A DNA stretch of 59,836 nt, taken from positions 1 through 59,836 of the IMG/VR virus record IMGVR_UViG_3300014838_000022. One strand, written 5' to 3'. The notes under the pieces were generated by a model, which made no database searches, was not told the origin of the DNA, and saw nothing but the letters and a program-made list of their open reading frames with translations. Origin of the DNA: a virus (taxonomy: Duplodnaviria > Caudoviricetes). Made by a program: the position numbers and the translations under genes. Shown here one piece after another: positions 1 through 59,836 of the stretch; the first letter of the stretch is position 1, and each line of letters begins with the position of its first letter.

Positions 1-143
1 ATCTCCCAAGGCGTTAATTCCTGTAGAACTCACAGTATTTGGTTTTGTCTTCATATATAAATACACTTCATTTTAACAAAAAGTCAAAAAATCTTTAACT
101 TTCTTTAGATATTTTAGACTAAATGATAACTGTTGTCAACCCT
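1..143 (-). mobile_element. End of a short repeated element (putative non-autonomous IS607/TnpB derivative), inverted copy of 59714-59836
   Basis: 21-143 is the reverse complement of 59714-59836 (122/123 identical). It begins AGGG|TTGACAAC and contains an ATG at 54 encoding MKTKPNTVSSTGINALGD, which resembles a TnpB C-terminal tail overlapping the omegaRNA. Confidence 0.6.
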
Positions 144-349
144 TCCCGCATTTCACAAATTTGAGTGCAATAAAGCTCCCGAACTAACCATCCATAATCA
201 TTTATAAATGACTCTACTGCTTCATCTCTAGATTGAATCTTCCGTAAATATTTATGCTCATCCAAATGCCTACGGATAATTTCATATTGAATCCGCATGA
301 AGTCATTAAAACGTTGACACGAATCAGACGACATAAATTGGTAGTTCAA
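119..349 (-). CDS. Hypothetical protein whose C-terminus is supplied by the repeated element
   Basis: 76-aa ORF coupled (ATGA overlap) to the upstream HNH gene. The last residues LTTVII* lie inside the repeat. Confidence 0.6.
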   Translation of the reverse strand: MNYQFMSSDSCQRFNDFMRIQYEIIRRHLDEHKYLRKIQSRDEAVESFINDYGWLVRELYCTQICEMREGLTTVII

Positions 350-798
350 GCCATTTCATTTCGCAATAAATTACTTCTGAAATAAGAAAACTGTTCAGAC
401 GTTTTTATTCTATGACAATTAGCACAACGAATATCACATTTTCCAATTTCCATTAAAACTCGTTTCCAATTACGTTGCCTTAACATTCGAGATATTCCGT
501 TTGTTTTTACTGATGGGTCTCTATGGTCAAACTCAAGCACTCGAACATCACGTATTCCACAGTCTATACACTTCTTATCTTTCAAATAATCAAACAGACA
601 TTTTTGATTAATGTTAGTATAGACTCGTCGTTGTTGTCTTGCTCTTAAAACATACGACGGTTTATTTTTTGTATAGTGAAGTTTTGAATATTCACATTGA
701 CATATTTTACATTTCGATGCCCGACTGCCTGTGCCTTCATTTCGAAATGCAAATTCGGTTTCTGGTTTTGATTGATTACAACAACAACATATTTTCAC
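346..798 (-). CDS. HNH endonuclease with N-terminal zinc ribbon
   Basis: CxxC...CKIC, CIDCG, LEFDHRDP and CANCHRIKT motifs. Confidence 0.85.
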   Translation of the reverse strand: MKICCCCNQSKPETEFAFRNEGTGSRASKCKICQCEYSKLHYTKNKPSYVLRARQQRRVYTNINQKCLFDYLKDKKCIDCGIRDVRVLEFDHRDPSVKTNGISRMLRQRNWKRVLMEIGKCDIRCANCHRIKTSEQFSYFRSNLLRNEMA

Positions 799-852
799 TC
801 CTATAAATAGAAATATATGGAGTCAAACATCAAAAAATAATTCTACTTCAAA

Positions 853-945
853 TGGTATCCCACCACGGTAACGATCCGTGCTCTTACGCTGATCTAGCGA
901 TTAACCGACTTATAAGGTCGGCGGCTTTCCTTAAGCTAGTGGGAC
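853..945 (-). tRNA. tRNA-Ile(UAU) with long variable arm
   Basis: Acceptor GTCCCAC/GTGGGAT-A-CCA; anticodon arm CCGAC-CTTATAA-GTCGG; extra stem CGCT-AGATC-AGCG; T arm CACGG-ATCGTTA-CCGTG. Confidence 0.8.
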
Positions 946-1105
946 GTATAAATGTGTTGGATGGTGATTTACATTATCACCTTTACAACTCGCAGTTAGG
1001 CTTGCCCAACAACGACAGAGTTCCTAAAACTCCGCTAAAATATTGCAATGCCAAGGAATTTTACAACTTTCCAATTCCTCAACATAGTCAAACAATATTA
1101 CAAAT

Positions 1106-1179
1106 TGGAGCCAGTTCTGAGAATCGAACTCAGGTTATTAGTTTACCAAACTAACGTAATGCCACTATACTAAACCGGC
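1106..1179 (-). tRNA. tRNA-Thr(GGU)
   Basis: Cloverleaf with TTAGT-TTGGTAA-ACTAA anticodon arm, GTTCGATTC T-loop and encoded CCA. Confidence 0.9.
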
Positions 1180-1183
1180 AAAT

Positions 1184-1257
1184 TGGAGCACCATGTCGGT
1201 ACTGGCCCGACTTCTTCTGCTTGGAAGGCAGATACATTACCTTTATGTTAATGGTGC
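1184..1257 (-). tRNA. tRNA-Gly(UCC), atypical T-loop
   Basis: GCACCAT/ATGGTGC-T-CCA acceptor; TCTGC-CTTCCAA-GCAGA; T-loop GCCAGTA instead of TTCRANY. Confidence 0.8.
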
Positions 1258-1412
1258 AATCATCGGTTTCATTTATCTAATGGTCAGAACTATTTCCGCT
1301 GACTCGGCATTTTCACCGATAAAATTTATATGATAGATTCGGCGACCGTATTTACATGCCATGAATTTTATGCCGAACTTGTCATTCCTTCGATGACACT
1401 ATCTATCAAAAT

Positions 1413-1488
1413 TGGAGGTAGTGAAGGGAATCGAACCCTCTCATAAAACTTGGCAAGTTTTCAGGCTAAACCATTACATCACACTACC
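1413..1488 (-). tRNA. tRNA-Gly(GCC)
   Basis: GGTAGTG/CACTACC-T-CCA; AAAAC-TTGCCAA-GTTTT; GGTTCGATTCC. Confidence 0.9.
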
Positions 1489-1495
1489 ATGAAAT

Positions 1496-1570
1496 TGGAG
1501 CACATGGAGAATTTTGAAATCTCGACGTTCACGTTGGAAGCGTGACATTCTGCCTCTGAATTACATGTGC
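1496..1570 (-). tRNA. tRNA-Gly(UCC)
   Basis: GCACATG/CATGTGC-T-CCA; TCACG-CTTCCAA-CGTGA; T-loop TTTCAAAA-like. Confidence 0.85.
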
Positions 1571-1627
1571 ATTAAATCTTGGAGGCGCTAGGCGTCTCCG
1601 TATGAGTTGCTATGCATCTCACAAAAT

Positions 1628-1700
1628 TGGAGCAACTAGTATGATTTTACATACATTTTCCACTTGGACAGTGGATGTCCTTTAATTAGACGACCATTGC
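1628..1700 (-). tRNA. Degenerate tRNA-Gly(UCC)
   Basis: TCCAC-TGTCCAA-GTGGA anticodon arm with G at position 33, mismatched acceptor stem, non-canonical T-loop, TCCA end. Confidence 0.6.
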
Positions 1701-1707
1701 ATTAAAT

Positions 1708-1781
1708 TGGTGGCAGATAACAGAATCGGACTGTTGACTTCGGCGTATGAAACCACTGTTATACCATTTAACTAATCTGCC
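1708..1781 (-). tRNA. tRNA with CAU anticodon (Met or Ile2)
   Basis: GGCAGAT/ATCTGCC-A-CCA; anticodon loop TTCATAC; T arm AACAG-TCCGATT-CTGTT. Confidence 0.8.
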
Positions 1782-1892
1782 ATACTCTACACCATAAATA
1801 TCTGTCCGTCAACTAAAATCTCATTTTCTTAAGACTTTTTTTAAAGTCCGCTTGTTAAGCGTGAGAATATTCTACCACATTTTCATTATTTG

Positions 1893-2387
1893 TCAAGCCC
1901 CAGTTGGAGGTTGTTCGGAATTATTTTGGGAAGATGCTTGTTTATAGAACATTATGAGTTCTTCATTGGTGTCTACATAATCCTGATAGACTTCATTGAT
2001 ATGGTTGTCTACCATACGAGTAATCTCCTTGGAGGCACTCGAAAGCTTCTTTGAATCTTTCAAATCCTTATCTGTGAACGCCGTATTTCCCATAATGTCA
2101 TATTCAATATCCTTTGCGGGGACTTCTCCTATGGCAATTTGGGCGTAAATGGAAACTTCTGGAAAAAACGTAATATCGTCATCAGTCGATACTTTAACCC
2201 GAATCAACGTATGGATTTGGTCTTTCCACTTGGTATCATCCAACCGTCCTTCGACGATGATTGGACGCACGAGAGGCACATATCCATCAGCTTTAAGCGA
2301 GAGTTGCCACTGGCTATCGGTTGTCCATCTATCATCCTTTAGGAGTTTGACAATCTGCAATAAAATGACTTGTGCTTTCTGGTTCAT
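1893..2387 (-). CDS. Hypothetical protein (likely start MNQKAQ)
   Basis: Long ORF. A TATTTAT motif just upstream of the internal ATG suggests the shorter start. Confidence 0.6.
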   Translation of the reverse strand: MNQKAQVILLQIVKLLKDDRWTTDSQWQLSLKADGYVPLVRPIIVEGRLDDTKWKDQIHTLIRVKVSTDDDITFFPEVSIYAQIAIGEVPAKDIEYDIMGNTAFTDKDLKDSKKLSSASKEITRMVDNHINEVYQDYVDTNEELIMFYKQASSQNNSEQPPTGA

Positions 2388-2406
2388 ACGTATATAAATA
2401 TCTACG

Positions 2407-2628
2407 TTAAATAGTTTCCACCTCATTGTCAGGTTCAATTCTATAGTAGACACTTGCATTGGTCCAAAACTCTCCACTTAAAATATGACCACCAAACGCA
2501 TCTCGTTTTATAAAAACACTTCCGAGCGGACGTGAGTCCTTCTTGTCACCTCGGTTATAAATAATTTCATCTCGGTTATTTGCACGAAACCGAGCACTAA
2601 TGGGTAATTCTTTGAATGTAGTTGTCAT
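2407..2628 (-). CDS. Hypothetical protein
   Basis: 73-aa ORF preceded by TATTTAT. Confidence 0.55.
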   Translation of the reverse strand: MTTTFKELPISARFRANNRDEIIYNRGDKKDSRPLGSVFIKRDAFGGHILSGEFWTNASVYYRIEPDNEVETI

Positions 2629-2660
2629 TTTAATAAATATTAGAATCCATTTTGATTGAA

Positions 2661-3035
2661 TTATAGTCCACGATCTTTTACTTCGGCTTCACTTAAATTA
2701 CCTATGGCATGAGCAAGTTCATGATAATAAATCTGTCGCACCGAGGCCATTGCAGCATCTATATCTTGATTGCAATCTTCATAAATTTGTCCGGCAAAAA
2801 TTACAATCGGACCACTTGTCCACGACATATAACACCCGAGGATTTTCCGGTTTTTCCATTGGTCAAGAGGCCATTGATACTTATCAACAATAACTTCAAT
2901 CTGACACGCTTTTGTTTTAACTGGTTCGGGAAGATCATCCATTGCTTTAGTGACTGTTTCGTCTACATAGTCAAACAACCCATCCCATTGTTCGTCAGTT
3001 AAAACAATCATACAATAATTGGTCCCTCCAACCAC
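2661..3035 (-). CDS. Minimal zincin-like metallopeptidase (DUF1025-like)
   Basis: ILGCY...IVIF...HELAHAIG (HExxH)...E...GL. Confidence 0.75.
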   Translation of the reverse strand: MVGGTNYCMIVLTDEQWDGLFDYVDETVTKAMDDLPEPVKTKACQIEVIVDKYQWPLDQWKNRKILGCYMSWTSGPIVIFAGQIYEDCNQDIDAAMASVRQIYYHELAHAIGNLSEAEVKDRGL

Positions 3036-3660
3036 CTGCCCGTAAACTCTGCAACATAGTCATCCCCTCCATTGGTACGGGACGGTTCAATGACCAATAG
3101 CACTATAATATCTATAGTATCAATATGACATGAATGCTCATATGCACCGACTTGCCACCCATAGAATCCGTATCCCTTGCCCTGGCTTTTTATTTTCCAA
3201 AACTTATCTCCCTTCTTGGGAGAATATCCACGACTGTTATACAGTTCAATCAATTCATCTTTTGACAATTTCTTTGCCAAGAACAGACGATCACGCTCTT
3301 TGAGCAAGGCACCAATATTTTTTTGAATGGATTCTAATTCGGGAGAAGTCATTAACTTCGCTTGTTCTTCAAGTCGTTTAATGGTTTCGGGATTTGCTTT
3401 TTTTAGGTGCATAGGATTTTGTTTTTTTTGGAGAATAGCCATAACCAATCTCTTGTTCCCACGCCATGCGGAACAATTCAACCAGCTTCAACGACCCCAT
3501 ATTTTTATGTTTTGTTAAAACCGTTATCAAGTCCATAACAAAACCACGTTCCCACGGGGGAAGAGATTCTATTTCAGAAAGTAATTGGTGTTGTTTGTTA
3601 TTCATATCAATGACCCTTTGGATCGGTCTGATGTTTTTGTAAATACTGTTCTGCTACCTG

Positions 3661-3924
3661 CTAACGTTGGCCAATTTTTGGCTCTTTATTTATCAAATTT
3701 AGTTTTTGTTGCCGAGGCAATTGTTTAATCTCATATTCCCGACTCATTGCCGCCGACTTGGTATCATACTCACAAGCCCAAACAAGTTTGCATGGACGCC
3801 GAGTCCGAGTATATTTCGCTCCTTTGCCTGCATTGTGAGTCTCCACCCGTTTCTGAACATCTGTTGTGTAGCCCGTATAAATAGTGCCATCTGCACAACG
3901 AAGCATATAAACATAGAAATTCAT
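3661..3924 (-). CDS. GIY-YIG nuclease (UPF0213/YazA-like)
   Basis: YVYMLRCADGTIYTGYT...HNAGKGAKYTR...AMSREYEIKQL. Confidence 0.92.
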   Translation of the reverse strand: MNFYVYMLRCADGTIYTGYTTDVQKRVETHNAGKGAKYTRTRRPCKLVWACEYDTKSAAMSREYEIKQLPRQQKLNLINKEPKIGQR

Positions 3925-4378
3925 AATTCAGCCATTATAGTGGCGTGAAATTTCTCAAACGCTTCATCCATCGCCTCGTCCTTAGCTTTATTATCATCCT
4001 CCGTTGATTCCCCAACAACTCGTTCAGCAACCCAAACCCTCTTGCTTTCAATGTCAACAATTTCACATATCCACGATCTCATTCCACATGAAATACTTTC
4101 AAACAGAACATGGTCTATTTTCAATCTTCACCTCGTGCCAGTCGATATTGTGCGGGAGATATACCATATAAAGATTTCAACTTGAATACCTCGGGTCTTG
4201 AAGGCGTCTTTTGCCAAAGTTTTTTCCAAAGATAATACACTTCTTTCTGTGAAGGTTTATGGTCAACATAAACGGACTCTGCCGCCCATTCGGACCATAC
4301 CTCGTATATCTGGTGATCGGTAATTCTTTTAAGCATAGATATATGCTATCACAGTATGACTGAACTGTCAATCATAAA

Positions 4379-4402
4379 AAGAGCGGCTTTTAAGCCGCTC
4401 TT
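4379..4402. terminator. Intrinsic terminator hairpin
   Basis: AAGAGCGGCTT-TT-AAGCCGCTCTT, with a T-run on the minus strand, downstream of the HD gene. Confidence 0.7.
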
Positions 4403-4445
4403 AGGGGCGTTTTGCCCTCCACCATTTGACGTTGCCGCCAAATTG

Positions 4446-4853
4446 TTAAGGTTCATCGAAAAACTTTAACGCTATGGCATACTTCTGACGAGCATGGTCC
4501 GAAGGCTGATCGTTTAAATTATCGTTAATATCCTTACGTTTAACCTCTAAAGCGTCAGGACTTGTCTTAATTGCTGTCCAATAATCCATATTGGACACCC
4601 CCTTGAGATGAGTCAAAAGACGCACAGCATCAATGATATAGCTCGGAAATCCCAATTTTATTAAATCCTCAATTGTAATGTGCGTATCTTCCGGAATATC
4701 ATGAAGAAATGCAATAGGCTTGAGACGGTCATCAACATTAAAAGCTATTCGGGTGGCGTGGCGGATTGCCCGAGAATCAAGTGGAAATGCACGATGAAGA
4801 ACTTCATCCGCAAGTTTAATCCATACACCTACTGTTTGTTCACTTGGTTTCAT
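4446..4853 (-). CDS. HD-domain hydrolase, RelA/SpoT (Mesh1/SAH)-like
   Basis: H...IAFLHDIPEDT...AVRLLTH...VKRKDINDN pattern. Confidence 0.75.
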   Translation of the reverse strand: MKPSEQTVGVWIKLADEVLHRAFPLDSRAIRHATRIAFNVDDRLKPIAFLHDIPEDTHITIEDLIKLGFPSYIIDAVRLLTHLKGVSNMDYWTAIKTSPDALEVKRKDINDNLNDQPSDHARQKYAIALKFFDEP

Positions 4854-6870
4854 CTTTGTGTAGTTTATACCAGTTTATAGTTTTTGTCAATCCTTCTTTC
4901 AAAGGAATTTGTGGACGCCAGTCCATATCAAATAAGCGAGACGTGTCTAGAATTCGCTTCGGAGTACCATCGGGCTTGGTTGTATCCCAAATTATTTCTC
5001 CCTTATACCCGATGATTTCAGCGATATTTCCCACAATATCTTTGATTGTGTAGTCCGTCCCATATCCAATGTTAATAATGCGTTCATCACTATATTTCTC
5101 CATTAAAAATATACAAGCATCCGCCATATCATCAACATAAAGAAACTCCCGCCGAGCATTCCCAGTCCCCCACACCGTGACAGTCGGAGCATCCTTTTCG
5201 GTTGCTTCGACAAAACGACGAATCAGTGCAGGGATTACGTGTGAGTAGGTAGGATGAAAATTATCATTCTCGCCGTAGAGATTGCACGGCATAACCGAAA
5301 TAAAATCACATCCATATTGTTTACGATACGCTTGACACATCTTTATACCCGCTATTTTTGCAATGGCATAGGCTTGATTGGTTGGTTCAAGCTCTCCCGT
5401 CAACAGTGACTCTTCTTTAACAGGGACTTCGGCATATTTTGGATATATGCAATTATGAACGGCAATTCCATTTGCAGTATAAGAATGATCGTTTTCTACG
5501 GATAAGTCATATACCATTTCCTCCGTATCAATATGATGAATATTTTTGACTTTTATTTCCAAAAAATCACCATTGAAAGTATGATTTATTCGAGGTTTAT
5601 ATGATGGATGAAATTCGTCTATGTTTTCATTCAATATTTCTATTATAAATTTTATTGCATCTAAACCTACTATTTTCACTTCCCATTGAGACCGTTGATT
5701 TACAATTCTATTTTCAATAACACATGTTGGAGATTTCTTTTTATAATAAATTGTAGAAAAAATTCGCAATTTCAGCAATAGCTGTTGAAGTTGATATATT
5801 AGCTCTTTTGATGTAGAGGATGCTGTGCAGAAATATTGATTGTTTTTTCGATCAGTTCTCATTTTCCAATGCCCATCCCCACGCCAATATCCTTTCAGAA
5901 ATTTGGAAATAATTTCATTGGAAGAATTCATCATAAATTGAGGAATAAATTTTGTATGTGCTTTATGAATTAAATCGTCATTATAAAATGATCTGAAAAA
6001 ATTACACATGTCCTCCCCATTTACACAGATTTGCCAAGACGTTCGTTTTTTATACGAATGTGGATTTATTCCGAACACAGTTGAAATTTTAGAACATATA
6101 TCATCTTTAAATACTTCGTCGTGTCCCGGATAAAAAAATATATTGTGATATGATCCCCGTTTTCCGGATGCGTTTTGTCTAAGACATCCTTCCGCTACAA
6201 AATATCCACTTAATTCTGCTAAATCAGTTGTTATTTTGCGTTGGGACATATTATCTACCATTTTCAATTCGTCCGCTAATGGAATTAAAATTAAATCTTC
6301 TTTAGTTATATCCTTTGCTGCCACAAATCCACGTTTTGTATAAATCAAATGTTCTGGAGTACATGATAATTTATTCCATCCTTTAAAACCAATGACAATA
6401 AGTTTTTTATTAAAAACATTTGTTGTTGTTTTATAAACCTTCTGAAATTTATGCTGATGAGTTAGGACATAATCTCCAATTTTTACATCCACAATGTCCG
6501 TTATTCCTCGTCGTGTTATTATCATGGTTCCCATTGGAAAACAAACGCTACCTAAAAAACACAATTTTTTCACATCATATTTTCTACACGCCTCGATAAT
6601 ATTTGTTTGAATGGCCAAATTATTATAAATGAATTCCGCTGGCATAACATTGTTGGCATGTATTCCTCCAACTTTAGCTGCTGCATCGAAGATATATTCC
6701 GGTTGAACGTTACCCATCATGACCTCGACATCATCCTGACAAGTTAAATCAGCGTCTTTTCGTGTGATCGGAGTTACATTGTCATATCCCATCACCTTTA
6801 AACGACGAATAAGAGAACTTCCTACCAGTCCATTAGCTCCAAATACTACGATTTTACTTTTAGGATTCAT
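4840..6870 (-). CDS. fcl: GDP-L-fucose synthase interrupted by an intein
   Basis: GANGLVG Rossmann motif, AAAKVGGIHAN, YAIAKIAG (YxxxK), PCNLYG, HVIPAL, WGTG.ARREF, KPDGTPKR. Confidence 0.93.
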   Translation of the reverse strand: MNPKSKIVVFGANGLVGSSLIRRLKVMGYDNVTPITRKDADLTCQDDVEVMMGNVQPEYIFDAAAKVGGIHANNVMPAEFIYNNLAIQTNIIEACRKYDVKKLCFLGSVCFPMGTMIITRRGITDIVDVKIGDYVLTHQHKFQKVYKTTTNVFNKKLIVIGFKGWNKLSCTPEHLIYTKRGFVAAKDITKEDLILIPLADELKMVDNMSQRKITTDLAELSGYFVAEGCLRQNASGKRGSYHNIFFYPGHDEVFKDDICSKISTVFGINPHSYKKRTSWQICVNGEDMCNFFRSFYNDDLIHKAHTKFIPQFMMNSSNEIISKFLKGYWRGDGHWKMRTDRKNNQYFCTASSTSKELIYQLQQLLLKLRIFSTIYYKKKSPTCVIENRIVNQRSQWEVKIVGLDAIKFIIEILNENIDEFHPSYKPRINHTFNGDFLEIKVKNIHHIDTEEMVYDLSVENDHSYTANGIAVHNCIYPKYAEVPVKEESLLTGELEPTNQAYAIAKIAGIKMCQAYRKQYGCDFISVMPCNLYGENDNFHPTYSHVIPALIRRFVEATEKDAPTVTVWGTGNARREFLYVDDMADACIFLMEKYSDERIINIGYGTDYTIKDIVGNIAEIIGYKGEIIWDTTKPDGTPKRILDTSRLFDMDWRPQIPLKEGLTKTINWYKLHKDETK
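5452..6543 (-). mobile_element. Intein with LAGLIDADG homing endonuclease (364 aa)
   Basis: Begins CFPMGT and ends VYDLSVENDHSYTANGIAVHN|C; internal LSGYFVAEG and FLKGYWRGDG motifs. Confidence 0.93.
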
Positions 6871-7022
6871 ATTTTATAACCTGTTTTGCAATTGGTAAAG
6901 CTGATTGTGCTAGATTATACATAACTACACTATATCTGTCAACTTTTCTTAAAGGCATAATTTTAACTAGGGCATCGTCACGATCTCCAATAGAGATTTG
7001 TGGTGTAACTTTTGTAACCATT

Positions 7023-7397
7023 TCAATGAATGTAGATTTTTCGCTCACCGATGCCTAAACGGACAGTCTTCCGCAATCCTTGGGAAAATCCTTCACTTAA
7101 AAATGCACGGTCATCCACTAAACTAGGAGGAATCTCCCATCCAAATGAAATTTGAACGGAATCAGTTGGGAGATTGGGATAGCTATTACCTTTTTCACGC
7201 TGTTCAATATAATCCAAATCTTTTTTTCGTTGCTCATCAAGTCTTGCTTTTTCCGCTGCTTCCCATTGTTCTCGTTCAACTCGTTGTACTTTGACAACAT
7301 AATTGCACAAATCGTTTTCAGACATCCCTGCAAATTGTGGCAATTTTTTGAGTTGTGGAATATCCATATATTCCATATCGTTTCCATAGTAATTCAT
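7023..7397 (-). CDS. Hypothetical protein
   Basis: ORF coupled to the upstream ATP-grasp gene. Confidence 0.55.
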   Translation of the reverse strand: MNYYGNDMEYMDIPQLKKLPQFAGMSENDLCNYVVKVQRVEREQWEAAEKARLDEQRKKDLDYIEQREKGNSYPNLPTDSVQISFGWEIPPSLVDDRAFLSEGFSQGLRKTVRLGIGERKIYIH

Positions 7398-8179
7398 ACT
7401 TTTCCTTTCGTTGTTAATTCCATCCACCGAGACGAAATCATCTCAGCATAATGAATTGGATCAAGTCCATAGTTTCCCAAACAAATACCATCATTGATTT
7501 CTACCAATGCACTTAATGCATTAGACCCGGGAGATACCTTATGGTTAGCACCATCCGCTTGAATAATAACGCCCACGTCAAGTCCATACGCAATCGGTGC
7601 CACAGGTTTATATGCATCAATCATCTTCGTTACTTCAACATAAAATGGGGTCAACTGATAATCATATACTTCTTTTTGAAAGTATGGTTTCACTCCTACG
7701 ATTTCATTCTCGTGGACATAAATTCTCCATTCCGATACAAAGTTAACGGGATCACAAACAAAAACTTCATGCTCGGGATCAACCTTACCTGTTCGGATCG
7801 TATCAAGCAATGTGCTCAATACTGCTCCATTAAACTGCTTCTGAATGACAGGCTTGATGAACATATGTCCTTCCAATGCTGCTTCCCTAGCATCCGCCCA
7901 TTTTTTACGCTCCACATTGCGGTGCATAAAAGGCATAAGTTCGGTAGGATATGGATTAATGCCTACGTAATCCCACCCAAAGACTCGCTTTATTATTTTA
8001 CGACAGGAACCCACACCAGCAAACACGGGAGTCTCTGGCGTAACGTCGATAGTGTCTTCTTGGTCTTCCTCAAACTTTACTACTTCATATCCTATCTCAT
8101 CAAACCCCTTCCATGCAGCATAATAGTTTACATCAGGGAAATTTCCATTGCGAATTTTTACGTATGCTTTTTGCTTCAT
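7394..8179 (-). CDS. ATP-grasp domain protein (DUF4343/R2K-like)
   Basis: FIKP...KQFNG, VNFVSEWRIYV, AYGLDVG, LVEINDG..LGNYG. Confidence 0.8.
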   Translation of the reverse strand: MKQKAYVKIRNGNFPDVNYYAAWKGFDEIGYEVVKFEEDQEDTIDVTPETPVFAGVGSCRKIIKRVFGWDYVGINPYPTELMPFMHRNVERKKWADAREAALEGHMFIKPVIQKQFNGAVLSTLLDTIRTGKVDPEHEVFVCDPVNFVSEWRIYVHENEIVGVKPYFQKEVYDYQLTPFYVEVTKMIDAYKPVAPIAYGLDVGVIIQADGANHKVSPGSNALSALVEINDGICLGNYGLDPIHYAEMISSRWMELTTKGKV

Positions 8180-8712
8180 ATCTTTTTTGGTAATCTCGCT
8201 CCCCGAAAAAATACAGGGAACATATAGTTGTGAAACACATCTCCATTAGTATATTTATCATCCCATATACATGGGGAATCACTGAGACGGACTTCATACA
8301 CATAATGAAATTCTTGACGTTTCATCTCCTTAAGAATCATCGGCTTGAAAATATCTTTCTTATAATGATAGTCCCGCACATTATGAATGCCTCGACGAGT
8401 TCCACTATCAATATCATAATCTTTTATGAACCAAGGAGTAAACATCCATGTCTTCACTATCATTGGACGTTCCCATTCATCATCCTTAGACGTATATGAT
8501 TTCATTATTGGATTGTATGGATCATTCCATTGATGAATGAACGTAGGAAAAGTTACAAACACAACCCCGGCATCAGTTATTTCATCGGGGGTCCACAACC
8601 GTTCTGGAACAATGTCTGTAGAACTATATGTGCCAACCTTAGTCTCGGTGCTAATAAATGGAAATGCTGCCAATGAAACCGCAGCGGATTTGATAAACCT
8701 TCTTCTATTCAT
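8176..8712 (-). CDS. Hypothetical protein with twin-arginine-like N-terminus
   Basis: MNRRRFIKSAAVSLAAFP. Confidence 0.6.
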   Translation of the reverse strand: MNRRRFIKSAAVSLAAFPFISTETKVGTYSSTDIVPERLWTPDEITDAGVVFVTFPTFIHQWNDPYNPIMKSYTSKDDEWERPMIVKTWMFTPWFIKDYDIDSGTRRGIHNVRDYHYKKDIFKPMILKEMKRQEFHYVYEVRLSDSPCIWDDKYTNGDVFHNYMFPVFFRGARLPKKI

Positions 8713-8715
8713 AAC

Positions 8716-9132
8716 TTATGTGTGGTAGACTGGAAACTGTTCCATGCGTGTTTGCATCTTTTTGATAAGCATCAACAGGTATTTGTCATAATCTGTATCG
8801 ACATATGGTCCCTCCGAAATACCATCTTCAATACGTCTTTCTGCTAATGCAATATTATTCATTCGCTTATCCTTCAGAACGCCTTGAATAAAATCATATT
8901 CCGATGGCGTGAGGGTATTCTCGGCATTATCAATAGATTCAATGATTATATCAGTGTATTCGGGAAATAAAGTCTCTGCAATCATCAATGCATTTTCCTT
9001 TGTAAGAGGTGCTCCTCGGATTACAAAAGTATTCTTGATTCGAGAATACTGATGCTTGAAGTTGTGCGAGAACATCACACAATAGTTTTGTATTAAATTC
9101 TCAGTTCCGTTAAAACTTGTTGGGGGATTCAT
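8716..9132 (-). CDS. Hypothetical protein
   Basis: 138-aa ORF within a tightly packed operon. Confidence 0.6.
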   Translation of the reverse strand: MNPPTSFNGTENLIQNYCVMFSHNFKHQYSRIKNTFVIRGAPLTKENALMIAETLFPEYTDIIIESIDNAENTLTPSEYDFIQGVLKDKRMNNIALAERRIEDGISEGPYVDTDYDKYLLMLIKKMQTRMEQFPVYHT

Positions 9133-9135
9133 ATA

Positions 9136-9903
9136 TTACTTACTTCCTTTCTTTTTATAGTAACATGGGATTTTCTCCCATTCCAATCCATATTTCGAAC
9201 ACAATTCTTTACCTTTTTTGAAGGCTAATGTTGCTTCGTTTAAATTAGGACTTTGAGTTAAAGATTTCAGCTTCTTAAGAACATCAAATTGTTCCAATGT
9301 TAAATCAGCATACAAATATTCAACCATGTTCTCAGGTTCCTTCAATGTAACTTCTTCTTCTTTGGGACGATATTGTTTCTGTGCATCAAACGTAGCATTT
9401 GCTGCCTTCCGTTCAGGACTGGTTGGTGCAGAGAAACGGTCATCAATAAACTCATCCAAAATGCGTTCCGCCTCGGATTCACTCATCTCTGAAAAGTTTG
9501 GGCTATTATAGGTTTCCGATATAGTTGCGTGACCATTTTTAACCAATGATTCATTCATTTGATCCCGTCGGTCATAATGACTACGACCATAATGAGCATC
9601 ATCTTCCGATTCACGAAGCATGAAATAAAGAAGATTCAAGATAGGTGTCCGCAAACATGGAACAAACTTTCCATAGCTTCCCATGATTTGTTCTTCGGTC
9701 AATCCCTTTTGGGTTCCTTCAGTAAGCAACCGATTTCGTAATTCGGTGCCTTCCAATATTTCTTGCTTATACTTTGCTTCATAGGTATTTGCAATCCCCA
9801 AAATATTCTCTTTATCTTGTTTTATTTCTTCGACCTTTTTAGAGATTCTTCGTCCGAACCCTGGGTCGCTGGTCATTATCGACATTAGTGATAGGTTACT
9901 CAT
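9136..9903 (-). CDS. Protein with C-terminal DUF2786-like domain
   Basis: LKKLKSLTQSPNLNEATLAFKKGKELCSKYGL. Confidence 0.65.
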   Translation of the reverse strand: MSNLSLMSIMTSDPGFGRRISKKVEEIKQDKENILGIANTYEAKYKQEILEGTELRNRLLTEGTQKGLTEEQIMGSYGKFVPCLRTPILNLLYFMLRESEDDAHYGRSHYDRRDQMNESLVKNGHATISETYNSPNFSEMSESEAERILDEFIDDRFSAPTSPERKAANATFDAQKQYRPKEEEVTLKEPENMVEYLYADLTLEQFDVLKKLKSLTQSPNLNEATLAFKKGKELCSKYGLEWEKIPCYYKKKGSK

Positions 9904-10169
9904 AATGCATTTTCCTCCGAATCTATGTATTGAATAAACTTCATAAATTCTTTGTATTTTTTCTCCAATTCATTTATTTTATCAACTTTTGCTTTCCATA
10001 CTATTCTTGTTCCAAGTGCAGGAGCAGAATATGTCAATTGTTATTCCAATGATTTTTTATAGTTATGAACATATTCGAATAATAACGCCAATTCCGATCC
10101 AAGATATTTATCTTCAACCTCGTGTTTTACATCTCCGTCATACGTGTGGTCGGTAAGCACCATTTTCAT
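9900..10169 (-). pseudogene. 90-codon gene with an internal TAA
   Basis: ATGA overlaps with neighbours at both ends; single in-frame TAA at 10041-10043. Confidence 0.6.
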
Positions 10170-11314
10170 AACACACCTTCCATTGGCTTACAGAACTGAG
10201 ACCATTTGGCGGGAGGTGAACATATAACACCAATCATACCACCTACAATGGCACAGTTGGTATCTACATCTCCGAATGCCATAGAGGTTTCGATAATAGC
10301 CTTCTCATACATTTCTTCAGACCCCTCGTCTTGAACTAAATGCTTGATGGTCAAGTAACAACACAAAGGCACCGTGTCTTGACACGTAACATGCGTACCG
10401 TTTCCAAGAATTTCTATCGCTTTTCCAATCGGAACATCATATCCCATTTTGCTTGCCTTGTCAATACCATTCCGAACTTGACCTTCGGGCACTCGACGAA
10501 GAAGATTTTCATACAATCTTTTTGAATCGGACTTAGGTGGAATTACTTCTGCTGCCACCAACGTAGTAATATCATATGCCAAAGACGTAATGGCAATAGC
10601 CCCGGCGATTCCTTCGGGATGACAATGAGTAACTTGTGCCTGTAATGCTGCTTCAGCAATGATTTGTTTATCAATACCCGACAATCCGGATTGTGCATCA
10701 TAAACCAACTGACCCGGCCACTGCGATCCCAAATAGGCTCCCAACGGGGATACACGCATGGCTGACCCATTGCCACAAGACCCTTGCAGTTCCGATCCAT
10801 CAGCGGTATCCTTCTGCCGTTGCAATACGATGTTGACTTCGTGCATTGCTGCCTTCAAATCATGTCCTTCGGATAGACTATGAACCAAACTATCAATATG
10901 CGAAGGCATACCTTCGGCTTTTGGCTTCATAAATTTATTTGCGTTAGTCCAAGGAGTTCCTTCATAGATGTCTCGAAGAACTTTACGAGTGTTAAGACCA
11001 TATCCATAGATTTTTCCATCGGGGTCTCGTGTCATATAACGGGTAGCAAACTCTATAGCGAGATTATCGGGGGATACTATAGGAGTTTTGGAAAATGCTG
11101 CTTTTCCTTTGAGATGGTTATACAAAACAATTGCCTCCTCGGTATCATCCGAGTATTGAAACTGATTGTGGAACTGGGTGAGTTGTCCTCCGGATTTAGC
11201 TACTCCTTCAGAGAGTGCTTTGAGGATGTCATGAGCGAAGTAAAGTTGACCCAAGTTGCCAACACAGTCTCCAACCCACAGTCCTTCTAGGGACTTTTTT
11301 GCGTAGTCTATCAT
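10166..11314 (-). CDS. ADP-ribosylglycohydrolase (DraG/ARH family)
   Basis: GDCVG, YSDDTE, GSCGNGSAMRVSP, VTHCHPEG, GDVDTNCAIVGG. Confidence 0.92.
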   Translation of the reverse strand: MIDYAKKSLEGLWVGDCVGNLGQLYFAHDILKALSEGVAKSGGQLTQFHNQFQYSDDTEEAIVLYNHLKGKAAFSKTPIVSPDNLAIEFATRYMTRDPDGKIYGYGLNTRKVLRDIYEGTPWTNANKFMKPKAEGMPSHIDSLVHSLSEGHDLKAAMHEVNIVLQRQKDTADGSELQGSCGNGSAMRVSPLGAYLGSQWPGQLVYDAQSGLSGIDKQIIAEAALQAQVTHCHPEGIAGAIAITSLAYDITTLVAAEVIPPKSDSKRLYENLLRRVPEGQVRNGIDKASKMGYDVPIGKAIEILGNGTHVTCQDTVPLCCYLTIKHLVQDEGSEEMYEKAIIETSMAFGDVDTNCAIVGGMIGVICSPPAKWSQFCKPMEGVL

Positions 11315-11338
11315 ATAATAACCTTTCAGTGTATGTGT

Positions 11339-11659
11339 TCATTGTGTATTAACGTAACGTTTATCCGTTTCAATATATGATTGAATACGGTCTTGCATTT
11401 CTGCAAGGTTTTGTTTTAACCTCTCCTGACGCCGTTTAAGCACCGTGAGGGTATAGACATCATGTAAATGTTTTTGTTCTTGTCGGGGATTTTGAAAATT
11501 ATTGATGTTATGAACTACATCTTTTCCCGCCAGTTCATTGATTTGTTTGTCAATCATGTCAAGCATTTCTTTCATACGTTGGTATGACAGAATAGCATTG
11601 ATACTTTCGAGGAATGGTCCTCGGTGATACCCCAAATCAAATTCTTGATCCTTATCCAT
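11339..11659 (-). CDS. Hypothetical coiled-coil protein
   Basis: 106-aa ORF. Confidence 0.55.
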   Translation of the reverse strand: MDKDQEFDLGYHRGPFLESINAILSYQRMKEMLDMIDKQINELAGKDVVHNINNFQNPRQEQKHLHDVYTLTVLKRRQERLKQNLAEMQDRIQSYIETDKRYVNTQ

Positions 11660-11666
11660 AGATTAT

Positions 11667-12533
11667 TTATGATGATTGTGTTTTGAAAATTTGATATTCA
11701 TAAATTTTTTTGACGTGACTCAAAAAATCACTGACCGACGAATCTAACTTAGCATAATTACACATGCTACAACACGGCACACAATTTGAAATAGTATATC
11801 CACCATTACTGTCCATTCGATCAATTCCATTACATATACACGCTCCTCCACTAGAATTCGGACGTTTTATCATACTCGGAACTTGACCGCAATAATAACA
11901 ATTTTGTTTAATGATTGTTCTAAACTCATCTTTAGTTAACTCGAACGGTATTTGTCTTCGTTTTGCTGCTCTACTATAGGATGAATAGTGATTATTAAAT
12001 GCGGTTTCTCCATACGGCAATATTTTATATTCGTTTTTCTTTTTACAAACACAACACATTTTTAAAAGGTGCATTTTTGATGACTGTATATTATGTTTAA
12101 TCCTCCCACAATCACATATATAATCAACTCGTAAATCTCCTTGTCCATTTATGTAATATTGTTTAACAACCGTTAATTTTCCAAATTTCATCCCAACATA
12201 ATTCCGTTTTGTTCTATTTTTACAAATTGGGCAACGAGTATTATGTGTTAAACTATATTTTAATCCCTGTTCCGTATAAAAATATTGTTCTTTTCCACAA
12301 TCAGGACACGACTTTCGAAATCTCTTTATCTTCCCAGTATCGCTGCATTCTGTCTTTACAGATATGTTGTTTATTGCGTTGATACCATCGTTTGGAGCGA
12401 ATGTTAGTTTGCTCTCGGATTTCCTCGATTGTTCGATTAAGTTTTTTTCTTCCCATAATGTTATTGTGTTGTCCATATACAATAAATACTGCGTCAAAAC
12501 ATAAAACGTCAAAACATTATCGTTTATTTTCAA
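11667..12533 (-). CDS. HNH-type homing endonuclease with zinc ribbons
   Basis: CPDCG, KFGKLTV...CDCG, CYYCG, GIDRMDSNGGYTISNCVPCCSMCNYAK. Confidence 0.85.
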   Translation of the reverse strand: MKINDNVLTFYVLTQYLLYMDNTITLWEEKNLIEQSRKSESKLTFAPNDGINAINNISVKTECSDTGKIKRFRKSCPDCGKEQYFYTEQGLKYSLTHNTRCPICKNRTKRNYVGMKFGKLTVVKQYYINGQGDLRVDYICDCGRIKHNIQSSKMHLLKMCCVCKKKNEYKILPYGETAFNNHYSSYSRAAKRRQIPFELTKDEFRTIIKQNCYYCGQVPSMIKRPNSSGGACICNGIDRMDSNGGYTISNCVPCCSMCNYAKLDSSVSDFLSHVKKIYEYQIFKTQSS

Positions 12534-13392
12534 CGAAAGTATAAAGAATTTTTGCAGTCGAAACTACTTTTTCCGGAGAAATCTCATGGGTCTTATTATT
12601 ATGAAACAATAAATCTATTGCCATCGAAATTAAATCGTTTCTCAATTCAAATGCATTTCTTCCAGATACCGATTGGCGACGAGGTAGCTCATTATCATCA
12701 TTCTTATTATTTTCCGATGCATTTCCACCTACAAGTTTTTTAATGCGGTTAGAATCGAGGACTAAAGACCCTCCAACGGTAACTTTACCACCATCTTGTT
12801 CAATGAGAACATCGTTGTTAAGCCCGGTGTCATTTGTTTTTTCTGGATGAATAACGGCATTGAAGAAATTTAGGTCTACGGTATGAGTATCATTGGAATC
12901 CACAGAAGAATAAGTAATTATAAAATCTTTAGTTCCGGTGAATTTAACCGACAATATCATCTCATGCGATGACAATTTTATAGCAGCATTGGGAGGAAGT
13001 TGTCCCATAATTAAGTCTTGGTCAACTTTAGGAAGTCCTCCAATTTTAACGTTGGTATCTTCAATAGAAAGAATAACGCAAAGTACCACCGAACCTTCAT
13101 ACGATAGATACTTGGGGTAAGCAACCAACTGCTCTTTAAAATGTTCGATTATCCGCTTGGACTCGGCGATACTCTTTTTCTTTACTGAAGTCTCAGTAGA
13201 TTGATTACAATCAGCAATTACCTGTTTGATGGAAGTTTGTATGGGCTTTCCACCTACGTCTTCTATAATGGAATTTAGGTCGTATGATGGACGATCTTGG
13301 AGTTTATACTGATTAGCGACGGCTTGGGGTATTGAAATATCGTCGCTTTTTACCTCTTGACAGGTCCGGACTTCTGGCGTAGTGTTCTGCAT
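12517..13392 (-). CDS. Hypothetical protein
   Basis: 291-aa ORF. Confidence 0.7.
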   Translation of the reverse strand: MQNTTPEVRTCQEVKSDDISIPQAVANQYKLQDRPSYDLNSIIEDVGGKPIQTSIKQVIADCNQSTETSVKKKSIAESKRIIEHFKEQLVAYPKYLSYEGSVVLCVILSIEDTNVKIGGLPKVDQDLIMGQLPPNAAIKLSSHEMILSVKFTGTKDFIITYSSVDSNDTHTVDLNFFNAVIHPEKTNDTGLNNDVLIEQDGGKVTVGGSLVLDSNRIKKLVGGNASENNKNDDNELPRRQSVSGRNAFELRNDLISMAIDLLFHNNKTHEISPEKVVSTAKILYTFVENKR

Positions 13393-13492
13393 ATGTTACT
13401 CTCTGTGTGTATCTGCGGTCAACAAATAGTTGACGAGTGTGTTCTTTGATATATATTTATGATTGTACCAAAAACACTTTTTTTAATAGTCT

Positions 13493-15142
13493 ATGATAAA
13501 ATTGATGCCACTTGTGAATCCTAAGCACTTGATGCTTGAGACAGAAGAGAAGGAATTGCCCGAACAGTTCAAGGTATTTGATCGTGGATTCGAGTTTATC
13601 AAGCAACGTGTAGCCGAACTTAACAAGAAAGCCGCCAAATACAAGGTTCCTCCCCTTGAAATCGTCGTTCACAAAGAAGAGATGGTCAAGGTTATACACC
13701 CTGACATCAAGAAGATGCAGATGGCACAGTCCATGACTATTCCCCTTGATCCCGGTCTTCTGAAAGACCCAAACTCGTGGGTTTTAGCAAAACAATATAC
13801 GTTGTCATTGAAGGGTGAACCACCACATGTCGAAGGCTACGAGTTTATTGCACGGCTTGAACATACCCCTGAGGGAAACTTTATTTACACCAGTTCCCAC
13901 TCATCAGTTCCAAACCTCCCCGCCGAATTCAAGACTGCTAATCAGCATTGCGATGTTTGCCATACCAACCGTGATCGTAATGATACGTTTGTCATAAAAA
14001 TGGTAAACGATGATCCCAAACGGTTTCCCGACAAGAAAGCCGGAGATTTGTTAATTGTCGGACGAAATTGTTTGGCAAGGTTTATGCCGGGAGTCAGTGT
14101 TGCAGGACTCATTGCCTATACTAACATGGTTGAAGCAACTCAATTCGATGTTAAGGAAGCCCAAGAGATGGACACCGATGCTGAAAAAGGTGGAGGCGGG
14201 GGTGGCGGAAAATATTATGAACCCGCTGACAATCTGTTATTCTGGCTCTGTGCAACCTACTTGTTCACGGGACATTATTTATCCAAATCTCAAGCCAATA
14301 AAAATGCTGAAGCAGGAATGACTGGCACAGTGACAAACCCAACAATCTATCGTGCATTGACTGAAATGCGTCCCAATCCGTTTGGAAAAGAAGACCCACA
14401 TAAGACGTATCCTATTTATTACAAGGTAAAGGAAGACGAATCATTCAAACAAAAGGCTGAAGGAATGGCGAAAGAGTTTGAAGCGTGGTATCCATCGAAA
14501 GATTGGACACAAATGGCTATCGACAAGCCAGATAAAGCCGACTTCATTAATAACATGGCACTTGTAGGTAAACAGGAATATCTTAAGTCCCAACAGTTTG
14601 GATTCTTCTCGGCACTATTCCAGTATTTTCTGAGAGACAAAAAATCAGCAGAAGACAAAGCCGAAGCAGCCAAAAAAATGGCAGAACTTCCTCCGTCCCC
14701 GATCAACTTTGGAGACCCATCATTACTAGGAAAAAGGTTGCGTGATATTGTAAAGGAAGCTGAAATCAAGAAGCTTGCCACCAGTGGAATGGACGAGAAA
14801 GCAATCAAGAAAGCTATTAAGGGACGTGAATGGGGATGGGAAGTATCAGTCAAAAAGATTTCTGAGTATGAGAAGACCCAAACCTTCGGGTATGGTGACT
14901 CGGGAATTGGGTATCGTATTCTTTTCGAAGACGCCTTTGGCAATGAATTCATGTGGTTCGCAAGCAATGATCTCGGACTCCAAGAGACCAAGAAATATAT
15001 CATTGATGCCGCCCTAGTTAGCTTTGAACCTCCGAGCAAGTATCATCCTACTAAACCACAAGCCCGTATCAATCGTGTAAAAATAATCAAGGACTTGCAG
15101 AATCCGAACGCACCTATTCCTCCTGTCGTGGCGATGGAGTAA
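13493..15142 (+). CDS. Phage protein with a CxxC...GxxC zinc site and a probable C-terminal OB-like beta domain
   Basis: HCDVCHTNRDRNDTF...LIVGRNCL; preceded by TTGACG and TATTTAT motifs. Confidence 0.7.
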   Translation: MIKLMPLVNPKHLMLETEEKELPEQFKVFDRGFEFIKQRVAELNKKAAKYKVPPLEIVVHKEEMVKVIHPDIKKMQMAQSMTIPLDPGLLKDPNSWVLAKQYTLSLKGEPPHVEGYEFIARLEHTPEGNFIYTSSHSSVPNLPAEFKTANQHCDVCHTNRDRNDTFVIKMVNDDPKRFPDKKAGDLLIVGRNCLARFMPGVSVAGLIAYTNMVEATQFDVKEAQEMDTDAEKGGGGGGGKYYEPADNLLFWLCATYLFTGHYLSKSQANKNAEAGMTGTVTNPTIYRALTEMRPNPFGKEDPHKTYPIYYKVKEDESFKQKAEGMAKEFEAWYPSKDWTQMAIDKPDKADFINNMALVGKQEYLKSQQFGFFSALFQYFLRDKKSAEDKAEAAKKMAELPPSPINFGDPSLLGKRLRDIVKEAEIKKLATSGMDEKAIKKAIKGREWGWEVSVKKISEYEKTQTFGYGDSGIGYRILFEDAFGNEFMWFASNDLGLQETKKYIIDAALVSFEPPSKYHPTKPQARINRVKIIKDLQNPNAPIPPVVAME

Positions 15143-18100
15143 TTAGATTAACCACTTCCTCAAGTAATCTCTAAGACTTCCTTCTTGGATGTTGGGGGAA
15201 TATTTGTCCCACAAGAACTGCATGAGTTCCATCGCTGTATTGAAATAGTGAGGTCCATCCGTTTTAGTTGCCCAATATGATGCCTGTCCTCCTGCAAAGA
15301 AATAAACGTTATCATCACTCTTTTTTCTATAATATAAAACTCGGAATGCAATCCCCGCATTGGAATCGGTTTCCTTTTCAAACCCCATACTAGCAAGAGT
15401 CTCTTCATCTTTTGATACCAAGGAAATAGCTTCATTGTTGGGAGTATTCGGATATTCTTTATTAAAATAATCTCTGTAGTCTACTCCGCTATATGGAACT
15501 TTACTCAAATTCTCTGCCTTCGGATTTTCATTTGCATGTTTGGCTGAATAATTAAAATACCATTCCATTTGTGGTGAATTAGTATTTTTATCAGCACTAG
15601 CTAATGTCTTCTTCAAATAATATGCTTGTTTGTCTTGTGGAATCTTAACAAATTGCTCGTTAAGACCAATTGTCCACATAATTCCGTCAGTGAATAACTT
15701 TAGGGTAAATTTACTAGGATGCACCCACTTAGTTCCATAAACAAGCATCTCTGGATGGAACCCAACACTCTTGAGATTATTGACTACTTCTATATCCGGA
15801 TAATACATCCCGCCAGAAGTTTTATCACTATCTAATTTATTCGAATGAGTTTCAAGATATTGATGCGATTCTCCATTAAATAAATCGAAAACATCATTAT
15901 TACTTGAAGATTTGTCAACATCAGTCAGAGCCATCGTCAAAAAATGTCCTTGATGAGAGAGTGGAATCTCAAGTTCCGTGACTCCGTTTATACTATACCA
16001 CCGAATTCCCTTAGTGTGTAATTCAAAATTAAACTGGCTTGGATGCACCCATCTAATTACACCATTCGGCATAGTTTCTGAGGTAAATCCCGAAGTTGTG
16101 AGAAGTTTTACAACCAACTCTTTAGGATAATATGATTCACCCAATGGGTTTTCTTTTGGAGTTGGGTTTACTTTATTTTTCCACAACCATCTAAGGGTAT
16201 CTTCTACGGATGGAAAGATTTGGGTGACTCCTCCAGTATTAAAATTAGACCAATAATTTGATCCCCCGTGATTATAAAACGCTATTCTCCGATTATAATT
16301 TTGATACACAAGTCCACCTCCCCATTTTACAGGATTCCATCCCATAGATTTCATTGTAGTCTCATCAAATGGAGTAAGACTCAATGGAACTTTAGGAGGT
16401 TGTGTATTCCACATAATCTTATAATTCATCCCCGAGAATGGCATATTCTCGGTTCCTGCTAATACTGTTTTATTCTTATTGGATTCTGATTTTTTGGATA
16501 CCAAATATTGTATGGCGGATGAATAAGTATTGAATTTTTGGACCTCCGCTGTGGACGTACTAATTACACTTGCAGTTCCATCTTTAAGAAATACCACATC
16601 AAAATCTTTATTCGTATAAAAAACACTTCCATCGGGAGGTTGAACTTTTTGGAACCCCAATTTATTCTCGTTATCCGCAGAGAGTTCTACTGAATCTTCT
16701 GGGGCAAAACTTTGGAGTGGCGTTTCTGGCTCGGAAATCTCCGGTGAGGAATTTTGCAAATGATCCATTAATGACTCGTTATCAGTAAACGAAAAAGAAT
16801 TTTTACTTCCCTTCATTTTAACGGATGATGAATGGTCAGCAACATCATAATACAATACCGTTCCAGACTTATTTAGGAATTGAAGCAAATTTCCCTTTAC
16901 CATCATTAACTTAAATCCCTTAATATCAATTTCCTCATCCAACTCTACATCGCCCGTGCTATGAGTAAGTTTAGGAGATGCCTCCGTAGTTTCCAAATAA
17001 TTTACAAGGTCAGATACATTATTAAATTTATGTACGGGATTGTTATCAGGTGCCAAATATAAATTAGACGTTCCATCATGAAACAAATATAAAGTATCAC
17101 CATTAGAGTTTCTATACATGGTAGCTTCCTTAACCCCACCCATTGTAGTAATATTGATGGTAGTTTCAAATTTAAACCCATGTTTTTCTATTAATTCCGG
17201 AAGTTTGGCTTCGGGGACTTCTTTTACTTCTGGCGTAGGTTGATTGATAGACGAAGGTTCTTCTTTTGGCTTCGAATCTTTGTAAGACCATTTATTAACT
17301 ACATCCTCTATATTTTTTAGAAAATATGCGATGCCATTCATTCTAACATACTCTAAGAAATCATCGACATGCTCGATTATACGCTTCGCATTTCCCAAGG
17401 ATAAATTAATGTTATATGTACTATAAATGTAATTCTTAAGTGTTTTAATGGCTGCAATCTTATTGGATGAATTAATCGGGGTAGACATTGGAATGTCTCC
17501 ATCCAAATTCATAAACTGCTTAAGTACCCCATGCATGGTATTGTAGTCATCTTCAGAAACGGTTGGGTTCTCATCCGCCATTGCCCATTTCCCCACTACC
17601 TTATCTATGTCAATCAATGAATCGGGAAGACCATAATTTTTAACGTAATTCAAAAATATTTTCACATTTTCCACAATCCATTTTCCCTCTCCTAAAGACA
17701 ATTTCAACCCATACTGCTTCAACATCACATGCCGCAAATATACAACGGCTCCGACTTTGTTATTATGATATTGGGGTGATCCGGGAGGAGTCTTTTGGGA
17801 TGGAATATTACCCTTTTCATCCCTGAACGGCTTAAGTTCCTTGACTAAATTGTCATGGATGACTTGAAACTTTTGTTCATCGGGCGTAGCAACCTTGGTC
17901 AATGGAGGCACTGCCGAAACGGGGGGTTCAGGTGATTCCGTAGATGCCGACACAATGGCTGGTGGTTTAGGAGATACTACTTTTTTTTTTACAAACATCG
18001 CCATCTCGGGCAAACTGTTGAAGTGTTGAACTTCTCCCGTTTGACCATTCGTATAGGTAGATTTTGGATACGGCGAGATTTTAATGGTGTCATTGGTCTT

Positions 18101-21046
18101 GACGTTAACATAGTCGAATCCCATATGATCCCATACAAATCCAGCATCGTTCAATGTTTTTTCAAACATTGCCCCAGCCTTCATTCCGTCCTTCACAGGA
18201 GTAGATGGAGCAACCAATGGAGACACGGAAGCCCCTTGATACTTGGTTACTAACCACGATATTGCATCTGCAATCTTCTTGGTAACGGCGGAATGAGTGT
18301 TTCCCATTATAATAAGAATCTTGGCTACATCATTGGGGTAAAATTTGGCTACATCCCCAATTTTTTTATGCATATACCATACATCTGATCCTTGCATCTT
18401 AGGCTCAAATCCGACAGACTTCAATGCATTTTCATCTTCTTGTGTGAGACGAATCGTATGGGTTGGGGGTTTTGTAATACCAACGTGGGCTTTGTATGAT
18501 GCCTTTGATGGTGATGGCGGTGGCAATGGAGCATCGGATGACTGTGAAAAAATCTGAGGAGTCACCAAAGTTGAAACCGTGCTCTGGACTGGATTTTTTA
18601 TCTGAGTCAATGCCGCAAAGTTGTTGGCAACGAATGAATAAGTCTTATTCCAGTTCGAAAATGACCATTGTTCAGTCGGACTTCCTACAACCCCATGCTT
18701 AACAACATAGGTCTGTCCGGTCGGAGTCGTAGATTTTTTACCAACTGCTAAAGCAGTGCTTCCATTAACTAAGAACAACGTCATACCCGATCCCGCAGTA
18801 TTAGGTTCAACGGTGACTGTTCCTCCGGTCTGGTTGGCTAGAATCTGAAATGTATTTACTTCAACATTATTGAGCGAATATTCAGTCGATGGCTTGGTTC
18901 CAACCGATGGAGCCATCAATGGCTCTTTAAAGGGAACGCTGGAAACACCACCCATAGATTTACCAATCCATGCTTTACTTGCATCATAATCTTCGTTTGG
19001 AAGAGCATTCTCCGTGAAAGTTTTGCACAACAAAAATATAGAATCCCAAAAAGACTTATGATAAACCTCATTTGGATTAGACTTCTTACATACCATATAT
19101 GTCCCATTGGAAAACGCAAATAATTGAACTCGGTCGTCTCCGGGAAGATATGCCTTGTAATACTGAGTTGATGGTCTCCATCCCATTTTGCATTGCTCCA
19201 ACAATTGGGTTTCCTTAGCCGCATCCAATTTAATCTTGGTATGAGATTCCAGAATTTCATCTTTTTTAGATTTAACTTTTGGCTTTGAAAATGTAGACAC
19301 CCCCGGAATAGGCTTAATGAAATTAAATACATTCTGGGTTAGCCATTTTTCCAATTTTTCAGGGGTTTCGAATACCTGAATATCGGCATTCATCGAATCT
19401 TGAACCGAATACATTCCATTAGTATGGAACTTGGCAGTATATTGATTCTGAATGGTGATTCCCTTCTTATTTTCATAAGGAGCCTGTGTTTGCCATTCAT
19501 TTCCGACCGAAGATTTAACAAACTTGTTTGCCGTAAGCACCGCTTCCACTTCAGGCGGAAATGGTTTATCTGGGCTTTGAGTTACCTTATTAATATCCTG
19601 TTCAATATCAGGATTATCGCTCAAATATCCAAGCACCCGGACAATCAATCTCTTAATCAGTGGAGATACAAATGGAAGATACCGAGCAATGTGAGTTGTC
19701 TTGGCACGACGATCAAGATCAGAGGGGGAAACATACATTCCACCTTTATTCAAAAGTGCTCCCCCATTGTGTTCCAAATCATAGATATGGTCAATTACCG
19801 ATGCCATATCCTCAATGTTTCCTTCGTTGGTTTGAGCAGCCAATTTTATAAGTGAATCAGTTCCTTCTCCCCATTTAGGACCACCGAATGCAGAACCTCC
19901 CCATCCAATCTTGTTATAAGCAAGGGAAATATCATCCCATGTTACACCCGATTTGAGGATGGCTTGATTAATACCAATAATTATGTTGGGAGACATTTCA
20001 CGAAGTAGAATTTTACGATGGGTAATACTCTCGGAAATATTCTTATGAGTCTTGAGCCATTTCTGAATCTTATCTGTTTCAACATCCGTCGAAGCATGTT
20101 TCAAATCATCGTCACCCCAATCAGCACCCGGGGGAACTTCAACTGTAGGCATATTGTAATCAGTATCATCGGGTTCTTCCGGAGCACTTGCTTTTGGTTC
20201 TGGCTCTGGCTCTGACTGTGTTGGCTCTGGTTCTAGCTCGGAATTTCCTACTTTAGGATTTTCCTGATCTTTCGATACAAAATCAAATGGATCGGGATTC
20301 ATTCCAGCATAATACTTACAAAACTTTAACAGACGTAAAACAGCATCTTCATGACCAACCATCTTAGGAATATACATATTGATATTGGCATTAAATTCCT
20401 CTTTGGAAACTTTACCTTGTTGATTGTGTAACCCAACCAATCTATGACGAAACGTTATCCAGTCGGGGGAATAATTAAGAATATATCGAAATTCCTGCAT
20501 GATGCTCAAACGCAAATGCGCCGAGATTTTTCTGGAAAGTTGAATAGTAACTTCATCGAACACTTGGTCAATAACTTTACGAAGTTGGGCGGGAACAATT
20601 GTACCACCCATTGGAGGAAATTCAACATCTTCCCACCCCGCTACACCAGCCGCCAAAGGATCAACACCACGTTCGATGGCTGCTCGATATTGTTTTGCTT
20701 GCGATGGAGTAAGTACTCGGGCTTTAGTTGGGTCTGATTGATGACCGGGAGCTATCGATGGATCGGGGCGGGGACTGCCCAATTGTCTATGCATAAGTTC
20801 CATTGCATAGAAATCATAAAACAGTTTGGTGGCATTGGCTCTAGTCGATGAGTCTTGCGCCCCACTTTTAGTGACATTTATGAACGGGGCATGATAATGA
20901 ACCCCTTCTTGAATGATTCTCAACTGTTCTTTTAGTGAAATAGCCATATATACAGGAATAAATATACGATAACGTGACCATTCTCGTAATAAAGATACAC
21001 GGTGGAGATAAGTGAAAACAAAATTATGACTTTCATTTATCTCCAC
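15143..21046 (-). CDS. Giant (~1.9 kaa) hypothetical protein with repeated domains; true start probably MAISLKEQ (~20947)
   Basis: Uninterrupted ORF, acidic/Pro linkers, recurring GF...(Y/W)...F..G...F...L..(Y/W)L units. Confidence 0.8.
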   Translation of the reverse strand: MEINESHNFVFTYLHRVSLLREWSRYRIFIPVYMAISLKEQLRIIQEGVHYHAPFINVTKSGAQDSSTRANATKLFYDFYAMELMHRQLGSPRPDPSIAPGHQSDPTKARVLTPSQAKQYRAAIERGVDPLAAGVAGWEDVEFPPMGGTIVPAQLRKVIDQVFDEVTIQLSRKISAHLRLSIMQEFRYILNYSPDWITFRHRLVGLHNQQGKVSKEEFNANINMYIPKMVGHEDAVLRLLKFCKYYAGMNPDPFDFVSKDQENPKVGNSELEPEPTQSEPEPEPKASAPEEPDDTDYNMPTVEVPPGADWGDDDLKHASTDVETDKIQKWLKTHKNISESITHRKILLREMSPNIIIGINQAILKSGVTWDDISLAYNKIGWGGSAFGGPKWGEGTDSLIKLAAQTNEGNIEDMASVIDHIYDLEHNGGALLNKGGMYVSPSDLDRRAKTTHIARYLPFVSPLIKRLIVRVLGYLSDNPDIEQDINKVTQSPDKPFPPEVEAVLTANKFVKSSVGNEWQTQAPYENKKGITIQNQYTAKFHTNGMYSVQDSMNADIQVFETPEKLEKWLTQNVFNFIKPIPGVSTFSKPKVKSKKDEILESHTKIKLDAAKETQLLEQCKMGWRPSTQYYKAYLPGDDRVQLFAFSNGTYMVCKKSNPNEVYHKSFWDSIFLLCKTFTENALPNEDYDASKAWIGKSMGGVSSVPFKEPLMAPSVGTKPSTEYSLNNVEVNTFQILANQTGGTVTVEPNTAGSGMTLFLVNGSTALAVGKKSTTPTGQTYVVKHGVVGSPTEQWSFSNWNKTYSFVANNFAALTQIKNPVQSTVSTLVTPQIFSQSSDAPLPPPSPSKASYKAHVGITKPPTHTIRLTQEDENALKSVGFEPKMQGSDVWYMHKKIGDVAKFYPNDVAKILIIMGNTHSAVTKKIADAISWLVTKYQGASVSPLVAPSTPVKDGMKAGAMFEKTLNDAGFVWDHMGFDYVNVKTNDTIKISPYPKSTYTNGQTGEVQHFNSLPEMAMFVKKKVVSPKPPAIVSASTESPEPPVSAVPPLTKVATPDEQKFQVIHDNLVKELKPFRDEKGNIPSQKTPPGSPQYHNNKVGAVVYLRHVMLKQYGLKLSLGEGKWIVENVKIFLNYVKNYGLPDSLIDIDKVVGKWAMADENPTVSEDDYNTMHGVLKQFMNLDGDIPMSTPINSSNKIAAIKTLKNYIYSTYNINLSLGNAKRIIEHVDDFLEYVRMNGIAYFLKNIEDVVNKWSYKDSKPKEEPSSINQPTPEVKEVPEAKLPELIEKHGFKFETTINITTMGGVKEATMYRNSNGDTLYLFHDGTSNLYLAPDNNPVHKFNNVSDLVNYLETTEASPKLTHSTGDVELDEEIDIKGFKLMMVKGNLLQFLNKSGTVLYYDVADHSSSVKMKGSKNSFSFTDNESLMDHLQNSSPEISEPETPLQSFAPEDSVELSADNENKLGFQKVQPPDGSVFYTNKDFDVVFLKDGTASVISTSTAEVQKFNTYSSAIQYLVSKKSESNKNKTVLAGTENMPFSGMNYKIMWNTQPPKVPLSLTPFDETTMKSMGWNPVKWGGGLVYQNYNRRIAFYNHGGSNYWSNFNTGGVTQIFPSVEDTLRWLWKNKVNPTPKENPLGESYYPKELVVKLLTTSGFTSETMPNGVIRWVHPSQFNFELHTKGIRWYSINGVTELEIPLSHQGHFLTMALTDVDKSSSNNDVFDLFNGESHQYLETHSNKLDSDKTSGGMYYPDIEVVNNLKSVGFHPEMLVYGTKWVHPSKFTLKLFTDGIMWTIGLNEQFVKIPQDKQAYYLKKTLASADKNTNSPQMEWYFNYSAKHANENPKAENLSKVPYSGVDYRDYFNKEYPNTPNNEAISLVSKDEETLASMGFEKETDSNAGIAFRVLYYRKKSDDNVYFFAGGQASYWATKTDGPHYFNTAMELMQFLWDKYSPNIQEGSLRDYLRKWLI

Positions 21047-21059
21047 CTATTTATAGAAC

Positions 21060-21758
21060 ATGAATATTATTTGTGAAGAGTGTGGAGCCGAATTTAGGAG
21101 GTCTAAATCCTCATACGAGCGGTCGATAATTCAGGGAATGAAATTTTTCTGTTCGTTGAAATGTAGTGGTTCTCATAAAAACCGTGTGGCCCGAGGAAAA
21201 TGGGGCAATGGAAAAACAAAAACATTATGCGAAGAATGTGGTACAGAATTTGAAAAACGAACGGCTGACTATAATAGAACCGAATCAAATGGGAAAAAAC
21301 ATTTTTGTTCATTAAAATGTAGTGCGGTTTATCGAAATAAAAGCATGACCGAAGAACAGAGGCAAGCAGCTGGGAGACGATTAAATAGTGTTCCTCATAA
21401 AACACGAGAAGATTGTTATTCCCCATTTCGGGAGTTTATGAGAAGATGTCAAAGCAAAGAACGGATAACGGCTTATGGGACACCAAACATAAATTTAGAA
21501 TACTTGAAAAGAGTTTGGGAAACTCAGGGCGGAATTTGTCCTTACACTGGAATTAAAATGATTCTTCCAAAAAATTTACGAGAATATGACCAAGTTCGTA
21601 GCCCGCAAAAAGCCAGTTTAGATAGAATAGATTCATCGGCGGGATATATTCAAGGAAATGTAGAATTTGTTTGTAGTAGCGTTAACTTAGCAAAAAATTC
21701 ATTTACTCGTGAAGAGATGATAGATTTTTTCTCCAAAATTAGACTGAATCACGTTTAG
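21060..21758 (+). CDS. Homing endonuclease (HNH-like) with two CxxC..FCSxxC zinc repeats
   Basis: CEECG...FCSLKCS twice; QGGICPYTG...ASLDRIDSSAGYIQGNVEFV...NLAK. Confidence 0.85.
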   Translation: MNIICEECGAEFRRSKSSYERSIIQGMKFFCSLKCSGSHKNRVARGKWGNGKTKTLCEECGTEFEKRTADYNRTESNGKKHFCSLKCSAVYRNKSMTEEQRQAAGRRLNSVPHKTREDCYSPFREFMRRCQSKERITAYGTPNINLEYLKRVWETQGGICPYTGIKMILPKNLREYDQVRSPQKASLDRIDSSAGYIQGNVEFVCSSVNLAKNSFTREEMIDFFSKIRLNHV

Positions 21759-21805
21759 CATTACCCATTCGCAACCATCGTGGAGGTAGTGATTACACTG
21801 CGAAC

Positions 21806-22207
21806 TGGACATGCGGAGAATCGAACTCCGGTCTCTAATATATTCAATGAATAACACTACACGCTTAGTTTGTATATGAATTATGCTGATTATTAACAAA
21901 CAATTTACTCAGTATAGACATACTTAACAAGTATGTCAGTTGCCTCTATGATAGAACCATAGAAAGTTCCCTCGCTTATTAACGCAACAGAATTTTTAGC
22001 GAGTATTATATTCTGCTTACCGAATTAAGCCAATGCTAACTCTTCGGAAACCACTTCTTCATTTCCCAAAGGAAACTCGAAGTTGATAGCGGACAATTCG
22101 TTTAAACGATTATCGGTTATATTTCAGTCGTTTTTTTACAGAGCCGATGACCAAACTCTGGCGTGCATTCCTCATTTCCAATCTTAGATCGAAACCAGGT
22201 CATGCCC
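21806..22207 (-). ncRNA. ssrA: tmRNA; tag peptide DNRLNELSAINFEFPLGNEEVVSEELALA*
   Basis: 5' GGGCATG pairs with 3' CATGTCC-A (G3-U70); GGTTTCGA after the 5' stem; T arm CCGGAGTTCGATTCTCCG; tag ORF 22114-22025 ending LALA. Confidence 0.92.
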
Positions 22208-22262
22208 ATAATACTTCAAAGAACTGATAATAAATATAACACAGACACCCCAACCTGTCAAC

Positions 22263-22673
22263 TTAAATCTTTGACCTACGTTGTTTGTCTGTTAATATTC
22301 CACGATCTTCACCAAACATTACATCGTGTATGGTCATATGGTCAACGTTTACTTCGGAGTCTCCTTCAAAATATACATCACCCGTGATAGTAAAACACAT
22401 TTTATGAACGGTGTCAATATCTTTTTCTTTCACCACTAACCATATCGCCAACGTATCGTCACTAGTAGGAACTACCCGCAACACATCTGCTTTGATAGTA
22501 TTTATACACATGGTTACGTGGCGACGATGATCCAACTTTTTATTGAACTCTTCCGTTGCCTTACGCAAGACGTTGGTGCCGAATTTATAATGTTTGAATA
22601 CCGGAGGAGTTTCAATCGGATAACGATAGTTAACTCCACGGTTCATCATTACACTGTTAGATGTGAATTTCAT
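22263..22673 (-). CDS. Hypothetical protein
   Basis: 136-aa ORF. Confidence 0.6.
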   Translation of the reverse strand: MKFTSNSVMMNRGVNYRYPIETPPVFKHYKFGTNVLRKATEEFNKKLDHRRHVTMCINTIKADVLRVVPTSDDTLAIWLVVKEKDIDTVHKMCFTITGDVYFEGDSEVNVDHMTIHDVMFGEDRGILTDKQRRSKI

Positions 22674-23031
22674 AACTTTTTATAAATAAACTTATGTCAA
22701 CAAATACACCACAAATGTGATATACTGTGGAAACATAATACACCAATTATTTATGGTTATTAGTAAATGTGTCATCATGGTATTTCCTTTTCGGTTAAGT
22801 CGTTAAGCCACGCTTTGATTTCTTTGACATACCCTTTGAGCAATCGGTTCTTTTTACGTACATCCCGATCAATCAAATCTCTATCAGTTATAATGCCTTC
22901 TTGCACAAAGTCTTGTAACGCAGTCAATAGTTCGATTCGGCTGGTTTGAATTTTTCTCATACCGATAAATAGCGGGAGACTGGTTAAAAAGAAGAAGTTG
23001 ACAAACTTTGGTAGTATGCTATATTGATGAT

Positions 23032-23295
23032 ATGAATGAACCATCATTTCCTGTAAACACATTATCCGAAACCAACACAGAGACTACCCCTATCTCTAAA
23101 GCTCCCACAGTTTTTAAACTTATTTGTGTGTCAAAATGCAAGAAGCACGCAGTTGAAATGGCAAAACAACTTCGCCCATCCAACAAATTCACCCGGGTCT
23201 CCGAAGACTTCTTACTGGCGTGTGAAGGCAATCTCAGGGCTTTTATCGCCAGCCGTGTTAAAGCCCATCCGTCAAAAGGAAAAACCTTGACTTGA
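23032..23295 (+). CDS. Putative small histone-fold protein
   Basis: LICVSKCKK...RVSEDFL..CE..L..FI...V..HPSKGKTL pattern; TTGACA promoter at 22999. Confidence 0.5.
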   Translation: MNEPSFPVNTLSETNTETTPISKAPTVFKLICVSKCKKHAVEMAKQLRPSNKFTRVSEDFLLACEGNLRAFIASRVKAHPSKGKTLT

Positions 23296-23508
23296 AATTG
23301 ACAATCTGATAAGATATTGACCTATGGAAAAAAAGAAAAGTGAAAAACTTGTAAACGTGTGCGTTGTTATGGGGGTCGAAGGCCCAAGCGTATCTATCAA
23401 CGACTATCGTGTGGCAGGCAATAAACCTTGGGGCGGGGGTAAAATTTTATTAGATGTAAACGTTCCATTATCTGACATAAAATATGCAATAAAAAATTCA
23501 ACCGAATA

Positions 23509-23775
23509 ATGAAACTTTTAGCCAAATTTACCGGGAAGGTCGTAACCTTCAATAAGCCCCCAACTCCATCACTTGTCCTTTTGACTGGTGATGGAAAAAC
23601 ATGCGAAGCTACCGCACCATCTGACCTCCTGCAAGCACAGGGCGTAGATTACACAGGGGCTGAGTTCGAAATTTTGATTAATGAAGGTCCATCAGGAGTC
23701 CCAGTACCTACCATCAACAAGATCGTTCATGTCGTCGCCCCCGCTCCAGAACCATCCGACGACTTCAATATATGA
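23509..23775 (+). CDS. Hypothetical protein
   Basis: Translationally coupled ORF. Confidence 0.55.
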   Translation: MKLLAKFTGKVVTFNKPPTPSLVLLTGDGKTCEATAPSDLLQAQGVDYTGAEFEILINEGPSGVPVPTINKIVHVVAPAPEPSDDFNI

Positions 23776-24209
23776 CTGTCTCAGATTCCATAAACGGCAT
23801 ATATGAACTACTCGGCGGATTAGCCTTGGCATTTAACTGCTACCGCACTTATAAAGATAAGGAAATCAAAGGCATATCCGTGGTGTCTATGGTGTTTTTT
23901 ACTTCGTGGGGATACTGGAATCTTTATTTCTATCCTTCTCTACATCAAGTTGTTAGCACAATTGGTGCTGTAATATTGGTATTTTTCAATACCATTTGGC
24001 TTTGTCAAGCACTCTATTACATTACTCATCCAAAAAAACAAATAATCCTCCTAAACCCCAACCCAAATACGGTTATGGAAAATAATAATGGAAATACTGT
24101 CACCGTGCTTGAAGTCGGTGAAGGTTGGATTCGTGGGCAACATCCCGATGGTAGCAAATTTATGCGATCAAGATCCGGGTTCATGAAGAGTTATCATCCA
24201 AAACAATAA
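23772..24209 (+). CDS. PQ-loop/SemiSWEET-like membrane protein
   Basis: Three hydrophobic helices with YKDKEIKGIS and WGYWNLYFY. Confidence 0.6.
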   Translation: MTVSDSINGIYELLGGLALAFNCYRTYKDKEIKGISVVSMVFFTSWGYWNLYFYPSLHQVVSTIGAVILVFFNTIWLCQALYYITHPKKQIILLNPNPNTVMENNNGNTVTVLEVGEGWIRGQHPDGSKFMRSRSGFMKSYHPKQ

Positions 24210-24470
24210 CTCCAAACTAAAGAAAATAAATGACTACTGCGTTTAAAACCCCACAAGATGTCATCAATGCTTGCAATGTCGAGTGTGAGCGGGCATGGAA
24301 TGAATACCTTAAAATCAATAACATCGACCCCGTGCTCGCACCCGAAGCGGTCGCTGCCGCCAAGCAAGTATTCAATGATGGATATTATGCCGGTGCCCGA
24401 TGGGTCAGTGGCACTATTGTTCAAAATTTGATTAACTCCAACAAACTCAACATCCCCCAAACATAACATT

Positions 24471-25631
24471 ATGAAGTTCAATATCCTAAATTTAGATGGC
24501 ATCCTTTCACAAGCTAAAACCTTGTTCAAGTCCATTCCAACCGATGACCTACAAAAGCGGTGGGATGCCTTTTCTAAAAAAGTAGTCGATAAACTTGAAA
24601 ACGAATACTTCAATCATATCGAAAAACTCAATTTGGAACTTACCGATCAGCAAGATGCCATCAACAAGCTTATTCTGCAAAATGCCGAACTCCAAGCCAA
24701 GTTGGAATCAACAATGATTCGTGATAACCGCATGGAAAAAATGCAGTCCGAATTGAATACTGCATATCATCAAATCAACAAATTAAAATCTGATTTGGAA
24801 ATCGAAATGGGAAATCGCAACCATTTTCGTGAACTCGTCGCCACAAACGATACCTTCATGATCGAACTAAAAAAACAAATCGCTACTTACAAGACGGATA
24901 AACAAAAAGAAACCTCCGATCTTAATCGCAAGTTGACCGAGAAAACGGGTGAAGCCGAGCATCTTGCCAAACAATCCATTCGCCTTACTGAGGAAAATGC
25001 AACCCTTCGTCTCGGTATCACGGAACTTACGACTAAAAACGAAGAACTTACCGCACTCAATTCTCAATTGAATACTCAAACTCCCTTGCTTATGGCAGAG
25101 AATGATAAGTATCGGGAACAACCCGTGCGCTTGGTAGAGGAGAAACATCTGCTACAAGAGACCATCAATGAGTATATGGGTATTGCGAAAGATGTTGGTG
25201 AACGTCTTGCCCATAGTGAATTTATTCGTGATAACCACATGGAAAAAATGCAGTCCGAATCCGTGCGCTTGGTAGAGGAGAAACGTCTGCTACAAGAGCA
25301 AGTCAATGAGTATAGGGGTATTGCGGAAGACGGTGCTGACCGTCTTGCCCATAGTGTAAATACTATTGCCAACCTTCAACATATGCTCGATAATAAACAA
25401 AAGATTAACGATCTCAACAGTGTCATCAATGTCATTCTAACTAATGTCCTTACTAAATTGAACGCTATGCCGTGGTATGCTTGGGGGAAGAAAAAAGAAT
25501 TACTCGCCACGTATCCAGATAGAATTTATATCTTCCAAGAAGAAATCAATCTTATTCAATCGTGCAAACACATAGATATGGTCGGAGATACTGCGTGCCA
25601 AGCAACGGGTGCGGGAACTAAGAGTGCTTAA
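24471..25631 (+). CDS. Coiled-coil protein with internal duplications
   Basis: Heptad-rich; IRDN(R/H)MEKMQSE and VRLVEEK(H/R)LLQE each occur twice. Confidence 0.75.
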   Translation: MKFNILNLDGILSQAKTLFKSIPTDDLQKRWDAFSKKVVDKLENEYFNHIEKLNLELTDQQDAINKLILQNAELQAKLESTMIRDNRMEKMQSELNTAYHQINKLKSDLEIEMGNRNHFRELVATNDTFMIELKKQIATYKTDKQKETSDLNRKLTEKTGEAEHLAKQSIRLTEENATLRLGITELTTKNEELTALNSQLNTQTPLLMAENDKYREQPVRLVEEKHLLQETINEYMGIAKDVGERLAHSEFIRDNHMEKMQSESVRLVEEKRLLQEQVNEYRGIAEDGADRLAHSVNTIANLQHMLDNKQKINDLNSVINVILTNVLTKLNAMPWYAWGKKKELLATYPDRIYIFQEEINLIQSCKHIDMVGDTACQATGAGTKSA

Positions 25632-25779
25632 ACAAGCCGCAGGCTCAGGCCGAAAACTTTAAGATATAATAAGTATGAAAGATCGAGCAACCGCATTAAA
25701 TGTCCTCATCGACGATGATACTGTGAAAGATGACCCCAATAACATCTATATGTCCTTAAACAATTATTCATTATGACAT

Positions 25780-26073
25780 ATGAACTGGAAACGCCATGAT
25801 AACCCAATGGCATCAAAATTAGGACGCTGCGGCGTCACTGGAAAAGTAATATTCCGAACCGAAGGCGCAGCTAAAAAACGAATCAAAGAAATTCTAACCG
25901 AAGATACTAACCGATGCCATAATTACATGCGAGCATTCCAATGCGACCGATGCGGTTATTGGCACCTAACCTCAGCACCAAATAAATTCAACCCAATAAA
26001 CATATGCAATTCAACACCAAACTTAACGTCAACGATACCGTGTGGACTTTTCCCCAAGATACCACCGCCCTAA
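25780..26073 (+). CDS. Small zinc-finger phage protein
   Basis: C..TGK..F.TE..A and RAFQCDRCGYWHLTS. Confidence 0.6.
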   Translation: MNWKRHDNPMASKLGRCGVTGKVIFRTEGAAKKRIKEILTEDTNRCHNYMRAFQCDRCGYWHLTSAPNKFNPINICNSTPNLTSTIPCGLFPKIPPP

Positions 26074-26873
26074 AATTTCAATGCCATACTATCATGGGTA
26101 TCACCGTTAAGTTATTCAACGGCGAACTTCCTACCATTCGTTATACCCTCAGAAATAATACCATTATCTACGAACATAAAGAAGGTAAACAATGGTGGAG
26201 AACCGAAAAAGATGCCATTAATAAACTCTATGGCACATTCGGAAAACCTAATCAATGTACCTGTGGTCATTGCGAAGATAAAAATAACCCAGAAGCACCC
26301 GACCTCAAGGCACAATACACTGCCAATAAAAAAGTCAATTCCTTAAGCGAAGAATACACCCGCTTCTTCCAAGACCCAGGCGAAGTGAACGAAAATCCCA
26401 AAATAGATAAGAAATACTTCGAAGAACCCAAAACTCCTATCAAAAATCAAACAACCACTGCCGAAACCCTTTATGCGGCATTGAATGCGGCATTGGAAAA
26501 AATGTTTCCGCAACCATCTAACGATAAACCCCAACCCATCGCCAAATCGGAACTGGAAAACGCATTCAATGAAATCTTCCACCACCCCGATGAAGAACTC
26601 GATGATGATTTCGACCGTAACTTCGGTGAATACGTCTGCTCAAACCCCAAGCCCAAAAACCAGAACGAACTCAATGCTCTCTACGAAGAACTATACAATA
26701 GAAGCGAGACATTCAAAATCGGTGATAAAGTAAAACTCCAATCCAATGGCTGCCCCGATAAAATTGGAAAACTCGTCAAGTTCGATAAAAATGAATATCA
26801 TGGACGTAAGTATAAATTCATGGATAACTATGGAGAAATCACTTATTGTACCCATGGTCTTTCCAAACTATGA
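26004..26873 (+). CDS. Hypothetical protein
   Basis: 289-aa ORF. Confidence 0.7.
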   Translation: MQFNTKLNVNDTVWTFPQDTTALKFQCHTIMGITVKLFNGELPTIRYTLRNNTIIYEHKEGKQWWRTEKDAINKLYGTFGKPNQCTCGHCEDKNNPEAPDLKAQYTANKKVNSLSEEYTRFFQDPGEVNENPKIDKKYFEEPKTPIKNQTTTAETLYAALNAALEKMFPQPSNDKPQPIAKSELENAFNEIFHHPDEELDDDFDRNFGEYVCSNPKPKNQNELNALYEELYNRSETFKIGDKVKLQSNGCPDKIGKLVKFDKNEYHGRKYKFMDNYGEITYCTHGLSKL

Positions 26874-26895
26874 ATGAAGAACTCTTTGGGAGCAT

Positions 26896-27291
26896 ATGAA
26901 AATACCCATCCTTACTCTCAATACGCCCAATAAAAATAAGCGTATATACCCACGGGAAGTCATGGAGAAGGCTTTACAGAAATATCGAGACGAATATGTC
27001 TCCAAATCACGATCCATAGTTACTTGTACCCCACCCACCGAATTTGAGACAGACTTAACGGATGCAGTCGGAATCGTAAAAGAAATAATCATTGTGGATA
27101 ATACCGTAATAGGTGAACTTCACTTGTTTAAACTTCCCAAAGCCGAAAGTGTCGAAGAAGCTATCAATAGTGGGAAATTACATATGCGTACCGCAGGTAT
27201 AGGAAAAATGACCGAACAAGCAGATGGAACATTCAAGATCGAAGATGGTTATGAAATCATCTCCTGCTTCCTAACCGATGACCCCGCATAA
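26896..27291 (+). CDS. Degenerate T4 gp21-like prohead protease homolog
   Basis: PNKNKRIYPREVMEKALQKY N-terminal motif and GIG/DPA C-terminal pattern; catalytic His and Ser not evident. Confidence 0.6.
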   Translation: MKIPILTLNTPNKNKRIYPREVMEKALQKYRDEYVSKSRSIVTCTPPTEFETDLTDAVGIVKEIIIVDNTVIGELHLFKLPKAESVEEAINSGKLHMRTAGIGKMTEQADGTFKIEDGYEIISCFLTDDPA

Positions 27292-27297
27292 AATCAT

Positions 27298-27744
27298 ATG
27301 AACGAAGAATACTATAAGCTCCTCAGCAAAATAGTAATCCAAATCATTAACCCCGCACTTAAAGAGTCGGAACAGCGTGAGTTCTATCTCGCCTGTTCCT
27401 ACTTCCATGACCTCGATTCATTTACCCATGACGCTATCTCCAAAGCTTACCCTTGGGGTTATCTGAAAAAAATTGTAGATTTACATGTGGACCTTAATCA
27501 ATTTTACCCATGTATCTCATATACTGATCTAGTTAGCCTATATCCATATGAATCCATATCCGATGACGGTGCCCTAAATACAATCTGTGATAAAATCCTA
27601 GCCGCTAATCCTAAAAGCATAGAAGATTATAAAAAAGGTAAAATGAACTCCCTTAATCACTTGAAAGGTCAAGTCATGAAGGAAACTAAAGGTAAAGCTA
27701 ATATCCAAAAAGTTGAAATAATCCTAAAAGAAAAAATGATATGA
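27298..27744 (+). CDS. GatB/YqeY C-terminal domain protein
   Basis: NPKSIEDYKKGKMNSLNHLKGQVMKETKGKAN. Confidence 0.75.
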   Translation: MNEEYYKLLSKIVIQIINPALKESEQREFYLACSYFHDLDSFTHDAISKAYPWGYLKKIVDLHVDLNQFYPCISYTDLVSLYPYESISDDGALNTICDKILAANPKSIEDYKKGKMNSLNHLKGQVMKETKGKANIQKVEIILKEKMI

Positions 27745-28090
27745 ATGAACCACATTATGACTTCTTTGACCTCCCGCCGGATGAACGTAGTAACGTATAT
27801 CAAAAGGCAGAAGAAGAAACAGGTCAGAATTTCTTTGACCTTCCCCCAGAAGACCGTGCAGCATATTATAACGCCGCTACCCGTGAATTTGAATAAAATT
27901 TATCAAAATATCTGACCGCTCGGACTCGCCTTCCGCTGCCCACGAGTAATTAACCACTCGTCTATCGCCATTACATTGTTCCGATACAGATTCCACCCAT
28001 TCGGAGTCACTGGCTCCTTCTTCCCATTCTCCGATAATATAAACGCCGGAATGTTGTCCAAATATACGATGTCCTTCTTTATGTCAATTG

Positions 28091-28561
28091 TCATTTGCTT
28101 CTTCTTTCTTTCTTTGTGTCTGTCTTGTTTACCGTCTTTTTCTTCTTCCGCTTCGTAAGCCATTTAGCCCCCGATGCTTCTAAATCATATATCACAAAAT
28201 ACCCCGTGATCTCCCCATACTCATCCTCCCGACTGTCCCCATTGTCCCATAATAACCCACCATTGAACGCTATCGCTACATGCATCGCACTCTTGTCTAC
28301 CATCGATAACCGCACAATGCTAAAACCTGCCGGTCCTATCGGAGGATTGTTCCTCATCCCACTCGTCTCCATAAATGCCTTCGCAGGTATGTAAATTATC
28401 CCCTTCCTAAAATTCTCCGCTAACCACTTCCTACTCTCCTCCATATACGCATTCTTATACAGCTTCACAAAATTTGGAACCTTCTTAGGTGAAACCTCTA
28501 ATATGCACGCTAAACTGTCCGGCCAACAAGTATCCTTAGTATTCGTTGTGTATCGTTTCAT
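28091..28561 (-). CDS. Hypothetical protein with a Cys/His/Asp pattern (possible peptidase fold)
   Basis: TCW..SLACILE...VPNF...HVAIAFNGGLLWD; basic tail. Confidence 0.5.
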   Translation of the reverse strand: MKRYTTNTKDTCWPDSLACILEVSPKKVPNFVKLYKNAYMEESRKWLAENFRKGIIYIPAKAFMETSGMRNNPPIGPAGFSIVRLSMVDKSAMHVAIAFNGGLLWDNGDSREDEYGEITGYFVIYDLEASGAKWLTKRKKKKTVNKTDTKKERRSK

Positions 28562-28915
28562 ATATCCATCATACATACTCAAATGTTCCCATATAAAAAT
28601 GTTCCTGCGTATTTTTTTAATTCCCATACTTCTTACCCCCAATTTCTAATTACACGAAAATCATCCAAAAACAACTCTAATTACACGAAAATCTACCGAA
28701 CGGGAATATTTTCCACTCTAATCCTATGAAAATTATCCAATCACCCCGAGCGGGAACATTGCCCACAATCCCCAAAAACATCACCGTTTTTTACCCGAAT
28801 ACACTGACGATGCACACTACACTTCCTTTGTTTATCGTTCAACATTGGTGTATTGTCACAATTTAACATCTTCGGAATTTGCTACTTATACTGCGTAATA
28901 TGCGCTGTTTAAATA

Positions 28916-29080
28916 TCATTGAAAAATAGACCCCGAATCTGATGTCATGCCCTTATCATAGTAACTCGCCAAGTTTCGACGACAAATTGTATCTCTGTTC
29001 TTTTGATAATATCGCTTCTGTCTTTCTCGAAGTGCTTTTTTTTGATCATCATCCGTAAAATATTTCTTGCTTCTACCCAT
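28916..29080 (-). CDS. Small basic protein (54 aa) MGRSKKYFTDDDQKKALRERQKRYY...
   Basis: Read manually; start overlaps the stop of the upstream endonuclease. Confidence 0.5.
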   Translation of the reverse strand: MGRSKKYFTDDDQKKALRERQKRYYQKNRDTICRRNLASYYDKGMTSDSGSIFQ

Positions 29081-29634
29081 AAAGTTCCTTCTCTAAAATT
29101 TGTTGAATCATTCCTATTCTAATATATGATATTCGTATTAATTTTATGTTTTTGTCTTTACAATACTCATCTTTTATTTTATCCTTTATCTGACTATATT
29201 TCAAATCTTCGGTAGTCGTCATATATTGTCCCCGCATAAACTGTCCACTGTAAAAATGTTGCTTTCCATCATATTCTATAATAATATTGTTTCTCGGAAC
29301 GAAAAAATCAAACTTTAATGGATACCCTTTTGGCGACCGACAGTCGGAAAATAGTTTCTGATAAACATAAGAAATATTCTTCCCGTCCATATATGTCATA
29401 ATCTCTAATTCACCTATAGAGATTTTACATTTCGGACATCCTTGACCTCGAAGATGTTCCGATGGTCGCTTATAAAATGTCCCATGTTTGGCACAGATAA
29501 TCTCAACTTTCCCCCCCATTGTAAATGACCTTGGAATAATCATACTTTATCCCATGTTTCTTTATAGCGCCAATAACAAATTCTTTCGTTGCCTCAGCAA
29601 TAAGTTGTGACGTAATATATCTTGGATGATTCAT
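29073..29634 (-). pseudogene. PD-(D/E)XK (Vsr/DUF559-like) homing endonuclease frameshifted at a G7 run
   Basis: N-terminal frame ...KHGIKYDYSKVIYNG continues as KVEIICAKHG...GCPKC...FDFF...IEYDGKQH in the +1 frame; C7 at 29511-29517. Confidence 0.75.
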
Positions 29635-29872
29635 GCAAGTGAATATACATACAAACAAAAAGTAGTAAAAAACATCTATAAAAAATTATTTCATGGGTTT
29701 TTTTCTAATATGTTGTCTATGATTTAACTTTTCATTTTACTACTTTTTCCTATTACAATATCACTTCCGTATGTTAAAAGGGTATGGGTGGCTGTGGCAC
29801 TGGTCGAAGTGTCTCATATTCAGACACACCCATCCGCCCCATGGTGGGGGGGATGGGTGGCACGCTTGTTGC

Positions 29873-30340
29873 TTACGAATGTTTCTGTTGTATGAGATAC
29901 CATTTGGCACGAGGCTTGCTGCAAGGGCGGGGTTTATCTTCCGCATTAGTTAGTTGTATCTTGGCAATTTCCAGTTTGCCATAAGTAGAAAGTACATTCT
30001 TGACGGCTTGCGGCTTATAACGCATCCCGCCGCTCGCAAAGCGAGTATTAACGGCTTGCACAATATCACTTGTGAACATGCTTGCGGCAATGCCGATTGC
30101 TCTTAGTTCCGTGTTTTCAATGCCACGGGAGAACACAGCCTCATTTTCCCGCAAAATATCTTTGACTAAAGCAACAATACCGCAAATGTCCAATTCGGCA
30201 TTAGCATAATGCGTGCCATAAAAGCCAGTGACTTTTTTTGTTTCGGCTAGGGTGTTATTAATTGCCATCGAATTTTCGACGACGACCACGGACAATTCAA
30301 TGGCCGCTTGTTGTGTTTCGGTATTTAATGTATCATTCAT
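29873..30340 (-). CDS. Hypothetical protein
   Basis: 155-aa ORF with an upstream promoter-like sequence. Confidence 0.6.
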   Translation of the reverse strand: MNDTLNTETQQAAIELSVVVVENSMAINNTLAETKKVTGFYGTHYANAELDICGIVALVKDILRENEAVFSRGIENTELRAIGIAASMFTSDIVQAVNTRFASGGMRYKPQAVKNVLSTYGKLEIAKIQLTNAEDKPRPCSKPRAKWYLIQQKHS

Positions 30341-30631
30341 GTATCCAATATCGCACGATCCAGTATTTAATCAAATTTTATTTTGATATATAAGTGATTA
30401 TTTTTATGTATCATTTTGAGACAGCGAGGAATGGGGCAGTATTTATGCTCGGTGAAATGACCTTAGTAAATACATTCGGTGAAATGATAGGTAAATAATG
30501 GCCAGTATTAAGTCGTGATGGCAATTTCAGTTCGAGGTGAACGGGCAAGGAATATGGACACGAAAAACCGTTTAAGTTATTACACTTAAACGGCTTCTGT
30601 AACCCCGCTCTAAAATGGGGGTGTTATCGGC

Positions 30632-30943
30632 TTAGACTTCGGCGGGGGAGCCTTGGACCGCATTGGCGGGGGTGAGCCAAGTCACATCGTTTTCGCCGGG
30701 ACCGCTGGTATAATTGCGACAAGTGCGCCCGAGGAAAGTTGTACGAGTTCCGCCATCGGGTTTGAACGAAATGGTAAGGGAGGACTTGAAATGCACCTTT
30801 CCTTCATCGCCAGCCTTCAAGAGGGCGGCAATGGTGGCTTTCTTGGACTTGCCCACTTTGATGCCCAGAGCCTTGGAGGCGGCAGCTAGGTCTTCGGCGG
30901 TAATGGTTTCGAGGACGGGAGAGGCAATGATTGATTTACTCAT
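30632..30943 (-). CDS. Hypothetical basic Ala/Lys-rich protein
   Basis: Own TTGACA promoter (~31031) and downstream hairpins. Confidence 0.65.
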   Translation of the reverse strand: MSKSIIASPVLETITAEDLAAASKALGIKVGKSKKATIAALLKAGDEGKVHFKSSLTISFKPDGGTRTTFLGRTCRNYTSGPGENDVTWLTPANAVQGSPAEV

Positions 30944-31222
30944 AATGAACTATAGCGGTTAATACTGCGTTTGTGAAGCTTGTTGCTTCGTTTGTTACAC
31001 ATAGAACATAACACACTAGGCTAGGTTGTCAAATTTTAGTTTTAAAATAGTTAAAAAATCTTTTTTGACACCGCAGCCGAGGCAAGCCATCCGCACCCTA
31101 TTTACTGGCCAGTATTAAGTCGTCCGGGTTGGCAGTATTTTGGTTCGGTGACATGGGAATATAAAACAGCAATCCCCGCACCACTTGGCACGAGGATTGC
31201 TTGTTTTTGCGAAACAGACGAC

Positions 31223-31825
31223 TTAATCGGCAAGAATAGCTTCTGCCTCAGCAAGTTCGGGCATCTCAATAATTACGCCTGAAGCTTTCAATTGTTTGAC
31301 GTTGGACAATTTAACCGCTATTACGGATGGTTTAAACTCGCTCCGTTCGCTTTCGGCATAGAGCCAAGGATTCACTTCATCATCAGAAACGGGTTCTCCC
31401 GCCTCATTCACATAGGCGTTAGTTGATTTCATCGGGAAGTATTGCAAGTAAAACTCTCCCCGCTTGGTTTCATCTTTGTGTTGAACCACGGGAAGGGACT
31501 TGCCATCAGAAGTCATAAGATGCTCATACCATGTTTCGCCCGCAACGTATTCAACTTCGGATTCTTTCACGCCGAGTTTTTCGGCAATGCGGCGGGAAAC
31601 ACTGTCGCAATAATTGGCATTGATGATTCCCATTTTACGGGACACCTTGTAAAGGCCATTCTTGGTCTTGGCACTTGCGCCCCAAGGGTTACCCTTGCGG
31701 ATTTTGACTACGGGAGTTTTGGTGACGATGGCCACAAAGCGACATTGGGTGCTATTGATCTTTAAGAAGCCTAGCATTTCCAAGTCTGACACCATTTTTA
31801 CCACATTTTCTTTATTAAGTTTCAT
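31223..31825 (-). CDS. Hypothetical phage protein
   Basis: 200-aa ORF with its own promoter and terminator. Confidence 0.7.
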   Translation of the reverse strand: MKLNKENVVKMVSDLEMLGFLKINSTQCRFVAIVTKTPVVKIRKGNPWGASAKTKNGLYKVSRKMGIINANYCDSVSRRIAEKLGVKESEVEYVAGETWYEHLMTSDGKSLPVVQHKDETKRGEFYLQYFPMKSTNAYVNEAGEPVSDDEVNPWLYAESERSEFKPSVIAVKLSNVKQLKASGVIIEMPELAEAEAILAD

Positions 31826-32085
31826 TTGTTTCGCAATGTTTATTTGTTTCTTACTTACAATTCAATTTAACACACTATGAGAGATTGTCAAATAATGTTT
31901 TAAAAATCTTTTCAGTCACCCGATCTCGATCCGGTGGCGCCGCCAGTCGAGTGAATACTGGGCAGTATATGCCAGTGTCCGGGTAGTAAATGGGTTCGGT
32001 GAGAGTAAATAGAAAAACACTCCCGAGGAAGGAGTGGTTCATCTCCCCGGGAGTGGAAACCGACAGAACACCAACAACCAAAATT

Positions 32086-32496
32086 TTACGAGATTCGCTT
32101 AAAGGTAAAATAATCTTCATTACTATGCAGCATACCCCGGAAATGCTTGCCCTTGCGCTCAAAATTCACCACTTTGCCGCCGGGGATGTAATTCACTGCA
32201 TTGGCGACCTGTACACCGGAAAAGGTATGGACAACATGTTTGTTGCGGTCAAAATAGAATTCACCATGCTGTCCAACTTGGCAATTTTCGTCCAATCCTT
32301 TTATTTGCGCTTCCGAGAGATAAATATTGTGCATTTCTGCTTCATCGGGGGTAACGTCCACACGTCCATATTGGGCATCGTACACCCCATGTCCGGGGAA
32401 TGGCATAAGATAGCCGAGGCAGTCGTTTGAATTGGCAATCGTTATGAGACTGCCTTTATTTTCTATGGTTAGTGAGAGAGTTGGTTTATGTTTCAT
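32086..32496 (-). CDS. Hypothetical protein
   Basis: ORF with an upstream TTGACA promoter. Confidence 0.6.
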   Translation of the reverse strand: MKHKPTLSLTIENKGSLITIANSNDCLGYLMPFPGHGVYDAQYGRVDVTPDEAEMHNIYLSEAQIKGLDENCQVGQHGEFYFDRNKHVVHTFSGVQVANAVNYIPGGKVVNFERKGKHFRGMLHSNEDYFTFKRIS

Positions 32497-32532
32497 ATTG
32501 TGCCTATAAATTAGCATACTTATGCGGATTTG

Positions 32533-32934
32533 TCAAGTGGCCATGGCATAATTGGTTGAAAGAATTTTAGTGTCGGCATTATACTCCGCCGTGTAATAAT
32601 ACTCATAAAATGATTCGACCTGAGTCCACCGCTTTGGTTTTCCCGTGAGAATAACGTCTTGTATGAAGATAGGGAACCGGCAGCAATGGCGGGAAATACT
32701 GTCCCCACTCATAAGTTTAAAGTCTGCCTCCGTTACATTGTATAATGACACCCCGTTAGGTTCACAGATAATGAACCCATAAGGCCATGGCGAAGTAAAT
32801 ACGCCGCCTGGGAAGTCTAACATCACCCGCTGGCCAACTGTAAATTTGAAGTGACTGGTAAATTTACCATTTCCAATTTCCACTTCATAGGGATAATTGG
32901 GAGAAATTTTGGTTACTATGCCTTTTATTTTCAT
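32533..32934 (-). CDS. Hypothetical protein
   Basis: ORF with an upstream TTGACA promoter. Confidence 0.55.
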   Translation of the reverse strand: MKIKGIVTKISPNYPYEVEIGNGKFTSHFKFTVGQRVMLDFPGGVFTSPWPYGFIICEPNGVSLYNVTEADFKLMSGDSISRHCCRFPIFIQDVILTGKPKRWTQVESFYEYYYTAEYNADTKILSTNYAMAT

Positions 32935-33077
32935 AAGACACCTTATCACATAAGAATATAAATGTCAAATGGAATTCCCTACACCCGAGTCTGGTGACTG
33001 GACCCGAGTACGAGTTAATACTGGACAGTATGTTCTCGATAAAATATAGGATTTGGGTTCGGTGAGACTATATATAA

Positions 33078-33119
33078 ATGTGTTGATTACTGTAAAATCA
33101 GTCAATCGAAGACACGGTG
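33078..33119 (+). repeat. ~42-bp direct repeat, second copy at ~36515-36556
   Basis: AATGTGTTGATTACTGTAAAATCAGTCAATCGAAGACACGGTG, each time following TTCGGTGA. Confidence 0.85.
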
Positions 33120-33176
33120 AAAACAATAACAAATCCCTTATGATTTCTCATAAGGGACAATGTAACTAACCGACAA

Positions 33177-34196
33177 CTACACCGATGAAAGAAGTTTATC
33201 TCCGCTCGCCGCCCAGTCCGCAACGACTTCAGGGTCACGGATACCATTCCAAAAAGTTTGTTTCGCCATTAACCCCGCCCCGTATTCACTGGATTCAACT
33301 TGCCTCATGGGATTATTTCCACGGGAACTGGTATGAGTATAATAATCAGTTACCGATGACATCATGTCACTATAATCATTGCCATCGTTCCCACGACCTG
33401 ATTTGAACAAGCTTGCCAAGGTATTCACCGTATTGCGGGTCCGGGTTGATAATGTTTCCGCATCTGAATTACGAGTAAGAAACCCAGTGAAAATGCTTTG
33501 GGCATCATGAGAAGTTGTCTTGATTTGAGACAGTTTATCAAATTCAATTTGAAACTCTCCTTGAACCCCCACGGCTTTGTCGATCAAAGCGGCAATCGCA
33601 GGCAACTTTAAAGTTGCATTCTTGGTATGCCGTTGGCGAACAGCAATGTTATCGGGGACTGATGTGTCATCATCTTTCCCCGCCTTATTTTCCACGGAAA
33701 ACAGATTCATGGAAAACGTGTTATCGCATACAGTGCAAATATTGGACGTATTTACCCACAGTACAGAGGACTTATCATGTCCATTGCCGAAATTCAAGAA
33801 AGCAGAAAACTCCCTCCCGGCCGCTTTGAATTTCTCCATGCCGATGAGTTCAATCGAAAGGAATACACGGCCACGGTTGCGGGTAGAGCCGACAGACACA
33901 ATCTTATGCTGTGTTCCAGAAATGGACATTTTCACCAGTTCCAAGAATAAAGCGTTAGTAATTGGTTGGAATGTTCCTGGGTTATACGGCTTCCCAATTT
34001 CCAATCCAACCACGTCATTGCATTCCAAGATAGAATATTTGCTTGGCTGACCTCGTTTCTCCAATACCACGGGCACCAAGTCCCATTTATTGAGGTAGTT
34101 ATCGTCCAATGTAATCAACGGACGAACATGAGTTTTTCCATGCCATCCCATGGTCGTTGCTTCATGTATATCGTAATTTTCAATTCGATCAGCCAT
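33177..34196 (-). CDS. DUF932 / TIGR03299 phage-plasmid-like protein
   Basis: WHGK, FQPITN, VGSTRNRGRVF, NGHDKS, VCDNT, RHT, VTDYYTH motifs. Confidence 0.8.
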   Translation of the reverse strand: MADRIENYDIHEATTMGWHGKTHVRPLITLDDNYLNKWDLVPVVLEKRGQPSKYSILECNDVVGLEIGKPYNPGTFQPITNALFLELVKMSISGTQHKIVSVGSTRNRGRVFLSIELIGMEKFKAAGREFSAFLNFGNGHDKSSVLWVNTSNICTVCDNTFSMNLFSVENKAGKDDDTSVPDNIAVRQRHTKNATLKLPAIAALIDKAVGVQGEFQIEFDKLSQIKTTSHDAQSIFTGFLTRNSDAETLSTRTRNTVNTLASLFKSGRGNDGNDYSDMMSSVTDYYTHTSSRGNNPMRQVESSEYGAGLMAKQTFWNGIRDPEVVADWAASGDKLLSSV

Positions 34197-35573
34197 AATT
34201 GTTTAAGTGTTAATTGTTGTGTTTCTCTCAACACCTAAACAATAACAGATTTATTTCAAATGTCAAATAAATCTAAAGTTTTATCACATTATTTTTTGCA
34301 GTCCCGCAGCCGAGACACGGGTATAGCAAATACTGGACAGTAGATAGATACATCATGGCAGTAAATTGGTTCGGTGAATTCGGTGAGTTCCATGAAAATA
34401 AAAAAACCCTCGAATAGTTTCGAGGGGTGTCCCGTATGGGTTAATGGGTCTTTCGACCCAAGACTAAATCAAGTAAACAGACGATTAACAACCAATTGCT
34501 TCAAGTCCCGGGCAATGCCATTCGTATCATGCAGATTGATCATTGGAGCGTTTTTCACACCAACGGCTTGAGCATCAGCCAAGACATTGCCACTCAGGAC
34601 AACAGTATGAATGATATATACACCGCCACGGTAACGAACACGGCGACCGTTGGCAGCAATGAGGGCTTGGCGACGGGCTTCAATTCCCGCTTTGAGGTTC
34701 GAGGGAGGGAGTGTGGATTCAATTTTCATATTGTTATTATACCGCAGTTGTGGTGATTGTCAAATTTTAATTAAGCAATCCCAGAAGAATTTCAGCCTTT
34801 TCCGGACTTCCAATTTCAGTTTCGTTTTTTGCCTTGTAAATGGTAGAGCGAGTATGTTTATCCATCTTCAACAGAAAGGCCATTTCCAATGCCGATGCCG
34901 CTTCCACAGGATCATTCGCTTCCAACATTTTTTGGGCTTTGATAATGGCTTACTTTAATGTTTTATTCATATTGATTGTCAATTTTTACTTTTTTGGATT
35001 GAGGATATGTCCCACGGGAGGAATGTAATACTTCCTCAAATGATTAAGAGTTTGCCGTATAGCCCTTGCTTCATACAGTGTTATATCTGGACATGCAAGC
35101 ATGAACTCCAGTTCTTTTTCGACGATCTTTGCTCTTTTTGGTTCCATAGTATTAATATACACTAGTTGGTGTGGTTGTCAAATTCTTTTTTGGAGTGCAG
35201 TCAAAATGTCAAGTGAACCTCAGATGCCGAGGGGACGAGTGAATACTGTCCAGTATATAGTCGTCCGAAAGCAGTAAATTCATTCGGTGAGATCGGTGAA
35301 AATAATACTTGACAAGTCCTATAAGTATGTTAATTTGTATATATGCCAACCAAGACTAAAAAACTATCAACGGTGAAAGAATGTATTGCCTACGTTGAAT
35401 CGTTGGGCTATACCTTTCAAAGGCGGTTATCACATCACAAATACTTCTTTAGAATCAATCGCCCCGAAACCCGCCCTCCCCATAATTGGGAAATGACTTG
35501 GAGTCTCGGGGAGATGCGTCGTGCAATGATATATGGCTGTTGACATTCGTTTATTCGGTGATATAATAACAAT

Positions 35574-36032
35574 ATGAAAATAACAAAACTTCGGTTGACC
35601 TTGGATATGAACATCGACCCGCAAGGTATTTCCACTGACCGTCTGAAAATTAACATTCATCGGGTCATTCACGAAGCTTGTGATAATGGCACCTTCACCG
35701 AGGGCGGCGCCACACTTGAATTCTACAATGTCAAGGTCACGACCCGTCGCCCCCGGAAGAAAAGGAAAGATACAACCCCAACTTTCCCGTGTGTTTGTGC
35801 AGTTTGTGGACAGAAAGCCATTACTACCCGTTCAATTTCCATCGACAATGCACCAAAGCATAACCTGCCTGTGTGTGAAATCCACGCCGATGCCGCTGAT
35901 GAAGACAATGAACGGGCACACAATAGGATAATGCCACTCAGAGGCATCAAGGACAACGAGGATGCCATTGAACAGCAGCGGAGGGACGAGAAAAACGGAT
36001 TGTATCCCGAACACGAAGACCCGTCTAATTGA
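35574..36032 (+). CDS. Hypothetical protein with zinc finger
   Basis: CAVCG...VCEIH; TTGACA-N17-TATAAT promoter at 35540-35568. Confidence 0.6.
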   Translation: MKITKLRLTLDMNIDPQGISTDRLKINIHRVIHEACDNGTFTEGGATLEFYNVKVTTRRPRKKRKDTTPTFPCVCAVCGQKAITTRSISIDNAPKHNLPVCEIHADAADEDNERAHNRIMPLRGIKDNEDAIEQQRRDEKNGLYPEHEDPSN

Positions 36033-36616
36033 TTCGGTGACAATATGAAAGGTAAAATTTACTTTTATGAACTTTCGGAATTAGCTACGTTTCTGAAAGC
36101 ATTTACTGGTTCCACCGCAACCTTTGAGGTCAAACAAGACCAACCAACCAAACGATGGATATTGGAATTCCTTGGGGGATACTGTTTCACGATCAGACGC
36201 CCTAAATCCCATGCCACTCCCAACGGGGGATTTACATGGTCGCTCGGCGAAATGCGTATCGCAGTGCGAAACAAAGTTGACTTTTTATAATTCTGTGATA
36301 CAATAATAATATGAAAAAATACATTCGATTCTTTCGGAATAAAGAGGAAATGATACCATTAATTTCTTATCAACTTACTCCCATCGACAAGCAAACCAAC
36401 AATACCATCCTTGATACTCCTGAGGAAGTGTATGAGAACATCAATCAATGGATGAACATATACGTCAACGGCAAGGTGGACTTCGTATGGCTCCCCTAAT
36501 TCGGTGAAACTATGAATGTGTTGATTACTGTAAAATCAGTCAATCGAAGACACGGTGCAGTTATTATATCTTCTACCGTCTTGACATGGGAATAAGGAAT
36601 TGCTATCCTTGTTCCC

Positions 36617-36904
36617 ATGAGTACGAACATAACTAAATGGACCTTTAAAGACGGACCTTCACAATTTCCTTACGATACCTTCCCCTTGGCATTCCGAGCC
36701 ATGTTTAATACTGTAAAAACCGGGGTTGAAAAAGGACGTAAGTTTAATGAGATGACCAAACAAATGGTTATCCTTGCCCCTACCAAGGATCAACATGGGG
36801 ATTTCCGCCGCTATAATTACGATGCTGCCACGGAACTTGCCAAGGCTAGTGAACTCCTCACATCCGACGGAGAAATCAATGGCAGAGTGTTTAAACGCCG
36901 TTAA
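36617..36904 (+). CDS. Hypothetical protein
   Basis: 95-aa ORF after a TTGACA promoter. Confidence 0.6.
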   Translation: MSTNITKWTFKDGPSQFPYDTFPLAFRAMFNTVKTGVEKGRKFNEMTKQMVILAPTKDQHGDFRRYNYDAATELAKASELLTSDGEINGRVFKRR

Positions 36905-37491
36905 ACGACCTTAAAGGTATCCAAGGGGACATCTATAAGGATGTCCCCCTCATAGGTCACAATGTCCGCAGTCTTCTCCTTGGTGGATACTTCCTCTATA
37001 TTCATCTCCGTCCACCGGCTGTAGGAAATATCCCACGTCTCATTCAAGCGAAATTTCTGAACTTCGCCGACCCAGTTCTTCATGAATCGTATTTTCATAA
37101 GAGTACATACTGGACAGTAAATGTTATAATCAAACTAAAATTTGATATAATAAAAAATCCCGGCTCTTTCGAGCCGGGATCACTTTGCCAAGGTGCTGAG
37201 GTGTTATTGGTCAATTGATTTTACAATGATCAACACTATGGGACAACCACACACAATACCCATTGCCGTCCTCGAACGTGCCATCTTCACTCAATGCCAA
37301 CAAATCATCAGCAAAAATTGTCGGGGAGTTTTCTTTCACACAGGTCTCAAACACCCGTGTTGCGTCGGCATTTCCCACGGGAGTTTCAGAAAAGGACTGA
37401 ATACTTTGAAGGTTTCCATTGATTACTTCAATAACATTGACTGTATTTAGTTTAGCGTTCATACCTAAACCATAACATACTATAAGAACTT

Positions 37492-37569
37492 GTCAAATAC
37501 TTTTTATACGGAAAATGAAATTGACATTTCTTGATAATGCTGTAATATATATTCATCGAATGAAACCTA
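37492..37569. repeat. 78-bp direct repeat containing back-to-back promoter elements, second copy at 38338-38415
   Basis: GTCAAATACTTTTTATAC(G/A)GAAAATGAAATTGACATTTCTTGATAATGCTGTAATATATATTCATCGAATGAAACCTA. Confidence 0.9.
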
Positions 37570-37897
37570 CACCAGAGTTGGTATTTGTCAACCGTTATTC
37601 TTCGGAAACTTCGACAAATTTGCATCCGATGACGGAAGGATAGTAACGGCTTCCATCCATGTAGATATGGCCGTTTGCTCCAGTCAGAGGAGAGACATCA
37701 GTGAGAATGCCTTTATCCCCACTAAAATCGGTGACGGTATCACCAATCTTGACTTCTTTGTTGGTAGTAGTATTTACAAGTTTTGTCATATATCACACAA
37801 TAACGCACTATGAGAGGTTGTCAAATGCTTTCTTCATACTTTTGATTTTGTCTTGACATTTTCTCACAATGGATTATAATTAATCATTTTCATATTG

Positions 37898-38308
37898 TTA
37901 GTTGGTTTGTTCCGCAACCTTAAATTGAATCACTGCCGTGTCCATGTCAATCAGTTCCGAGAAATCCATCCACCGATTGATCCCACCAGTGTAATCCTTT
38001 CGCCCCTCACAGTGACGATACACGAATTTCTTGAAAAAACTGCCTTGGTAGAGTTGAATATAAATGTGCTCCCCATGTAGTGTAATTTTCCCGCTGACAG
38101 CAATACCTCCCTTATTTGAGCGAATATCAAACGATCCATCAGTCAGTCCCATTTTTGCCGCCACTTCCTTCAATACTTTTTTCCCAAGGCGATGGAATTC
38201 ATATTTGATTGATCCCTCTTTCCATCCCGGCAATTTGACCGCATCCCCATTAATGATATTGGACATAACCAACTTGGTTAGTTGTTTGGCAGTAGTTTCT
38301 TTATTCAT
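37898..38308 (-). CDS. Hypothetical phage protein
   Basis: DIRSNKGGIAVSGKITLH...YR.C....DYTGG.N. Confidence 0.65.
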   Translation of the reverse strand: MNKETTAKQLTKLVMSNIINGDAVKLPGWKEGSIKYEFHRLGKKVLKEVAAKMGLTDGSFDIRSNKGGIAVSGKITLHGEHIYIQLYQGSFFKKFVYRHCEGRKDYTGGINRWMDFSELIDMDTAVIQFKVAEQTN

Positions 38309-38405
38309 ATATTTATCCTAACACAATCTCTCTAATCGTCAAATACTTTTTATACAGAAAATGAAATTGACATTTCTTGATAATGCTGTAATATATATTC
38401 ATCGA

Positions 38406-38768
38406 ATGAAACCTATTCAACTTGATCCAACCAGACAAAATTTAAAGTCCCGTCCTAAAGGACTTACCGAACAAGAATACTTTCAAATCGCCCTCAAAGA
38501 AGGCTACGCTCTGCTAAAAGCGGACCCTAAGCATTCAACCCCGCATTCGGTGACTTCATCTATAATGTCTAAGGTCTATACTACCTTGGGGAAGATGTCC
38601 AATAACCCCTATACAAGGGCATGGGCACAATTATTAGCAAAAATGAGGCCCGAGGTGCGTTCGGTGATCGAAGACATGATCAATGGAAAGATTCTTAAAG
38701 ATCAGCGATATGATACATTCTGCCGTTCGGTGACTGAACTTGGTGACCTGCTTTCAGCAAAAAATTAG
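38406..38768 (+). CDS. Hypothetical protein (start MKPIQL)
   Basis: Follows the duplicated promoter. Confidence 0.6.
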   Translation: MKPIQLDPTRQNLKSRPKGLTEQEYFQIALKEGYALLKADPKHSTPHSVTSSIMSKVYTTLGKMSNNPYTRAWAQLLAKMRPEVRSVIEDMINGKILKDQRYDTFCRSVTELGDLLSAKN

Positions 38769-39023
38769 TTAAACCATTAAACCAAATAAAGTTATGCTCA
38801 TTGATCCCACTCTTACCGGTCGCAAATACTATACATCTGACCCCCACACAGTTTACACTCTTCGTGGTATCTACGTTAATCCCGGCAGCCTCCCTATCGT
38901 TATCGCAGAAATGGATAGTGCTGCGCCGGCTGGAATCCGCCCGGCGGCTCCTATCACCTTACTGGTTACCCACCAGTTGAAAGAAGTTCACCTTTTGCCA
39001 TAACTTATAAGGCTAGGGTCCAC

Positions 39024-39053
39024 CAGCCTCCTCTTAACTGAGGAGGCTTTTTT
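39024..39053 (+). terminator. Intrinsic terminator
   Basis: AGCCTCCTC-TTAACT-GAGGAGGCT followed by a T-run. Confidence 0.8.
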
Positions 39054-39652
39054 ATTGTCTCGATTCAGGCAAATCATAGCCCCTCGCCAGGTTAAGTATA
39101 TACTGGTCAGTATGTTCTCAATAAAATATAGGATTTAGGCTCGGTGAAATGAATATAAAAGAGGAGAGCCGACAACCATTTGGTAATCGGCTCTTAGTTA
39201 TATGAGAAGGATCATTACCATTTGGAATCAAGGCAAAGCTTGGTAACAACCTGTGTGTGGGGACTTTACGAAGATGGAATGTATTTCTGCTTCAGAATCT
39301 TGTATGCTTCCGCCGTGGTCTGCTCGAACCCAAAAGGATTCTCGTGACATGAGGGAATACATTTATTCAGACACCACACCATAACCCCGTGCTTCTCATC
39401 CCCTTCCACGGTTGGAATAGCGGTGATCGGACCCCCGCATAAGGGACATGTAAGCTCGGGATGGACGATTGGAGTAGTTTTCCATGCCATAAAATTAATC
39501 AAACCTCTCCAACAATTTCAGTACGTCTTCTTTAGAAAGGTAAATTCTAGTTGTTTCTTCGTTGAATTCAATACAAATTTCATTATCGAGATCAGGCAGA
39601 CTTACATCACATATATCCCGAAGCCGCACACTATATGGCTTTTCATCTTGAC

Positions 39653-40144
39653 TCATGACATTGCCTGTGGATTAAAGGACACAACTTGAAAGCTGTAGGC
39701 TTTGAGGACGAGATACTTTTTGAACTTGAAACCACCATTCACTTGATGCTCCAACCCCGTGTAATGAGTGCCATTGGAAGAAATCAATCGAACAAGACGT
39801 TTGCTAGTATGCCATGGCAGGTGACTCATCGGATAATAAAACGACACCAAGGGATTCTGCTCAACCTTGTTCTTCTTGGGAACCGACTCGCATTGGCAAT
39901 CATAGGAGTCTTTACCGCACTTTTTGCAATGGACTGAAAGATTGATCCCATGCTTGAAAATAGGGGCTTGAAACCTTCCATCCGCCGTCCGGGGTTGCTT
40001 GCGGGCCTTGGTCCAGTTCTTGAATCGGTTCGCCATGTTGATCGCAACCTTGCTGTCAGTTCGATCAAGATGCTGTTCAATCGCCCATTGAGCGGCTTCT
40101 TTGACAATACGGTCAAAGTCTTTTACGGAATACACTGTAATCAT
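39653..40144 (-). CDS. Hypothetical protein with zinc motif
   Basis: QPRTADGRF, CKKCG...CQC. Confidence 0.6.
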   Translation of the reverse strand: MITVYSVKDFDRIVKEAAQWAIEQHLDRTDSKVAINMANRFKNWTKARKQPRTADGRFQAPIFKHGINLSVHCKKCGKDSYDCQCESVPKKNKVEQNPLVSFYYPMSHLPWHTSKRLVRLISSNGTHYTGLEHQVNGGFKFKKYLVLKAYSFQVVSFNPQAMS

Positions 40145-40965
40145 ACCATTATTATAACACGTTGTTTCAATCTGTCAACTGATAAAGATCATATTTCTTT
40201 GTGATCCCATCCCAATTCGCTATCAACCATTCCTTCAATTGGTTATACTGTTCCCGATCCCCAAAACCTTCAACTGCTTTCGCCAAGGTTACATTCTTCC
40301 ACCCGCAGCATTCATTAGCATCCTTGACGATCAATGTCACCCGCATCCCATCCTTCTTCCCTTCGGCTCCCATATAATTTTTCCATCCAATATACCCAAC
40401 GACTTTCGTGTCAACCTTGATGTCAACATAGATATGATCGAAAGACCGATACTTCCCCATCGGCTGATTGATTTTAAATGTGAGTCCCATAAATTTATTC
40501 AAGAAGAAAAATGGTGGTATCCGTCGAGATTCCCAATTGAGTCATAATGTTTTCGGACAAACAACGATGTGCCGCACAAACATCGGATGGACCTTCCGAC
40601 CACAACCTATATTGATTCCAATCGGCTATTCCTTTACCAATCAATGTTCCTGACCGATAATCATAAATAGATGCCATGCCATTGTCTGTAAAAGTGGATT
40701 CCGTAGTTAATCGTTTCATATCAACACAGTCGCACATCTGTATACTTTGTCAAATGATTTTCCTGTACTTATTATCTTTTATTCTTTATCGAGTGGCTTG
40801 GTGCTGCCGAGCGGCAGCGAGCAACCAAGCCTAGATAATTAATACTTCCTGAATATAGTACAGGAAAATGCTTTCCTTGTCAAGATATAATAACAATGTA
40901 TTAAGTACCGGATAATTAGTTTTTACATGTTTTGAAAACATCAACAAAATTCATTCGGCATATAT

Positions 40966-41219
40966 GTAGTGTAGTTTGAAGGAATATAATTAATAATACA
41001 CTACAGGTAGTAGGTATACCATTAGTAGTGTAGTTTGAAGGAATATAATTAATAATACACTACAGGTAGTATAACAATAGGTTGGTGTATCAATTATATA
41101 CACACATCCTGTAGTGTATATACCTTCTGTAGTGGTATGTCATCAATGGACTATACCTTATATGGTGTTATACTATTACGAGGGTATGATATATTTACAC
41201 TACACTACAGGATGTGTGT
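40966..41219. repeat. 47-bp direct repeat pair (40966-41012, 41025-41071) plus 19-bp perfect inverted repeat (41100-41118/41201-41219)
   Basis: Shared core TACACTACAGG in an AT-rich non-coding stretch. Confidence 0.85.
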
Positions 41220-41354
41220 CTAAATACTGGATATTATATGTTTGGGTCCGAAGTATCAACGTCGCAGACCCGGAGCCTGGTACAGGGAAATACTGGATAT
41301 TACATACTCGCCCGGGCGCATTAAATTGGTTCGGTGAAACGATGTGATTATAAT

Positions 41355-41416
41355 AAAAAAGAGCGGTTGAAAATAATAATTGGGGACTGAATCCCAAGAA
41401 CTAAAATCAACCGCTC
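41355..41416 (-). terminator. Long hairpin terminator closing the solitary-repeat-1 transcript
   Basis: GAGCGGTTGA...TCAACCGCTC followed by a T-run on the minus strand. Confidence 0.6.
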
Positions 41417-41602
41417 ATCAGACTTTAGACTCTAACTACTAATACACTCATTGCCTTTATCTCACGTTTACTTCTGTCACTGCGTTCCTTTCGGAATTGA
41501 ATGGCGTGGCTCTCCATTCATGATATACCTTCAATGAGTTTTTAATCCCCACTTAACCCTTGCAAACTTCCATTGCGGGAACCAAATTCTAATTGTGAGT
41601 CT

Positions 41603-41635
41603 GTTTCAATCCGCACCCCGGTCTCACGGGGTGAC
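41603..41635 (-). CRISPR. Solitary type I-C-like CRISPR repeat 1: GTCACCCCGTGAGACCGGGGTGCGGATTGAAAC
   Basis: 7-bp stem CACCCCG/CGGGGTG and 11-nt tail CGGATTGAAAC; promoter TTGATA-N17-TATAGT directly upstream. Confidence 0.8.
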
Positions 41636-41853
41636 ATAAATACTATAACATACTCTACCAAACTTATCAAATTTTATTTTGTGAGTCTCACCCTGAATAC
41701 ACATAACCCTTGAGACTCACAAAATCTATCTGTTGGACTAATTGTGCATGGCAACACAGTCAGAGGCTCTACTGCATGATCCTGCTAGTAACTTGCTGTA
41801 TTACGGGTCTGATCTATTACGTATTCAATCAGCATAGTCCAACAAAAATAAAA

Positions 41854-42045
41854 TTACTGTCCAAACAATGCCGATGTCTGGTCACCACTATAACGCACCT
41901 TCCCTTGGCTGTCAAGTGTCTTTTTGGTATTTCCATCATACCGTCCAATCGTCGCACCCGAGGCATCTTGAGCAATCACTTGGGAACCAGTATGCAACTT
42001 GTATCCCTTCGTGCGACCACTACCGTCTTTGATTGTTTCTCTCAT
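41854..42045 (-). CDS. Small hypothetical protein between the two solitary repeats
   Basis: ORF with its own TTGACA promoter. Confidence 0.55.
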   Translation of the reverse strand: MRETIKDGSGRTKGYKLHTGSQVIAQDASGATIGRYDGNTKKTLDSQGKVRYSGDQTSALFGQ

Positions 42046-42365
42046 GCTAAGAACATACCACAAATACTTGCGGTGTCAAATTTTATTTTATAACACCGTG
42101 AGCGTAATCTCAGTGCCCGATTCGAGCGGAAACAATACCCTCTCACATATGGGCGCTATATTCGTCCAAGCCTGAACCGCAATTCCTCTATCTGGTCCAG
42201 TGACCAGAAACAAATCAAAGATTGAATTTTTTGCCCAGTATGGATAATTACGTTGTTTAATCTCTTCTTTAGGCAACGTTATTTTCACCTTGGCATTTAC
42301 GCACATGTAGTTTTGGTCATTCATACGGTTATTCTAACACACTATTGGGACTTGTCAAATAAAAT

Positions 42366-42526
42366 TGGTGCCATCGGCTGGACTTCCACCAGCAAACGGG
42401 AGTCACCCCATTATTTTTCCATCCTTGAGTTTAACTGGAATCTAGCGACACTAGATTTGCTTTATCTTTCGAACCATTAAACTGTTAGGACGAAGTAACG
42501 TTGTATCTAGCACGTTACGCTATGGC
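42366..42526 (-). ncRNA. tRNA-like RNA (~161 nt) with a large structured insert
   Basis: Acceptor GCCATAG/CGATGGC-A-CCA and T-like arm GCTGG-TGGAAGT-CCAGC enclose several hairpins. Confidence 0.6.
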
Positions 42527-42580
42527 ATAAAATTTGGTATTAAGAGGATTTCACGTAAGAACCATTTAAGGTTAATTCGT

Positions 42581-42653
42581 TCCAATAAAAAGGGGGTGAA
42601 CCTTTACCTCCCCTCGTTCAAGAGGGGCGTGCTACCAGTTACACCATATCGTC
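42581..42653 (-). ncRNA. Degenerate tRNA-like element
   Basis: D arm TGGTGTAACTGGTAGCAC, stem CCCCTC-TTGAAC-GAGGGG, T arm AAAGG-TTCACCC-CCTTT; poor acceptor stem and no CCA. Confidence 0.5.
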
Positions 42654-42911
42654 GTTTGTCTCTTGCGGAACCACCCAAAGAGAGCTACTCCCTGGAAACC
42701 GCTTTGTTTGGCCTTACAAATTAAAATTAGTGTGCCAGTCACGGCATCTTCGTGCAATGAAACTTGGTGACTAGCCTATTTCATTATTAACCGATTCGCC
42801 CTTTATCCTTGGCATCTTACAATCACACGCAATACTGTATGCGGCAAGTTCGGCGACAAGACTAATCAAAAATTAAAGGTAGCAATTCAGTCTAATCCCA
42901 TTACATTGTAA

Positions 42912-42943
42912 GTTTCAATCCGCACCCGGTCTCACGGGGTGAC
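42912..42943 (-). CRISPR. Solitary type I-C-like CRISPR repeat 2: GTCACCCCGTGAGACCGGGTGCGGATTGAAAC
   Basis: One G shorter than repeat 1; promoter TTGACA-N16-TATAGT directly upstream. Confidence 0.8.
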
Positions 42944-43211
42944 ATAAATACTATAACACACTCCCCAAACTTGTCAAATTTTATTTTGTGTCCATTTCCC
43001 CCGAGGGTTAGGATAATACAGTGTTCCTGTCGCAATATTCATGATCCCCCCTGCCCCCCCCGGGAGTTCCCTTGGGGGAAAGGAAAATACTTCGTGGCCG
43101 CTATAAAGTGTTTTCTTACAAGGGGGTGCACTCTCCCCCCACCCCCAGGTCTCTCTATTCCAGTGCATAGGAACCCCATCATCCCCATCGGGGCCAAGTA
43201 TGATAAATGTT

Positions 43212-44078
43212 TTATTTGACATATTCAATGGTCTTGAATTTATTGGAGAGTTTCAATGGGGCGGGGTGCATCGTAATCTTTCCCGCTTTCGTGTTGATTG
43301 TTACCACAGCGGGCACGGTGACAGTTTTCTTTCCCTTGCCGTGATGAAAGTAATCAGCCTTGTAACCACCCTTCCCCTGTTTGCGTAATTTATATACAGC
43401 CTTCCCCGCAGCACTCCCGGCGGGCATTGTCCCGTGAATCAACAAACAAAAATCCTTGTCCCCCTTCCACAACAAAGAATCATCATGGTCTATTTCAAGC
43501 CCCAATTGCTTGGCTTCATCCTCTGAAAATACCACCTTGGCAAAACGCAATCCCATCATGTCAATCAAATCGTCAAACTTTCCTCCACGGGATGCCACCA
43601 ATTTTAAATTGGAAGGAATAACATTAAGCCGTTTTACCCAAAGCGGTAACATCTTGGAATAACCATAGAAAATCCAGTCCGGATGTTGCTGTGCTACCAT
43701 AATCCAAGCATCAAAATAGGCTTGATTGAAGAAATCCCCGCTCCCATGTATGCGGATACGTTTAACGTTTTTCTTGGTAAGCAAACTGGATTCAATCAAG
43801 TTAGCCATCCCAATTGCCGTATTGGCTTGTTTCAACAAGTCAAAATTGTTCCACCGTGACTCCCGTACAGTCTTGAACAAATTCTCCGGTAGTGTGGCAA
43901 AACACCGAAATTCTGTATTCGGGCCATCTGTTATTTTTCCAGTTTCTCTGTTAACACTTGAACGACAAAGGTTTGCCCCTAAACAAGTGTGTCCGGCGGG
44001 CAAAGAGAGGATAAACGTATCTCCGTCAAGTTTAGCGTTTCCTTTAGCAAATGATAATGTTTTATTTGTGTCAGTCAT
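43212..44078 (-). CDS. Gp88-like protein (radical-SAM-related phage family)
   Basis: GNAKL...LSLPAGHTCLGA..C...CFA...RIHGSGDFF...FYGYSK. Confidence 0.75.
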   Translation of the reverse strand: MTDTNKTLSFAKGNAKLDGDTFILSLPAGHTCLGANLCRSSVNRETGKITDGPNTEFRCFATLPENLFKTVRESRWNNFDLLKQANTAIGMANLIESSLLTKKNVKRIRIHGSGDFFNQAYFDAWIMVAQQHPDWIFYGYSKMLPLWVKRLNVIPSNLKLVASRGGKFDDLIDMMGLRFAKVVFSEDEAKQLGLEIDHDDSLLWKGDKDFCLLIHGTMPAGSAAGKAVYKLRKQGKGGYKADYFHHGKGKKTVTVPAVVTINTKAGKITMHPAPLKLSNKFKTIEYVK

Positions 44079-44177
44079 ACCTATACAATACACTATCCTA
44101 TTTATTTGTCAAATTTTATTTATAAAAACAAAAATGCCCTTGATGTTAACAAGGGCATTCATATGAAGGATAAGAAC

Positions 44178-44867
44178 TTAGGAAACAGGAACCACCGGCA
44201 AGGTCGCCGTTGAAGGAGGCGTGCCGCTGTTATCAGCCGCAGAAACTTCAACCGCATTGTCAATCACGGGAGCACTGGCTGGAATAGTTTCCACAGTGGC
44301 AGAGTCCACAATGGCTTGAGCCGATTCAACCGGAGCCGGGGCAGTAGGAATAACGGGAGCAACTTCGGGCGCTGGAGTAATCAATACCGGCGTAGCCGTG
44401 GCGATAATCTCCTGTGCCGCCGCAATCGTGTCAGCAACTTCTGTATTCACCTTGCGGGCCTTGCGAGGAACCTTGGTCTTGGTGTCAGAATGATCTTTGG
44501 CCGCAACTGTCCGCAAACGATACAGTTTCGCACGCCGTCCCAAACCAGACTCAGAATCCGGTTCAGCCGTGGCCCCAATTACCGCAACCACCAAAGAATG
44601 AGCATTCACCCGCCCAGACTTCGTGAACATGTCATGCTTCAAATTCTTCCGCAACGTCAGCATCGTGCAATTCTCCCCCTTGCCAAACATAGATACTACC
44701 TTCGTCTGCCCATTATTGGTAGTAATGGTTTTTGTGGCAGTCTTGTCCAATTCAATCCCGTTGACCTTCATCAATTGCGTGAAAGTCCATTCCGCCGATT
44801 TCGGAAACTTCATCCCGTAACGAGGACGACCGGGATGCTCATGAACCATTGTATTTTCGTTTTTCAT
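44178..44867 (-). CDS. Hypothetical protein with Ala/Pro/Thr-rich tail
   Basis: 229-aa ORF with promoter and terminator. Confidence 0.65.
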   Translation of the reverse strand: MKNENTMVHEHPGRPRYGMKFPKSAEWTFTQLMKVNGIELDKTATKTITTNNGQTKVVSMFGKGENCTMLTLRKNLKHDMFTKSGRVNAHSLVVAVIGATAEPDSESGLGRRAKLYRLRTVAAKDHSDTKTKVPRKARKVNTEVADTIAAAQEIIATATPVLITPAPEVAPVIPTAPAPVESAQAIVDSATVETIPASAPVIDNAVEVSAADNSGTPPSTATLPVVPVS

Positions 44868-44912
44868 ATTTTATATTGTGTTAACTAACTGTATTACTAC
44901 TTTATCACTTCT

Positions 44913-45608
44913 TTATACCGATGTCAAATTCTTTTTAAAAGTGTTTTTAAATGCTTCCAAATCAACAGCTTGTTGCTTTTTGAAGGTAACAATCTTTTGC
45001 CATGCGCTAACCGTAAACGTTTCACCAAAACAAGTGAGACACGTTGAATTCTCATTCAAAGCAAACATATTGCGATCAGCATACCCCCTGCCCGTAATGT
45101 CCTTAATGAGTGTCTCATTTTCAGGCACTTTAAGCCATGTTTGTTTATGGAAGGTAGCACGGATGCAGTCATCATGCTGTTTCTTGGCAGCAATTTCCTC
45201 CGCTTGCAATTCCAACAAGATAGCAATAGCCTTGGCTTTTTGCTTCTCATTCAATCCAAAAGTTGTCCCGTCCCCCATAGCAATCCACCGCTTGCAACTC
45301 CAATCCCCAAATTTGAGACGATACCCCGTGATTCGCCACCGGAACCCTGTCACAGCCGAACGGATTTCATTGATTTCCACCCGCACTCCTAAGCATCGTG
45401 CCCCATCTGTGTTCGGGTCCAACATCTTTAAAATGTCAAGTTTAGTCTTGGCCTTTTGAAACTTGGCATCTTCCCGAGCCTTTGCGTCGGCTTCCTCTTT
45501 TAAAATCTTATCGTCAGGCTCCCACGCTTCCATCAATCCGCAACCAATCGCAGACTTGTTTTCCGTGTTGTACTTGTTGCACTCTTCAGTCGTTTTGTAA
45601 ATTTTCAT
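44913..45608 (-). CDS. Hypothetical protein
   Basis: 231-aa ORF with a TTGACA promoter. Confidence 0.65.
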   Translation of the reverse strand: MKIYKTTEECNKYNTENKSAIGCGLMEAWEPDDKILKEEADAKAREDAKFQKAKTKLDILKMLDPNTDGARCLGVRVEINEIRSAVTGFRWRITGYRLKFGDWSCKRWIAMGDGTTFGLNEKQKAKAIAILLELQAEEIAAKKQHDDCIRATFHKQTWLKVPENETLIKDITGRGYADRNMFALNENSTCLTCFGETFTVSAWQKIVTFKKQQAVDLEAFKNTFKKNLTSV

Positions 45609-45718
45609 ACTTCAATATACGTTATGGTTCTCGGTTGTCAAATTTTATTTATACAGAATTCTTAATGACAAATTCAATCGCCAAACGATTAACCCCATGC
45701 TCTACATGTCAAATCCTA

Positions 45719-45961
45719 TTATCTAACCATTGTTCCATCTTTTTGCAAAACAAACCCAATTGATGAATAAAATACCATTAATTGTTGATTCGATAATCCT
45801 TCGTTAAAAAATAAACGGCATGGAAAAAGTCTGGCGTGTTTGGGAATAAATTTGGATAATTGTCGAGCATATCCTTTCCCACGATATTTCTTATGAATAA
45901 TAAATCGTTTGATAAATCCATCTCTAATATCAATATATCCATATTTCTTGACTATTCTCAT
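45719..45961 (-). CDS. Minimal GNAT-like acetyltransferase
   Basis: IHKKYRGKGYARQL...FYSSIGF. Confidence 0.65.
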   Translation of the reverse strand: MRIVKKYGYIDIRDGFIKRFIIHKKYRGKGYARQLSKFIPKHARLFPCRLFFNEGLSNQQLMVFYSSIGFVLQKDGTMVR

Positions 45962-46893
45962 ACCTACACTATACGCATATATACATCAGTGTCAAATCCT
46001 ATTTCCATGTCCTTTATACCCCAAGAAGTCCCCGACCCTCAAACGAGAACATACTGCCCAGTATTTAGATCGAGCATATACTGGATATTATTTGCTCCTA
46101 AACAAAATACTGGATATTATTTACATGCGTAGATACAGTAATAAGTATTCATATGTATTCGGTGAGAATAAGCATTTTTTTATAGTATTTAGGAATTCGG
46201 TGACATTATTATAAAATACACCTCATTATATAATTAATCCAAAACAATCACACTGCGGTCTAATCTCACTTTCACCCAACCCGGCATTGAAATCATAAAA
46301 TCATGAAAATTACCAAATATAATAATGATATTTATAACGTATATACGTATCCTACCAAATAATTGGCATTTTGCTCCGTGATCCCATCAATATACTGCCT
46401 ATCATACATCTAAATACTGGATAGTATATGCTCATATACATATATTAGTATTTACCCCACATAATAAGTATACATATGTTCGGTGAAATGGCACACTTAT
46501 AAACATGTGCTTATGATCCAGTAAATAATGATTCATAAGTAATCGGTGAGAATCAACTGTTATTCTTCTGCCCTCTACCACTTCATACACGCCCTCGCCT
46601 TCGGCTCGGGCATATCATCCTATACATCTTTATCCCCATTCCAACATGCTACATTGTCTGCTCTTTTAAATGCCCCATATAGCAAATATGTTATCGCCGA
46701 GGGCGAAGCCCGAGGCGTATGTGCGTATGTATATGTTTGTTCCTACTAGAAAAGTATTTTTATATACTCCTCACATATGGTAAAACTAAACCTGTGGGTC
46801 TATATGGGTCACAATGGGGTAGGTGGGGGACTTATTATAACGTATCTACGTATTTGAAGGTGAATAAAGAAGTATGCACAATGATGTATTGAC

Positions 46894-47103
46894 ATGAAAA
46901 TATACATCTATGGACTATATGAAGATACTGAGGATCAACTTCGCTACATTGGAGCGAGTATAAATGCCAAACAACGGCTACAGATGCATTGTGCATCTAC
47001 AGATGATGTATCTTCTCGTGAACGATGAATAAAATCTCTTCAAGAATTGGGTAAAAACCCACGAATAAAAATTCTTGAAGAAACCGACGAAGTTATGGAT
47101 TAG
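46894..47103 (+). pseudogene. GIY-YIG endonuclease remnant
   Basis: MKIYIYGL...RYIG.S....RL..H, in-frame TGA at 47026, then IKSLQELGKNPRIKILEE. Confidence 0.7.
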
Positions 47104-47148
47104 TGAAAAGATGTGGTAATACGTATATATGGTAAAGTATATTACAAT

Positions 47149-47721
47149 ATGAGAACATTAAAAGAGATAATGGAAACGCCGTTAGAGAGCATGGATGTAT
47201 TAAACGGGGATGAATTGGATTTATACATTGAGACTATTATTAGTGAGGCGGCACCTGGATTCAACTATAGGAAAATAAATCAACATGTATATCAATTTGA
47301 TGTGAAAGATTTATTATATCAGGTAGAGATCACCGAGTCTATATTTCCTGATGGTAAGAAGATGATTGGAGTAAAGTTCAAGTTAATGAATAATCCCAAT
47401 GCGCCAAGTCGAGATGATTTTCAAACTGATCAACAGTATAAGGTAGCGATAAGGAAGAGTCAAATAGGGATTACTGGGACGGGGAATCCTAATGCGGTAT
47501 TTGCTCAAGTTATGGGGGTGATGATTACTTCTATTAAGGAGATACAACCTAATTATATTTCTTTTACCGCTGATGAAGGGAACCGACAAAGTTTATATGT
47601 TAGGCTTATTAAATTAATGGAGAAACACATTCCGATAAAATACGATAGAATTTTTATTAATCCATTAACGGGAGAGAATACTGGTAATGAAGAATTTTGG
47701 TTGGAAAGAAAGGATAAATAA
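47149..47721 (+). CDS. Hypothetical phage protein
   Basis: Long ORF starting MRTLKEIME. Confidence 0.65.
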   Translation: MRTLKEIMETPLESMDVLNGDELDLYIETIISEAAPGFNYRKINQHVYQFDVKDLLYQVEITESIFPDGKKMIGVKFKLMNNPNAPSRDDFQTDQQYKVAIRKSQIGITGTGNPNAVFAQVMGVMITSIKEIQPNYISFTADEGNRQSLYVRLIKLMEKHIPIKYDRIFINPLTGENTGNEEFWLERKDK

Positions 47722-47812
47722 AGTGGCACCGTATAGGCGGGGTTGAAGTTTAAAGCCTAGTCTTTGACATTCATGGATGGATATACGTATATAAGGATGG
47801 GTGTATATATAT

Positions 47813-48145
47813 TTAGAATTTGATAGTAAATTTAAAGGTAGAAGTGTAAGACTCATTGAATCCAGACTCATCGAATCCTGGTTTATCATAAACGACGTTC
47901 CAGCCTACTTGTTGGAAGAAAGGTTCTACATCGAGGAAATGATTAGCAAGCAATACTTCTTCTTTAGGACCGCCATCAATAATAATTTGTTTCACCACAT
48001 CTGATTGGGTAAAGGTTGAGTCATAACCATTCCAGTGTTGAACTATGAGACGATTAAAGGCATTAAAGACTTCATTGGGGATGGATTTAAGTTTACCAGA
48101 TTGGATTTGGACTTGTGCGGGGGTAATAGGTTTAACTTGTTTCAT
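47813..48145 (-). CDS. Hypothetical phage protein
   Basis: KPITP...IPNEVFNAFN...LDVEPFF..VGW.V.YDKPG. Confidence 0.65.
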   Translation of the reverse strand: MKQVKPITPAQVQIQSGKLKSIPNEVFNAFNRLIVQHWNGYDSTFTQSDVVKQIIIDGGPKEEVLLANHFLDVEPFFQQVGWNVVYDKPGFDESGFNESYTSTFKFTIKF

Positions 48146-48483
48146 AGGAGGGTAGATGTTGTAGTCCCATATGGATGTATGAATACTTGATTGGTTTCAA
48201 TTTTGAATGTAGCTATCCACTCATGTTCACAGATACAGCAGTAATGGGGGATATTGATTTTTGCTATAGAGGGGTTAAAGTTTGGGGCTTCGATGTCTAC
48301 ATTTGCATAGAGGGAAGGAATTCTTTTTAGGCACCGAGGGCAGGTGGTATGGTCGGGTAAACCTAAAAGTTGGGTGAGGTCGAGTTGTAGTCCCATATGG
48401 ATGTATGTAGTTAAGTATTTATGTATTAGCGATTATGTAAAGGTTTAGGAATATAAGTAATACGAAGATGTGGGCTAACAATG

Positions 48484-48867
48484 TCATATGATTATTTCGA
48501 TGTTTATGTCTGGATGTTTTGTTGCCGATGACACAAATTTCTTAGCAACTCGTGAATGAGTATGAAGGGTTAAGCCTCCATATCCTACCATTTGGACCAA
48601 TTTAGTGGCTATTCCTCGTCTACGAAATTTTGGTTTGACATAGACAGCGAAATTAGGTAGAGAGAACCTGGTCAATGCCATAGCTATGGGATTACCTTTA
48701 AATTCAACGACCCATACCGATTTTACACGGAGACTTATAGGGTTGTAAGAATACCACCATTTAAGTGCTTTCCTTGGGCTGTAGCACTTGGATTGGAGTA
48801 AGCGTTTAAATTGCTCCCTTATAGTAGAAACCGATCTATATTCAGTGAATTTTAGATTAGGTATCAT
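48484..48867 (-). CDS. GNAT-like acetyltransferase
   Basis: VYVKPKFRRRGIATKL. Confidence 0.7.
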   Translation of the reverse strand: MIPNLKFTEYRSVSTIREQFKRLLQSKCYSPRKALKWWYSYNPISLRVKSVWVVEFKGNPIAMALTRFSLPNFAVYVKPKFRRRGIATKLVQMVGYGGLTLHTHSRVAKKFVSSATKHPDINIEIII

Positions 48868-48951
48868 ATGTTTATTCAGAGCCTTTTCCGAATCGACGTT
48901 ATTATGATTAAGCCTATGCGATAGGTAAGTAGTTAAGTGTAAATGTGTTTA

Positions 48952-49774
48952 CTTATGATTTTTATTATATTGCCATTGGAAGAAGAGGGCAATGACGAGA
49001 AGGAAGGACACCAGTATCATTACGGGGTATAGGGTACAAATGGCGCACCACACTATTAGGATGATGATTGGTATTAGGAGGACAAGTAAGAGTATGTTCA
49101 TATGTTTATTTATTTATTTATTTCTCATGCAAGTGTTGAAGTATTAGACGGATGCAGAGAAGGAATATAAGTAACCCGAAGAACAATGAAAGTGTGGAAA
49201 ATATGAGACTATATGCCATGACAATTATATGTCCGAGGACGCCAATAAATACAAACAGGCACCCGAGTCCAAACAGGAGGATCGAGGAGATACCTATGAT
49301 TAATACAAAGAGGTGAGCTAAGAGTTTCATATGTTTACTTGTGTGGGTAAAATGAGATGAAGAATGAAATAGAGGAGTATAGCAAATAATAATAAGCCCG
49401 TGAGAAGTATTAATATCATAGCTGTTACCATCTCGGAAAATGTCAATGGGTGTCTAAATCTTATGATATTCGATACAATGAATACACAACCACCAACCGT
49501 GATTATGAATGCAAGGGCTAAGACAAATATTGAGAATGTGGCATAAGTTATCATATGTTTACTTGCGTGGGTAAATGAGATGAAGGATGTATTGAGTTGA
49601 GACAATTGACACGCAGGCACATCCCCATGATATAAACAATATTTCGAGTTTGGTGAGAGCCATGAAGCTATCATGTCCCAATACTGCACGGACAATAGTG
49701 AGACACACGAAGAAAAAGAATATAGTCAATACGATATTGAATAACAAATGGATGGCTTCTTTTAATAGTTTCAT
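48952..49774 (-). CDS. Tandem cluster of four small hydrophobic (about 2-TM) proteins
   Basis: ORFs 49559-49774, 49327-49554, 49118-49330 and ~48952-49101; Leu/Ile/Phe-rich with related C-termini. Confidence 0.55.
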
Positions 49775-49998
49775 ATATGATTATTCAATCCCATTCGTGG
49801 GGTTATTTTAACGGGAACATTGGGAAAATTGGTCTCAACGTATTTTACTCCTGTGTCATATTGAGCATGAAACATAACACTCAACGGCTCTTTAGTAATG
49901 AATGGAGTGGGGGAAGGTAGATCATCAAGATGTAATATCACAAGGTCCATTGAATAATCGAGAAGGATAACATGAATTTTTGATATATTCATATATGT

Positions 49999-50379
49999 TT
50001 AAGTGACGGGGTTAAGGGATGATTCATCGAAATCAATGGGATCGTCCATAAGGTCAACCATGATGGAGGCACCGGGGATAGACCAATAAGAGGTGCTTTC
50101 GGGGACACCGAACCAAGTATGTTCAAACAAATTTGCCACCGTAGTCCAGTCCTTTTTTTGGACGGCGAGGTCAAATTGAACTTCAGGGCAATCGAGAGAT
50201 GTGGCTTTTATTTGTTCACACGCCGCTAGACGAACACGCTCTACATTGGGAGCAGTGATAGGCAGATTGGGACGTAGATGAATCTTACGATGAGTGTTGG
50301 CAGGATGGTAACTTTCGATGAAATAACGCAATACGTATTTGTTCTCAATCACCTTGGCAATCCAAAGGTCTTTATTCAT
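49999..50379 (-). CDS. Hypothetical protein
   Basis: 126-aa ORF. Confidence 0.6.
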   Translation of the reverse strand: MNKDLWIAKVIENKYVLRYFIESYHPANTHRKIHLRPNLPITAPNVERVRLAACEQIKATSLDCPEVQFDLAVQKKDWTTVANLFEHTWFGVPESTSYWSIPGASIMVDLMDDPIDFDESSLNPVT

Positions 50380-50893
50380 AGCAGTATCAGTGTTGGGTTA
50401 ACCTGCTAACGGCTTCCAATCTTGGGAAGGACTATCCTTGGAATTGCCATTCATCCATTCCAACGCCCAAAAAGCGGAGTCATAGACATAATCATCCCAC
50501 TCTCCATCGTCTCGCTTCATATCAATGTCATCAAAACTCAAATTGTCCCGTAGGACTTCGAGTTGGGCATTAATGGCCCCATCATTATCATCCCCGAATC
50601 CACTTTGGGACGGAATATGGGGTTTCAAGTCGGAAAGAGATTTGATTTCGGCTGCTATTTGCTCAGAAGTTTTATTCATACACCAACTATACCACACGGG
50701 GATAAAAAGTCAAGGGATATTTACCATCCAAAATCATGGTTTTCTCCGCCATTTCCATGCCACGATTGCACAATTACCAAGGATTATTATCCCCCAAGCG
50801 GTGATTATAGCTGAGAGCGTGGTTTTAATGGCTGTTAGACCCATAATAAGTAATAGAAATCCAACAACCAAAAATACAAGAAAGACAATAATG

Positions 50894-51637
50894 TCAATGA
50901 GTTGAATCATAATATTTGTTTGGAGGCAAAACTCTTATCACCTTGAGCTTTTTCACTCGCAATTTATCAGCATTCCCTGGCAATCCCCCGAAACAAATAT
51001 CCTCTCGCTTCACTTCCACTTCCAAGCATATTAATTTGTTAGTTTCTTCTGGAGTACACAGCCCCATGAATTCTGGACGAATTCCAACTCGAAATACATG
51101 CAATCCAGGGGCACATTGTCGGTCAGAAACAACCGCATATGGTATCTCCAAAGTTGCCCCTATATCATATTTGATCGGGCTAGAGCGTCCCCATCCAGGT
51201 GACATGAAGTTGAATTTAACCCATTTCCATGCCATAAACACCTCGGGATGGATCGCTATAAAATACTGGTTAAGATAAGCGGTTGTGTCCTCTTTGCCAA
51301 TGTTGGCACGGTCTCCAATTCTGGCCTCGTCGCCAATGTTGGCCCCGTCGCCAATGTTGGCCCCGTCGCCAATGTTGGCCCCGTCGCCAATGTTGGCCCA
51401 TTTGCCAATTGTGGCCACGTCGCCAATTGTGGCACGGTCTCCAATTCTGGCCCCGTCGCCAATGTTGGCCCCGTTGCCAATTGTGGCCCCGTTGCCAATT
51501 CTGGCCCCGTCGCCAATGTTGGCCCCGTCGCCAATTTTGGCCCATTTGCCAATTATAATATGACGAGACGAGAAATCATTTTCGGTAGGATTTTCAAAAA
51601 GTTTCCAATTGCCATTTTCTTTGAGATATATTTTCAT
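50894..51637 (-). CDS. Hexapeptide-repeat (left-handed beta-helix) protein
   Basis: About 14 IG(D/N/K)xAx repeats encoded by an 18-bp tandem repeat at ~51295-51555. Confidence 0.85.
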   Translation of the reverse strand: MKIYLKENGNWKLFENPTENDFSSRHIIIGKWAKIGDGANIGDGARIGNGATIGNGANIGDGARIGDRATIGDVATIGKWANIGDGANIGDGANIGDGANIGDEARIGDRANIGKEDTTAYLNQYFIAIHPEVFMAWKWVKFNFMSPGWGRSSPIKYDIGATLEIPYAVVSDRQCAPGLHVFRVGIRPEFMGLCTPEETNKLICLEVEVKREDICFGGLPGNADKLRVKKLKVIRVLPPNKYYDSTH

Positions 51638-52629
51638 ATAATCTGTTGGGCGTAGTATTCCTAATTGGTTATTCGCAATCTTGACAGATCAGTTAAGGCG
51701 GGTCCAGCGGCGGGCGTCACTGAGGCGTGTGAATTTCACAATAGTAGGTCCAGCCCCATTCAACCCGACAGTCTTAGTTTCGACTGAAAATTTGAATGTC
51801 GAATCACCTTCGAGGACGTTAATCTTGTAGCCGTTAACCACAATAGGGAAGATGTTGGGAACGGCGGCAACAGTGGGGTCGATGATGTTAGTTTTATTTG
51901 ATTGTGTCATAATGGTATTAAGATAGCAGAGTTTTTTTATTTGTCAAGTGGGTTTCTTAGTTCGTTCGATGTATTGATAAAGAATGCCAAAGAATATACC
52001 TATGGCGTCAAAAGCAATAGTTACGAATGCCAACACAATCAATGTAATCAGAACTATATGCGGAATGTGGTTCCCGGTCAGAAGTATTGCTCCCGAGAAG
52101 ATGCATGTCGAGCAGAATCCAACCATACAGCTTGCCCATAAGACAATGGGCATGACTGTCAAAAATAATTTCATGCCAATAATATAGCACAAATCAGAGG
52201 ATTGTCAAGGAGAAGATGTGGTATTCAATGACATATTAATAACATGGGTTAACAGCTCTCCTGTTACTCCTATTCCGCATAAATCAACGAGTGGGTATAA
52301 AAACTGCTTGGGCTTCCTTCCTCAAATAATACACGTCCATCCTTTTGTGATTTAATTTGAAAAATTGCTCCGTGATTTCTACATGCAATGCAAAATGTGT
52401 GAGGTTTTATATATGGAATTCCCCATGGAGTATCTTGAAGATGCCCACAAATTGTGCATGTTCATTTTTCATTCAATCGGTCCTTCATATGGTCCTATAC
52501 TTTTTAAAGCAGCATCCCGACCACAATTACATGGGGTATTACTTGAATAGATATTGCCACTCGCTTGCTCACACCACGGTTTGTGTGGTGACTGTTCGAT
52601 CCATTCTTTTATAATGTTAGTATTGGGAA

Positions 52630-53379
52630 TCATAAATCTAAATAGCCCTCGGGCAAATAAAGAGGTTTGCATGATAGAAATAGTTCTCGAAAGTATGCTT
52701 TAGTGCCGGGGATACCACCTTGGGAATCAATAAACTTATGTCCCCACTTGGCGATGGCTTTTTGATGTTCAAGTGACTGAGTATGATGCACATTATCCCG
52801 ATCTTCTTTGGTGGGAGCCGGTGGGATTTCATCATCAGATTTGTATCCAGCCTCAGCCATAAGCAATGCATATTTCCATGCGGGGAGTCGAGTAAGCATA
52901 TCGTTGCTTTTCAGGTGACGAAGAGCGGCACTTGCCTTCTCTTGAGTGACGTAAACACCTTGGGGATAATCGACTTTATACACTGATTGGGTTATGGCTT
53001 CAACCTTCTCGTGGCAGTCGATACATAATAGAACACACCATTGCCTTGCTCGGCTCTTATCTTCGACCGGAAATAATTTGCGAATAACGTGGGGGATTAC
53101 GTGATGAAGGGTCAATTCTTTGTTAGCGCCACAGATAACGCATTGGTTCTTGATGACAGCAATTTCAAATATCGTGGGATCACGTTCCACTTTAGCGTCG
53201 AAATTAAGCTTAATAGCACAAGGATAACCCTCGGGCGGTGTGACTTCAACTGCAAGATTACGCTCCAGATACCATCTCACTCGTTTGCCGTTAACCGTGG
53301 ACAGAGGATTGCCGCTTTTGGATAACACAAGGGCATTACTATAGTATTTGGGATCGTGTAAACAGCGATTACGTCTCAT
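52630..53379 (-). CDS. HNH-domain nuclease
   Basis: WYLERNLA...NQCVICG...LTLHHVIP...LLCIDCHE. Confidence 0.8.
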   Translation of the reverse strand: MRRNRCLHDPKYYSNALVLSKSGNPLSTVNGKRVRWYLERNLAVEVTPPEGYPCAIKLNFDAKVERDPTIFEIAVIKNQCVICGANKELTLHHVIPHVIRKLFPVEDKSRARQWCVLLCIDCHEKVEAITQSVYKVDYPQGVYVTQEKASAALRHLKSNDMLTRLPAWKYALLMAEAGYKSDDEIPPAPTKEDRDNVHHTQSLEHQKAIAKWGHKFIDSQGGIPGTKAYFRELFLSCKPLYLPEGYLDL

Positions 53380-54078
53380 ACGTCAGTCCATTGTCTGACG
53401 GGATACCATTTCCAAAAACAACAGTCTCCCCGCTCTTGAAGTTCCCATAGATGTTTGTAGGAGAAATAAACAATGCGATACTCGTCCATCTTGACCACGA
53501 CCTTGAAGTCCTTGGGCTTAAAGACTGCCAGCCAAAGAACTTTAGCCACTAATTTCAAATCATTTAACATAGTTAATCAATTTCCCTTTTAAGAGCATGT
53601 TGTCGTAAATCTTCCCTTGTATTTTATTGCACCGCTCACATTCCACTCTCGCATTAAACGTGGGAAAACACCACTGATACACCGCATCCTTGTGAAAATG
53701 CGTGCCACATAGGGCTTTGTCGTTCTCAACAAGATGCGTAATCCCACCAGTTCTACCGGGGACTCCGAAGTAACCAATCGTAATGCAGCGGGTATCAATC
53801 ATACCGTACAATATACCACAGTTCCCACTATACGTCAAGCCTTTGATCGTAAAAATGTGCTTTGGCTAATAAACATCGGCGTATTGTCCTTAATACATTT
53901 GAGTTCCGCTTCGAGGGCGGCAATCTTGGTGTCCTTCTGCTTAAGGTCTTTCTCCATCGCCTCAATCATCAGAGTGAGGCGAGCATTGTCGTTAGAATTT
54001 ATCATAATTAAATTAACTTTTAGGATAGGGCATCCTCTAATATTTTCAATAGTTTTCGAATATTGACTGCATCTTTTT

Positions 54079-54381
54079 TCATATCACTGTTTTCTTTCCT
54101 GTTTTCGAATCATATTTGATCCCCAATGACCCTAGAATTGCCACAGCCTCCTCGTATTTAATTCCTGCATCGTGTATTTGTTCTTTGGTCTTACACTCGG
54201 CTATAGAATCAAAGAAGAAGTCGGCGTGGTTAACTATGATTTGAATTATTTCCTCGGAAGATAGCAGGGACATTACCCGTTCTCCGGGAGGATTCGGGGT
54301 TCGTTCGTGTCTCACGTATTCATTCCCTTCTTCCCAAGGGTTTAATGGTGGTTCGGAATATGCATCACTTAGAGTTGCCAT
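54079..54381 (-). CDS. Hypothetical protein downstream of cas3
   Basis: 100-aa ORF. Confidence 0.55.
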   Translation of the reverse strand: MATLSDAYSEPPLNPWEEGNEYVRHERTPNPPGERVMSLLSSEEIIQIIVNHADFFFDSIAECKTKEQIHDAGIKYEEAVAILGSLGIKYDSKTGKKTVI

Positions 54382-54444
54382 ATGATTATTTATTCATGTG
54401 TTGAATTTCAGAATATGATAATGCTTTGTTGTAAATATTTTTAG

Positions 54445-56775
54445 CTATCTTAAATTCATCATTATTTTTCCAATTCCAGATTCGTCATCATAGTCCTCAT
54501 TCCACACATAATATTCTTTCTCATCAGTTGTGGTTATTATTTTTAAGTCTATTAACGCTTCAATTCGTTCAATCTTGGTGAACCACAGTTGAATGGAATT
54601 TCTTACAATTGCATTATAGGGAACTTTCTCTCCTGCTATAATCTTCTTTACCAAATCTTTATCAATAATTACAGTAGCAGTAGCATTGTCAATAACCTTA
54701 AAATTATTATTAATCTCTTCAAATTGTCGATCATCTTCCATCATTAAAAGTTTACTCCCCCTACCCTTAGATATGATACTTAACTCCATTCTAACTAATT
54801 CGGTGCAATACGATGGAGTGAGGTTATCGAATAGTGTACTATTAAAGACTTGAATGCCTGAGAGTAACTGTGGATTAGCAGTGAACATATGATTTATTCC
54901 AACTAAGCTTGGAGACCAATGATAAATATATACTGTAGCGTCCGTCGAAATGCTACCACGATTAATTCTTCCCATGAATTGAAATAGATTAAGTGGGCCA
55001 CATTTCTCTCGCCATCCCACATCAAATGATATATCAACCCCACACTCAATGGTTGAAGTAGCTAATACCAAGACCTTCTTGGATTTATCTTTAAGTGATG
55101 TTTTTATATTCTCAAGTATCTTCTCTTTATGTGTAGGAGTCTGATACCCCGTTAGTTCGTATATTATCCATTTATCCAATCCATCATACCTACGTAAGAT
55201 ACTTGCTAATACTGAAGCATTGTTAATAGTATTACAAACAACCAATCCACTATGCTTAATGGACATTTTGTCGAGAATATGATTGATGAAGGAATCTAGG
55301 TTCATAGCATCTTTAATTATGTCAATCTTTACTCGTTTGTGTTCGAGGTCTTGGAACATTTTATAGGTAGACTTAGCAATGATGTCATGAACTTCTATCT
55401 CGGATTCGTCGAATATATTCCAATAATATGCCGATGTTCCTGAGCTAAAAATGAAAGAGCAATTAAAATTTATAGATAAGTCTTTGAGTAAAGGAAGGAT
55501 ATACTGCCAGTATTCATGTGGCATACTCTTGTCAAATTCATCGAAAAAGAACACCGAGTTGGCGAACCAATGAAGTTTTCTACAGCGACCGGGGCGATTG
55601 TTGGCTAATGATTCGAAGAATTGAACTGCGGTTGATACATTAATGGGAGCATTCCATTTGTTGGAATGTTTTCGCATCCACAACTTTTCAAACTCACATT
55701 TACTGTGAATTTCATTGACGTTGTTTTCATTTTCTCCGTCCATCAATATTGACTTGCGATACTCATCAACGGTTTGACTTATAATGTTGGTGAAGGGAAT
55801 GATATTATAAATTCTGTCAGCATTTCTCTGTGCTGCCAATCGTAACATATAGGTTAATCCACTGAATGTCTTTCCTAATCCTACCGAGCCATCTAATGGG
55901 AAGAATGCGACATCATTGGGTATAGGTTCATTGAGACATGTTGATCGCAACTGTTGGCGGCTTTTCAATCGTTCGGGCGACACATCTGATGGCTTAAGAC
56001 GGTCAATGTGAAGGTTAAGTTTCTTTAATCGTTCGAGGGGAACCAGTTTAGTAAATTCAAAGGGATCGTATTTTTGATTATAAAATCTATCAGTATCAGT
56101 ATGATCTGCGTCCACTAAGCAAGAAAAAGCAATTCTTATTTGCAATGCCGATAACGGTATTTTACGACTAATATTAGTTCTCGGGACATATACAATACTA
56201 ACAACCGAGTCATGAATATTCTCATACTCATCAATATGAGCATTGATGTAGTCCATCACCGATTTCTCCGGACACTTAATCTTATATGTCTCTAAGATGT
56301 CTCGGTTATCCCTAAACAATCTATTATTGATTTTGTAATAGTAATTTGTTCTAATAGGATTGGATTTGTCTATGCATTCTTGAGCCATTGGATTTTGATT
56401 CTTAAGACCAAGATGGTGGGCATGAACCAGGAAGGCAGCTACAAGATAAGAAAGATTTTCGGTTTGTTCATACTTTTTAATTAGAATAGCAACACCAGCG
56501 TCCACATGATTGAGCATCTTGGCATCTTGATTGTCATCATTATCACCATTCAAGATGACTTGAGCCGATGCATCTAACTTCCCAATGTCATGATAAAGCG
56601 CAGCTAAGGCCACTACATCCATCAAGAAAGCGACCTTAGAAGGACTGAGGTTGGTCTTCCGCAATGCATCCGTAATAAAAGTGCGTCCGTCGTTATATAC
56701 ATTAGTAATGTGTTCACAATAGGTCTGCGTGATCATTACACCACGTTTTTTGTCAGATGAGTGTGCCGCTATCAT
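54445..56775 (-). CDS. cas3: Cas3-like HD nuclease-SF2 helicase
   Basis: AHS, H..., YHDIGK, NHVDAG, HHLGL and FSCLVDADHTDT (HD domain); GLGKT, IPFTNIISQT, DEFD, SGT, TIECGVDISF and QFMGRINR (helicase). Confidence 0.88.
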   Translation of the reverse strand: MIAAHSSDKKRGVMITQTYCEHITNVYNDGRTFITDALRKTNLSPSKVAFLMDVVALAALYHDIGKLDASAQVILNGDNDDNQDAKMLNHVDAGVAILIKKYEQTENLSYLVAAFLVHAHHLGLKNQNPMAQECIDKSNPIRTNYYYKINNRLFRDNRDILETYKIKCPEKSVMDYINAHIDEYENIHDSVVSIVYVPRTNISRKIPLSALQIRIAFSCLVDADHTDTDRFYNQKYDPFEFTKLVPLERLKKLNLHIDRLKPSDVSPERLKSRQQLRSTCLNEPIPNDVAFFPLDGSVGLGKTFSGLTYMLRLAAQRNADRIYNIIPFTNIISQTVDEYRKSILMDGENENNVNEIHSKCEFEKLWMRKHSNKWNAPINVSTAVQFFESLANNRPGRCRKLHWFANSVFFFDEFDKSMPHEYWQYILPLLKDLSINFNCSFIFSSGTSAYYWNIFDESEIEVHDIIAKSTYKMFQDLEHKRVKIDIIKDAMNLDSFINHILDKMSIKHSGLVVCNTINNASVLASILRRYDGLDKWIIYELTGYQTPTHKEKILENIKTSLKDKSKKVLVLATSTIECGVDISFDVGWREKCGPLNLFQFMGRINRGSISTDATVYIYHWSPSLVGINHMFTANPQLLSGIQVFNSTLFDNLTPSYCTELVRMELSIISKGRGSKLLMMEDDRQFEEINNNFKVIDNATATVIIDKDLVKKIIAGEKVPYNAIVRNSIQLWFTKIERIEALIDLKIITTTDEKEYYVWNEDYDDESGIGKIMMNLR

Positions 56776-56781
56776 GTCCCT

Positions 56782-56871
56782 ATATTACCACGCTATAATG
56801 GCCAATGCAAGCTTTTATTCTTAGAAAATTCACAGAAAGGATTTGACACGGTTCTTTGATTCAGCTACACT
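56782..56871. promoter_or_regulatory. Divergent sigma70-like promoters for cas3 and cas12
   Basis: Minus strand: TTGCAT-N17-TAATAT (56810-56782), 6 nt before the cas3 ATG. Plus strand: TTGACA-N17-TACACT (56843-56871). Confidence 0.7.
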
Positions 56872-56910
56872 CGGGTCAGAATTAACCAAAATATAACGAA
56901 ATTAGTTACT

Positions 56911-59721
56911 ATGACTAAACCATCCACAGCAGATATTCCACCACAAGACGTAAAATCAACCAAAACCACGACTCTCAAAGTCATAGGTAATGATGTTAAA
57001 CTTAGATTGTTCAGCTTATTTGATCCATTTACACTTATTTGTTCTGACATCAAGGATAAAATATATCAATTGAAGGATGACGAGTCAACAGTAAAAATCT
57101 ACAACGATTATGTGGATGAGGGTAAGCGAGGAAGGGCTGCTGCAACCACAGTATTCACCAAAATCAAAGAGAAAAAAACCCCATACGTGAAGAATTCGTT
57201 CACAGGAAAATATAAATCAAATCCTATATTTCCTATCTATAAATGTCCTAAGAAAGGATTAAACTTTGCCACGGCTGGATGGCATTACACCAGTAATGCC
57301 GCTATTCACACTCAACTAGATTCATTGAATAAATGTGATAAAATTTGTAATGACGAGTTCAATAAGTTAAAGAAAGAGGTTGAAGACTACGATGAAACTC
57401 TTCATGAAGACTACGATGAACAATTGGTGGCAGATTTCTATGAATTCATTCAAGACACTATGTTATCGGGATGGAGTTTTGATGGGAACTTTCAAAAGTT
57501 CTTTGTCCAAGTAATGTTGCCGGGTCTTAAGAATGGAACTATCATCACCAAAGGCACCTATCGGCTTGGTGATAAAAAGAAAAGGTATTCTTTCTATACC
57601 CCCAAGTTGGCCGAATCCATTGCATCCAATTCTAAGTTTTGGGACTTGATGGCAAATGACACTACAGTTAGTTACTTCAACGCTAATCATTTACTCCAAC
57701 AGAAAAAAGAACATGCTGCCTATTCTAAGACAACCTTGGTTAAGGCTCAAGTTCGTCCCGTGTTCGCAAACAATGGCGTTAAGTTTTCTATTTCGTGTGA
57801 TGGCAGAATGGCCTATATGGCATTCAAGCTTCCTGCTGTCGATGGGAATCCTTCAGAATTGCTAAATGTTCCATGTGCCTATCAAAAATTTTACTTTGGT
57901 GGCGATAAGGCTGGGACTCCCCGTAACAGTTATTTGTCGGGATTAACCATTGAAGATAACAAAGATGGCACATATATTTGCCATTACTCGGTTAACAACA
58001 AACGTCCCCAAACCGCCCAGTTAAACGAGTGCTTTTTAAGAATGGTGGTTAAGAATAAAAATTGGGTCCAAAAATATTTGGATGGCACATTGACCAAAAA
58101 GGATGGTCCTATCAACGCCAGCTATTTCGAGTTCTATTTCGATTTATGCATGGGAGTAGTCGAAGCCCCTATTCATGATCTTACCAACAATGAAGTCTTC
58201 AAGAAAGGAGGCATTCGGGGAGGCATTCGGGCGTTTCATAGTTCTGCTTATCCCGAACGCAAAGACTTCGATAATCAATCAAGCATTCCAGTTCAGTTCC
58301 GTTGTGTTGTAGATAAGCCGTATAGACTCATGGGAGTTGATTTGGGTCAACGAAATCCGTTTGCATATTGCATCAAGAATAATGATGGCAGTGTCGTAGC
58401 CTCGGGACATATGGTTGGGGCTTCCAACGATAACTATAAAAAATATATCGAGTTCGGGAATGAGTGTGAGTATATAATTCAACTCATTAAAGAAACCAAG
58501 AACTATCTGTATGGAGACGACGATGCTATTGATGCAGATAACTATGCACGAGTGAAATCTACGTTACCCTTTAAATCCTATTTGTTGTATCTTACATCTA
58601 AACGTGGATTGGTTAATGTAGAGGATCAATCCAAAGGGCAGACGCATCTGCTACGAGCAGATGATGGATGGATGATAAAGGATTTGGTATATAAACAAAC
58701 AAAACAATATCATATTCTAAATGACGGACGTTATACTGACAATGATTGGAGGCAGACTCTTTATTGGGCGGATGCTATATCTCGGTTCATAGACCTTCAG
58801 AAAACATATAATAATTTCGGGTCTTATTACGATCATGCGAAGAAGACTAAAGTCAATGGAACGGGAAAAGGATTTTGCTCTACTTACTATGACCACATCA
58901 ATAATTTGAATAAGGATACATTTAAGAAATTTTGTTTTGAACTCTTGCCTATTATCAAGAAATACGGGGTATCATTGGTATGTGTTGAGAAATTGACTTC
59001 TATGTATGGTGACAAACTGAGGTCTGCGGATGATAATCGCATGTATAATATGTGGCCGGTTGGTCAACTCAAAACTTTCCTCAAAGGTGTGTTGGCACCA
59101 TATAAAGTAGGCGTAATTCAAGTTTCAGAGCAAGATACGTCTCAAATCGTCGATGGTAAATGGGCATATCGCCCCAAAGATGGAAATGCCGCTAATAATC
59201 TTTATTATTTAGATGTGGCTAACAAGATTCAATCGGTTCATTCTGATGAACAGGCAGCATTTAATATTGTGGACCGGGCTTTAACCAACCATACTAATTT
59301 ATATAGTTTATACATGGTAAATGTATTAGATAGCTATTGGGTGCCGAATCAAACATGGAATCCCAAAGAAATCGGTGGCAAGCTAAGTCGTGGGTTTCTT
59401 ACTAAATTGTATGGTACATCCAATGTGGTATTCATAAAACAATATAATAAGCTTATCAGGACAACCATTGGAATTAAAGAACTCAAAAAAATGGTTGGTA
59501 AGAGCAAGCCACTAGGCAAGGGCTATATGTATAGAGTGAATGAGACCGAATGGATTGACGGAGAATCTAAACAAAAATTGGTTGACTCTATTTGCGAGAG
59601 GCTAGGTGATACATCATCCATGCTCACCTCCTCGCAAGTCACAACTTCCACAAAATCAGTAGTTTGTGTAGAGATTGGACCCCCCAATAAGAATTCAACC
59701 GTGAAATCTTGTGAGGGTTGA
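56911..59721 (+). CDS. cas12: Type V CRISPR effector-like RuvC nuclease (Cas12b-like), 936 aa
   Basis: RuvC-I RLMGVDLGQRNP, RuvC-II LVCVEKL followed by RSADDNRMYNMW and TSQ, RuvC-III VHSDEQAAFNI; all three acidic residues present. Confidence 0.85.
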   Translation: MTKPSTADIPPQDVKSTKTTTLKVIGNDVKLRLFSLFDPFTLICSDIKDKIYQLKDDESTVKIYNDYVDEGKRGRAAATTVFTKIKEKKTPYVKNSFTGKYKSNPIFPIYKCPKKGLNFATAGWHYTSNAAIHTQLDSLNKCDKICNDEFNKLKKEVEDYDETLHEDYDEQLVADFYEFIQDTMLSGWSFDGNFQKFFVQVMLPGLKNGTIITKGTYRLGDKKKRYSFYTPKLAESIASNSKFWDLMANDTTVSYFNANHLLQQKKEHAAYSKTTLVKAQVRPVFANNGVKFSISCDGRMAYMAFKLPAVDGNPSELLNVPCAYQKFYFGGDKAGTPRNSYLSGLTIEDNKDGTYICHYSVNNKRPQTAQLNECFLRMVVKNKNWVQKYLDGTLTKKDGPINASYFEFYFDLCMGVVEAPIHDLTNNEVFKKGGIRGGIRAFHSSAYPERKDFDNQSSIPVQFRCVVDKPYRLMGVDLGQRNPFAYCIKNNDGSVVASGHMVGASNDNYKKYIEFGNECEYIIQLIKETKNYLYGDDDAIDADNYARVKSTLPFKSYLLYLTSKRGLVNVEDQSKGQTHLLRADDGWMIKDLVYKQTKQYHILNDGRYTDNDWRQTLYWADAISRFIDLQKTYNNFGSYYDHAKKTKVNGTGKGFCSTYYDHINNLNKDTFKKFCFELLPIIKKYGVSLVCVEKLTSMYGDKLRSADDNRMYNMWPVGQLKTFLKGVLAPYKVGVIQVSEQDTSQIVDGKWAYRPKDGNAANNLYYLDVANKIQSVHSDEQAAFNIVDRALTNHTNLYSLYMVNVLDSYWVPNQTWNPKEIGGKLSRGFLTKLYGTSNVVFIKQYNKLIRTTIGIKELKKMVGKSKPLGKGYMYRVNETEWIDGESKQKLVDSICERLGDTSSMLTSSQVTTSTKSVVCVEIGPPNKNSTVKSCEG

Positions 59722-59836
59722 CAACAGTTATCATTTAGTCTAAAATATCTAAAGAAAGTTAAAGATTTTTTGACTTTTTGTTAAAATGAAGTGTATTTAT
59801 ATATGAAGACAAAACCAAATACTGTGAGTTCCACAG
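59714..59836 (+). mobile_element. Second copy of the repeated element end; supplies the Cas12 stop codon
   Basis: 122/123 identical to the reverse complement of 21-143; ATG at 59803 (MKTKPNTVSST...). Confidence 0.6.

Follow-up and report, generated by a model that had tools for sequence, protein, structure and literature searches.

What two CRISPR repeats might be doing in a phage, each standing alone behind a promoter of its own, is the question raised by this locus. The stretch of DNA that was analysed (59,836 nt; hereafter, the window) comes from a record classed as an IMG/VR virus and is a fragment of a large phage, covering approximately 17% of the phage genome. A unit of about 80 nt occurs twice on its minus strand, at 41603–41683 and 42912–42990, the copies being 1,308 nt apart. 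Coordinates are given on the plus strand, the functional strand of both units being the minus strand. Each unit is composed of a UP-like A/T tract, a -35 box, an extended -10 box, a gap of 6 nt (ATTTAT in unit 1) and a repeat of 32–33 nt:

41603 to 41635, minus strand: solitary repeat 1, 33 nt, with a 2-nt 5' overhang, a 7-bp stem, a 6-nt loop and the 11-nt tail CGGATTGAAAC
41636 to 41683, minus strand: promoter of unit 1, with an A/T tract, -35 box TTGATA (41670–41665), a 17-nt spacer and a TG-extended -10 box TATAGT (41647–41642)
42912 to 42943, minus strand: solitary repeat 2, 32 nt; its stem is short of one G in the 3' arm
42944 to 42990, minus strand: promoter of unit 2, with an A/T tract, -35 box TTGACA (42977–42972), a 16-nt spacer and a TG-extended -10 box TATAGT (42955–42950)

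The two units align from CACAAAATAAAATTTGA to GAAAC with five differences, and their flanks are unrelated on both sides. None of 100 shuffles matched the 32-mer, which excludes chance, and a 14-mer of the tail is found nowhere else in the record but in the two units. The 11-nt repeat tail is CGGAUUGAAAC. Repeat 1 is predicted to fold with a 7-bp stem and a GU overhang at -13.5 kcal/mol, a value attained by 2 of 200 shuffles; the fold of repeat 2, at -8.0 kcal/mol, is no better than that of shuffled sequences (59 of 200 as good). The promoter scan matched 10 of 12 consensus positions in unit 1 and 11 of 12 in unit 2, and no convincing ORF overlaps either unit. The original prediction of an approximately 80-bp cassette present twice, 1.3 kb apart, with a sigma70-type promoter and a repeat starting some 6 nt past the -10 box, was accurate in each of these respects.

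The repeat of both units is type I-C-like, as judged from its sequence. According to PMC8524198, repeats of this type are cut by Cas5c and have overhangs of 2 nt and 11 nt and a 7-nt stem. The phage repeats share with the canonical repeats described there the length of 32–33 nt, the 2-nt 5' overhang, the 7-bp stem (less one base in copy 2) and the 11-nt 3' overhang ending in GGAUUGAAAC, but differ in having a loop of 6 nt rather than 5 and in lying outside an array. The first base of the tail is C in the phage, in comparison to U22-G23-G24 of the B. halodurans enzyme in the same account; 18 bacterial repeats likewise have C at this position, a base that is fixed by the pattern used to select them. 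The head GTCRCCC together with the 16-nt tail was found in 21 bacterial genome stretches, 12 of which hold at least three copies of GGATTGAAAC, and this head and tail are identical between the phage repeats and those of bacterial arrays. Unit 1 and the repeat of locus L025 are identical at 27 of 33 positions. At the one array locus for which the cas-gene neighbourhood was examined (L027), the array adjoins a cas5c-cas8c-cas7-cas4-cas1c-cas2 operon, in which csd2 and csd1 are named as well. Anatomy, kinship with bacterial arrays and the L027 operon thus bear out the assignment to type I-C that had been based on the GTC start, the 7-bp stem and the 11-nt tail. In Rfam, an independent comparison, the best match is the CRISPR-DR9 family, which scores 21.0 bits for repeat 1 and 21.5 bits for repeat 2, below its gathering score of 45, the CRISPR-DR families spanning only part of repeat diversity; the similarity to a CRISPR repeat family proposed as a check on the prediction is seen with the repeats of bacterial arrays and falls short in Rfam.

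Both repeats are solitary, since a covariance model of the I-C repeat finds just these two sites in the window. The model was built from 18 bacterial repeats and run on the whole window with filters off. It gave 42.6 bits (E 5e-10) for unit 2 and 39.6 bits (E 4e-9) for unit 1, scores that lean towards the phage repeat because the model repeats were chosen with a pattern derived from it; the next-best score in the rest of the window was 12.9 bits (E 0.26). In the 250 nt that follow each copy the model had no match at E ≤ 10, and the repeat aligned locally to the 160 nt after copies 1 and 2 no better than chance (65 and 533 of 1000 shuffles, respectively, reach the score). No CRISPR array was detected anywhere in the window, and two copies separated by 1,308 nt do not constitute a regularly spaced array. 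Each repeat leads into a unique sequence:

41380 to 41602, minus strand: unique sequence after repeat 1, extending to a terminator-like hairpin (41397–41380), with no convincing ORF
42722 to 42911, minus strand: unique sequence after repeat 2, extending to a terminator-like hairpin (42746–42733) and a T run

The two downstream sequences differ from one another, and the earlier observation of a different unique sequence and no second repeat after each copy is confirmed by the unrelated flanks, the covariance model and the local alignment. No family match and no unusual folding was seen for the two downstream RNAs. The 21 nt directly after repeat 1 are similar to the beginning of the unit, with 3 of 1000 shuffles scoring as high. 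Degenerate second repeats had been seen by eye after unit 1 (GTGGGGATTAAAAAC) and after unit 2 (GTCGCC...GATTGTAAG); both were rejected as chance on the basis of local alignment and the covariance model.

Copy 1 is an insert of 76 nt, discrete and bounded by a 10-nt duplication, and it is missing from a variant strain. The duplication comprises two short elements:

41593 to 41602, no strand: left copy of the 10-nt direct repeat TTGTGAGTCT flanking unit 1
41679 to 41688, no strand: right copy of the 10-nt direct repeat, also within the 3' arm of the hairpin (inverted repeat I8) at which the upstream transcript terminates

In an RNA-library contig (X16), position 41592 is joined to 41679, so that 86 nt are skipped, with 10 shared letters at the joint. 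Given this discrete insert, present or absent, and a predicted transcription start at repeat base 1, the variation of a promoter-plus-repeat unit among natural strains suggests that these units move about within phage genomes as ready-to-use genes. The region of unit 2 is present in contigs from RNA libraries, covering 42722–42871 in X15 and 42603–42980 in X16, although such contigs show neither start nor strand. The X16 contig extends upstream of the predicted start of unit 2 and thus represents either read-through RNA or DNA. In X15, neither repeat nor the RNA after unit 1 is covered by a contig, but such gaps carry no weight, small RNAs being lost in such libraries. A DNA contig (X2) joins 42924 to 41617 with 34 shared letters, which we read as an assembly path through the repeated unit and not as a rearrangement. 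The DNA runs in which the window is found include long contigs, reaching 106 kb in X2 and 89 kb in X3.

The promoters of the units belong to a wider set. A promoter-family motif comprising the UP and -35 elements has 12 matches in the window, versus 0.97 expected, and 11 of these are on the minus strand between 30 and 46 kb. The promoter of unit 1 is a member of the family and that of unit 2 is an exact match to the motif. From this distribution the units lie within a block of small genes that each have a separate promoter, two of which are found between them:

42088 to 42324, minus strand: 78-aa ORF with its own promoter (-35 at 42358)
41854 to 42063, minus strand: 69-aa ORF with its own promoter (-35 at 42079)

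The 78-aa ORF returned no homologue except itself, the small neighbouring proteins, including both of these, match no family in Pfam, NCBIfam, PHROGs or PADLOC, and no known acr gene was recognised near the units. Relatives of the phage were sought by several routes. Megablast against isolate phages gave no match to the 40–46 kb region, and in IMG/VR no relatives were found through the GP88-like protein or through the Cas12-like protein, the latter queried both alone and as an alignment; a 19-mer of the repeat likewise had no match in IMG/VR. A search of the Atlas with Cas3 returned only generic Cas3 clusters from mixed phyla, which name no host.

The explanation that we prefer, and to which we give an even chance of being correct, is that the units are solitary repeats, each driven by a promoter, that act on a I-C system of the host in the manner of the published Racr elements. 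Solitary repeat units have been reported on viral sequences in 2,103 instances, and one of them, RacrIC1, is described as restoring phage infectivity against an I-C system (Camara-Wilpert et al. 2023, PMC10651486). Solitary viral CRISPR repeats are thus already described, with a validated I-C example, and the present units add two candidates. Both of the uses that the original prediction had in mind, as a decoy (Racr) or in a guide-like manner, are published readings for such units according to the same source.

Each unit would be a small non-coding RNA gene whose product mimics the type I-C CRISPR repeat. The strong host-type (sigma70) promoter, a member of the phage's own promoter family, is predicted to start transcription at the first base of the repeat, give or take 1–2 nt, and the RNA would then begin with the I-C hairpin and the 11-nt tail. 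After cleavage by Cas5c of a host presumed to carry a I-C system, the enzyme would remain on the 11-nt handle, joined to some 200 nt of phage sequence in place of a spacer. Cas7 and Cas8c would build on this handle-bearing RNA and, by assembling there, would tie up Cascade subunits, which would be held in complexes that lack an antiviral spacer, as in the Racr mechanism but for type I-C.

As in the Racr units described in PMC10651486, there is in each case one intergenic viral repeat behind a predicted promoter, away from any Cascade operon and with no second or partial repeat nearby, and RacrIC1 is likewise of I-C type. The phage units differ from the Racr units of that account in being present twice as a discrete promoter plus repeat, one with a 10-nt flanking duplication, and in belonging to a phage that itself bears an I-C-type Cas3 and a Cas12j-like gene. 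RacrIC1 is placed there 11 nt after an AcrIC5 homologue, in contrast to the units, beside which no acr gene was recognised. In the literature, a match to the repeat and subtype of the host is a main support for Racr candidates.

Some features fit a decoy less well. An RNA of approximately 180–220 nt precedes the terminator-like hairpin, which is more than a bare decoy requires. An I-C-type Cas3 in the same phage fits a productive use of I-C RNAs at least equally. The weakened stem of copy 2, the lack of a recognised acr gene nearby and the Rfam match below the gathering score also count against it.

A possible, if fairly unlikely, alternative is that the units encode single-repeat guide-like RNAs that reprogram the host I-C Cascade rather than just soaking it up. 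The 11-nt handle and the 35–40 nt or so of sequence that follow would be loaded and would direct Cascade to a target, either in a regulatory manner, by Cracr-like silencing of cas or toxin promoters, or destructively, the phage's own I-C-type Cas3 making the cuts. According to PMC8524198, Cas5c does not leave the 5' handle that lies downstream of its cut, and one repeat would therefore suffice to seed a I-C Cascade on any sequence that follows it. Such seeding from a single repeat blurs the distinction between decoy and guide, and the two RNAs would permit a direct test. In favour of this reading, the downstream sequences of the two units differ and the best model for the phage Cas3 is Cas3c, although this Cas3 is tied to a Cas12-like gene. 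In X15 the unit-2 contig starts 41 nt past the repeat, and cutting there would leave an upstream piece of 11+40 nt, but this 5' end is taken from a contig and not from reads.

The published Cracr elements (Liu et al., 10.1101/2024.10.29.618823) lend some support to a guide in that they too consist of a phage repeat-like sequence followed by a spacer-like sequence, that I-C members are predicted, and that the V-A element combines a single repeat-like sequence with a spacer-like one and a terminator. The class is defined there, however, by a spacer-like part with at least nine PAM-proximal matches to host CreA/CreR or to a cas or toxin promoter, and the spacer-like parts of the type I Cracrs given match known CreA/CreR. 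The I-C examples it presents are two-spacer arrays, unlike the phage units, which have a single repeat and no terminator within 20–40 nt.

For neither downstream sequence was a target found among isolate phages, IMG/VR, the window and the loci examined. Searches with the post-repeat sequences gave only chance-level matches in isolate phages (blastn, E ≥ 3) and none in IMG/VR (two pattern scans with every sixth base free), and within the window they match no better than shuffled spacers, save for the 10-nt flank. The flank duplication of unit 1 is the sole unit-related seed match of at least 10 nt in the window. Conversely, no spacer of the related and array loci examined matches the window (blastn-short). 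The protospacer search suggested with the original prediction has produced no target within isolate phages, IMG/VR, the window and these loci. An absent target poses no obstacle to the Racr-like decoy, which needs none. Viral mini-arrays (PMC11656645) are comparable in being minimal viral CRISPR parts that rely on host Cas proteins, but as described they enclose a spacer matching a related virus between two repeats or more; the phage units have one repeat each, and no match to a related virus was found among isolate phages or in IMG/VR.

It is unlikely, in our estimation, that the units belong to CRISPR machinery of the phage itself, as guides for the Cas12j-like protein that is paired with Cas3c, or for a I-C variant Cascade encoded in the unseen 83% of the genome. 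The two genes concerned are divergent neighbours:

54445 to 56775, minus strand: Cas3 HD-helicase, with Pfam HD, ResIII, Helicase_C and Cas3-like_C_2 and NCBIfam cas3_core and cas3_HD
56911 to 59721, plus strand: Cas12j/Cas12X-like protein, 936 aa, divergent from cas3, matching PDB entries 8wru, 8xcc and 8zqb (E 3e-9) over residues 647–815

We treat these genes as no more than context for the units. In PADLOC the Cas3 fits Cas3c best (E 3e-98, versus 5e-68 for the best Cas3b), and the Cas12j-like protein has a weak match to TnpB and 12 homologues at 43–63% identity. The cas3 gene adjoins the cas12j-like gene both here and in the two related loci that keep this flank (L043 and L044), so the Cas3 is not the orphan it had been taken for. 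A Cas3c locked to a Cas12j-like gene and conserved in related metagenomic loci has no description that we could find in the literature searched.

Although cas3c and a cas12-like gene are present, the window has no array and no CRISPR-like repeats other than the units, which is consistent with a use by the phage's own proteins. In type V crRNAs, one repeat upstream of the spacer suffices. The closest relative with flanking sequence (L046, 65% identity) is also without an array after cas12, L043 has a solitary repeat directly after cas12, and the tails of Cas12-type repeats (GCCGTTGACAC, GCTATTGACAC) loosely resemble the I-C tail by eye. PMC7162821 reports huge phages that have an I-C variant together with a Cas12j system. 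Nevertheless, in three of the four related loci (L043, L044 and L045) the homologous cas12 gene is accompanied by an array whose 36-nt repeat is unrelated to the units, the solitary repeat in L043 is of Cas12 type and not I-C, and GGATTGAAAC occurs in none of the four. Global alignment of the units to the 36-nt repeats of L043–L045, a comparison that leaves out the closer homologues P0002–P0004 (55–63% identity), scored -5 to +1, as against +21 to an I-C repeat, which shows no kinship to the repeats beside these cas12 genes. No Cas12-type repeat was found in the window, where the best site has 21 of 36 matches, the same as in shuffled controls. Nor was cas5c, csd2 or csd1 matched there, the negative for csd1 being weak because its control matched in no control genome. 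The units lie 11–15 kb from the cas genes, within the block of small early-type genes. A role as guides for the Cas12-like protein is therefore disfavoured; of the original interpretation, the promoter-driven solitary I-C-like repeats stand, and the orphan Cas3 and the Cas12 guides do not.

A quite unlikely extension of these ideas would have the phage arming I-C machinery, with the units as mobile single-repeat guide genes whose Cas5c-cut RNAs load a Cascade, either of the host or encoded in the unseen part of the phage genome, and, together with the phage's I-C-type Cas3, attack the chromosome or defence loci of the host or competing phages. In a bolder variant still, the conserved Cas3c–Cas12j-like pair would be a hybrid effector that uses the unit RNAs.

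It is very unlikely that the units have no CRISPR function, whether as a decaying remnant picked up from a host array or with the hairpin serving only as a 5' stabiliser or structural part of two small RNAs that are unrelated. In favour of this reading are the weakened stem of copy 2, the fact that at least one strain does without copy 1, and the lack of a family match or unusual folding in the downstream RNAs. Against it, both copies have the promoter joined precisely to repeat base 1 and keep the complete I-C head, stem and 11-nt tail, and promoter and repeat were duplicated as a whole.

Solitary units of I-C type that resemble these are seen elsewhere. On other viral contigs, a CRCCC arm lies at most 25 nt upstream in 7 of 19 matches to the tail, one of the seven being within an array, and the viral unit at L019 is also preceded by a promoter. 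In three loci from Verrucomicrobiota genomes, a solitary unit is followed, as judged by eye, by 20–30 nt and then by a hairpin and T run.

Each of the two units consists of a promoter fused to a single I-C-like CRISPR repeat, on the minus strand at 41603-41683 (unit 1) and 42912-42990 (unit 2), with the following elements:

41670-41665, minus strand: unit 1 -35 box, TTGATA, followed by 17 nt
41647-41642, minus strand: unit 1 -10 box, TATAGT, TG-extended, followed by 6 nt
41635-41603, minus strand: unit 1 repeat, 33 nt
42977-42972, minus strand: unit 2 -35 box, TTGACA, followed by 16 nt
42955-42950, minus strand: unit 2 -10 box, TATAGT, followed by 6 nt
42943-42912, minus strand: unit 2 repeat, 32 nt

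Aligned from CACAAAATAAAATTTGA through the final GAAAC, the units show five differences, one of them a G absent from the 3' stem arm of unit 2; their flanks show no kinship, and the match between the two copies is beyond chance. Given the usual distance of 7 nt from the -10 box, the predicted transcription start falls near the repeat's first G. The promoters are members of one family, whose motif AAATAAAATTTGACAAG, with up to three mismatches, occurs 12 times in the window against 0.97 expected. As 11 of these occurrences cluster on the minus strand from 30 to 46 kb, the units lie in a block of small genes, each with a promoter of its own. Between a GP88-like gene and unit 2 there is a G/C-rich stretch (42974-43228, minus strand), within which an 84-aa ORF overlaps the unit 2 promoter; the strain sequence in X16, an RNA library, departs from the window exactly at 42980.

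In the predicted repeat RNA, a 7-bp stem (CACCCCG/CGGGGUG) closes a 6-nt loop; 2 nt overhang at the 5' end, and the 11-nt tail reads CGGAUUGAAAC. In PMC8524198, I-C repeats are described with a 7-nt stem and overhangs of 2 and 11 nt, but with a 5-nt loop. Genomes, one per species, were scanned for the head GTCRCCC, a gap of 4-12 nt and the 16-nt tail; 21 stretches matched, 12 of them with at least three copies of GGATTGAAAC. At L027, a bacterial locus and the one array locus at which cas genes were examined, the array adjoins cas2, cas1c, cas4, csd2 (cas7), csd1 (cas8c) and cas5c, and the effector genes all exceed the NCBIfam cut-offs. The repeat of a second bacterial locus, L025, is identical to that of unit 1 at 27 of 33 positions, with differences confined to the inner stem and loop. 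A covariance model of 18 distinct bacterial repeats, run on the whole window with filters off, picked out both units, with scores of 42.6 and 39.6 bits (E 5e-10 and 4e-9), but no other match in the window above 12.9 bits (E 0.26), although the choice of repeats by a phage-derived pattern biases this model towards the phage repeat. Rfam, an independent library, gave weak CRISPR-DR9 matches, both full length and on the minus strand (21.5 and 21.0 bits, where the gathering score is 45). The I-C-like repeat of the original prediction is thus borne out by the stem and overhang anatomy, the 21 genome stretches and the L027 array beside I-C genes. Its solitary state also held: neither the covariance model nor alignment with shuffled controls found a second repeat, even a degenerate one, after either unit, and no CRISPR array was found anywhere in the window.

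Solitary I-C-type repeats with the same tail also occur in three Verrucomicrobiota records (L034, L036 and L038; the L036 stem is the same as in the phage unit), followed, by eye, by 20-30 nt and a hairpin with a T run. These elements look like small crRNA-like or Racr-like (RNA anti-CRISPR, a decoy repeat) genes in bacterial or prophage DNA. On an IMG/VR viral contig (L019, 36% G+C), TTGACA, 16 nt and TAAGAT precede a 28-nt solitary I-C-type repeat, again with the same tail, which by eye lies about 25 nt ahead of a putative ribosome-binding site.

Unit 1 is flanked by a 10-nt direct repeat, TTGTGAGTCT (41593-41602 and 41679-41688). A contig from X16 links 41592 to 41679, skipping exactly 86 nt with 10 letters common at the joint, and that strain, slightly diverged (two substitutions and one deletion in the adjoining 100 nt), therefore carries an empty site without unit 1. 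In a DNA contig from another sample, X3, covering 41329-41823, unit 1 is intact and identical. The upstream transcript terminates at a 15-bp hairpin without mismatches (41676-41690/41711-41725), and the right copy of TTGTGAGTCT is part of its 3' arm; the ancestral site was thus likely this hairpin with a U-rich tract behind it, which then received a copy of the 76-nt promoter-plus-repeat segment. Because of the flanking duplication, the first 21 nt behind repeat 1 resemble the unit start (a score reached by 3 of 1,000 shuffles). Homology between the units extends 5 nt into the 10-mer, which would favour a microhomology-mediated copy event over transposition. Just downstream of unit 1, the non-coding DNA holds two perfect 47-nt copies 59 nt apart (40966-41071) and several inverted repeats with a common TACACTACAGG (40750-41400), which may be protein-binding sites or an origin.

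The units join an already described class, viral solitary repeat units behind promoters, of which 2,103 are reported on viral sequences (PMC10651486; reviewed in PMC11656645); one member, RacrIC1, has been demonstrated to let infection succeed again despite a I-C system (PMC10651486). Cas5c recognises both the site of its cut and the nucleotides downstream, and stays on the 5' handle at the Cascade tail (PMC8524198), so that one repeat would suffice to seed assembly, giving the RNA that follows a genuine handle for Cas5c, Cas7 and Cas8c. The likeliest reading, whose chance we put at about even, is that the units act as Racr-like decoys against a host I-C system.

The unique sequence behind the repeats, about 220 nt in unit 1 and about 180 nt in unit 2, ends in each case at a terminator-like hairpin:

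41397-41380, minus strand: hairpin ending the unit 1 stretch
42746-42733, minus strand: hairpin ending the unit 2 stretch

No convincing ORF or Rfam family was found in these stretches, and their folding is not unusual. Guide-like reprogramming of the host Cascade, including a Cracr-like regulatory role (that of a viral crRNA-like RNA; preprint 10.1101/2024.10.29.618823), would draw on the same handle and is unlikely; no target for the first 40-45 nt after the repeats was found among isolate phages, IMG/VR patterns, the window and the collected loci. Two studies have the unit 2 stretch in their RNA libraries: a contig of X15 spans 42722-42871, from 41 nt past repeat 2 to just past the hairpin, and one of X16 spans 42603-42980, a range that takes in unit 2 with the 37 nt preceding its predicted start. 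The contigs say no more, as start, strand and level cannot be read from them and DNA carry-over is possible. Two X15 contigs close on themselves (their length is L+30, and the final 30 letters repeat the opening 30). These cycles measure 172 and 150 nt, have depths of 87 and 24, map to 41676-41847 and 42722-42871, and both stop at hairpins; their source may be circular RNA, tandem cDNA or an artefact of intramolecular ligation, between which contigs cannot discriminate. Downstream of unit 2, a tRNA-like element (42588-42647, minus strand) precedes a T run; its score is 29.4 bits, where the gathering score is 29, and it covers model positions 7-64 only, with no ARAGORN call and an acceptor stem unpairable by eye.

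The window also encodes two divergent cas genes, a pair with counterparts in two metagenomic loci:

54445-56775, minus strand: Cas3 HD-helicase ORF, best PADLOC model Cas3c
56911-59721, plus strand: Cas12j/Cas12X-like ORF, 936 aa, divergent from cas3
54445-59721: cas3-cas12 pair, window
863-6014 of L043: cas3-cas12 pair
996-6425 of L044: cas3-cas12 pair

Cas3 matches the Cas3c model at E 3e-98; the best Cas3b model reaches 5e-68. The 936-aa protein matches Cas12j19 and Cas12X structures across the RuvC region (E 3e-9); among 12 homologues (43-63% identity) D477 and E693 show no variation and conservation of D779 is 90% or higher; we read these three residues as a putative RuvC triad. Relatives are encoded by four metagenomic loci (L043-L046). 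In both loci that keep the flank, Cas3 lies beside cas12 (57% identity in L043, 50% in L044), and in three of the four the cas genes adjoin an array whose 36-nt repeat shows no kinship with the I-C-type units; GGATTGAAAC is absent from all four. From this gene order and these arrays, Cas3 is not the orphan that it had been taken to be, and the repeat cognate to this Cas12 family is not I-C-like; the proposal that the units guide the Cas12 is disfavoured. Use of the units by the phage's own machinery is put at a low probability. CheckV estimates 17% completeness for the IMG/VR virus record, all 59,836 bases of which make up the window, so that only part of a large phage is represented; that no Cas12-type repeat, and by HMM search no cas5c, csd2 or csd1 match, was found in the window weighs little with 83% of the genome unseen. 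L043, with just four ORFs of at least 100 aa, also carries its 36-nt repeat as a single isolated copy (6027-6062) directly past the cas12 stop. The 138 nt behind it (6063-6200) form the 5' end of a gene and are found again at 7148-7285 (86% identity, 1,085 nt apart), and a TTGACA at the 3' end of the solitary repeat is placed like the -35 box of the following gene.

The decoy reading is rated no higher mainly because I-C-type repeats and a I-C-type Cas3 coincide in one phage; equally, both could have been taken from a I-C host. That the units have no CRISPR-related role is very unlikely. The parts of the Racr and Cracr literature examined do not describe the exact promoter-repeat fusion, although supplementary tables may list the record, nor a small copy-and-paste unit polymorphic among strains, nor the occurrence of such units in one phage alongside a Cas3c-Cas12j-like pair that is conserved; the literature searched yielded no account of a Cas12-Cas3 module.

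A megablast search with 40-46 kb gave no close relative among isolate phages. Public runs with a peat or permafrost metagenome label contain near-identical DNA; at least half of the sampled words are present in 13 runs, one of which may be the source. The window, of about 40% G+C, encodes a 1,967-aa ORF without a Pfam family (15143-21046, minus strand), a cluster of five to six tRNA genes (853-1781; with a tRNA-Ile(TAT) call of 93 nt) and a tmRNA gene (21803-22207, 83 bits) whose predicted tag is unusually long. A NAD-dependent sugar epimerase/dehydratase (4840-6870, minus strand) is split by an intein with a LAGLIDADG domain.

What the first reader, a model, noticed from the sequence alone, without database searches (positions are those of the whole stretch)
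42366..42911. Repeat 2 heads a ~550-nt non-coding train of structured RNAs
Seen: downstream of repeat 2 on the minus strand there is no credible ORF. Instead there is a series of stem-loop units separated by AATTTT-type linkers like those in the tRNA cluster, including a degenerate tRNA (42581-42653) and a CCA-ending tRNA-like RNA. Inference: this is a polycistronic ncRNA operon combining a CRISPR guide or decoy with tRNA mimics, possibly matured by RNase P and 3' trimming. It could include a scaffold (tracr/scout) RNA for the Cas12-like protein.
Basis: partly seen in the sequence, partly recalled or inferred. Interest (0 to 1): 0.7.

Follow-up and report, generated by a model that had tools for sequence, protein, structure and literature searches.

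The report
Phage CRISPR-repeat decoy heading tRNA-like RNAs
A giant-phage fragment from peat carries a gene-free stretch, present in RNA libraries, that starts with a lone copy of a bacterial CRISPR repeat and continues into tRNA-shaped RNAs, which looks like a non-coding counter-defence and processing unit rather than a guide for the phage's own Cas12-like enzyme.

Summary
The observation largely holds. 42366-42911 (minus) has no ORF above 41 aa. It holds four AATTTT linkers, a degenerate tRNA (42581-42652; Rfam 29.4 bits against a threshold of 29) and a 161-nt CCA-ending RNA, unit C (42366-42526), closed by an acceptor/T-arm-like helix (z -3.55, 0 of 200 shuffles). The other segments fold no better than shuffles.

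Repeat 2 is a solitary type I-C-class repeat that starts at the predicted +1 of a strong promoter. Promoter plus repeat form an ~81-nt cassette present twice in the window. The repeat-1 copy is missing in one contig of a co-occurring strain.

The unit C ends (ATTTTAT|GCCATAG ... ATGGCAYCA|ATTTT), preceded by an aberrant tRNA-like element, recur in a relative (L005/L006) without any repeat. So the train is a fusion of two separable elements.

RNA-library contigs cover 42579-42980. One is a closed 150-nt cycle (42722-42871), a hint of a circular or head-to-tail RNA.

The tracr/scaffold idea fails. Relatives of the Cas12j-like protein use an unrelated 36-nt repeat, and no anti-repeat is present.

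Best reading (0.45): a Cas5d/Cascade-competing crRNA mimic co-transcribed with tRNA-like RNAs processed like tRNAs. No protospacer or covariation was found, and the host is unknown.

The parts
42950..42977 (-). Sigma-70-type promoter P_R2 (TTGACA, 16 nt, TG-TATAGT). The predicted +1 lies about 7 nt downstream, at the first base of repeat 2. The -35 box overlaps the stop codon of the upstream 84-aa ORF.
   Evidence: 11 of 12 consensus positions, TG extension. ORF84 is conserved in L007 and L005. A homologous promoter stands at the same place in L005.
42912..42943 (-). Solitary CRISPR repeat 2 (32 nt, GTCACCCCGTGAGACCGGGTGCGGATTGAAAC), type I-C class. It has one G fewer than repeat 1, so its hairpin is weaker.
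   Evidence: Rfam CRISPR-DR9 21.5 bits, below the gathering score of 45. It shares its 5' GTCACCCC and its 3' GGGGTGCGG(A/G)TTGAAAC with an array on a Cas5d-bearing contig. Fold -8.0 kcal/mol, z -0.36.
42872..42911 (-). 40-nt unstructured, spacer-like tail directly after the repeat.
   Evidence: MFE -1.9 kcal/mol, open centroid, z +0.52. No protospacer was found.
42722..42871 (-). Unit A, 150 nt, bounded by AAUUUU linkers. Its ends can pair (AUUAGU/ACUAAU).
   Evidence: Closed 150-nt cycle in RNA-library contig X15 record 3 (joint 42871->42722, 40 letters on the shorter side). Fold no better than shuffles (z +0.09). No homologue found.
42653..42721 (-). Hairpin segment (GCGG...CCGC enclosing CCAGGGAG/CUCUUUGG).
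   Evidence: MFE -19.1 kcal/mol, z -1.30, 23 of 200 shuffles fold as well.
42581..42652 (-). Aberrant tRNA-like element. D arm with GG and a T arm are present. The anticodon loop has 8 nt, the T loop is UUCACCC, the acceptor stem has 5 of 7 pairs, and there is no CCA. A U-run follows.
   Evidence: Not closer to the phage's own tRNAs than shuffled sequence (z <= 1.9).
42527..42580 (-). A/U-rich spacer ending in AAAUUUUAU, which serves as the 5' leader of unit C.
   Evidence: The same leader, ATTTTAT, precedes the unit-C-like element in L005.
42366..42526 (-). Unit C, 161 nt. It has an acceptor-like stem (GCCAUAG/CGAUGGC, 6 of 7 pairs) stacked on a T-arm-like hairpin (GCUGG-UGGAAGU-CCAGC), discriminator A and CCA, then AUUUU. 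Three further helices fill the core.
   Evidence: z -3.55, 0 of 200. (0 of 47 background windows). Both ends are conserved in L005/L006. Not covered by any of the 4 RNA libraries laid.
42331..42358 (-). Next promoter (TTGACA, 16 nt, TG-TAGAAT), which drives the 78-aa ORF at 42088-42324 and ends the non-coding unit.
41593..41678 (-). Second copy of the promoter + solitary repeat cassette (repeat 1 at 41603-41635, 33 nt). It is flanked by the 10-nt direct repeat AGACTCACAA and is absent from one contig of a co-occurring strain.
   Evidence: X16 record 5 skips 41593-41678.

Best explanation
The window is about 17% of a giant phage from peat or permafrost. 42366-42977 (minus strand) is an early-type, promoter-driven non-coding transcription unit made of two separable elements.

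(1) The head. This is an ~81-nt promoter + solitary repeat cassette whose RNA starts at the first base of a type I-C-class CRISPR repeat. I infer that the Cas5d-type endoribonuclease of a type I-C system (the host's, or a phage-borne variant outside the window) binds the hairpin and cuts at its 3' base. That would leave an 11-nt CGGAUUGAAAC handle on a 40-nt unstructured tail. Such a strongly expressed crRNA mimic would compete with real crRNAs for Cascade subunits. This works like an RNA anti-CRISPR, but it keeps the 5' handle.

(2) The body. This is a tRNA-derived non-coding module: an aberrant tRNA-like element followed by unit C. Unit C's acceptor/T-arm minihelix, ACCA end and AUUUUAU/AUUUU flanks copy those of the phage's real tRNA genes. 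I infer that it is released by RNase P and 3' trimming as a stable 161-nt RNA.

The AAUUUU linkers are the cutting points. The 150-nt unit A between two of them accumulates, and at least some of it is joined head to tail. A phage Rnl-type RNA ligase may do this.

Shown: the sequence anatomy; the duplication and strain variability of the cassette; the presence of 42579-42980 in RNA libraries; the cycle contig; the conservation of the unit C ends.

Inferred: Cas5d binding and competition; RNase P processing; ligase-made circles; any decoy role of the tRNA mimics.
For: Head.
- The promoter matches 11 of 12 consensus positions, and the repeat starts 7 nt after the -10 box, at both copies.
- The repeat class is tied to type I-C. 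An Eggerthellaceae MAG array has the repeat GTCACCCC...GGGGTGCGG(G/A)TTGAAAC, and Cas5d (TIGR01876, 185 bits against a cut-off of 85) lies on the same contig.
- No array, Cas5d or Cas7c is present in the window.
- Other solitary repeats of this class occur in relative L007 and in contig L004, each followed by a terminator.
- Passages read in PMC10651486 say that viral solitary repeats often lie just downstream of a promoter, that they act as RNA anti-CRISPRs, that a non-targeting crRNA also lowers interference by competition, and that Cas5 processes type I-C crRNA.

Body.
- Rfam finds the tRNA-like element.
- Unit C folds with z -3.55, against 0 of 47 background windows at that level.
- CCA+ATTT follows the 5 tRNAs and one cloverleaf RNA of the cluster and also unit C.
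- L005/L006 (gp88 68% identical) carry a 121-nt cloverleaf-like element, then ATTTTAT|GCCATAG...TTATGGCATCA|ATTTT, then a promoter. The two changes in the 3' strand turn the A/G mismatch into A-U and G-C into G-U.

Transcription.
- RNA-library contigs in 3 of 4 runs cover parts of 42579-42980.
- A closed 150-nt cycle covers 42722-42871 in 1 of 4 runs.
- RNA ligase family PF09414 is present in 3 of 5 phage records searched (the window's own and four relatives). T4 Rnl1 (PF09511) is present in 1 of 5.
Against: - No relative shows the whole train. blastn of 42366-42943 against 5 related records gave only chance-level hits plus the short anchors. blastn of 41400-43211 against the 14 gp88 loci gave nothing for 42376-42911. 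A covariance model of unit C found only itself (hits in 1 of 5 records, the window's own).
- No covariation could be measured. The four differences seen in another strain's contig do not inform the folds.
- Unit A and most other segments fold no better than shuffles.
- Unit C is not covered by any of the 4 RNA libraries. Contigs cannot give strand, ends or level, and DNA carry-over is possible. X16's contig runs upstream of the predicted start, to 42980.
- The cycle rests on one contig in one run.
- In the characterised RacrIF1 the active product lies upstream of the cut and lacks the handle, so the architecture here differs.
- The host and its CRISPR type are unknown. No exact copy of the repeat was found in an array: 2 loci matched in genome contigs, neither with this loop, and viral and metagenome contigs gave 0 matches.
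- Repeat 2's hairpin is weakened by a 1-nt deletion.
Confidence: 0.45

Rival explanations
1. Relic. The stretch is a decaying piece of a tRNA-gene cluster and other debris that happens to lie behind a strong promoter. Its RNAs are by-products without function.
For: - The tRNA-like element is broken in the acceptor stem, anticodon loop and T loop.
- Unit A and the hairpin segment fold like shuffles.
- Nothing was found in four more distant relatives, including a complete 368-kb genome.
- The unit C core differs greatly in length between the window (147 nt inside the stem) and L005 (about 33 nt).
Against: - Both ends of unit C, with their leader and trailer, are kept at 68% protein identity while the surrounding intergenic DNA is not alignable.
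- Unit C's stability is beyond 47 of 47 background windows.
- The ACCA end and linker are intact.
- RNA-library contigs cover 42579-42980 (3 of 4 runs), and one is a closed cycle bounded by two linkers.
Confidence: 0.25
2. Real guide. Repeat 2 plus the next 35-40 nt is a single-repeat crRNA that directs a type I-C Cascade (the host's, or a phage-borne variant outside the window) against a competitor phage or a host gene. The rest of the train only supplies the 3' processing.
For: - Because the predicted start is at the repeat, the cut product would keep a full 11-nt handle.
- The tail is unstructured and of spacer length, ending at a linker that is the 5' end of the cycle.
- Passages read in PMC7162821 say that huge phages can carry host-like repeats and may use host Cas proteins, and that two huge phages combine a type I-C variant with Cas12j.
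Against: - No protospacer was found. Each 35-mer, searched with every sixth base free, gave 0 matches in IMG/VR. INPHARED gave only hits with E >= 2. The window itself gave only matches of 12 nt or less.
- There is no second repeat to give the 3' hairpin.
- In L007 the 21 nt after the repeat duplicate the 21 nt before it, which looks like an insertion footprint and not a spacer.
- The host genome was not searched.
Confidence: 0.15
3. The region encodes the crRNA and/or a tracr or scout scaffold of the phage's own Cas12j-like nuclease (56911-59721).
For: A Cas12j19/Cas12X-like protein (E 2.8e-9) and a Cas3 lie 11.5-14 kb away. No array for them is seen in the window.
Against: - Two of the 4 related loci carry arrays of a 36-nt repeat ending in TTGACAC, with no likeness to repeats 1/2.
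- That repeat is absent from the window (0 matches at up to 3 mismatches).
- Only 8-mer complementarities fall in the region (E 16-19).
- In L021 the array starts about 100 nt after the gene. The window ends 115 nt after its gene, so the array probably lies beyond the window.
Confidence: 0.03
4. The stretch encodes one or more very small proteins.
For: Short frames exist (41 and 32 aa, TTG starts).
Against: There are stops in all three frames, with the longest stop-to-stop stretch 47 codons. Reading, I saw no ATG-led frame longer than 14 codons and no ribosome-binding site. No relative shares the sequence.
Confidence: 0.02

Closest known systems
Viral solitary repeat units / RNA anti-CRISPRs (Racr; Camara-Wilpert et al. 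2023, PMC10651486; passages read)
   Same: A single CRISPR-repeat mimic in a phage intergenic region, directly behind a strong promoter. It is not part of an array. No Cascade genes are in the window. The repeat class (type I-C) is one for which a Racr (RacrIC1) was validated.
   Different: Transcription is predicted to start at the repeat itself. The cut product would therefore keep the 5' handle and a long tail, whereas the active RacrIF1 product lies upstream of the cut and lacks the handle. The tail is about 545 nt and contains tRNA mimics instead of ending soon after the repeat (compare L004 and L007). The cassette is duplicated within the genome. Function is untested. The paper's supplementary lists of IMG/VR repeats could not be opened, so I cannot say whether this repeat is already listed.
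Host-like repeats and compact arrays of huge phages (Al-Shayeb et al. 2020, PMC7162821; passages read)
   Same: A giant phage with tRNAs, a tmRNA and a Cas12j-type effector. Its repeats are of a class other than that effector's. The paper proposes that host Cas proteins are used, or that the host CRISPR system is silenced.
   Different: Here there are single repeats with their own promoters and not arrays. Cas3 is paired with the Cas12j-like gene and not with a type I-C variant. No target was found.
Non-tRNA stable RNAs inside phage tRNA clusters (T4 'species 1 and 2' RNAs), and minihelix substrates of RNase P. Recalled from memory; not checked in any call beyond the abstract listing of PMC12710915 on the RCCA motif.
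   Same: Small RNAs are co-transcribed with or next to tRNAs. Their paired 5' and 3' ends, stacked T-arm-like hairpin and RCCA 3' end make them look like tRNA to processing enzymes. Their function is unknown.
   Different: Unit C lies 40 kb from the tRNA cluster, behind a CRISPR-repeat mimic. It has a 147-nt core between the two strands of the stem. No sequence relation was tested.
RNA-ligase-made circular small RNAs (archaeal C/D box sRNAs circularised by an ATP-dependent Rnl; PMC9014305, abstract in the search listing only)
   Same: A structured small RNA whose ends lie next to a closing helix appears as a head-to-tail joint in RNA data. Relatives of this phage encode Rnl-type ligases.
   Different: The host is presumably bacterial, judging by the sigma-70-type promoters and the tmRNA. 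The evidence is one assembled cycle contig. No ligase gene is in the window.

Membership tests
tRNA (Rfam RF00005), for 42581-42652 | Score at or above the curated threshold over the full model | tested here: inconclusive
   29.4 bits against 29, but only model positions 7-64 match and the acceptor stem is not matched. ARAGORN default finds no gene here.
tRNA (Rfam RF00005), for 42581-42652 | 7-bp acceptor stem, 7-nt anticodon loop, T loop with the conserved A at the fifth position (A58, recalled), and a 3' CCA or a site for it | tested here: not met
   5 of 7 acceptor pairs with both end pairs mismatched. The anticodon loop is the 8-nt CUUGAACG. The T loop is UUCACCC. No CCA is present.
tRNA-like minihelix / RNase P substrate, for unit C 42366-42526 | Acceptor stem stacked on a T-type hairpin (about 12 bp together), single-stranded RCCA 3' end, and a leader like those of the genome's tRNAs | tested here: met
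   GCCAUAG/CGAUGGC (6 of 7 pairs) abuts GCUGG-7 nt-CCAGC, then A-CCA. CCA+ATTT as at 6 sites of the tRNA cluster. Cleavage itself was not tested.
Solitary repeat unit / Racr | Sequence and fold like repeats of a known CRISPR subtype | tested here: met
   It shares 8 nt at the 5' end and 16-17 of the last 17 nt with a repeat of an array lying on a contig with Cas5d. The repeat 1 hairpin folds at -13.5 kcal/mol, z -2.5. The Rfam CRISPR-DR9 score is only 21 against 45.
Solitary repeat unit / Racr | Solitary, intergenic, promoter directly upstream, no adjacent cas operon | tested here: met
   The two copies lie 1308 nt apart, each with its own promoter. No array is present. No Cas5d or Cas7c is in the window. 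Cas3 lies 11.5 kb away but belongs with the Cas12-like gene.
Solitary repeat unit / Racr | Host carries the matching CRISPR-Cas subtype; the RNA binds Cas proteins and lowers interference | not testable with these tools
   The host is unknown. No exact repeat was found in GTDB species genomes, IMG/VR or JGI contigs.
tracrRNA / scoutRNA of a type V system | Anti-repeat complementary to the effector's CRISPR repeat, encoded near the effector or array | tested here: not met
   The family repeat from L019/L021 has no match in the window, and only 8-mers fall in the region. The region lies 14 kb from the gene.
Canonical crRNA / mini-array guide | Repeat-spacer-repeat unit with a spacer that matches a target | tested here: not met
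   A single repeat only. 0 protospacers in IMG/VR, INPHARED or the window. The host was not searched.
Circular RNA | Head-to-tail joint in RNA that is absent from DNA | tested here: inconclusive
   The joint 42871->42722 occurs in one RNA-library contig (X15; 40 letters on the short side; contig length equals 150 plus a 30-letter overlap that I take to be k-1 for 31-letter words). No DNA run was laid. For 41676-41847 the pieces have only 28 letters on the short side, below the tool's 31-letter rule.

The most novel reading that the evidence does not exclude
The unit is a multi-decoy anti-defence RNA operon. A crRNA mimic and several tRNA-shaped RNAs are cut out at AAUUUU linkers and then covalently circularised by a phage Rnl-type ligase. 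This gives exonuclease-resistant decoys that soak up the host's type I-C Cascade subunits and its tRNA-directed defence nucleases early in infection. The promoter+repeat cassette moves within and between phage genomes and arms whatever lies downstream.
Probability: 0.1. Interest if true: 0.85.

Novelty: new variant of a known kind. Interest (0 to 1): 0.5.

Why it matters
RNA anti-CRISPRs are recent, and only short solitary-repeat RNAs have been characterised. This case differs in three ways:
- the repeat sits at the transcript's 5' end, so it would keep the crRNA handle;
- it rides on a small duplicated, strain-variable promoter cassette;
- it is fused to tRNA-shaped RNAs.

That gives a testable example of how phages assemble non-coding counter-defence units, and of what the poorly understood non-tRNA RNAs of phage tRNA regions are for. 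The hint of circular small RNAs in a bacterial virus would be unusual if confirmed. It also clears away a tempting but wrong link to the neighbouring Cas12j-like nuclease.

Tried and rejected
- Close relatives by DNA. INPHARED blastn of 41500-43300 gave no match. The repeat patterns gave 0 matches in IMG/VR and 0 in JGI contigs.
- Single-protein locus searches with gp88 and the Cas12-like protein in IMG/VR found none. The Cas12 alignment in IMG/VR also found none.
- Homologues of the train. blastn against 14 gp88 loci and 5 whole records, plus a unit C covariance model on 5 records, gave nothing beyond the short L005/L006 anchors.
- MAFFT of unit A against L007 6825-6975 gave only random-level identity. 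MAFFT of unit C against L005 aligned only the 5' end.
- Rfam at E <= 5 on 41500-43600 and at E <= 1 on the whole window showed no ribozyme, riboswitch, Y RNA or other family in the region. Rfam on L005, L007, L008 and L010 gave no tRNA hit for the L005 cloverleaf.
- ARAGORN with introns and low thresholds gave only implausible genes with 700-1700-nt introns. Its tmRNA mode found nothing in the region.
- Ancestry of the tRNA-like element among the phage's own tRNAs: no alignment beyond shuffles.
- Pfam and PHROGs on neighbouring small ORFs (78, 69 and 30 aa and others) gave no family, so no anti-CRISPR protein link could be made.
- RtcB was found in 0 of 5 phage records searched (the window's own and four relatives).
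- RNA libraries. No contig covers 42204-42554 (unit C) in the 4 runs laid. This is no evidence of absence.
- Contig ends at 42911 and 42579 in X17 are read-length contigs and were not used as RNA ends.
- X16's loose end at 42980 first looked like a cassette border. It is better explained by a divergent C-terminus of ORF84.
- Earlier notes of this scan: nothing on record.
- Literature searches for Cas12X/Cas12j19 and for phage tRNA-like RNAs gave nothing usable.
Full report
CONTEXT

The window is a whole IMG/VR virus record of 59,836 bases that CheckV rates 17% complete. It carries:
- five tRNAs found by ARAGORN and a sixth found only by Rfam;
- a tmRNA;
- a 1967-aa ORF;
- a GP88-family protein with 2090 homologues, some on contigs of 259-364 kb.

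Near-identical DNA occurs in peat and permafrost metagenomes from many studies. It is therefore a fragment of a giant phage. The genes around the finding lie on the minus strand, behind repeated sigma-70-type promoters with A/T-rich upstream parts (AAAATAAAATTTGACA...; family D1, 7 copies).

OBSERVATION

Between repeat 2 and the next promoter (42366-42911) the minus strand has no ORF above 41 aa. The longest stop-to-stop stretch is 47 codons. Read 5' to 3' on the minus strand, with exact coordinates, the anatomy is:
- promoter 42977-42950;
- repeat 2, 42943-42912;
- a 40-nt unstructured tail, 42911-42872;
- unit A, 42871-42722;
- a hairpin segment, 42721-42653;
- a tRNA-like element, 42652-42581;
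- an A/U-rich spacer, 42580-42527;
- unit C, 42526-42366;
- the next promoter, 42358-42331.

Four AATTTT linkers punctuate it.

The tRNA-like element reaches Rfam's tRNA threshold only just, and only for model positions 7-64. ARAGORN needs lowered thresholds to find it, and then shows an 8-nt anticodon loop and a poor acceptor stem.

Its ends form a tRNA-type acceptor stem stacked on a 5-bp/7-nt hairpin, followed by A-CCA and AUUUU. These are the same flanks as the real tRNA genes. It folds far better than shuffles (z -3.55, 0 of 200) and better than 47 of 47 background windows.

The other segments are not more structured than chance. The 'train of structured RNAs' is therefore real for two of its cars and unproven for the rest.

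THE HEAD

Repeats 1 (41603-41635) and 2 have the build of type I-C repeats: GTC, a 5-7-bp G+C stem, and an 11-nt tail ending in ATTGAAAC. I first recalled that build from memory and then tested it. The only array in 185,579 species genomes that matched the pattern has the repeat GTCACCCCTCGCTAGAGGGGTGCGG(G/A)TTGAAAC, and it lies on a contig that encodes Cas5d above the curated cut-off.

Each repeat begins 7 nt after a -10 box. The RNA should therefore start with the repeat.

Promoter plus repeat form an ~81-nt block that is nearly identical at the two sites, while the flanks are unrelated. The block begins with the last codons of ORF84, the gene upstream of repeat 2. ORF84 and its promoter are conserved in relatives. 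Site 2 is therefore the source, and site 1 is a copy inserted with a 10-nt target duplication. In one RNA-library contig of another strain the 86 nt of site 1 are simply missing.

Relative L007 has another repeat of this class, with a compensated stem (ATCCC/GGGAT), flanked by a 21-nt duplication and followed by a terminator. A 4.9-kb contig, L004, has one followed by a terminator. Solitary repeats of this class are thus mobile, recurrent features. The long tail behind repeat 2 is the exception.

WHAT THE HEAD PROBABLY DOES

According to the passages I read in PMC10651486:
- viral solitary repeats often sit right behind promoters and act as RNA anti-CRISPRs;
- RacrIF1 works through the product upstream of the Cas6f cut, which lacks the handle;
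- a non-targeting crRNA also lowers interference by competition;
- Cas5 is the processing enzyme in type I-C.

Here the cut product would instead carry the 11-nt handle and a 40-nt open tail. I therefore read it as a crRNA mimic that competes for Cascade.

A true guide is the main alternative, but I found no protospacer. The host remains unknown.

THE BODY

Relative L005/L006 (gp88 68% identical) carries, after its ORF69 homologue:
- a 121-nt cloverleaf-like element with an oversized anticodon loop and a long variable region;
- then ATTTTAT|GCCATAG...TTATGGCATCA|ATTTT;
- then a promoter.

These are the same leader, the same 5' strand, a 3' strand with two pairing-compatible changes and the same trailer as unit C, around a much shorter core. 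The order 'aberrant tRNA-like, then unit-C-like, then promoter' therefore predates the fusion with repeat 2.

More distant relatives, including a complete 368-kb genome, show nothing.

I infer processing by RNase P and 3' trimming from the minihelix, the RCCA end and the flanks. What the product does is open. It could be a decoy for tRNA-directed host nucleases, a stabilising 3' end for neighbouring messages, or nothing at all.

RNA EVIDENCE

Four metatranscriptome runs were laid as Logan contigs.
- Contigs of 3 of the 4 runs cover parts of 42579-42980. None covers unit C.
- One 180-letter contig (X15) consists of 42832-42871 followed by 42722-42861. That is a closed 150-nt cycle plus a 30-letter overlap, which I take to be k-1 for 31-letter words. 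Its junction lies exactly at two AAUUUU linkers.
- A similar 171-172-nt cycle at 41676-41847, just upstream of the repeat 1 cassette, appears in two runs of different studies. That element folds very stably (z -4.27).

Contigs cannot give strand, ends or amounts, and no DNA run was laid. I therefore treat circular RNA as a hint.

RNA ligase families occur in 3 of 5 records searched (the window's own and four relatives; PF09414) and in 1 of 5 (T4 Rnl1). RtcB occurs in 0 of 5. None of the three occurs in the window.

THE CAS12 IDEA

The 936-aa protein matches solved Cas12j19/Cas12X structures by sequence. It has 8 homologues. In 3 of 4 related loci it is paired with the same Cas3. In 2 of the 4 it sits beside arrays of a 36-nt repeat ending in TTGACAC.

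That repeat is absent from the window, and no anti-repeat lies in the region. The train is not that system's guide or scaffold.

VERDICT

This is a new variant of a known kind: a solitary-repeat RNA of type I-C class, on a mobile promoter cassette, fused to a partly conserved tRNA-mimic module. Interest is moderate. It would rise if the circles or a decoy function were confirmed.

Supplementary tables of PMC10651486, which list solitary repeats found in IMG/VR, could not be opened. This repeat may already be catalogued there.

Noticed in passing
window 41676-41847 (-): A 172-nt ORF-free element lies between the stop of ORF69 and the repeat 1 cassette. It folds very stably (MFE -55.9 kcal/mol, z -4.27, 1 of 200 shuffles fold as well). 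In RNA-library contigs of two runs from different studies it appears as a 171-172-nt closed cycle, at the highest depth of the stretch laid (87 in X15). The short side of the joint has only 28 letters. It shares a short AGACCCGT stretch with the L005 cloverleaf element.
   Followed up: partly
window 54445-56775 (-) and 56911-59721 (+); L019, L020, L022: An HD+helicase Cas3 and a Cas12j19/Cas12X-like protein form a divergent pair that is kept in 3 of 4 related metagenome loci. In 2 of the 4 loci (L019, L021) arrays of a 36-nt repeat ending in TTGACAC stand beside the genes. A type V effector steadily paired with Cas3 is unusual. The window ends 115 nt after the Cas12-like gene, where L021 has its array.
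   Followed up: partly
window 1628-1700 (-) and 1187-1257 (-): Inside the tRNA cluster, a 73-nt RNA folds as a cloverleaf with UCCA+ATTT (z -2.98) but is called by neither ARAGORN nor Rfam. A sixth tRNA (Rfam 51.4 bits) is missed by ARAGORN.
   Followed up: partly
L007 9770-9833; L004 1527-1555: Further solitary type I-C-class repeats. In L007 the repeat is flanked by a perfect 21-nt direct repeat that includes the stop codon of the upstream gene. In L004 a terminator follows it after about 20 nt.
   Followed up: partly
L005 6604-6780 (same in L006): A 121-nt cloverleaf-like element has a 7-bp acceptor stem, a GGAGG-UUCAAAU-CCUCC T arm, an 11-nt anticodon loop and a variable region of about 50 nt. 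A 49-nt unit-C-like hairpin ending in AUCA follows it. Neither is called by ARAGORN or Rfam.
   Followed up: partly
window 42974-43228 (-): An 84-aa ORF overlaps the end of the gp88 gene. Its stop codon lies inside the -35 box of the repeat 2 promoter. It is conserved in L007 (36% identity, E 3e-9) and L005 (26%, E 2e-4).
   Followed up: yes
window 41425-41517 (-) and 41380-41397: Downstream of repeat 1 lies a possible 30-aa ORF, in a stretch that is 76.5% identical over 81 nt to L005/L006, followed by a terminator-like hairpin. The old promoter seen in L005 at this place (TTGACAATTTTGGTTCCCGTAGTATAAG) looks decayed in the window.
   Followed up: no
window 40960-41310: An ORF-poor stretch holds a perfect 47-nt direct repeat (40966 and 41025) and five copies of an ATACTGGATATTA-type motif (also at 46073-46430). 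It may be a regulatory or replication site.
   Followed up: no
window 4840-6870 (-): An NAD-dependent epimerase/dehydratase gene is interrupted by an intein with a LAGLIDADG domain (Pfam Epimerase 3e-61, Intein_splicing, LAGLIDADG_3).
   Followed up: no
window 10166-11314 (-), 7394-8179 (-): An ADP-ribosylglycohydrolase (E 9e-31) and an ATP-grasp protein of the R2K clade (E 2e-29).
   Followed up: no
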